Source of the DNA: Candidatus Poseidoniales archaeon | GTDB taxonomy: Archaea; Thermoplasmatota; Poseidoniia; Poseidoniales; Poseidoniaceae | Assembly: GCA_012270265.1 (NCBI GenBank) | Contig: JAAXIR010000262.1 | Location: 1 to 19,178, forward strand | Length of the DNA stretch: 19,178 bases | Direction: 5' to 3' | In this document: positions 1 through 19,178 of the stretch, piece by piece | Position numbering within the stretch: the first letter of the stretch is position 1 | Layout of the letters: each line of letters opens with the position of its first letter | Translations under genes and position numbers: made by a program | Notes under the pieces: model-generated | Told to the model about the DNA's origin: nothing | What the model saw: only the letters and a program-made list of their open reading frames with translations | Databases searched by the model: none

Positions 1-302
1 AAACGAAGACGAAGACAAGCAAACGCGCTTCGACGACATGGGATGTCATTGCCCGAGGAGAACATGAAACCCTCCTGAACGTCGTCATCGAGACAGGACG
101 TCGTCACCAGATACGCGTTGCTCTTGCTGAGAGCGGGACGCCGGTTGTTGGCGACAAAATGCATGGAGCAACGACGAACCTTCATGGACGTATCTGTCTG
201 CATGCTGTGGCCCTTGAATTCCTACATCCTGATACTGACGACCCTGTCCGATTCGAGTCTGAATTCAATCCTGCTTGGAGGCACGGATTGAAGAACCCTT
301 GA
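1..302 (+). CDS. RluA-family pseudouridine synthase, C-terminal fragment (5' part outside window)
   Basis: Frame 3 is open from the window edge to TGA at 300-302. My translation reads ...NVVIETGRRHQIRVALAESGTPVVGDKMHGATTNLHGRICLHAVALEFLHPDTDDPVRFESEFNPAWRHGLKNP*. This matches the conserved C-terminal block TGRxHQIR...GDxxYG...LHAxxLxFxHP of RluA/RluD-type synthases. It is missing from the supplied ORF track because it has no start codon in the window. Confidence 0.75.
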   Translation, partial: TKTKTSKRASTTWDVIARGEHETLLNVVIETGRRHQIRVALAESGTPVVGDKMHGATTNLHGRICLHAVALEFLHPDTDDPVRFESEFNPAWRHGLKNP

Positions 303-323
303 CATTACGGGATAACTGTTCAT

Positions 324-3257
324 ATGCCGGTAAATCAAGACTGGATTTCAGTTCGCGGTGCGCGAACCCACAATCTGCAGGATATTGACGTGCAGTTGCC
401 AAGAGGGCAATTCGTCGTTAGTTCAGGTGTTTCTGGCTCTGGTAAATCCAGTCTTGCCTTTGATACACTTTACGCAGAAGGCCAACGCCGTTATGTCGAA
501 TCACTTTCTTCCTACGCTCGACAATTTATTGGACAGATGAAAAAAGCAGATTGCGATGGAATCGAAGGCCTCTCTCCCGCCATTTCGATCGATCAAAAAC
601 AGGGATCCCATAATCCCCGATCAACCGTTGCCACTGTAACGGAAATCCAAGATTATCTACGGCTTTTATGGGCAAGAATTGGGAAACCACACTGCCCAGA
701 GTGTGGCAAGGAAGTCGCCCGCCGAACGGTCCAGGAAATTGTTGATGACATCATGTGGAATTTTGAACAGCACACGATTGCTGTATGGAGCCCAGTCGTT
801 CGTGCTCGTAAAGGGACGCATGCTGAACTGTTCAAACAATTCGTTGAACAGGGTTACATGAATGGGCGAGTCAATGGCCACGATGCAGACTTCGAAAATC
901 CACCATCATTGGACAAAAATTTCCGTCACGACATCGACGTGCGAATCGATCGATTTGTTCTTTCGAAAGATCGTCGTCATCGAACGACAGAAGCTGTCGA
1001 AAATGCCCTGCGACTCGGAGGAGGAGCGCTCGCAGTAACCAGCCTACGTGTACCCAAAACAACCGTAGAATCTGATGGAATGAGCCGCCCCGATCATCCA
1101 GTGGATACGACCATATCATGGTCGGAAGACTTTGCATGCCCAGAGCACGGGGCATTCATGCCTGAACTCTCGCCACGTGTCTTTTCTTTCAACTCCCCTC
1201 TAGGGGCATGCCCCGATTGCCAAGGATTGGGTATCCAACGACAATTCAACCCCGAACTCATCATCGATGACACACTCACAGTTGCAAACGGGTGTGTTTT
1301 ACCATGGCGACAATCCATGTCCCCTGGGTGGTACAAGAAACTGCTCCAGCAGGTGTGCGAGCACTATGGAATCTCTCCAAATGTTCCGTTCGGATTACTC
1401 GATGAGGATGCGAAAGACATCCTCCTACATGGCTCAGGCTCGACCATTATTCACTTCCATTTCGAATCCGATAATGGGTCTGTGTACAAGATGAATAGGC
1501 CTTGGGAAGGCATTATTACGCGACTTGAGCGTACGTATTCTGAAACCTCCTCAGATCGCACTCGCAACAGACTCATCGCTTGTATGACGGATTTGGACTG
1601 TCATGCATGCAATGGAGAGAAGCTGAATCCAGCGGCGCGATTCGTGACCGTAGGGGGCATTCGACTTCCTGAAGTAAGTCGCAGTTCCGTTCACGAGGCG
1701 TATCAACTCATCAAAGCACTTCATCCAGAGGCCGACGGACCTCCAGAACAGTATGCAGATGTCCTAACCGCTCTTGACGATCGGTCCCTGTTCATTGGAA
1801 ATGAGATTCTCAAAGAAATCGAAAACCGATTAGGATTCTTGGAATCGGTTGGCCTTGACTATCTCACGCTCGATCGAAAAGCCAACACTTTGTCTGGTGG
1901 TGAGAGCCAACGAATTCGATTAGCGACGCAGATTGGCTCACGCTTAACAGGGGTCATGTATGTACTCGACGAACCTTCGATTGGACTTCATCAACGGGAC
2001 AATGAACGTCTCCTCAAAACACTGAGAGAACTGACTGATCTTGGAAACACACTCCTCGTTGTTGAACACGATGAGGACACATTGCGACAAGCGGACTGGA
2101 TCTGCGATCTCGGGCCGGGAGCCGGTCTTGAGGGAGGTATAGTCGTCGCTAACGGCCCTCCAAAGAAGGTCATGAAAGCCAAAGAATCTGTAACGGGAGC
2201 CTACCTTTCAGGACGTCGTTCCATTGAGCCACCATCCGAACGAATCGCTCCGAAAAAGAAGTGGTTGGAAATCAAAGGTGCACAACACAACAACCTCTCC
2301 AACATCGATGCCAAGATTCCTATTGGTTGTTTCACATCAATTACAGGTGTTTCAGGGTCAGGAAAATCCTCACTCATCTCTGGCATTCTTTCGCCAGCGT
2401 TGCAACGTCACCTACATAACTCTGAGAAATTGCCTGGAAAGCATGGTAGTATCGAAGGTTTGGAGCATGTTGACAAGGCCATCATTATCGATCAATCCCC
2501 GATTGGTCGCACACCGCGCTCAAACCCAGCAACATACACCAAAGTCTTTGATGAAATCCGCAAACTGTTTGCAAACACGACCCTTGCGAAAGAGCGTGGC
2601 TATTCACCCGGGACATTCAGTTTCAACGTCAAAGGTGGACGCTGTGAGGCATGCTCGGGAGCAGGTTCGATCAAACTCGAGATGAATTTCCTTCCTGAGG
2701 TCTGGATTGAATGCGACATCTGCAATGGCAAGCGCTACACGAGAGAATGTCTGGAGGTTACTTGGAAAGGAAAGACCATTCACGACGTCCTTCAGATGCC
2801 AGTAGGCGAAGCAGTTGTTTTCTTCAAGAACCACAAGAAAATTCATCGAACACTCGAGACCCTGAACGCTGTTGGGCTTTCTTACATCAGACTTGGACAA
2901 CCTGCGACAACGCTGTCAGGCGGTGAAGCACAACGCGTTAAACTTGCGAGCGAACTGCGCCGGCCACCTCACAAACATACGGTGTACATTCTCGATGAAC
3001 CGACGACGGGATTGTCCTTCAGTGATGTTCAGCTTTTGATTGATGTACTGCTTGAACTCCGTTCAAAAGGTCATTCAGTTGTTGTTATCGAACATCATCT
3101 TGATGTCGTTAAGTGCAGCGATTATGTCATCGATTTAGGTCCTGAAGGAGGCGATCGTGGTGGTCAAATTGTCGCTCAAGGTACACCTGAACAGATTGCA
3201 GATGTGGACGCAAGTTATACTGGACAATTCCTGAAAACGATGCTGAAACCCGAATGA
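324..3257 (+). CDS. uvrA: Excinuclease ABC subunit A (UvrA)
   Basis: 977-aa ORF. Two ABC modules have Walker A GVSGSGKSSL (twice) and signature LSGGESQR / LSGGEAQR. Zn-finger cysteine pairs are present (CPECGK, CPDCQGLG, CHACNGEK, CEACSGAG, CDICNGKRY). The N-terminus IxVRGARxHNLxxIDVxxP is typical of UvrA. It starts 21 nt after the upstream stop, so it is probably co-transcribed. Confidence 0.97.
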   Translation: MPVNQDWISVRGARTHNLQDIDVQLPRGQFVVSSGVSGSGKSSLAFDTLYAEGQRRYVESLSSYARQFIGQMKKADCDGIEGLSPAISIDQKQGSHNPRSTVATVTEIQDYLRLLWARIGKPHCPECGKEVARRTVQEIVDDIMWNFEQHTIAVWSPVVRARKGTHAELFKQFVEQGYMNGRVNGHDADFENPPSLDKNFRHDIDVRIDRFVLSKDRRHRTTEAVENALRLGGGALAVTSLRVPKTTVESDGMSRPDHPVDTTISWSEDFACPEHGAFMPELSPRVFSFNSPLGACPDCQGLGIQRQFNPELIIDDTLTVANGCVLPWRQSMSPGWYKKLLQQVCEHYGISPNVPFGLLDEDAKDILLHGSGSTIIHFHFESDNGSVYKMNRPWEGIITRLERTYSETSSDRTRNRLIACMTDLDCHACNGEKLNPAARFVTVGGIRLPEVSRSSVHEAYQLIKALHPEADGPPEQYADVLTALDDRSLFIGNEILKEIENRLGFLESVGLDYLTLDRKANTLSGGESQRIRLATQIGSRLTGVMYVLDEPSIGLHQRDNERLLKTLRELTDLGNTLLVVEHDEDTLRQADWICDLGPGAGLEGGIVVANGPPKKVMKAKESVTGAYLSGRRSIEPPSERIAPKKKWLEIKGAQHNNLSNIDAKIPIGCFTSITGVSGSGKSSLISGILSPALQRHLHNSEKLPGKHGSIEGLEHVDKAIIIDQSPIGRTPRSNPATYTKVFDEIRKLFANTTLAKERGYSPGTFSFNVKGGRCEACSGAGSIKLEMNFLPEVWIECDICNGKRYTRECLEVTWKGKTIHDVLQMPVGEAVVFFKNHKKIHRTLETLNAVGLSYIRLGQPATTLSGGEAQRVKLASELRRPPHKHTVYILDEPTTGLSFSDVQLLIDVLLELRSKGHSVVVIEHHLDVVKCSDYVIDLGPEGGDRGGQIVAQGTPEQIADVDASYTGQFLKTMLKPE

Positions 3258-3295
3258 AGCCTTCCGTAGTGTTCAAAGAGCGTATGCGATGAACT

Positions 3296-6200
3296 GTGTT
3301 TGGGTCGGAACCAATGTCAGTCCAGGATGTCCGAGTTGAAGTTACTCCTTTACAGACGGAGGGTATGCGTGATGTCCTTGGTGATGTGGTCCAACGCCAA
3401 CTTTTTGCCGACCATGGTATCGATGTCGGAAAGGTTCGCAGCATTCGTGGATATCTCATTCGCAGCACCTATTCTGCTTCAGAAATAGAGCCACATGTCC
3501 AGGATATTTTTTCAGATCCAATCATTGAATTCGGAGCTACCAACACGTCCTTGCTCGAGGACCAGAACTTCTTCCCAATACCTCCATCTCTCACAGTAAC
3601 TGTTGGATTCAAACCTGGTGTCACCGACAATCCGGGAGCAGCAGCAAACGATGGTTTCAAAGTGCTCTTTCCAGAAGGAGAATCCACCATATCCACGTAC
3701 ATCTCCTATGCTTTCCTCGAATTACCAGATGGAACTGATCATACCTGGCTTGCATCCACTCTTTTCAACGGGTTAATCGAGAAATCCATCCTCACAACAA
3801 AAGAACAACTCGAGACAAATCAGGCAACGCACTTGACGTTCCCAGAACGGCCAACCATTGTACGTCAAGCCCCTGCAATCATCAATCTCGAAGTTGCTGA
3901 TGAAGAACTTGTTCGGTTATCGAACGAAGGTTTGCTTGCATTGAACTTGAATGAAATGCAAACCATACGTGATCACTACCGTGACGAAGCAACACGTACA
4001 GCTCGAACCAACGCAGGAATCTCGCCCGATGCTCCAACAGACGTCGAATTGGAATGTCTGGCACAAACATGGAGTGAACATTGCAAACACAAGATTTTTG
4101 CAAGCAAAATCCATCACGTTGACACAGAAACAAATGAAGACACGACCATCGATTCATTGTTCAAAACGCACATTATGAAACCAACCCATGATATGGCAAA
4201 AGAAGTTGATTGGCTCCTCTCTGTCTTCCACGATAACTCCGGAGTCATCGCTTGGAACGACGATTGGTCCATCTGCATGAAGGCAGAAACACACAATTCA
4301 CCATCTGCACTCGACCCATATGGAGGTGCAATGACCGGAATTGTTGGCGTCAATCGCGATATTCTCGGAACAGGTTTGGGCGCCCGTCCGATTGCCAACA
4401 CAGACGTCTTCTGTTTCGGTCCACCGGACTGGACCGGCGAGTTACCCTCAACCCTCTTTCACCCTTCACGTGTCCTTCGAGGCGTACATGCTGGTGTACG
4501 TGTCGGTGGTAATGAATCTGGAATCCCCACCATCAATGGATCAATTGTTTTCGATGAGCGCTACATTGGCAAGCCATTGGTCTACTGTGGAACGGTAGGC
4601 CTTATGCCACGCCGATTAGCAGATGGCCGTGAGTCCCATGAAAAGAATCCAACTCCTGGCGACTTGGTCTACATGGTTGGGGGACGGGTTGGTTCAGATG
4701 GCATTCATGGTGCAACGTTTTCATCACTTGAATTAACGGATGAGTCACCATCAAGCGCCGTACAAATCGGAGATCCAATTACTCAAAAGAAAATGATGGA
4801 CATGCTTCTTGAGGCTCGAGATGCTTGCCTCATTACATGCACAACCGACAACGGGGCAGGAGGCTTATCCTCGTCCATTGGAGAGATGGCTGAGTACACC
4901 AATGGCTGTGAAATCGATCTCGGTAAAGTGCCATTGAAGCAGCAAGGCCTTTCCTCCTGGGAAATTCTTGTTTCAGAGTCTCAAGAACGAATGACAGTGG
5001 CCGTTTCTCCCAAAGACAAAGACGCATTTGAAGCACTTGCGAACCTCCACGAGGTTGAAGCCACACAGGTTGCTACCTTCACAGATACAGGCTATTTCCA
5101 CGTTAAGCACGGGGAAGAAACAGTTGCGTACCTTCCAATTACCTTCCTCCACGATGGCGTTCCACAACTCGAACTCGAGTCTGAGTGGATTCCGCCACAA
5201 CATGAATTGTTCATTGCACCAACAGGGTTGGATCAAAGCAAACTCTTGATGGAAATGCTTGCACGACCCAACATCGCATCAAAGGAAACTTGGGTTCGGC
5301 AATACGATCACGAAGTTATCGCCCAGACTGTTGTGAAACCGTTCGTTGGTGTTGAGCGGGACGGTCCGGGGGATGCTGGGCTTATCGCTCCAATCCATGG
5401 CGATTCACAAGGCCTCGTCATATCGTGTGGAATCGCCCCGCGATATTCCGATATCGATGCAGGAGCGATGGTCGCAGCCTCAATCGACGAGGCCGTTCGA
5501 AACGCTGTATGCGTTGGCGTCGATATTGACAAGATGGCAGGTTTGGATAACTTCTGCTGGCCAGACCCAATTGAATCGGAGAAAACTCCGGATGGGAAGT
5601 TCAAGCTTGCACAGCTCGTTCGAGCGAATCGAGAACTTGAACGCGTGTGCCGTGCTTATCGCCTTCCTTGTGTTTCTGGTAAAGACTCCATGAAGAACGA
5701 TTACGGGGTTTGGCCAAACAAGATCTCGATACCACCTACGATGCTGTTCTCTTTATTTGGAAATCAACCCGATGTTCGAAAAACAGCAACATCGAACTTC
5801 AAACACCATGGTGAACGCATCTATCTCGTAGGAACTACGTACGACGAGCTTGGAGCTTCTGAGGTGGCCTTCCATCTTCGAGAACGTGGCGAAGTGAGCG
5901 GTATTGGAGGCCAAGTTCCCTTACTCGAAAATCCAGAAGGACAATTGGAAGTCTACCGTAAATTGTCCACAGCCATTCAATCTGGATTGATCCGTACTGC
6001 TCATGATTGCAGTGAAGGTGGTCTTGCAATTGCACTTGCTGAAATGTGCATAGGAGGTCGATGTGGGGCCTTTATTGATATTGACGGAATTGGACCGGGC
6101 GATGCATTCAGCCGTCTATGGAGTGAATCTCTGGGCCGAATTGTTGTATCTGTAGAAGCGGAACATGAAGTCGCATTTGTCGAAATGATGGAAGGTGCTG

Positions 6201-6340
6201 ACCTCCATCTCATCGGTATGGTTTCAGCATCCTCAGAGCTGTTGATTGAGGACGGTTATGACACACTGATTCAAGCTGATGTTGAACAATTGACTGAATC
6301 CTGGAAAGGAGCATTGGACATGACGGGGGCGATTGAATGA
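3296..6340 (+). CDS. purL: Phosphoribosylformylglycinamidine (FGAM) synthase subunit PurL with a fused N-terminal tandem PurS-like region
   Basis: 1014-aa ORF. The PurL core is recognisable from PTDVELECLAQTWSEHCKHKIF (aa ~248-267), AETHNSPSALDPYGGA and GDPxxxK onward. About 200 residues precede the core. They contain two PurS-like repeats (VRVEVTPLQTEGMRDVLGDVVQRQL... and VTVGFKPGVTDNPGAAANDGFKVLF...). Position 3296 is GTG. The in-frame ATG at 3314 (MSVQDVRVEV) is an equally plausible start. Confidence 0.92.
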   Translation: MFGSEPMSVQDVRVEVTPLQTEGMRDVLGDVVQRQLFADHGIDVGKVRSIRGYLIRSTYSASEIEPHVQDIFSDPIIEFGATNTSLLEDQNFFPIPPSLTVTVGFKPGVTDNPGAAANDGFKVLFPEGESTISTYISYAFLELPDGTDHTWLASTLFNGLIEKSILTTKEQLETNQATHLTFPERPTIVRQAPAIINLEVADEELVRLSNEGLLALNLNEMQTIRDHYRDEATRTARTNAGISPDAPTDVELECLAQTWSEHCKHKIFASKIHHVDTETNEDTTIDSLFKTHIMKPTHDMAKEVDWLLSVFHDNSGVIAWNDDWSICMKAETHNSPSALDPYGGAMTGIVGVNRDILGTGLGARPIANTDVFCFGPPDWTGELPSTLFHPSRVLRGVHAGVRVGGNESGIPTINGSIVFDERYIGKPLVYCGTVGLMPRRLADGRESHEKNPTPGDLVYMVGGRVGSDGIHGATFSSLELTDESPSSAVQIGDPITQKKMMDMLLEARDACLITCTTDNGAGGLSSSIGEMAEYTNGCEIDLGKVPLKQQGLSSWEILVSESQERMTVAVSPKDKDAFEALANLHEVEATQVATFTDTGYFHVKHGEETVAYLPITFLHDGVPQLELESEWIPPQHELFIAPTGLDQSKLLMEMLARPNIASKETWVRQYDHEVIAQTVVKPFVGVERDGPGDAGLIAPIHGDSQGLVISCGIAPRYSDIDAGAMVAASIDEAVRNAVCVGVDIDKMAGLDNFCWPDPIESEKTPDGKFKLAQLVRANRELERVCRAYRLPCVSGKDSMKNDYGVWPNKISIPPTMLFSLFGNQPDVRKTATSNFKHHGERIYLVGTTYDELGASEVAFHLRERGEVSGIGGQVPLLENPEGQLEVYRKLSTAIQSGLIRTAHDCSEGGLAIALAEMCIGGRCGAFIDIDGIGPGDAFSRLWSESLGRIVVSVEAEHEVAFVEMMEGADLHLIGMVSASSELLIEDGYDTLIQADVEQLTESWKGALDMTGAIE

Positions 6341-7170
6341 GTCAAGACGTCAAGGTTTGCGTTCTGTTTGGCTTCGGAATCAATTGCGATCGAGAAACTG
6401 CAGCAGTGTTCGAGATGGTTGGCGGCATATCGGAACGTATCCACGTGAACCGTCTTGTACAAGGTGAAAGAAGCCTATCTGAGTTCGACATACTTGCAGT
6501 ACCTGGTGGTTTCTCATTCGGAGATCACCTTGGAAGCGGACGTCTTCTCGGAAATCGTCTTCGATTCGCACTACGTGAACAATTGCAACAATTCGTCACT
6601 GATGGAAAACCAATCATCGGCATCTGCAATGGATTCCAAGCTCTCGTAAAGACAGGGCTTTTGCCAGGCCCAGCAGATGCTTCACTCGAACCCGATCTTG
6701 TACAGCGGGCGAGCCTTACTCTCAACAATACGGGTCGTTACGAGGATCGATGGGTCACATTGGAATTCGATTCGGAAAGTCCGTGCATTTGGACGAAAGG
6801 AATCCAGAGGATTGAGTGCCCAGTTCGCCACGGCGAAGGGCGATATGTTATGCCAACAGAACAAGATCTCGACAATCTGCAGTCGAGCCATCTGCTAGCG
6901 GTCCGATACGTTGACCCTACAACCCCGGTTGGTGAGGGAATTCAAGACGAATTGTTGCCGTTCCCAATGAGTCCGAATGGAAGCATGAGAAACATTGCAG
7001 GAATCTGTGACTCGACGGGTCTTGTGTTTGGATTAATGCCGCATCCAGAAGCCTTCTACAGCATGTGGCTTCATCCCGAACACACATCGATGGATCTCGA
7101 TGATGATTGGGAAGGTGAAGGATTGCAAATCTTCCGAAATGCGGTTGAGTACGTTCGTAGTCAGCGGTGA
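6337..7170 (+). CDS. purQ: FGAM synthase glutamine amidotransferase subunit PurQ
   Basis: 277-aa ORF. The start overlaps the purL stop (ATGA at 6337-6340). It has the class-I amidotransferase nucleophile elbow GICNGFQAL and the His/Glu pair in MPHPE. The N-terminus KVCVLFGFGINCDRE is typical of PurQ. Confidence 0.93.
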   Translation: MSQDVKVCVLFGFGINCDRETAAVFEMVGGISERIHVNRLVQGERSLSEFDILAVPGGFSFGDHLGSGRLLGNRLRFALREQLQQFVTDGKPIIGICNGFQALVKTGLLPGPADASLEPDLVQRASLTLNNTGRYEDRWVTLEFDSESPCIWTKGIQRIECPVRHGEGRYVMPTEQDLDNLQSSHLLAVRYVDPTTPVGEGIQDELLPFPMSPNGSMRNIAGICDSTGLVFGLMPHPEAFYSMWLHPEHTSMDLDDDWEGEGLQIFRNAVEYVRSQR

Positions 7171-7176
7171 CCAAGA

Positions 7177-8184
7177 ATGAGTCGTCGGCAAGACATCGAT
7201 CAGATTCGAGGTCTTGCCATTCTTCTGATGATTATGGGACATGCTGCAGCCACATGGGCGCCGGCAGATGCATCAACAACATCCTTACTCGCTCTTATCG
7301 TTGCAAGTCTTGGAGGTCTAGCAGCACCGTTGTTTGTAACTGTTGGAGGTTGGGTCACTGTTCAATCAACATGGACGTTACGAAAAGCAATGATTCGATT
7401 CGTCTTTTTGATGATTGCACAGTTTCTCGTCAACATCACTGCATCCCATCTCTTTGATCCATTCACACCGGGCGTGCTCTCTCTGTTTGCTATCCTGTAC
7501 CTTTTGGCGCCAATATGGATCCGGATTTCACGGAACAGCATAGCATTTGGAGCAACCCTTGTGCTCATTGGAATCATCAATACCGCATTCTCACCAGGAG
7601 ATTCCTCTCTATCATGGAATGACAGAATTGAGGCGATAACAATCATCCAGTTTCTATCTCATTTACTGGTAACAGGGACATACCCACTGTTCCCATGGAT
7701 GTTCTTCTCGATTCTTGGTGCAGGTATCAACATACATGCTCCAACAATCCGAAGACTTAGTCTAGTGATCGTATCAGGATTGCTTCTCTGCACATTGTTT
7801 CTGTATGAATCAATACAGACAAGCATTCCATTCGCCCAACCCCGAGGAGAGGCCATACTGACCTTCTTTCCAGCGAACACTCCGTTTCTTATCGGTGCGT
7901 GTACTGGTGTTCTGATCCTATGGCTACTCCTCGAGAACCGTCTACCATTACGTGGTCTACATCATTTAGGACAGCTTTCCCTCACACTCTACCTTGTCCA
8001 TTTTATCCCAATTTACCTGGGATCAGACGTAGTTTTAGCGTGGTCTTCTGCTGTACCAGTTGTGATTACGTTCACGCTGGTATGGTGGCCTTTGAGCGTG
8101 TTCTGGAGAACACGGTTTCCAACATACTCACTCGAGTATGCGTTACGACAGATGTCTCGCCATGAAGAGGAGAGGGCGCCGTAA
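7177..8184 (+). CDS. Polytopic membrane protein, DUF1624 (HGSNAT-like) / acyltransferase-3 superfamily
   Basis: 335 aa with about 9-10 hydrophobic helices. The N-terminal signature IDQIRGLAILLMIMGH resembles the (L/I)DxxRGxAxxxMxxxH opening of DUF1624 and acyltransferase_3 proteins. GGTGA lies 6 nt upstream of the ATG. Substrate is unknown. Confidence 0.55.
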   Translation: MSRRQDIDQIRGLAILLMIMGHAAATWAPADASTTSLLALIVASLGGLAAPLFVTVGGWVTVQSTWTLRKAMIRFVFLMIAQFLVNITASHLFDPFTPGVLSLFAILYLLAPIWIRISRNSIAFGATLVLIGIINTAFSPGDSSLSWNDRIEAITIIQFLSHLLVTGTYPLFPWMFFSILGAGINIHAPTIRRLSLVIVSGLLLCTLFLYESIQTSIPFAQPRGEAILTFFPANTPFLIGACTGVLILWLLLENRLPLRGLHHLGQLSLTLYLVHFIPIYLGSDVVLAWSSAVPVVITFTLVWWPLSVFWRTRFPTYSLEYALRQMSRHEEERAP

Positions 8185-8196
8185 GGCGCCCTCCCC
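8169..8196. terminator. GC-rich hairpin at the junction of convergent genes (possible bidirectional terminator or RNA-stabilising structure)
   Basis: GAGGGCGCC (8172-8180) pairs perfectly with GGCGCCCTC (8185-8193) around a 4-nt loop GTAA. The loop contains the TAA stop of the 7177-8184 gene. Two further G:C pairs (8169-8170 with 8195-8196) follow one mismatch. The hairpin sits 32 nt from the rhodopsin stop on the other strand. No oligo-T tract follows on either strand, so a terminator role is uncertain. Confidence 0.4.
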
Positions 8197-8227
8197 AGTC
8201 ATGACATGCTGTAATCTATCTCTCTAC

Positions 8228-9118
8228 TCAAGCGGTAGCTTCGGCAGCCTTCTTGGCTCCCATCCATGCTACGACACCGAATCCGATCTTGTTGATCATG
8301 TCAGCGATGTTGTAAGCAATACCCATCCAGAGTTCGCCTGCTTCGCCAGCGTCGATGATAGCGACTTCTGGGCTGAAGAGGTAACCTGCTGGGTAGATGA
8401 TCCATCCAACAACGATGAACCATCGGAGAGCGTTTGCGCTCCACATGAGTTCTGGGGCGATCTTGTCGTTATCGACACCCTTACCACTTGACCATGGTGT
8501 ACCGGTTGCGACAATGATCATTGCCCATCCCATACCTCCGAGGATTAGTGCTAGGTACTTGTCCATAAGACCAGCTTCACCAGCGTATCCGAATCCGATC
8601 ATGATGAGTGCACCAGTGAAACAGATTCCTGTGAATCCCATTCCAAGGGCCTTTGCATCAGTGATAGCATCCTTGCCGACGAGGCTTGGGAACTTGAGTG
8701 CCATGAGTGGAACAGTGATGATCCAGTCCATGTATCGGTACTCAATGGAAACTACTTGGTGCTCGACGTAGACGCCACGCATGTAGTAGTAGTGGAACGC
8801 TGCGATACCAACGATCAATGCGGAGATTGTCATGGTTGTGCGGTGTTCCTTACCGACGTTTCCGCGCTCGCTCATGAAGAAGACGAACGCTGCACCCATT
8901 GAGATGTAACCAACGAAGAACAAGAAGAAAGTGACGAGTTCTAGTCCGTCGTTCTTGTTATCGTTTAGCCAATCAGCGGTAGCAGGGTTGGTTGTTTCAG
9001 CAGCTGCTGGAAGAGCAACTGCTGCAAGTGCAAACAGCATAACAGCGAGTACAGCGCTGTTTCGGCGGTTCAACTTCAGGCTTCGTAGTTTTGATGAGTT
9101 TTCATACTGCATGTTCAT
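8228..9118 (-). CDS. Proteorhodopsin-family microbial rhodopsin (DTK motif, Met at spectral-tuning site)
   Basis: Seven hydrophobic helices. Helix C is RYMDWIITVPLMALKF and helix G is AYNIADMINKIGFG, with the retinal Schiff-base Lys codon at 8288-8290. The PR-type His is present in IAAFHYYYMRG. The track ORF extends to 9226, but that extension overlaps the upstream ABC gene and covers a TATA box. I therefore call the ATG at 9116-9118 (MNMQYENSS...). It is followed by a signal-like hydrophobic stretch AVLAVMLFALAAVALPAAA. The ATG at 9110-9112 is an alternative. Confidence 0.92.
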   Translation of the reverse strand: MNMQYENSSKLRSLKLNRRNSAVLAVMLFALAAVALPAAAETTNPATADWLNDNKNDGLELVTFFLFFVGYISMGAAFVFFMSERGNVGKEHRTTMTISALIVGIAAFHYYYMRGVYVEHQVVSIEYRYMDWIITVPLMALKFPSLVGKDAITDAKALGMGFTGICFTGALIMIGFGYAGEAGLMDKYLALILGGMGWAMIIVATGTPWSSGKGVDNDKIAPELMWSANALRWFIVVGWIIYPAGYLFSPEVAIIDAGEAGELWMGIAYNIADMINKIGFGVVAWMGAKKAAEATA

Positions 9119-9141
9119 CAAGGTGTAATGATTTCGTCGCG

Positions 9142-9149
9142 AATATATA
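9142..9149 (-). promoter_or_regulatory. Archaeal TATA-box-like element for the rhodopsin gene
   Basis: The minus strand reads cgaaaacgaaag-TATATATT-cgcgacgaaatcattacaccttg-ATG. The AT box ends 23 nt before the ATG and is preceded by a purine-rich BRE-like stretch. No Shine-Dalgarno motif is present. This geometry fits a leaderless or near-leaderless transcript. Confidence 0.45.
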
Positions 9150-9170
9150 CTTTCGTTTTCGCGTGTAACA

Positions 9171-11000
9171 TTATCTGTCGATTTTTTCACCCATTTGAAC
9201 GGACCACAGAGAGGCATACTTACCATTTAGAGCGAGTAAATCCTCATGTTTTCCATGTTCAATTACTTCTCCACTTTCTAACACCAAGATGGAATTTGAA
9301 TGACGAACGGTCGATAGTCTGTGCGCGACAATAATCGTCGTTCGATCCTTACTGATTCGAGCAATACTTCGTTGCAATGCGGCTTCTGTTTCATTATCGA
9401 CTGCAGACGTCGCCTCATCGAGAATGAGGAATGGGGCATCTTTCAGTACTGCTCGGGCAATGGCGATGCGCTGACGTTGGCCACCGGAGAGCCGATATCC
9501 ACCTTCGCCAACAAACGTATCCCATTGATTGGGAAGTTCTTCGATGAAGTCAAACGCTTCAGCGGCGAGTGCCGCTTGCTTAACATCTTCATCCGTAGCA
9601 TCGTTTCGACCATATCGAATGTTTTCTAGGATCGATGTAGGAAAGAGTGTGACGTGTTGTGAGACAAGAGCAATGGAATGACGCAGCGACTCAAGAGTGT
9701 ATTCTCTAATGTCTTTTCCTCCCCAAGAGATACTTCCGCCGTTGGGTTCAACGAAACGTAAGAGGAATCGAGTCAGCGTGGTTTTACCAGAACCGGTCGA
9801 TCCAACAACTCCTAGGGTTGTTCCTGCCTCTATTTCGACGTTGAAGTCGTTGAAAAGGGCTGAACGCTCTGGATATGCAAAACCAACATCTTCGAAGCGT
9901 ATCGGTGATTGTTTCGCTACCTCTTCCTCCAATACATGTTCTCCATCGGTCACCGTGCGAGGTTCATTGAGGAGCGTAAGGATACGAACAGAGGAAGCCA
10001 TAGCACGCTGGTATAAGTCGAAAGTCTCACCCAAGCGAGTAAGTGGCCATAGCAGCCGTTGTGTCATGAATACGAGAACGGAGTATGCGCCGACTGCCAA
10101 CACACCGTCCAATGCAAGTCGTCCCCCGAGGAGAAGTGTTGCCGTAAATCCGGCTAAGATTGCCATCCGGATGAGTGGAACGAATGCTGCTGAAAGACGA
10201 ATGGCTGATCGATTTGCACTTCTGTATTCTTCTGAAAGAGACCGAACACGCTCCAGCTCCAACGTCTCATTGGTGAACGACTGAATTGTGGCCATTCCTG
10301 TTAGATCGTTCTCGAGCAGCGCATTCAATTGTCCCGCAGTTGCTCGAACATCCCGATATCGAACCTCAAGTTTCTTCTGATAAAGGAAGGAACCCCAGAG
10401 GATAATAGGAATCGGAAGTACTGCAAAGAGTGCAATTTCCCATGAGAGATACAAGAACACAGCACCAACAACAATCACGGTTGTTGTTACCTGCAAGAGA
10501 TCGTTTGCACCTTTGTCGAGAAACCGTTCAAGTTGGTTGACATCATCGTTCATGATGGCGAGCAGATCGCCCTTCTGGTGTTCATCAAACCACGTCATGG
10601 ATTGGTTTTGGACGTGATCAAAGGTCGTAATCCGGAGATTGTGTTGCACTGTTTGAGCGAGATTACGCCACAAAACCGCGTAGAAGTATTCGAACAATGA
10701 TTCGAGACCCCATATGACAAATGTTGCTACAGCTAGGACAATGAGTTGATTCCAAGGGTCGATGATGCCCCACTGCGCTAGTAGAGAATCTTCCTTCTGA
10801 ACGACAACGTCAACAGCAACACCGATAAGGAGAGGGGGGGCCAAATCCCAGATTTTGTTGAGGATGGAACAAAGTATGGCAAGGCGAATCTTTCCTTTTG
10901 GAGCATCGGAACGCGAGAGGATGGTTCGCAAAGGCCTCTCAACATCAACCATGGTTGAGGCTTCTTCGATACGGTATGTGAATTCTTGCTCATGAATCAT
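9171..11000 (-). CDS. ABC exporter, fused permease/ATPase (MsbA/MdlB-like, ABCB type)
   Basis: An N-terminal six-helix transmembrane domain is followed by an NBD. The NBD has Walker A GSTGSGKTT, signature LSGGQRQR, Walker B FLILDEATS and H-loop IVAHRL. The track ORF runs to 11153, but that part overlaps the divergent gene. The ATG at 10998-11000 (MIHEQEF...) gives a typical 609 aa and has AGGA 6 nt upstream. Confidence 0.9.
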   Translation of the reverse strand: MIHEQEFTYRIEEASTMVDVERPLRTILSRSDAPKGKIRLAILCSILNKIWDLAPPLLIGVAVDVVVQKEDSLLAQWGIIDPWNQLIVLAVATFVIWGLESLFEYFYAVLWRNLAQTVQHNLRITTFDHVQNQSMTWFDEHQKGDLLAIMNDDVNQLERFLDKGANDLLQVTTTVIVVGAVFLYLSWEIALFAVLPIPIILWGSFLYQKKLEVRYRDVRATAGQLNALLENDLTGMATIQSFTNETLELERVRSLSEEYRSANRSAIRLSAAFVPLIRMAILAGFTATLLLGGRLALDGVLAVGAYSVLVFMTQRLLWPLTRLGETFDLYQRAMASSVRILTLLNEPRTVTDGEHVLEEEVAKQSPIRFEDVGFAYPERSALFNDFNVEIEAGTTLGVVGSTGSGKTTLTRFLLRFVEPNGGSISWGGKDIREYTLESLRHSIALVSQHVTLFPTSILENIRYGRNDATDEDVKQAALAAEAFDFIEELPNQWDTFVGEGGYRLSGGQRQRIAIARAVLKDAPFLILDEATSAVDNETEAALQRSIARISKDRTTIIVAHRLSTVRHSNSILVLESGEVIEHGKHEDLLALNGKYASLWSVQMGEKIDR

Positions 11001-11051
11001 GAAATTCCTTAACAACTCTCTGCTACACACGACCATCAACGGGTGAATGGA

Positions 11052-11849
11052 ATGTGGATGCATGACGAGCCAATGCTCCCTCGAGACGTATCTCGAACGA
11101 AACACATCACCCTCATCGATCCGGACAAACAATCTCCAGAAGTTGCAGCACAACGTGCGCTTGTAGCTGTTGAGTGTGGCACATCTGCTATTTTCGTGGG
11201 TGGGTCAACTGATACTGGCAGCAATATTGTCGATGCAACTTGCGCATCCATTCAGGAAGCCTTCGAACTTGCAATGTTTGCAGCCAGCCAACATCCTGAT
11301 GCTGACGAAGAGATGTGGAACATTCCAGTGATCTTGTTTCCAGGTGGAGCACATGCTATGTCTGCAAAAGCAGACGGAATTTTGTTCATGATGCTGATGA
11401 ACAGCACTTCACGCCGCTTCCTAATTGATGAGCAACTCACAGGTGCCCCATATATTGCTCAAGCAGGTCTTCAAACCATTCCAACCGGATACATTGTTTG
11501 TGCTCCAGGAGGTGCAGTTGGTGAAGTCGGACAAGCGGACCTGATTCACCCAGACGACTCAAAACTCGTTTCAGCATACTGTCAAACAGCCGAAATGTAC
11601 GGTTTCTCAACCGTGTATCTTGAAGCGGGCTCTGGCGCATCATCACCAGTTTCACTGGATCTCATCAAGACAGCAAAATCATCCATGCAGTGTACCCTCA
11701 TTGTCGGTGGAGGAATACGTACTCCAGAACAAATGAAAGCTGCTGCAGATGCAGGAGCAGACTACATTGTTACTGGAACAATTACTGAAGAATTCGATGA
11801 CCTACAAGTACTGAAAGAGCGACTACAATCACTCATCAGTGTTCTCTGA
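11052..11849 (+). CDS. Geranylgeranylglyceryl phosphate synthase (GGGPS/PcrB family), archaeal ether-lipid synthesis
   Basis: Motifs seen are HITLIDPDK, FVGGSTD, YLEAGSGA, IVGGGIRTPEQ and YIVTGT. By recollection the protein aligns along its length with Thermoplasma-type GGGPS. The ORF opens at GTG 11043. I prefer ATG 11052 because GGTGA (11042-11046) lies 5 nt upstream. ATGs at 11058 and 11073 are also possible. Confidence 0.85.
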   Translation: MWMHDEPMLPRDVSRTKHITLIDPDKQSPEVAAQRALVAVECGTSAIFVGGSTDTGSNIVDATCASIQEAFELAMFAASQHPDADEEMWNIPVILFPGGAHAMSAKADGILFMMLMNSTSRRFLIDEQLTGAPYIAQAGLQTIPTGYIVCAPGGAVGEVGQADLIHPDDSKLVSAYCQTAEMYGFSTVYLEAGSGASSPVSLDLIKTAKSSMQCTLIVGGGIRTPEQMKAAADAGADYIVTGTITEEFDDLQVLKERLQSLISVL

Positions 11850-13109
11850 CTCATCTTCATAGAGAACAGGATCTCCACTACCGCCAGGCGAAGGTGGGCG
11901 AACATCATCCACATCCATTCCTTGAGGTAGTTCAGATTCCTCAACACCCAAATCAACGGTTCCACCTTCTGCAAGGTTACGCATATCATCAGCATCAGGT
12001 GTTGAAAGTGTACGTTCAACATCAGGACTGTTCGCATACGCTTCTCGCTTGGCCTCTCGGGCATCATGACCACGTACCAAGGAAAGGGAGTCAGCAAAGA
12101 CACGTCCAACAACTTCCCTTGTTCGCTCACCCCGACGGACGCTGGTCACCTCTTGCATAGCAACAGCGTTCTGAGATTCCAATTCACGGATTTCAGCAAC
12201 GCGGTCTGTGAGAGCCGCCTCAAGATCGGTAATGGTGAGTGACATCTGTTGGATACGCTCATCACGCTCGAATACATCGGTGTGAAGACGTCGCTCACGT
12301 CGACGTAGAGACTCATATTCCCGATTTCGCTCAAGGAGCCTTCGCTTCATTTCTTCGATTTGTTCCACCAAATAGTCGTGCTCAGCGGAAACAGATCGAG
12401 GACCCTGCATGACGCGTTCGAGTTGCTCTTCAAGGTCTGCAAGACGCTTGTCACGGGCATCGAGGAGTCCACGCATTCGGTCAGCGATATCACGCAAACG
12501 TTGACGCTCTTCTTCCAAAGCATTGTTAGCGGCAACTTCCGCATCGTATTGAGCAGATTTTTCTTCAAGTTGATGTTTCAATGAGCGAACTTCATCCGCG
12601 GTAACCGAAGTAAGCCCTGCATCCGCGGCCTTTTCTAAGGCCTCAACCATGAGCCCCATACGGCCCTCCATTTCTGCAATGACTTCATCTTGCGAAACAC
12701 TCAGAGCCCTCAATTGTTCGACTTCTTCATGAAGAGCGTCTTGTTGTTCCTTGGACAAGGACGAAGCTTGGGCATCGAGCTCTTGTCGAGTATCATTCAA
12801 CAATCGATCAAGGTGAACAATACGTGCTTCCGCCTCTTTCAACTGCTCTTCGGATTCGTGAAGGCGTTGAATCTCAGGGGCAACCTCGTCTTCGCGCTCA
12901 GCGAGATCGAGTTCCAAGACTCGTAGTCGTTGCTTGATTGTGACAACTTCATCGTTGCGTCGCCCAAGCTCATCCCAAGCGATCAAGACTTCTTCGACAA
13001 GCTGTTCAATTGGGTAACTTTTCAGCATCCCTTCAAGAGCAGCTCTGTCGTTTCCAGAACTGGTTTCTGAACCTCGAGAGGCATCTGGGTTCGGAGCGCC
13101 AAGCGTCAT
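11829..13109 (-). CDS. Long coiled-coil protein with acidic disordered C-terminal tail, function unknown (candidate partner of the adjacent actin homologue)
   Basis: 426-aa ORF. Residues ~55-340 are rich in E/R/L/Q/A, heptad-like and almost free of Pro and Gly (e.g. LRVLELDLAEREDEV, EEQLKEAEARIVHLDRLLNDTRQELDAQ, RLADLEEQLERV, EEMKRRLLERNREYESLRRRERRL). The last ~65 residues are acidic and Pro/Gly-rich (...DVDDVRPPSPGGSGDPVLYEDESENTDE). I recognise no enzymatic motif. It lies 92 bp downstream of the actin gene on the same strand. Confidence 0.8.
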   Translation of the reverse strand: MTLGAPNPDASRGSETSSGNDRAALEGMLKSYPIEQLVEEVLIAWDELGRRNDEVVTIKQRLRVLELDLAEREDEVAPEIQRLHESEEQLKEAEARIVHLDRLLNDTRQELDAQASSLSKEQQDALHEEVEQLRALSVSQDEVIAEMEGRMGLMVEALEKAADAGLTSVTADEVRSLKHQLEEKSAQYDAEVAANNALEEERQRLRDIADRMRGLLDARDKRLADLEEQLERVMQGPRSVSAEHDYLVEQIEEMKRRLLERNREYESLRRRERRLHTDVFERDERIQQMSLTITDLEAALTDRVAEIRELESQNAVAMQEVTSVRRGERTREVVGRVFADSLSLVRGHDAREAKREAYANSPDVERTLSTPDADDMRNLAEGGTVDLGVEESELPQGMDVDDVRPPSPGGSGDPVLYEDESENTDE

Positions 13110-13153
13110 ACAGGGAACTATCGAACCTCAACCACTCTTGAACCTTCCCTGTG

Positions 13154-13177
13154 AATCAGGGCATTAGGCGCCTGATT
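13154..13177 (-). other. Small hairpin in the actin / coiled-coil intergenic spacer
   Basis: AATCAGG (13154-13160) and CCTGATT (13171-13177) form a 7-bp inverted repeat around a 10-nt loop. The stem is short, there is no adjacent T-tract on the coding (minus) strand, and the function is unknown. Confidence 0.2.
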
Positions 13178-13201
13178 TTGGCGTTGCTTGGATAAACCAA
13201 A

Positions 13202-14206
13202 TCAGTTGATGGAGGTGTACATGTCGTCAGGCATTTCACCTGCGAGCATGAGTGCACCTTCAGCGACCTTTTCCAATGGGTTTTCGACGCACCAAACGTT
13301 GACATCACCAATGTCCGAGATTTCTCGAGCAACTCGCTCAGCGAGCCCTTCGATGAGGGATCCTCCACCGGAGAGAATGATGTTGTTGCGGAGAACCGGT
13401 TGGTACTCAGGGTCTGCTTCAGCAACAATGCGCTTGATGGCGTTACCGACCTTAGGAATCAACAGTTCACACGCCTCTTGAATGAGGTCGCCAATGTCGA
13501 CATTCTGGCTCTTACCATCAACAGAGAGTGAAACCTCAACGGTTCGAACGTCGCCACCGACGTAGGAGGATTCTTCTTTCCACTTTCGGACCATGTCCTT
13601 GGTGATTTGCGCTCCAGTGAACTTCTTTGCGATGAGGTTCTTTAGTTCAAGATCGAGCCAATCTCCAGCTTCCTGGATGGTGACTTGATCCTCATCGGTA
13701 GGGAATGTTCCGTGGATTCGAGCAATGTCGGTTGTACCAGCGCCGATATCGACGACAATGGAGCCACCGATTTCACCAATTGCAAAGGCTGTTGCAAACG
13801 GTTCAGTAACGACCATGATTGCATTGACTTGGCCACGTAGAGTTGCTACGAGATTGCTCTTATCGGTAAATGAAACGTGACTCGGAGAGCAAATGACGCC
13901 AAAGACCTCGTCGAACTCTTCTGGATCGACGGTTTCGATAAGGTGAGATACGAAAGCCTTTGCAGCAGCAAGGTTGGCTTCATCATCCTGAGCAACACCG
14001 GCTGCCATTGGGCGGTAGAGATTGCAAGCAAGTTTGTTTTTCAGTGCATCAGCGCCAAAGAGGACGTCACGCTTGAGGAAGTTTCGTGCTACGGGGTCTT
14101 TTGGTCGCCCAACCACAGTTTCAACAGAGTGCATGGCACCTGCGCTTGAAGCAATGGTTGACTGAAACGTTCCTAGGTCAATTCCAACATATAATCGTCC
14201 GCTCAT
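13202..14206 (-). CDS. Actin-fold filament ATPase, MamK/MreB clade (MamK-like)
   Basis: 334 aa counted from ATG 14204-14206. The ORF opens 9 nt earlier at GTG, and GGTG lies 6 nt upstream of the ATG. The actin/ASHKA nucleotide motifs are present: phosphate-1 VGIDLGT, phosphate-2 VVDIGAGTTD, adenosine ILSGGGSLIEGL. Additional blocks are VVGRPKD, VVTEPFA, EDQVT, PEYQ, VNVWCVENP and GALMLAGEMP. These mirror MamK as I remember it (VVGYPKD, VVSEPF, IVDIGAGTTDI, PEDQVT, PEYQ, AGGGSRIRGL, ANVTCVKDP, GALRLAEELP). Confidence 0.85.
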   Translation of the reverse strand: MSGRLYVGIDLGTFQSTIASSAGAMHSVETVVGRPKDPVARNFLKRDVLFGADALKNKLACNLYRPMAAGVAQDDEANLAAAKAFVSHLIETVDPEEFDEVFGVICSPSHVSFTDKSNLVATLRGQVNAIMVVTEPFATAFAIGEIGGSIVVDIGAGTTDIARIHGTFPTDEDQVTIQEAGDWLDLELKNLIAKKFTGAQITKDMVRKWKEESSYVGGDVRTVEVSLSVDGKSQNVDIGDLIQEACELLIPKVGNAIKRIVAEADPEYQPVLRNNIILSGGGSLIEGLAERVAREISDIGDVNVWCVENPLEKVAEGALMLAGEMPDDMYTSIN

Positions 14207-14248
14207 CTTGAACACCTTCTCGGATAAACCACCGTGGATGCCATAAGG

Positions 14249-14268
14249 TTTGAAGATAGCCCTTCAAA
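14249..14268 (-). terminator. Short hairpin downstream of the protease gene (weak terminator candidate)
   Basis: TTTGAAG (14249-14255) and CTTCAAA (14262-14268) form a 7-bp stem with a 6-nt loop, about 26 nt after the protease stop. No T-run follows on the minus strand. Confidence 0.2.
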
Positions 14269-14293
14269 ACCATGAACAATCTTCGCTCAATTT

Positions 14294-17143
14294 TCATACA
14301 TGCCGAGACTTTCGGAGAACAAATTGGGCAATCAGAGAAATGACAATTGCGGCAACAAGAGACGACCATAGTGCAGCATTCGGCCATGAGCTGGCACGGT
14401 TCTTTTCTTCTTGAATCGGCTGTGAAACGTGGATTGTGATCTGTTCAGACATATAACTCGTCGATGCGGGGGCAGTCCACGAACTAGAATTCAAATCAGT
14501 TGCATCAATTACAACCGTCCAATTTCCAGCCGCACTCAACGGGAAGAAATCTTGACTCACGTTTACGGAGCACATATTCCAAGCATCATCGAGAACAAGC
14601 ATTGTGCACACGTACACGGTTCCTGTCTGTGAGCCGAGACGTTCGAGAACAATCGTTACGTTAACGGGATCCTCATCGAGAATCGAATAGAGGATGGACA
14701 TGGTTTCATTATCGTGCTGCTGCAACGATACCTCGTCCAAGAACACCCGAGGAGCTTCGTTTTGTTGTGCACAACCTTGTTGCGTTACTGGAACGTCCAG
14801 AGGCGTCATCAAACAATCATCGAAGTTGTCTTCGACACCGTCTTCATCGAGATCATCAATGCATCCATCCATGTCCAAATCCCAGCCGAGTGCACTGACG
14901 AAAGGACAGACATCGCCTTCGTACGGTACACCATCTCCATCCGCATCGGAGTGATTCAATGGGTCGAGTTCAACACCACGGACAGCAAGACCAAATCCAA
15001 GTCGATCGCCCTCTATACCCAATGTGCCGGGTAAATTTCCAGGCGTCACATAGCGCCCCGTTACGATGATATCAACATACTCAATCCCGTTGAGCGTTTC
15101 TTCATCGAGGTGAATGCCGACGGTGGTTTCGTTGGATGGAGGGAAGGCTGTGGTATTGAGGTGGTCAGCAAAATCATAGTACAGCATTGAGCGACCATCG
15201 CTTCGATAACTCTCTCCAACAGCAAAGCGACCGTCGGGTAAACGAACCATGAGTTGAACATCGTCGACGAGATGTGGCTCTGGCTTTGCTTGTGTGGACA
15301 ACCGTACATCAAGCGCTTCACCATTGAGGATGAAACGTTGCTGGAAGACATCATTTGTTGCAAGGAACGGCCCGACCGCACCCTCACCATCCCAACTGTT
15401 CTGCATGAGATATTCGATTGGTTGTGATGCTCCGATCCGCCCTTCGAATTGCTCGGAAGGGCTACCGTCCTCTAACCGATAAGAGTCATGAATCCAAACA
15501 TTTGAAACTGGTCGTTCGCCATCAGCGGAGGGTAATGCTAGACGCTCGAAATCGATAATTTCGCTTAGATTGAGTATGCCCCAGCCGTCGTATACATTTG
15601 GAGCACCGGACCCTCCGTCCCCCCCATTTCGATGTGCCTCAGCCAGTGGTGTTGCAGAGAGCGAAAGGAGAGCCTTCATCATTGGTGCAGATGGTGTGAA
15701 TCCATCACCGAGTAAGATGTTGTGTTGCGGGATATCAGTTCCAAACCAAGGCGCCCGTTCCGCCAATGAATGCCCAGTGAGAGTCTCGTTGTGTCCCGTT
15801 AGCCAACCTTCTTGGACCATTTGTTGAATCACACTTGCGTATGTTGCAGCCATTGGTGTGGACATGCTGGTTCCGCTCAATGTGTGCTGTCCTGTGTTGT
15901 ATGTTTCTGGAGAACCGTCCGAGCGAGCGGAGACAATCGATACGCCTGGTGCGAGAGCGAAGATGCCACGTGTTTCGGCATCGGTTGGCCCATGGACCGA
16001 TGACATCCACCGTTCCGTATCAAGATCCTTTGTAGCGGCCCCGATGGCAATGACGTTCCTCGCATTGGCTGGTTCAAGAACCAAGCCACCGTTGTTCCCA
16101 GGCGCAATCAATGGTAAGGTCCACGGGAACTCACGCGTGAAGGCATCAAAATCACCAGACCTAAGGGTATAATCCGTGGTATCATCGCCCCATGAATTGG
16201 AATGGAGATATCCGCCATACAAGGCTGATTCAGCAAGTAAGAGGTCGACGTCTGGAGGTTGCCAGCCTTGTTCGGAGACAATGTCTTGAACGACCAATTG
16301 AGATCCATAACCGAGGGACATGATTGAGGACGGAATGCTGTTTTCAATCGCTGTTGCGATAGGATGGCAACCAAGAATTCCTGCGGTGTGCGTGCCATGA
16401 CGGTAATCTGCGTGGCCTGAACTATCCCATCCATCAATGGTTGTGTTCACATGCAACAACTTCCGATGATCGATGCCGATTGACGCATTCGAGATATTGC
16501 GGAAACAGGAATGGTCGGAATCAATTCCCGTATCTGCAACCCCAATCACAACACCAGAACCGTTGAGTCCAAACGTCCATGCAGCAGGGTGCGTATCCGT
16601 AGCAGATCCAGAGAGAATCGCTCCTGAATTGAGATTTCGACCACCAGTAGGCAATACTGGCTCTAGCCAAAGGACACCGTCAATGTTGGCAAACCATTCC
16701 ATATTCAGATTGGAAGCCCATGTTATCTCGACGGATGGCAAATAGCCATCATTCACTGAGCCTACAAGGCTGTTTCCAATTAGCTGGATGTGCTCATGAA
16801 TATCTACGACAACGCTGGATGGAAGTCCTGGCTCAAGAACAACCCGAACCGTTTGCCCTTCGTGTGGAAGCGATTTCCATTCTGCCTTTTCAGAATTTAA
16901 TTCACTGGCAGTTGGATGTTGAGCCCCCTTTTCCAATTTCCAAACGAGTAGTTCAGATGGAGAAATCGAGCGTAACGGTGTGAGTCCAAATTGGTGCAAC
17001 ATATCCCAATCCGACTGTCCCCATACTTGACCTTCCGGAAGCAGAAGAAGAGCTTCTTCGCCAGAGTAGATCGCCTCATCATGCACATTTCCGATTGGGA
17101 GAGGCGCAACGAGGAGGAGCACTGCTAAGAGAAGACTTCGCAC
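14294..17143 (-). CDS. Secreted, membrane-anchored subtilisin-like serine protease (peptidase S8) with Asp-rich Ca-binding-type repeats
   Basis: The catalytic triad motifs appear in the order D-H-S: GVADTGIDSDH, HGTHTAGIL, LSGTSMSTPMAA. The oxyanion region is APGNNG. An Asp/Cys-rich block DADGDGVPYEGDVCP...DLDMDGCIDDLDEDGVEDNFDDC spans 14765-14950. The C-terminus has one hydrophobic helix followed by a basic tail (LWSSLVAAIVISLIAQFVLRKSRHV). The ORF opens at TTG 17200. I prefer GTG at 17141-17143 because it yields a canonical signal peptide (M)RSLLLAVLLLVAPLP. GTG 17164 is another option. Confidence 0.88.
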   Translation of the reverse strand: MRSLLLAVLLLVAPLPIGNVHDEAIYSGEEALLLLPEGQVWGQSDWDMLHQFGLTPLRSISPSELLVWKLEKGAQHPTASELNSEKAEWKSLPHEGQTVRVVLEPGLPSSVVVDIHEHIQLIGNSLVGSVNDGYLPSVEITWASNLNMEWFANIDGVLWLEPVLPTGGRNLNSGAILSGSATDTHPAAWTFGLNGSGVVIGVADTGIDSDHSCFRNISNASIGIDHRKLLHVNTTIDGWDSSGHADYRHGTHTAGILGCHPIATAIENSIPSSIMSLGYGSQLVVQDIVSEQGWQPPDVDLLLAESALYGGYLHSNSWGDDTTDYTLRSGDFDAFTREFPWTLPLIAPGNNGGLVLEPANARNVIAIGAATKDLDTERWMSSVHGPTDAETRGIFALAPGVSIVSARSDGSPETYNTGQHTLSGTSMSTPMAATYASVIQQMVQEGWLTGHNETLTGHSLAERAPWFGTDIPQHNILLGDGFTPSAPMMKALLSLSATPLAEAHRNGGDGGSGAPNVYDGWGILNLSEIIDFERLALPSADGERPVSNVWIHDSYRLEDGSPSEQFEGRIGASQPIEYLMQNSWDGEGAVGPFLATNDVFQQRFILNGEALDVRLSTQAKPEPHLVDDVQLMVRLPDGRFAVGESYRSDGRSMLYYDFADHLNTTAFPPSNETTVGIHLDEETLNGIEYVDIIVTGRYVTPGNLPGTLGIEGDRLGFGLAVRGVELDPLNHSDADGDGVPYEGDVCPFVSALGWDLDMDGCIDDLDEDGVEDNFDDCLMTPLDVPVTQQGCAQQNEAPRVFLDEVSLQQHDNETMSILYSILDEDPVNVTIVLERLGSQTGTVYVCTMLVLDDAWNMCSVNVSQDFFPLSAAGNWTVVIDATDLNSSSWTAPASTSYMSEQITIHVSQPIQEEKNRASSWPNAALWSSLVAAIVISLIAQFVLRKSRHV

Positions 17144-17208
17144 ATGCTTATGCTGCTCTTCCACGTTGATGAAACACGCGATGCCCTCGCCAACTCTCAA
17201 CCATCGCG

Positions 17209-17215
17209 TTTAAAT
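17209..17215 (+). promoter_or_regulatory. Archaeal TATA-box-like element for rplX
   Basis: The sequence reads cgcg-TTTAAAT-caagaaacgagtcgccttggattc-ATG. The box ends 24 nt before the rplX ATG and no SD motif is present. The spacing matches that at the rhodopsin gene. The TTTAAA core is palindromic and lies in the divergent spacer shared with the protease gene. Confidence 0.45.
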
Positions 17216-17239
17216 CAAGAAACGAGTCGCCTTGGATTC

Positions 17240-17512
17240 ATGAAGGCCTTCCGTGTTGATGGACAAGCCCCGTTCGGTCGTCTCCGACAGAAATTCTCGC
17301 TCGATGTTGTAGCATCCTCAAAAGCCGATGCTGAGCACCGTGTGTACTCGATTATCGGCTCCCGCCACAAGGCAACTCGCCGTGCAATCAACATCGATTC
17401 TGTAAGCGAAATCGATCCAAGAACATCTCTCGAACCAAGCGTTCTTCACCACTTCCGTGAGGAAATCGCAGCTGCTGGTGGCACCATTGCTCCAGTGGCT
17501 GAAGAAGAGTGA
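17240..17512 (+). CDS. rplX: Large-subunit ribosomal protein LX (L18Ae/eL20 family)
   Basis: From ATG 17240 the protein reads MKAFRVDGQAPFGRLRQKFSLDVVASSKADAEHRVYSIIGSRHKATRRAINIDSVSEI. This matches the archaeal LX pattern MKxFxVxG...F.KEV.A....A.E.VYS.xGS.HK..R..I.I..V.EI. The 32 codons upstream in the track ORF overlap the protease start and promoter region, so I reject them. Confidence 0.85.
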   Translation: MKAFRVDGQAPFGRLRQKFSLDVVASSKADAEHRVYSIIGSRHKATRRAINIDSVSEIDPRTSLEPSVLHHFREEIAAAGGTIAPVAEEE

Positions 17513-17568
17513 TTGCGCCATCGCCGCATTCATGAAGGTCGCACCATAGGCGTTGATGAGGCGGTCTT

Positions 17569-18117
17569 GTGGAACAATCTGAACTTCAACGAACAGCACG
17601 ACTCGTTGAAATGAATCGTGAACGGTTTCACGAAGTTCAAGAACGAATCGAACAGGTGATCAATGTTCTCGGAGAACATGATGTTACGGCGACGATTCTC
17701 GAAACACTGTCGAAAAAAGACCACGATTCAGAAATGAAGATGCACGTCTCCATTGGAGCCGGTGTAACGCTTACCTGCCAACACCCTGGTGGCGGAGAGG
17801 GAACCACCATTGTCGATCTTGGAAGCGGTATTTTTGGCGAACGAACTTGGTCGGATGCGGCATCACTTACTCGAGAACGAATGGAAGAATTGGGAACACT
17901 CCTCGAGAGCCTTCAATCGCAAAGCCAGCAACTTGAATCAACCATTGCTACATTGGCTCAAACCTTCACTGCAGCTGCAGAAGCACAGACTCAACCCGAA
18001 CCATCCACGGCTGTGAACGAAACTGAATCTACGCCAGAACCAGCAGAGGTACCAGTTTCGAAGCCAAAGCGACGCAGAGGCGGTATGTTTGGTAACGAAC
18101 TAACCTTGGATGATTAG
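17569..18117 (+). CDS. pfdA: Prefoldin alpha subunit (GimC alpha) with extended C-terminal tail
   Basis: 182 aa. The architecture is an N-terminal coiled coil, two beta-hairpin blocks (HVSIGAGVTLTC ... TTIVDLGSGIFGERT) and a C-terminal coiled coil (ERMEELGTLLESLQSQSQQLESTIATL), as expected for alpha-class prefoldin. The GTG start at 17569 has GAGG 7 nt upstream. ATG 17608 is an alternative. Its position between rplX and ftsY is the common archaeal arrangement. Confidence 0.85.
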   Translation: MEQSELQRTARLVEMNRERFHEVQERIEQVINVLGEHDVTATILETLSKKDHDSEMKMHVSIGAGVTLTCQHPGGGEGTTIVDLGSGIFGERTWSDAASLTRERMEELGTLLESLQSQSQQLESTIATLAQTFTAAAEAQTQPEPSTAVNETESTPEPAEVPVSKPKRRRGGMFGNELTLDD

Positions 18118-18125
18118 GTGAGAAC

Positions 18126-19178
18126 ATGGGCCTCTTCGATCGATTCAAGAAGCGCGTCAAAGAGGTCGCTGAAGAAGTCGATTCTGACGCTCTCACTGCA
18201 ATGGAAGATTCAGAAGAAGGCGTAGCAGCACTTGAATCATCCAAGCAAATCGAAGAAGATTGGGAGGATGATGTGCCTGAAATCGTAGAGGAAAGATTCG
18301 AAGAACCATCTGTTGAATCCTCGGATGACGACTGGGATGATTGGGACGATGAAGACGATGACATCGCCCTGCCTGTAACACTCACAAAGAAAGAGCGCAA
18401 GCGGCTTGAGAAGCTGGAAAAGCAACGAGCAAAGGAATTGAAGCGGCGAAAAGCGACAACCATTGCAAAACCGAAGGGTTCGAAAGTCGACCTTTCGATG
18501 ATGCGCACGACAACAGGCCGACAACTCGTGGAAGTGAAAGCCGCTCCTCGAGGCTCATCAAAGAGCGCAGATATTGAAACCGAAGCCGGTTCAGTTTCCA
18601 TCGAACTTGGTGGAGGAATTGTTGAACAAGGTGGTCGAGTCATCAAGGCTGGAAAAGTTCTCGATGATCTCCTCGAAGAACTTGAATGGATGCTTCTTGA
18701 GTCTGATATCTCGAGTGAAGCAGTTACATCTGTTCTCGCTGCATTGCGGAAAAGTCTCGTTGGGGCACGATTGCGACGAGGTGCAGAACTTGCCAAGGTT
18801 CTCGAAGCAGCACTCAAGCGTGCACTTCGCAATCTTCTTTCAGCAGGATATTGGGATTTCGATGCTTCCGTTCAATCGTACTTGGATCAGGGCGATGCGC
18901 CAGTTGTCGTCATGCTTGTAGGTGTTAACGGAACTGGGAAAACAACCACTGCTGCGAAAATTGCGAACAGACTGCAGTCGAACGGCCACTCCGTTATTGC
19001 AGCAGCAGGCGATACATTCCGAGCCGGAGCAATTCAACAACTCGAATCGCATTGTGAGAACTTGGGTATTCGGTGCATTTCGAGTCAACGTGGCGGCGAT
19101 GCAGCAGCCATTGCTCGCGATGCCATTGAGTCGGCAAAGGCGAAGAACATCGACGTTGTTCTGGTTGATACAGCTGGA
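18126..19178 (+). CDS. ftsY: Signal recognition particle receptor FtsY (3' end outside window)
   Basis: The frame is open from ATG 18126 to the window edge (351 codons, my translation). It is absent from the ORF track because it has no stop in the window. The N domain includes LLEELEWMLLESDI. The G domain has G1 GVNGTGKTTTAAKIA, AGDTFRAGAIQQL and G3 VLVDTAG at the window end. GGTGA lies 5 nt upstream of the ATG. The first ~170 residues are a highly charged extension. Confidence 0.95.
   Translation, partial: MGLFDRFKKRVKEVAEEVDSDALTAMEDSEEGVAALESSKQIEEDWEDDVPEIVEERFEEPSVESSDDDWDDWDDEDDDIALPVTLTKKERKRLEKLEKQRAKELKRRKATTIAKPKGSKVDLSMMRTTTGRQLVEVKAAPRGSSKSADIETEAGSVSIELGGGIVEQGGRVIKAGKVLDDLLEELEWMLLESDISSEAVTSVLAALRKSLVGARLRRGAELAKVLEAALKRALRNLLSAGYWDFDASVQSYLDQGDAPVVVMLVGVNGTGKTTTAAKIANRLQSNGHSVIAAAGDTFRAGAIQQLESHCENLGIRCISSQRGGDAAAIARDAIESAKAKNIDVVLVDTAG

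Follow-up and report, generated by a model that had tools for sequence, protein, structure and literature searches.

A MamK-like actin and a coiled-coil protein (hereafter CC) of a lineage-specific family are encoded by adjacent genes in a Poseidoniales archaeon, and the balance of the genomic evidence favors the view that the two proteins work together as a chromosomal module of Poseidoniales. The proposed link between them comes from genome comparison, and the pair is probably a cell-skeleton system of the uncultured Marine Group II. These archaea rank among the ocean's most numerous and have no cultured member; to our knowledge, almost nothing is known about their cell biology. A literature search retrieved no paper on the actin-CC pair or on the CC family, in line with the sequence-only reading of this DNA, which was aware of no described cytoskeleton for the lineage.

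The window, that is, the whole stretch of 19,178 nucleotides that was analysed, contains the following genes around the pair:

11043..11849, plus strand: GGGP synthase (GGGPS/PcrB; PcrB, 146.6 bits)
11829..13109, minus strand: CC protein, 426 aa (AF2, profile searches, conservation)
13202..14215, minus strand: MamK-like actin-fold ATPase (NCBIfam, PDB, Foldseek, conservation)
14294..17200, minus strand: large S8 subtilase, upstream of the actin gene in the same orientation, carrying TSP3-like repeats and anchored in the membrane at its C-terminus (Pfam S8, 75.8 bits; synteny)
17144-17512, plus strand: ribosomal protein L18Ae/LX
17569-18117, plus strand: prefoldin

An ABC transporter and a rhodopsin are also encoded in the window. 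The DNA is of Poseidoniaceae origin, with L001 matching a Candidatus Poseidoniaceae MAG at 100%. Both members of the pair are real genes rather than chance open reading frames, as indicated by hundreds of conserved homologs.

The MamK-like actin

The open reading frame of the actin starts with a GTG codon at 14215; the actual start is probably the ATG at 14206, which yields a protein of 334 aa, because most of the homologs consist of 334-335 aa. The initial description of this protein as a complete actin-fold ATPase of the MamK/MreB clade is borne out by full-length matches to MamK at both the profile and the structure level. The NCBIfam MamK model (NF040964) aligns over positions 1-330 of 335 with 333.5 bits (E 1.3e-99), a score that is below the curated cutoff of 400 bits even though MamK remains the closest family. 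The best structures in the PDB are those of MamK (5jyg, 5ljv and 5ljw; E 6e-60, residues 5-333), with 33% identity over 330 columns and a single gap of one residue. The phosphate-1, phosphate-2 and adenosine motifs (DLGT, DIGAGTTD and SGGGS) are retained, and the equivalent of the catalytic E143 of MamK is conserved. A Foldseek search, for which the query model was of low confidence (pLDDT 55), places MamK, BeeR, MreB and actin on top.

Models of the other actin families match less well. Pfam MreB_Mbl passes its cutoff (78 bits against 27) and Actin scores 60 bits, whereas the specific MreB models TIGR00904 and NF010539 reach only 66-77 bits against cutoffs of 293-366. The public label 'rod shape-determining protein MreB' is therefore imprecise, given that only the broad Pfam model passed. 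BeeR is the second-best match in both the PDB and the HMM searches, but its model (NF053558) scores 206 bits, short of the 530-bit cutoff. The Poseidoniales protein begins 4 residues ahead of the first strand and lacks the disordered N-terminal domain of the BeeR type. The NCBIfam salactin model (37 bits, cutoff 400) and Pfam Volactin (23, cutoff 35) are not reached; the match to Pfam Salactin is marginal (27.4 against 27.1) and is outscored by MreB_Mbl.

Compared with the homologous locus L010, dN is 0.016 for the actin and 0.060 for CC, with dS > 1.3 in both cases; dN/dS of the actin is ~0.01-0.07. Judging from these sequence comparisons, both genes are under strong purifying selection, and both evolve slower than the adjacent GGGPS, prefoldin and S8 genes.

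The CC protein

CC is organized as a modular rod with the following parts:

12621..13061, minus strand: module 1, residues 17-163, the sole part retained in truncated homologs of ~150 aa
12030..12599, minus strand: module 2, residues 171-360 (AF2 helices 171-234 and 243-360; conservation profile)
12255..12404, minus strand: near-invariant core within module 2, residues 236-285, GPRSVSAEHDYLVEQIEEMKRRLLERNREYESLRRRERRLHTDVFERDER (column conservation)
11832..11924, minus strand: acidic disordered tail, residues 396-426 (pLDDT, composition, conservation)

The AF2 model consists of helices 18-30, 34-117, 120-163, 171-234 and 243-360; after these come a small element and the tail, in which pLDDT is below 50. 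Heptad a/d hydrophobicity of the two long helices exceeds that of shuffled sequences (z 3.1 and 2.7), and the last 45 residues include 14 D/E versus 1 K/R, so that the 426-aa coiled-coil rod with an acidic disordered end, as first perceived by eye, is recovered by structure prediction and statistics. The two long helices of module 2, which is absent from the truncated homologs, are separated by the conserved break GPRSVSAE. Core columns are invariant or at least 90% conserved among 44 sequences from MGIIa, MGIIb and a high-GC lineage, with overall identity of 35-88%; within Poseidoniaceae, CC proteins are 67-99% identical. A terminal peptide, PGG[ST][GA]xP-x-hydrophobic-[DE]n (residues 408-420), is also conserved, with P408, G409 and G410 at least 90% conserved and the surrounding tail variable. 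A conserved short C-terminal peptide in a variable disordered tail is typical of a docking motif, and this one can be considered a candidate for such a role.

Profile searches detect no homolog of CC outside its own family and no DNA-binding domain, and searches of Pfam, the PDB and fold databases produced no family, structure or fold match, in agreement with the earlier impression that this partner resembles none of the known adaptors. With 118 matches among 1.84 billion (1.84e9) representatives, the CC family is a tiny orphan group found only in Poseidoniales and closely related lineages, and its taxonomic range is limited to the same lineages as that of the actin. An assignment to SMC/Rad50 or 'chromosome segregation ATPase' was considered and rejected: the matches involve coiled-coil regions only (16-33 bits against cutoffs of 300-729), and Pfam and AF2 reveal a helical rod and a tail but no ABC-type ATPase head.

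Organization and conservation of the locus

The actin and CC genes are arranged in tandem in the same orientation in all 79 Poseidoniaceae species genomes with room to see this adjacency, and also in eight of nine more distant lineages with GC content of 36-70% (the distant loci with actin followed by CC are L081, L165, L082-84, L168, L169-171, L172, L173 and L174). The pair survives even where the downstream neighbor is altered (L081 and L173). The adjacency thus extends well beyond the genome in which it was first noticed. The entire FtsY-prefoldin-LX-S8 protease-actin-CC-GGGPS block is syntenic, and S8 and actin, like CC and GGGPS, are kept together no less consistently than actin and CC; accordingly, adjacency alone is weak evidence for a dedicated partnership. 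The GGGPS gene, which is convergent with the CC gene and overlaps it by 21 nt at the 3' ends, adjoins CC in nearly all loci, including those with a truncated CC; it is counted as part of the syntenic block, not as a component of the proposed system. The chromosomal housekeeping context suggested by the sequence-only reading is upheld: neither the window nor any of the related loci contains mam, mms or mad genes, the context is free of plasmid, phage and partition signals, no relatives were found on plasmids or viral contigs, and no tandem or direct repeat arrays are present near the two genes.

The two minus-strand genes, as originally noted, are separated by 92 nt:

13110..13201, minus strand: actin-CC spacer with conserved GGGAAGGTTCAAGAGTGGTT, core 13135-13147

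The spacer is 92-95 nt long in 65 of 66 Poseidoniaceae loci, and GGGAAGGTTCAAGAGTGGTT, which is unique within the window, is conserved across an alignment of 64 distinct spacers. Allowing at most one mismatch, AAGGTTCAAG is found upstream of CC in 39 of 39 loci and elsewhere occurs at chance density; the element also precedes the MGIIb and the truncated CC genes. In a single genome (L008), a 2.2-kb insertion with two genes lies between actin and CC. Given this insertion and the separate upstream element of CC, the two genes need not be co-transcribed.

CC genes without a neighboring actin

In 80 loci of the Thalassarchaeaceae type, the gene order is LX-small CC-GGGPS, and both the S8 protease and the actin are absent at the locus. 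The small protein corresponds to the N-terminal ~150 residues of CC: residues 17-160 align to its entire length in hhalign (probability 99.1%, E 8e-19). It stops exactly at the first structural break, with ~161-426, including the invariant core and the C-terminal peptide, lost. This coincidence of CC truncation with actin loss amounts to a natural experiment and, at the level of genome comparison, is the best evidence of coupling between actin and CC; the pattern probably reflects one or two evolutionary events only. The truncated forms also show that part of CC works without a neighboring actin. Occurrence of the CC family without an actin next to it, which the sequence-only reading would have counted against the pairing had it applied to most members, is seen in the 80 truncated loci; for the full-length protein, with the tail motif included, it is seen in one Poseidoniales lineage (L166/L167).

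Relationship to known actin systems

MamK is the best match of the Poseidoniales actin in both sequence and fold: the alignment spans the full length almost without gaps, and the ATPase residues are retained. MamK comes from magnetotactic bacteria, whereas here the host is an archaeon, mam and mad genes are lacking and the score is below the MamK cutoff. In its own systems, MamK is described as acting together with acidic or coiled-coil partners that are not enzymes and whose genes lie close by, namely MamJ, McaA/McaB, and Mad20/23/25/26 with Mad28 (PMC12748827; PMC10746226); CC has no detectable homology to anything beyond its own family. Non-magnetosome roles are served by other MamK relatives, and the Poseidoniales actin resembles them in this respect: the MamK-like saltatorellin of the non-magnetotactic Saltatorellota is reported to form filaments (bioRxiv 10.1101/817700), and so is BeeR of Verrucomicrobiota, with its hallmark disordered N-terminal domain (PMC11929497). 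The consulted passages on saltatorellin and BeeR name no coiled-coil partner.

Among archaea, crenactin with the arcadins and the haloarchaeal salactin and volactin are likewise chromosomally encoded actin homologs. Crenactin is regulated by a protein encoded next to it, which binds to crenactin through a C-terminal peptide (cited in PMC7613921), and for salactin, too, the nearest family is given as MamK (PMC10746226). As detailed above, the salactin and volactin models match the Poseidoniales actin weakly. In the searches performed, the arcadins are unrelated to CC, which is far larger and has a rod architecture. The terminal PGGxxxP-x-hydrophobic-acidic peptide of CC is a candidate for groove docking of the ParR/arcadin-2 type.

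A possible mode of action and its alternatives

By analogy with MamK, BeeR and saltatorellin, the actin would form ATP-dependent filaments, either cytomotive or serving as a scaffold. CC is predicted to dimerize into a segmented rod, the C-terminal two-thirds of which (the charged 236-285 core and the terminal PGG peptide) would engage the filament so as to tether, cross-link or regulate it. The N-terminal third (17-163) may contact another cellular partner independently of the actin, and CC would therefore link the filament to that structure. The most likely role that we infer for this pair is in cell shape or in internal or cortical organization, rather than in segregation of plasmids or organelles.

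The principal competing view is that CC is an independent structural protein, that is, a scaffold similar to intermediate filaments (IF) or crescentin or an organizer of the chromosome or membrane, which merely neighbors the actin in a frozen housekeeping block. We regard this as possible, if rather doubtful. It would account for the synteny shared with unrelated genes, for the retention of CC next to GGGPS where the actin is gone, for the CC upstream element and the tolerated insertion, and for the full-length CC of L166/L167. The layout of a head, a segmented rod with conserved linkers and a tail, next to an actin gene, makes CC compatible with crescentin and IF-like proteins, which are likewise associated with an actin homolog; crescentin depends on MreB. 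The crescentin rod model Rod_CreS scores only 13-15 bits on CC, which is at the noise level and far under the cutoff of 100, and thus no homology between the two is demonstrated. Independence of CC is harder to reconcile with the clean loss of ~161-426 that accompanies actin loss in 80 loci, with the persistence of the pair where the downstream flank differs and with the equally narrow taxonomic range of the two families. A three-part envelope system, in which CC would tether the filaments to the cytoplasmic tail of the S8 protease and so position or organize a surface proteolytic apparatus, seems unlikely. The S8, actin and CC genes are co-oriented and occur together in every actin-bearing lineage, and every S8 protein terminates in a transmembrane helix plus a cytoplasmic tail; in many of them, this tail has a PPF/PAF motif as well as an acidic end that recalls the tail of CC. 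However, in the genus to which the window belongs, this tail consists of ~6 residues (RKSRHV) without the motif, and no gene of the block evolves faster than S8 (39-91% identity, dN 0.27). The joint absence of S8 and actin also fits this reading, but one deletion of adjacent genes can explain it.

Two further interpretations appear highly improbable. A DNA-segregation cassette (ParM-ParR, AlfA-AlfB or Alp7 type) or the remnant of a mobile element, in which CC would be the centromere-binding adaptor, is hinted at by the layout of an actin with an adjacent non-enzymatic gene and by a weak match of the actin to a PHROG 'partition protein' (E 9e-7). This interpretation is largely refuted by the lack of repeat arrays and of plasmid or viral-contig relatives noted above, the lack of a detectable DNA-binding domain in CC, the chromosomal position fixed across the entire order and the best actin match being MamK rather than ParM; a ParMRC-type cassette, with its centromere-like repeats, DNA-binding adaptor and mobile replicon, was rejected on the same comparison. 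Equally remote is the notion that the actin homolog belongs to the ASHKA enzymes or chaperones that do not polymerize (a sugar kinase, Hsp70 or EutJ-like protein). Hsp70, HscA and EutJ yield marginal matches (E 1e-4 to 1e-2), but the E-values of the filament families are lower by tens of orders of magnitude (1e-99 for the MamK HMM and 6e-60 in the PDB), the MamK alignment is near-gapless and the fold matches are all filament actins. The profile, PDB and fold searches thus place the protein on the filament side of the superfamily, as the sequence-only reading had assumed.

The functional coupling of the actin and CC can be extended, quite tentatively, into a broader scenario. Poseidoniales, the planktonic archaea most abundant in surface seawater, might possess an unrecognized cytoskeleton in which a MamK-like actin is combined with modular rods of a new family, with the N-terminal module anchored to another structure of the cell, the C-terminal module and tail bound to the filament and, possibly, a connection across the membrane to the large S8 surface protease encoded directly upstream; some deep-water Thalassarchaeaceae would have secondarily dismantled this system, keeping the anchoring module.

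At the level of annotation, the analysis corrects the public labels of the actin ('MreB') and of CC ('chromosome segregation ATPase', 'SbcCD' and 'myosin heavy subunit'). The natural domain-deletion series of CC points experimenters to the fragment worth testing, and because both proteins are small and look soluble, assays of polymerization and binding are feasible with heterologous expression and need no culture of the archaeon. If the proposal is true, an archaeal branch would be added to the MamK-like actins, and this type of filament would be used well beyond the positioning of magnetosomes. A highly constrained actin with an order-specific partner would then provide a first handle on the cell organization of Marine Group II.

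Genomic context of the actin homolog

The window derives from the chromosome of a Poseidoniaceae member (Marine Group II archaea), with a GC content of 0.49 and no compositional break; its actin locus is 100% identical to that of a Candidatus Poseidoniaceae MAG contig (L001). The following genes are encoded:

324-3257, plus strand: UvrA
3296-6340, plus strand: PurL
6337-7170, plus strand: PurQ
7177-8184, plus strand: acyltransferase
8228-9226, minus strand: rhodopsin
9171-11153, minus strand: ABC exporter
11043-11849, plus strand: GGGP synthase (GGGPS)
11829-13109, minus strand: coiled-coil protein (CC)
13202-14215, minus strand: actin homolog
14294-17200, minus strand: S8 subtilase
17144-17512, plus strand: ribosomal protein L18Ae/LX
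17569-18117, plus strand: prefoldin

The actin and CC genes are co-oriented and, as confirmed from the window ORFs, 92 bp apart. In the rhodopsin ORF, ~100 N-terminal residues precede the Bac_rhodopsin domain, and the first domain of the ABC exporter starts ~90 residues into an ORF that overlaps both the rhodopsin and the GGGPS ORFs; the real starts of these two genes are probably internal. The S8 C-termini (window 14294-14400; L031-L082) all consist of a TM helix followed by a cytoplasmic tail. The tails of many genera carry a PPF/PAF motif and an acidic end (ENE, EQE, EEE) that loosely resemble the CC tail; the tail in the genus of the window is RKSRHV. Contigs containing the archaeal locus (98-99% identity) are also filed under 'uncultured Rhodobiaceae bacterium' and 'Salipiger bermudensis' MAGs (L005 and L009), a likely case of binning contamination of public bacterial MAGs.

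A MamK-like actin homolog

The actin homolog aligns with the NCBIfam MamK model along its whole length and scores 333.5 bits (E 1e-99), short of the curated cutoff of 400. The HMM scores for other families are 206 bits for BeeR, 66-77 for MreB and 37 for salactin, and the matches to Hsp70, HscA and EutJ are marginal. Among solved structures, three MamK entries are the best matches (E 6e-60, residues 5-333, 33% identity, one 1-residue gap), followed by BeeR, MreB and eukaryotic actins. The AlphaFold model of actin only is poor (pLDDT 55, shallow 19-sequence alignment); a Foldseek search with this low-confidence model, which amounts to a coarse check, retrieves MamK and then BeeR, MreB and actin. 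Throughout the family, no variation is seen in the phosphate-binding motifs, the adenosine motif or the equivalent of the MamK catalytic residue E143. Because MamK comes first in the HMM, structure and Foldseek matches and the motifs are conserved, the protein falls on the filament-forming side of the superfamily, and a non-filament identity is essentially excluded. The sequence-only reading had placed it in the MamK/MreB clade; the filament-forming affinity stands, but the protein is no certified MamK or MreB and appears instead to represent a MamK-like sister group. The system is separated from MamK by the HMM cutoff and by a context that contains no mam genes, and also falls outside MreB, BeeR, salactin and volactin, so 'rod shape-determining protein MreB', as it is publicly annotated, is an imprecise name.

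Near-identical Poseidoniaceae proteins fill the lists of actin homologs. The conservation of the protein is exceptional, with identity of 84-100% among 80 Poseidoniaceae species and 65-76% in lineages further off; dN is 0.016 at dS 1.3.

An orphan coiled-coil family

CC shows no match above coiled-coil noise in Pfam, NCBIfam, the PDB or a fold search, which bears out the earlier impression that the partner is unlike known adaptors. The fold search with the CC model came up empty (best E 3.6), a result expected for an elongated helical model with a pTM of 0.23. Since HMMER, run exhaustively against 1.84 billion representative proteins, yields only 118 matches, all of them members or fragments, CC is an orphan family. 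A spectrin-actin-binding (SAB) Pfam match on the invariant core of two homologs (E 0.035, 14.6 bits vs a cutoff of 27) was dismissed as noise.

The AlphaFold model of CC, built from 44 family members (mean pLDDT 80), predicts helices at residues 18-30, 34-117, 120-163, 171-234 and 243-360, with two conserved breaks, AGLTSVT (residues 164-170) and GPRSVSAE (residues 235-242); beyond the last helix, a small element leads into a tail, whose pLDDT is below 50 from residue 396 onward. Heptad periodicity exceeds that of shuffled sequences. The stretch GPRSxSAEHDYLxEQIEELKRRLLERNREYEALRRRERRLHxDVFERDER varies hardly or not at all among sequences that are 35-88% identical overall, and the conservation of CC is well above the needs of a generic coiled coil. 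Within the variable acidic tail, a terminal peptide, PGG[ST][GA]xP-x-hydrophobic-[DE]n, is conserved.

Conservation of the actin-CC pairing

CC is encoded downstream of actin in 79/79 sufficiently long loci from 80 Poseidoniaceae species genomes, and 65 of the 66 measurable spacers are 92-95 nt long; the sole exception, L008, has two unrelated genes between actin and CC. The insertion in this locus (L008:7015-9291, 2.2 kb) codes for a polytopic membrane protein of 473 aa and a second protein of 228 aa, and leaves actin and CC intact. The genomic contexts of divergent CC proteins outside Poseidoniaceae were looked up, with these arrangements:

L082-84, L169-171 and L172 (MGIIb-type): LX-S8-actin-CC-GGGPS
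L081 (3.0-Mb contig) and L165 (GC 68-70%): S8-actin-CC; downstream genes differ in L081
L168, L173 and L174: partial actin immediately upstream of CC; downstream gene different in L173
L166/L167: full-length CC beside an unrelated S8 gene in opposite orientation; no actin within the available 2.7 kb

The adjacency is thus kept well beyond this genome, in most of the divergent lineages as well as in Poseidoniaceae. In L166 (759-3946) and L167, which represent one Poseidoniales lineage, CC is 389 aa long and keeps the tail motif, and the preceding S8 peptidase, on the opposite strand, is 631 aa long. In the high-GC lineage (L081, GC 0.68; L165, GC 0.70), whose proteins are singletons in a 15-billion-protein collection, CC reaches 527-547 aa, the extra length being a Pro/Ala-rich insertion of >100 aa that precedes the conserved terminal peptide.

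The entire FtsY-prefoldin-LX-S8-actin-CC-GGGPS block is syntenic throughout the order, and the S8-actin and CC-GGGPS adjacencies (the latter convergent and 3'-overlapping) match or exceed actin-CC in conservation. Because of this synteny, the conserved actin-CC adjacency alone is weak evidence for a functional pair.

Upstream elements

A strongly conserved element, AAGGTTCAAG, is located 30-45 nt 5' of the CC start in 39/39 loci. In the window, it takes this form:

13128-13150, minus strand: CC upstream element GGGAAGGTTCAAGWGTGGTT, core 13135-13147, with CGATAG ~15 nt further on

The element is kept in MGIIb and small-CC loci, in lineages of GC 36-66%, with recognizable variants in the 68-70% GC lineage. 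Elsewhere in the loci, AAGGTTCAAG occurs at chance density, and the idea that it is a promoter motif used throughout the region was accordingly rejected. The element probably acts as a promoter or regulator site specific to this gene, and CC, having its own conserved upstream element, is therefore probably transcribed independently. RNAalifold detects no consensus RNA pairs in the actin-CC spacer.

Another sequence, GGTGAACCTTGAAGG, is conserved 50-65 nt 5' of the actin start (around 5935-5950 in L031-L080); its counterpart in the window is a diverged variant near 14241-14260. In 28 of 40 loci, an 8-mer of the CC upstream region, AAGGTTCA, recurs in GGTGAACCTTGAAGG as its reverse complement, an overlap that may be fortuitous or may mark a regulatory site shared by the two genes. 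A site common to actin and CC was rejected as too weak, the reverse 8-mer or a loose TTSAAGNGTGG pattern being the sole overlap. A 13-nt direct repeat, TGGTTTATCCRAG (minus-strand reading, TATA-like), is present at 13187-13199 and 14219-14231, with one copy 2 nt past the actin stop and the other ~13-25 nt 5' of the actin ATG; it is not conserved beyond the genus of the window.

Short CC forms in loci devoid of S8 and actin

The representative-protein search also recovered complete proteins of ~150 aa whose similarity to CC is confined to its N-terminal third. Homology is confirmed by profile-profile comparison (99.1%, E 8e-19), in which CC residues 17-160 align to the entire small protein; the end of the small protein coincides precisely with the first structural break of CC. 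One member of this cluster is labeled Candidatus Thalassarchaeaceae. In a metagenome scan, all 80 small-CC loci have the organization LX-smallCC-GGGPS and carry prefoldin a few kb upstream, and no match to S8 or actin lies within 7 kb in any of the 80. These loci (L085-L164) come from Thalassarchaeaceae-type, mostly deep-water lineages; for example, L122:6986-7480 is homologous to window 12621-13061.

Where the block is devoid of S8 and actin, CC residues ~161-426 appear to have been lost independently: this part lies on the side of the gene away from S8 and actin, so one deletion cannot cover both losses. The absence of S8 and actin and the shortening of CC may nevertheless belong to one evolutionary episode. 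The shortening of CC in such blocks argues that the C-terminal module (171-360) and the acidic tail (396-426) are required only with actin present, and that the N-terminal module (17-163) has an actin-independent role.

A candidate filament system

The best-supported reading, to which we give a slight overall preference, is a MamK-like filament with a modular, rod-shaped partner. Like MamK, BeeR and saltatorellin, all of which have been shown to form filaments (bioRxiv 10.1101/817700; PMC11929497), actin would polymerize. CC would dimerize into a segmented rod, with the C-terminal module and terminal peptide binding the filament and the N-terminal module binding some other partner. The functional link between actin and CC is one that we infer. 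The closest systems in working are those of MamK, where acidic or coiled-coil accessory proteins, namely MamJ, McaA/B and Mad20-26, organize the filament (PMC12748827); a likeness to crenactin-arcadin is also seen, but the CC partner belongs to none of the known families.

The main rival, rather doubtful in our judgment, holds CC to be an independent protein, IF-like or an organizer, that has nothing more than a frozen neighborhood in common with actin; the L166 lineage, in which full-length CC lacks an adjacent actin, limits the case for the coupling to which the short CC forms point. S8, actin and CC could also constitute a three-part, envelope-linked system, a possible but quite improbable arrangement: many S8 cytoplasmic tails contain a PPF-acidic motif, but in the genus of the window the tail is just 6 residues long. 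That the pair is a partition cassette is essentially excluded. The housekeeping setting claimed in the sequence-only reading is borne out: no plasmid relatives, viral-contig relatives or centromere-like (ParMRC-like) repeats were found, and searches for phage or defense families gave no meaningful match. A mobile-element or defense origin is unsupported by these searches.

An actin-like filament with a neighboring accessory protein is a type of system already known. For Marine Group II/Poseidoniales, no description of this system was found in open-access full texts, in line with the earlier remark that no described cytoskeleton is known for the lineage. The host is an uncultured organism that is dominant in its ecosystem, the actin and CC proteins are tractable in vitro, and the natural series of CC shortening provides a sharp, testable hypothesis.
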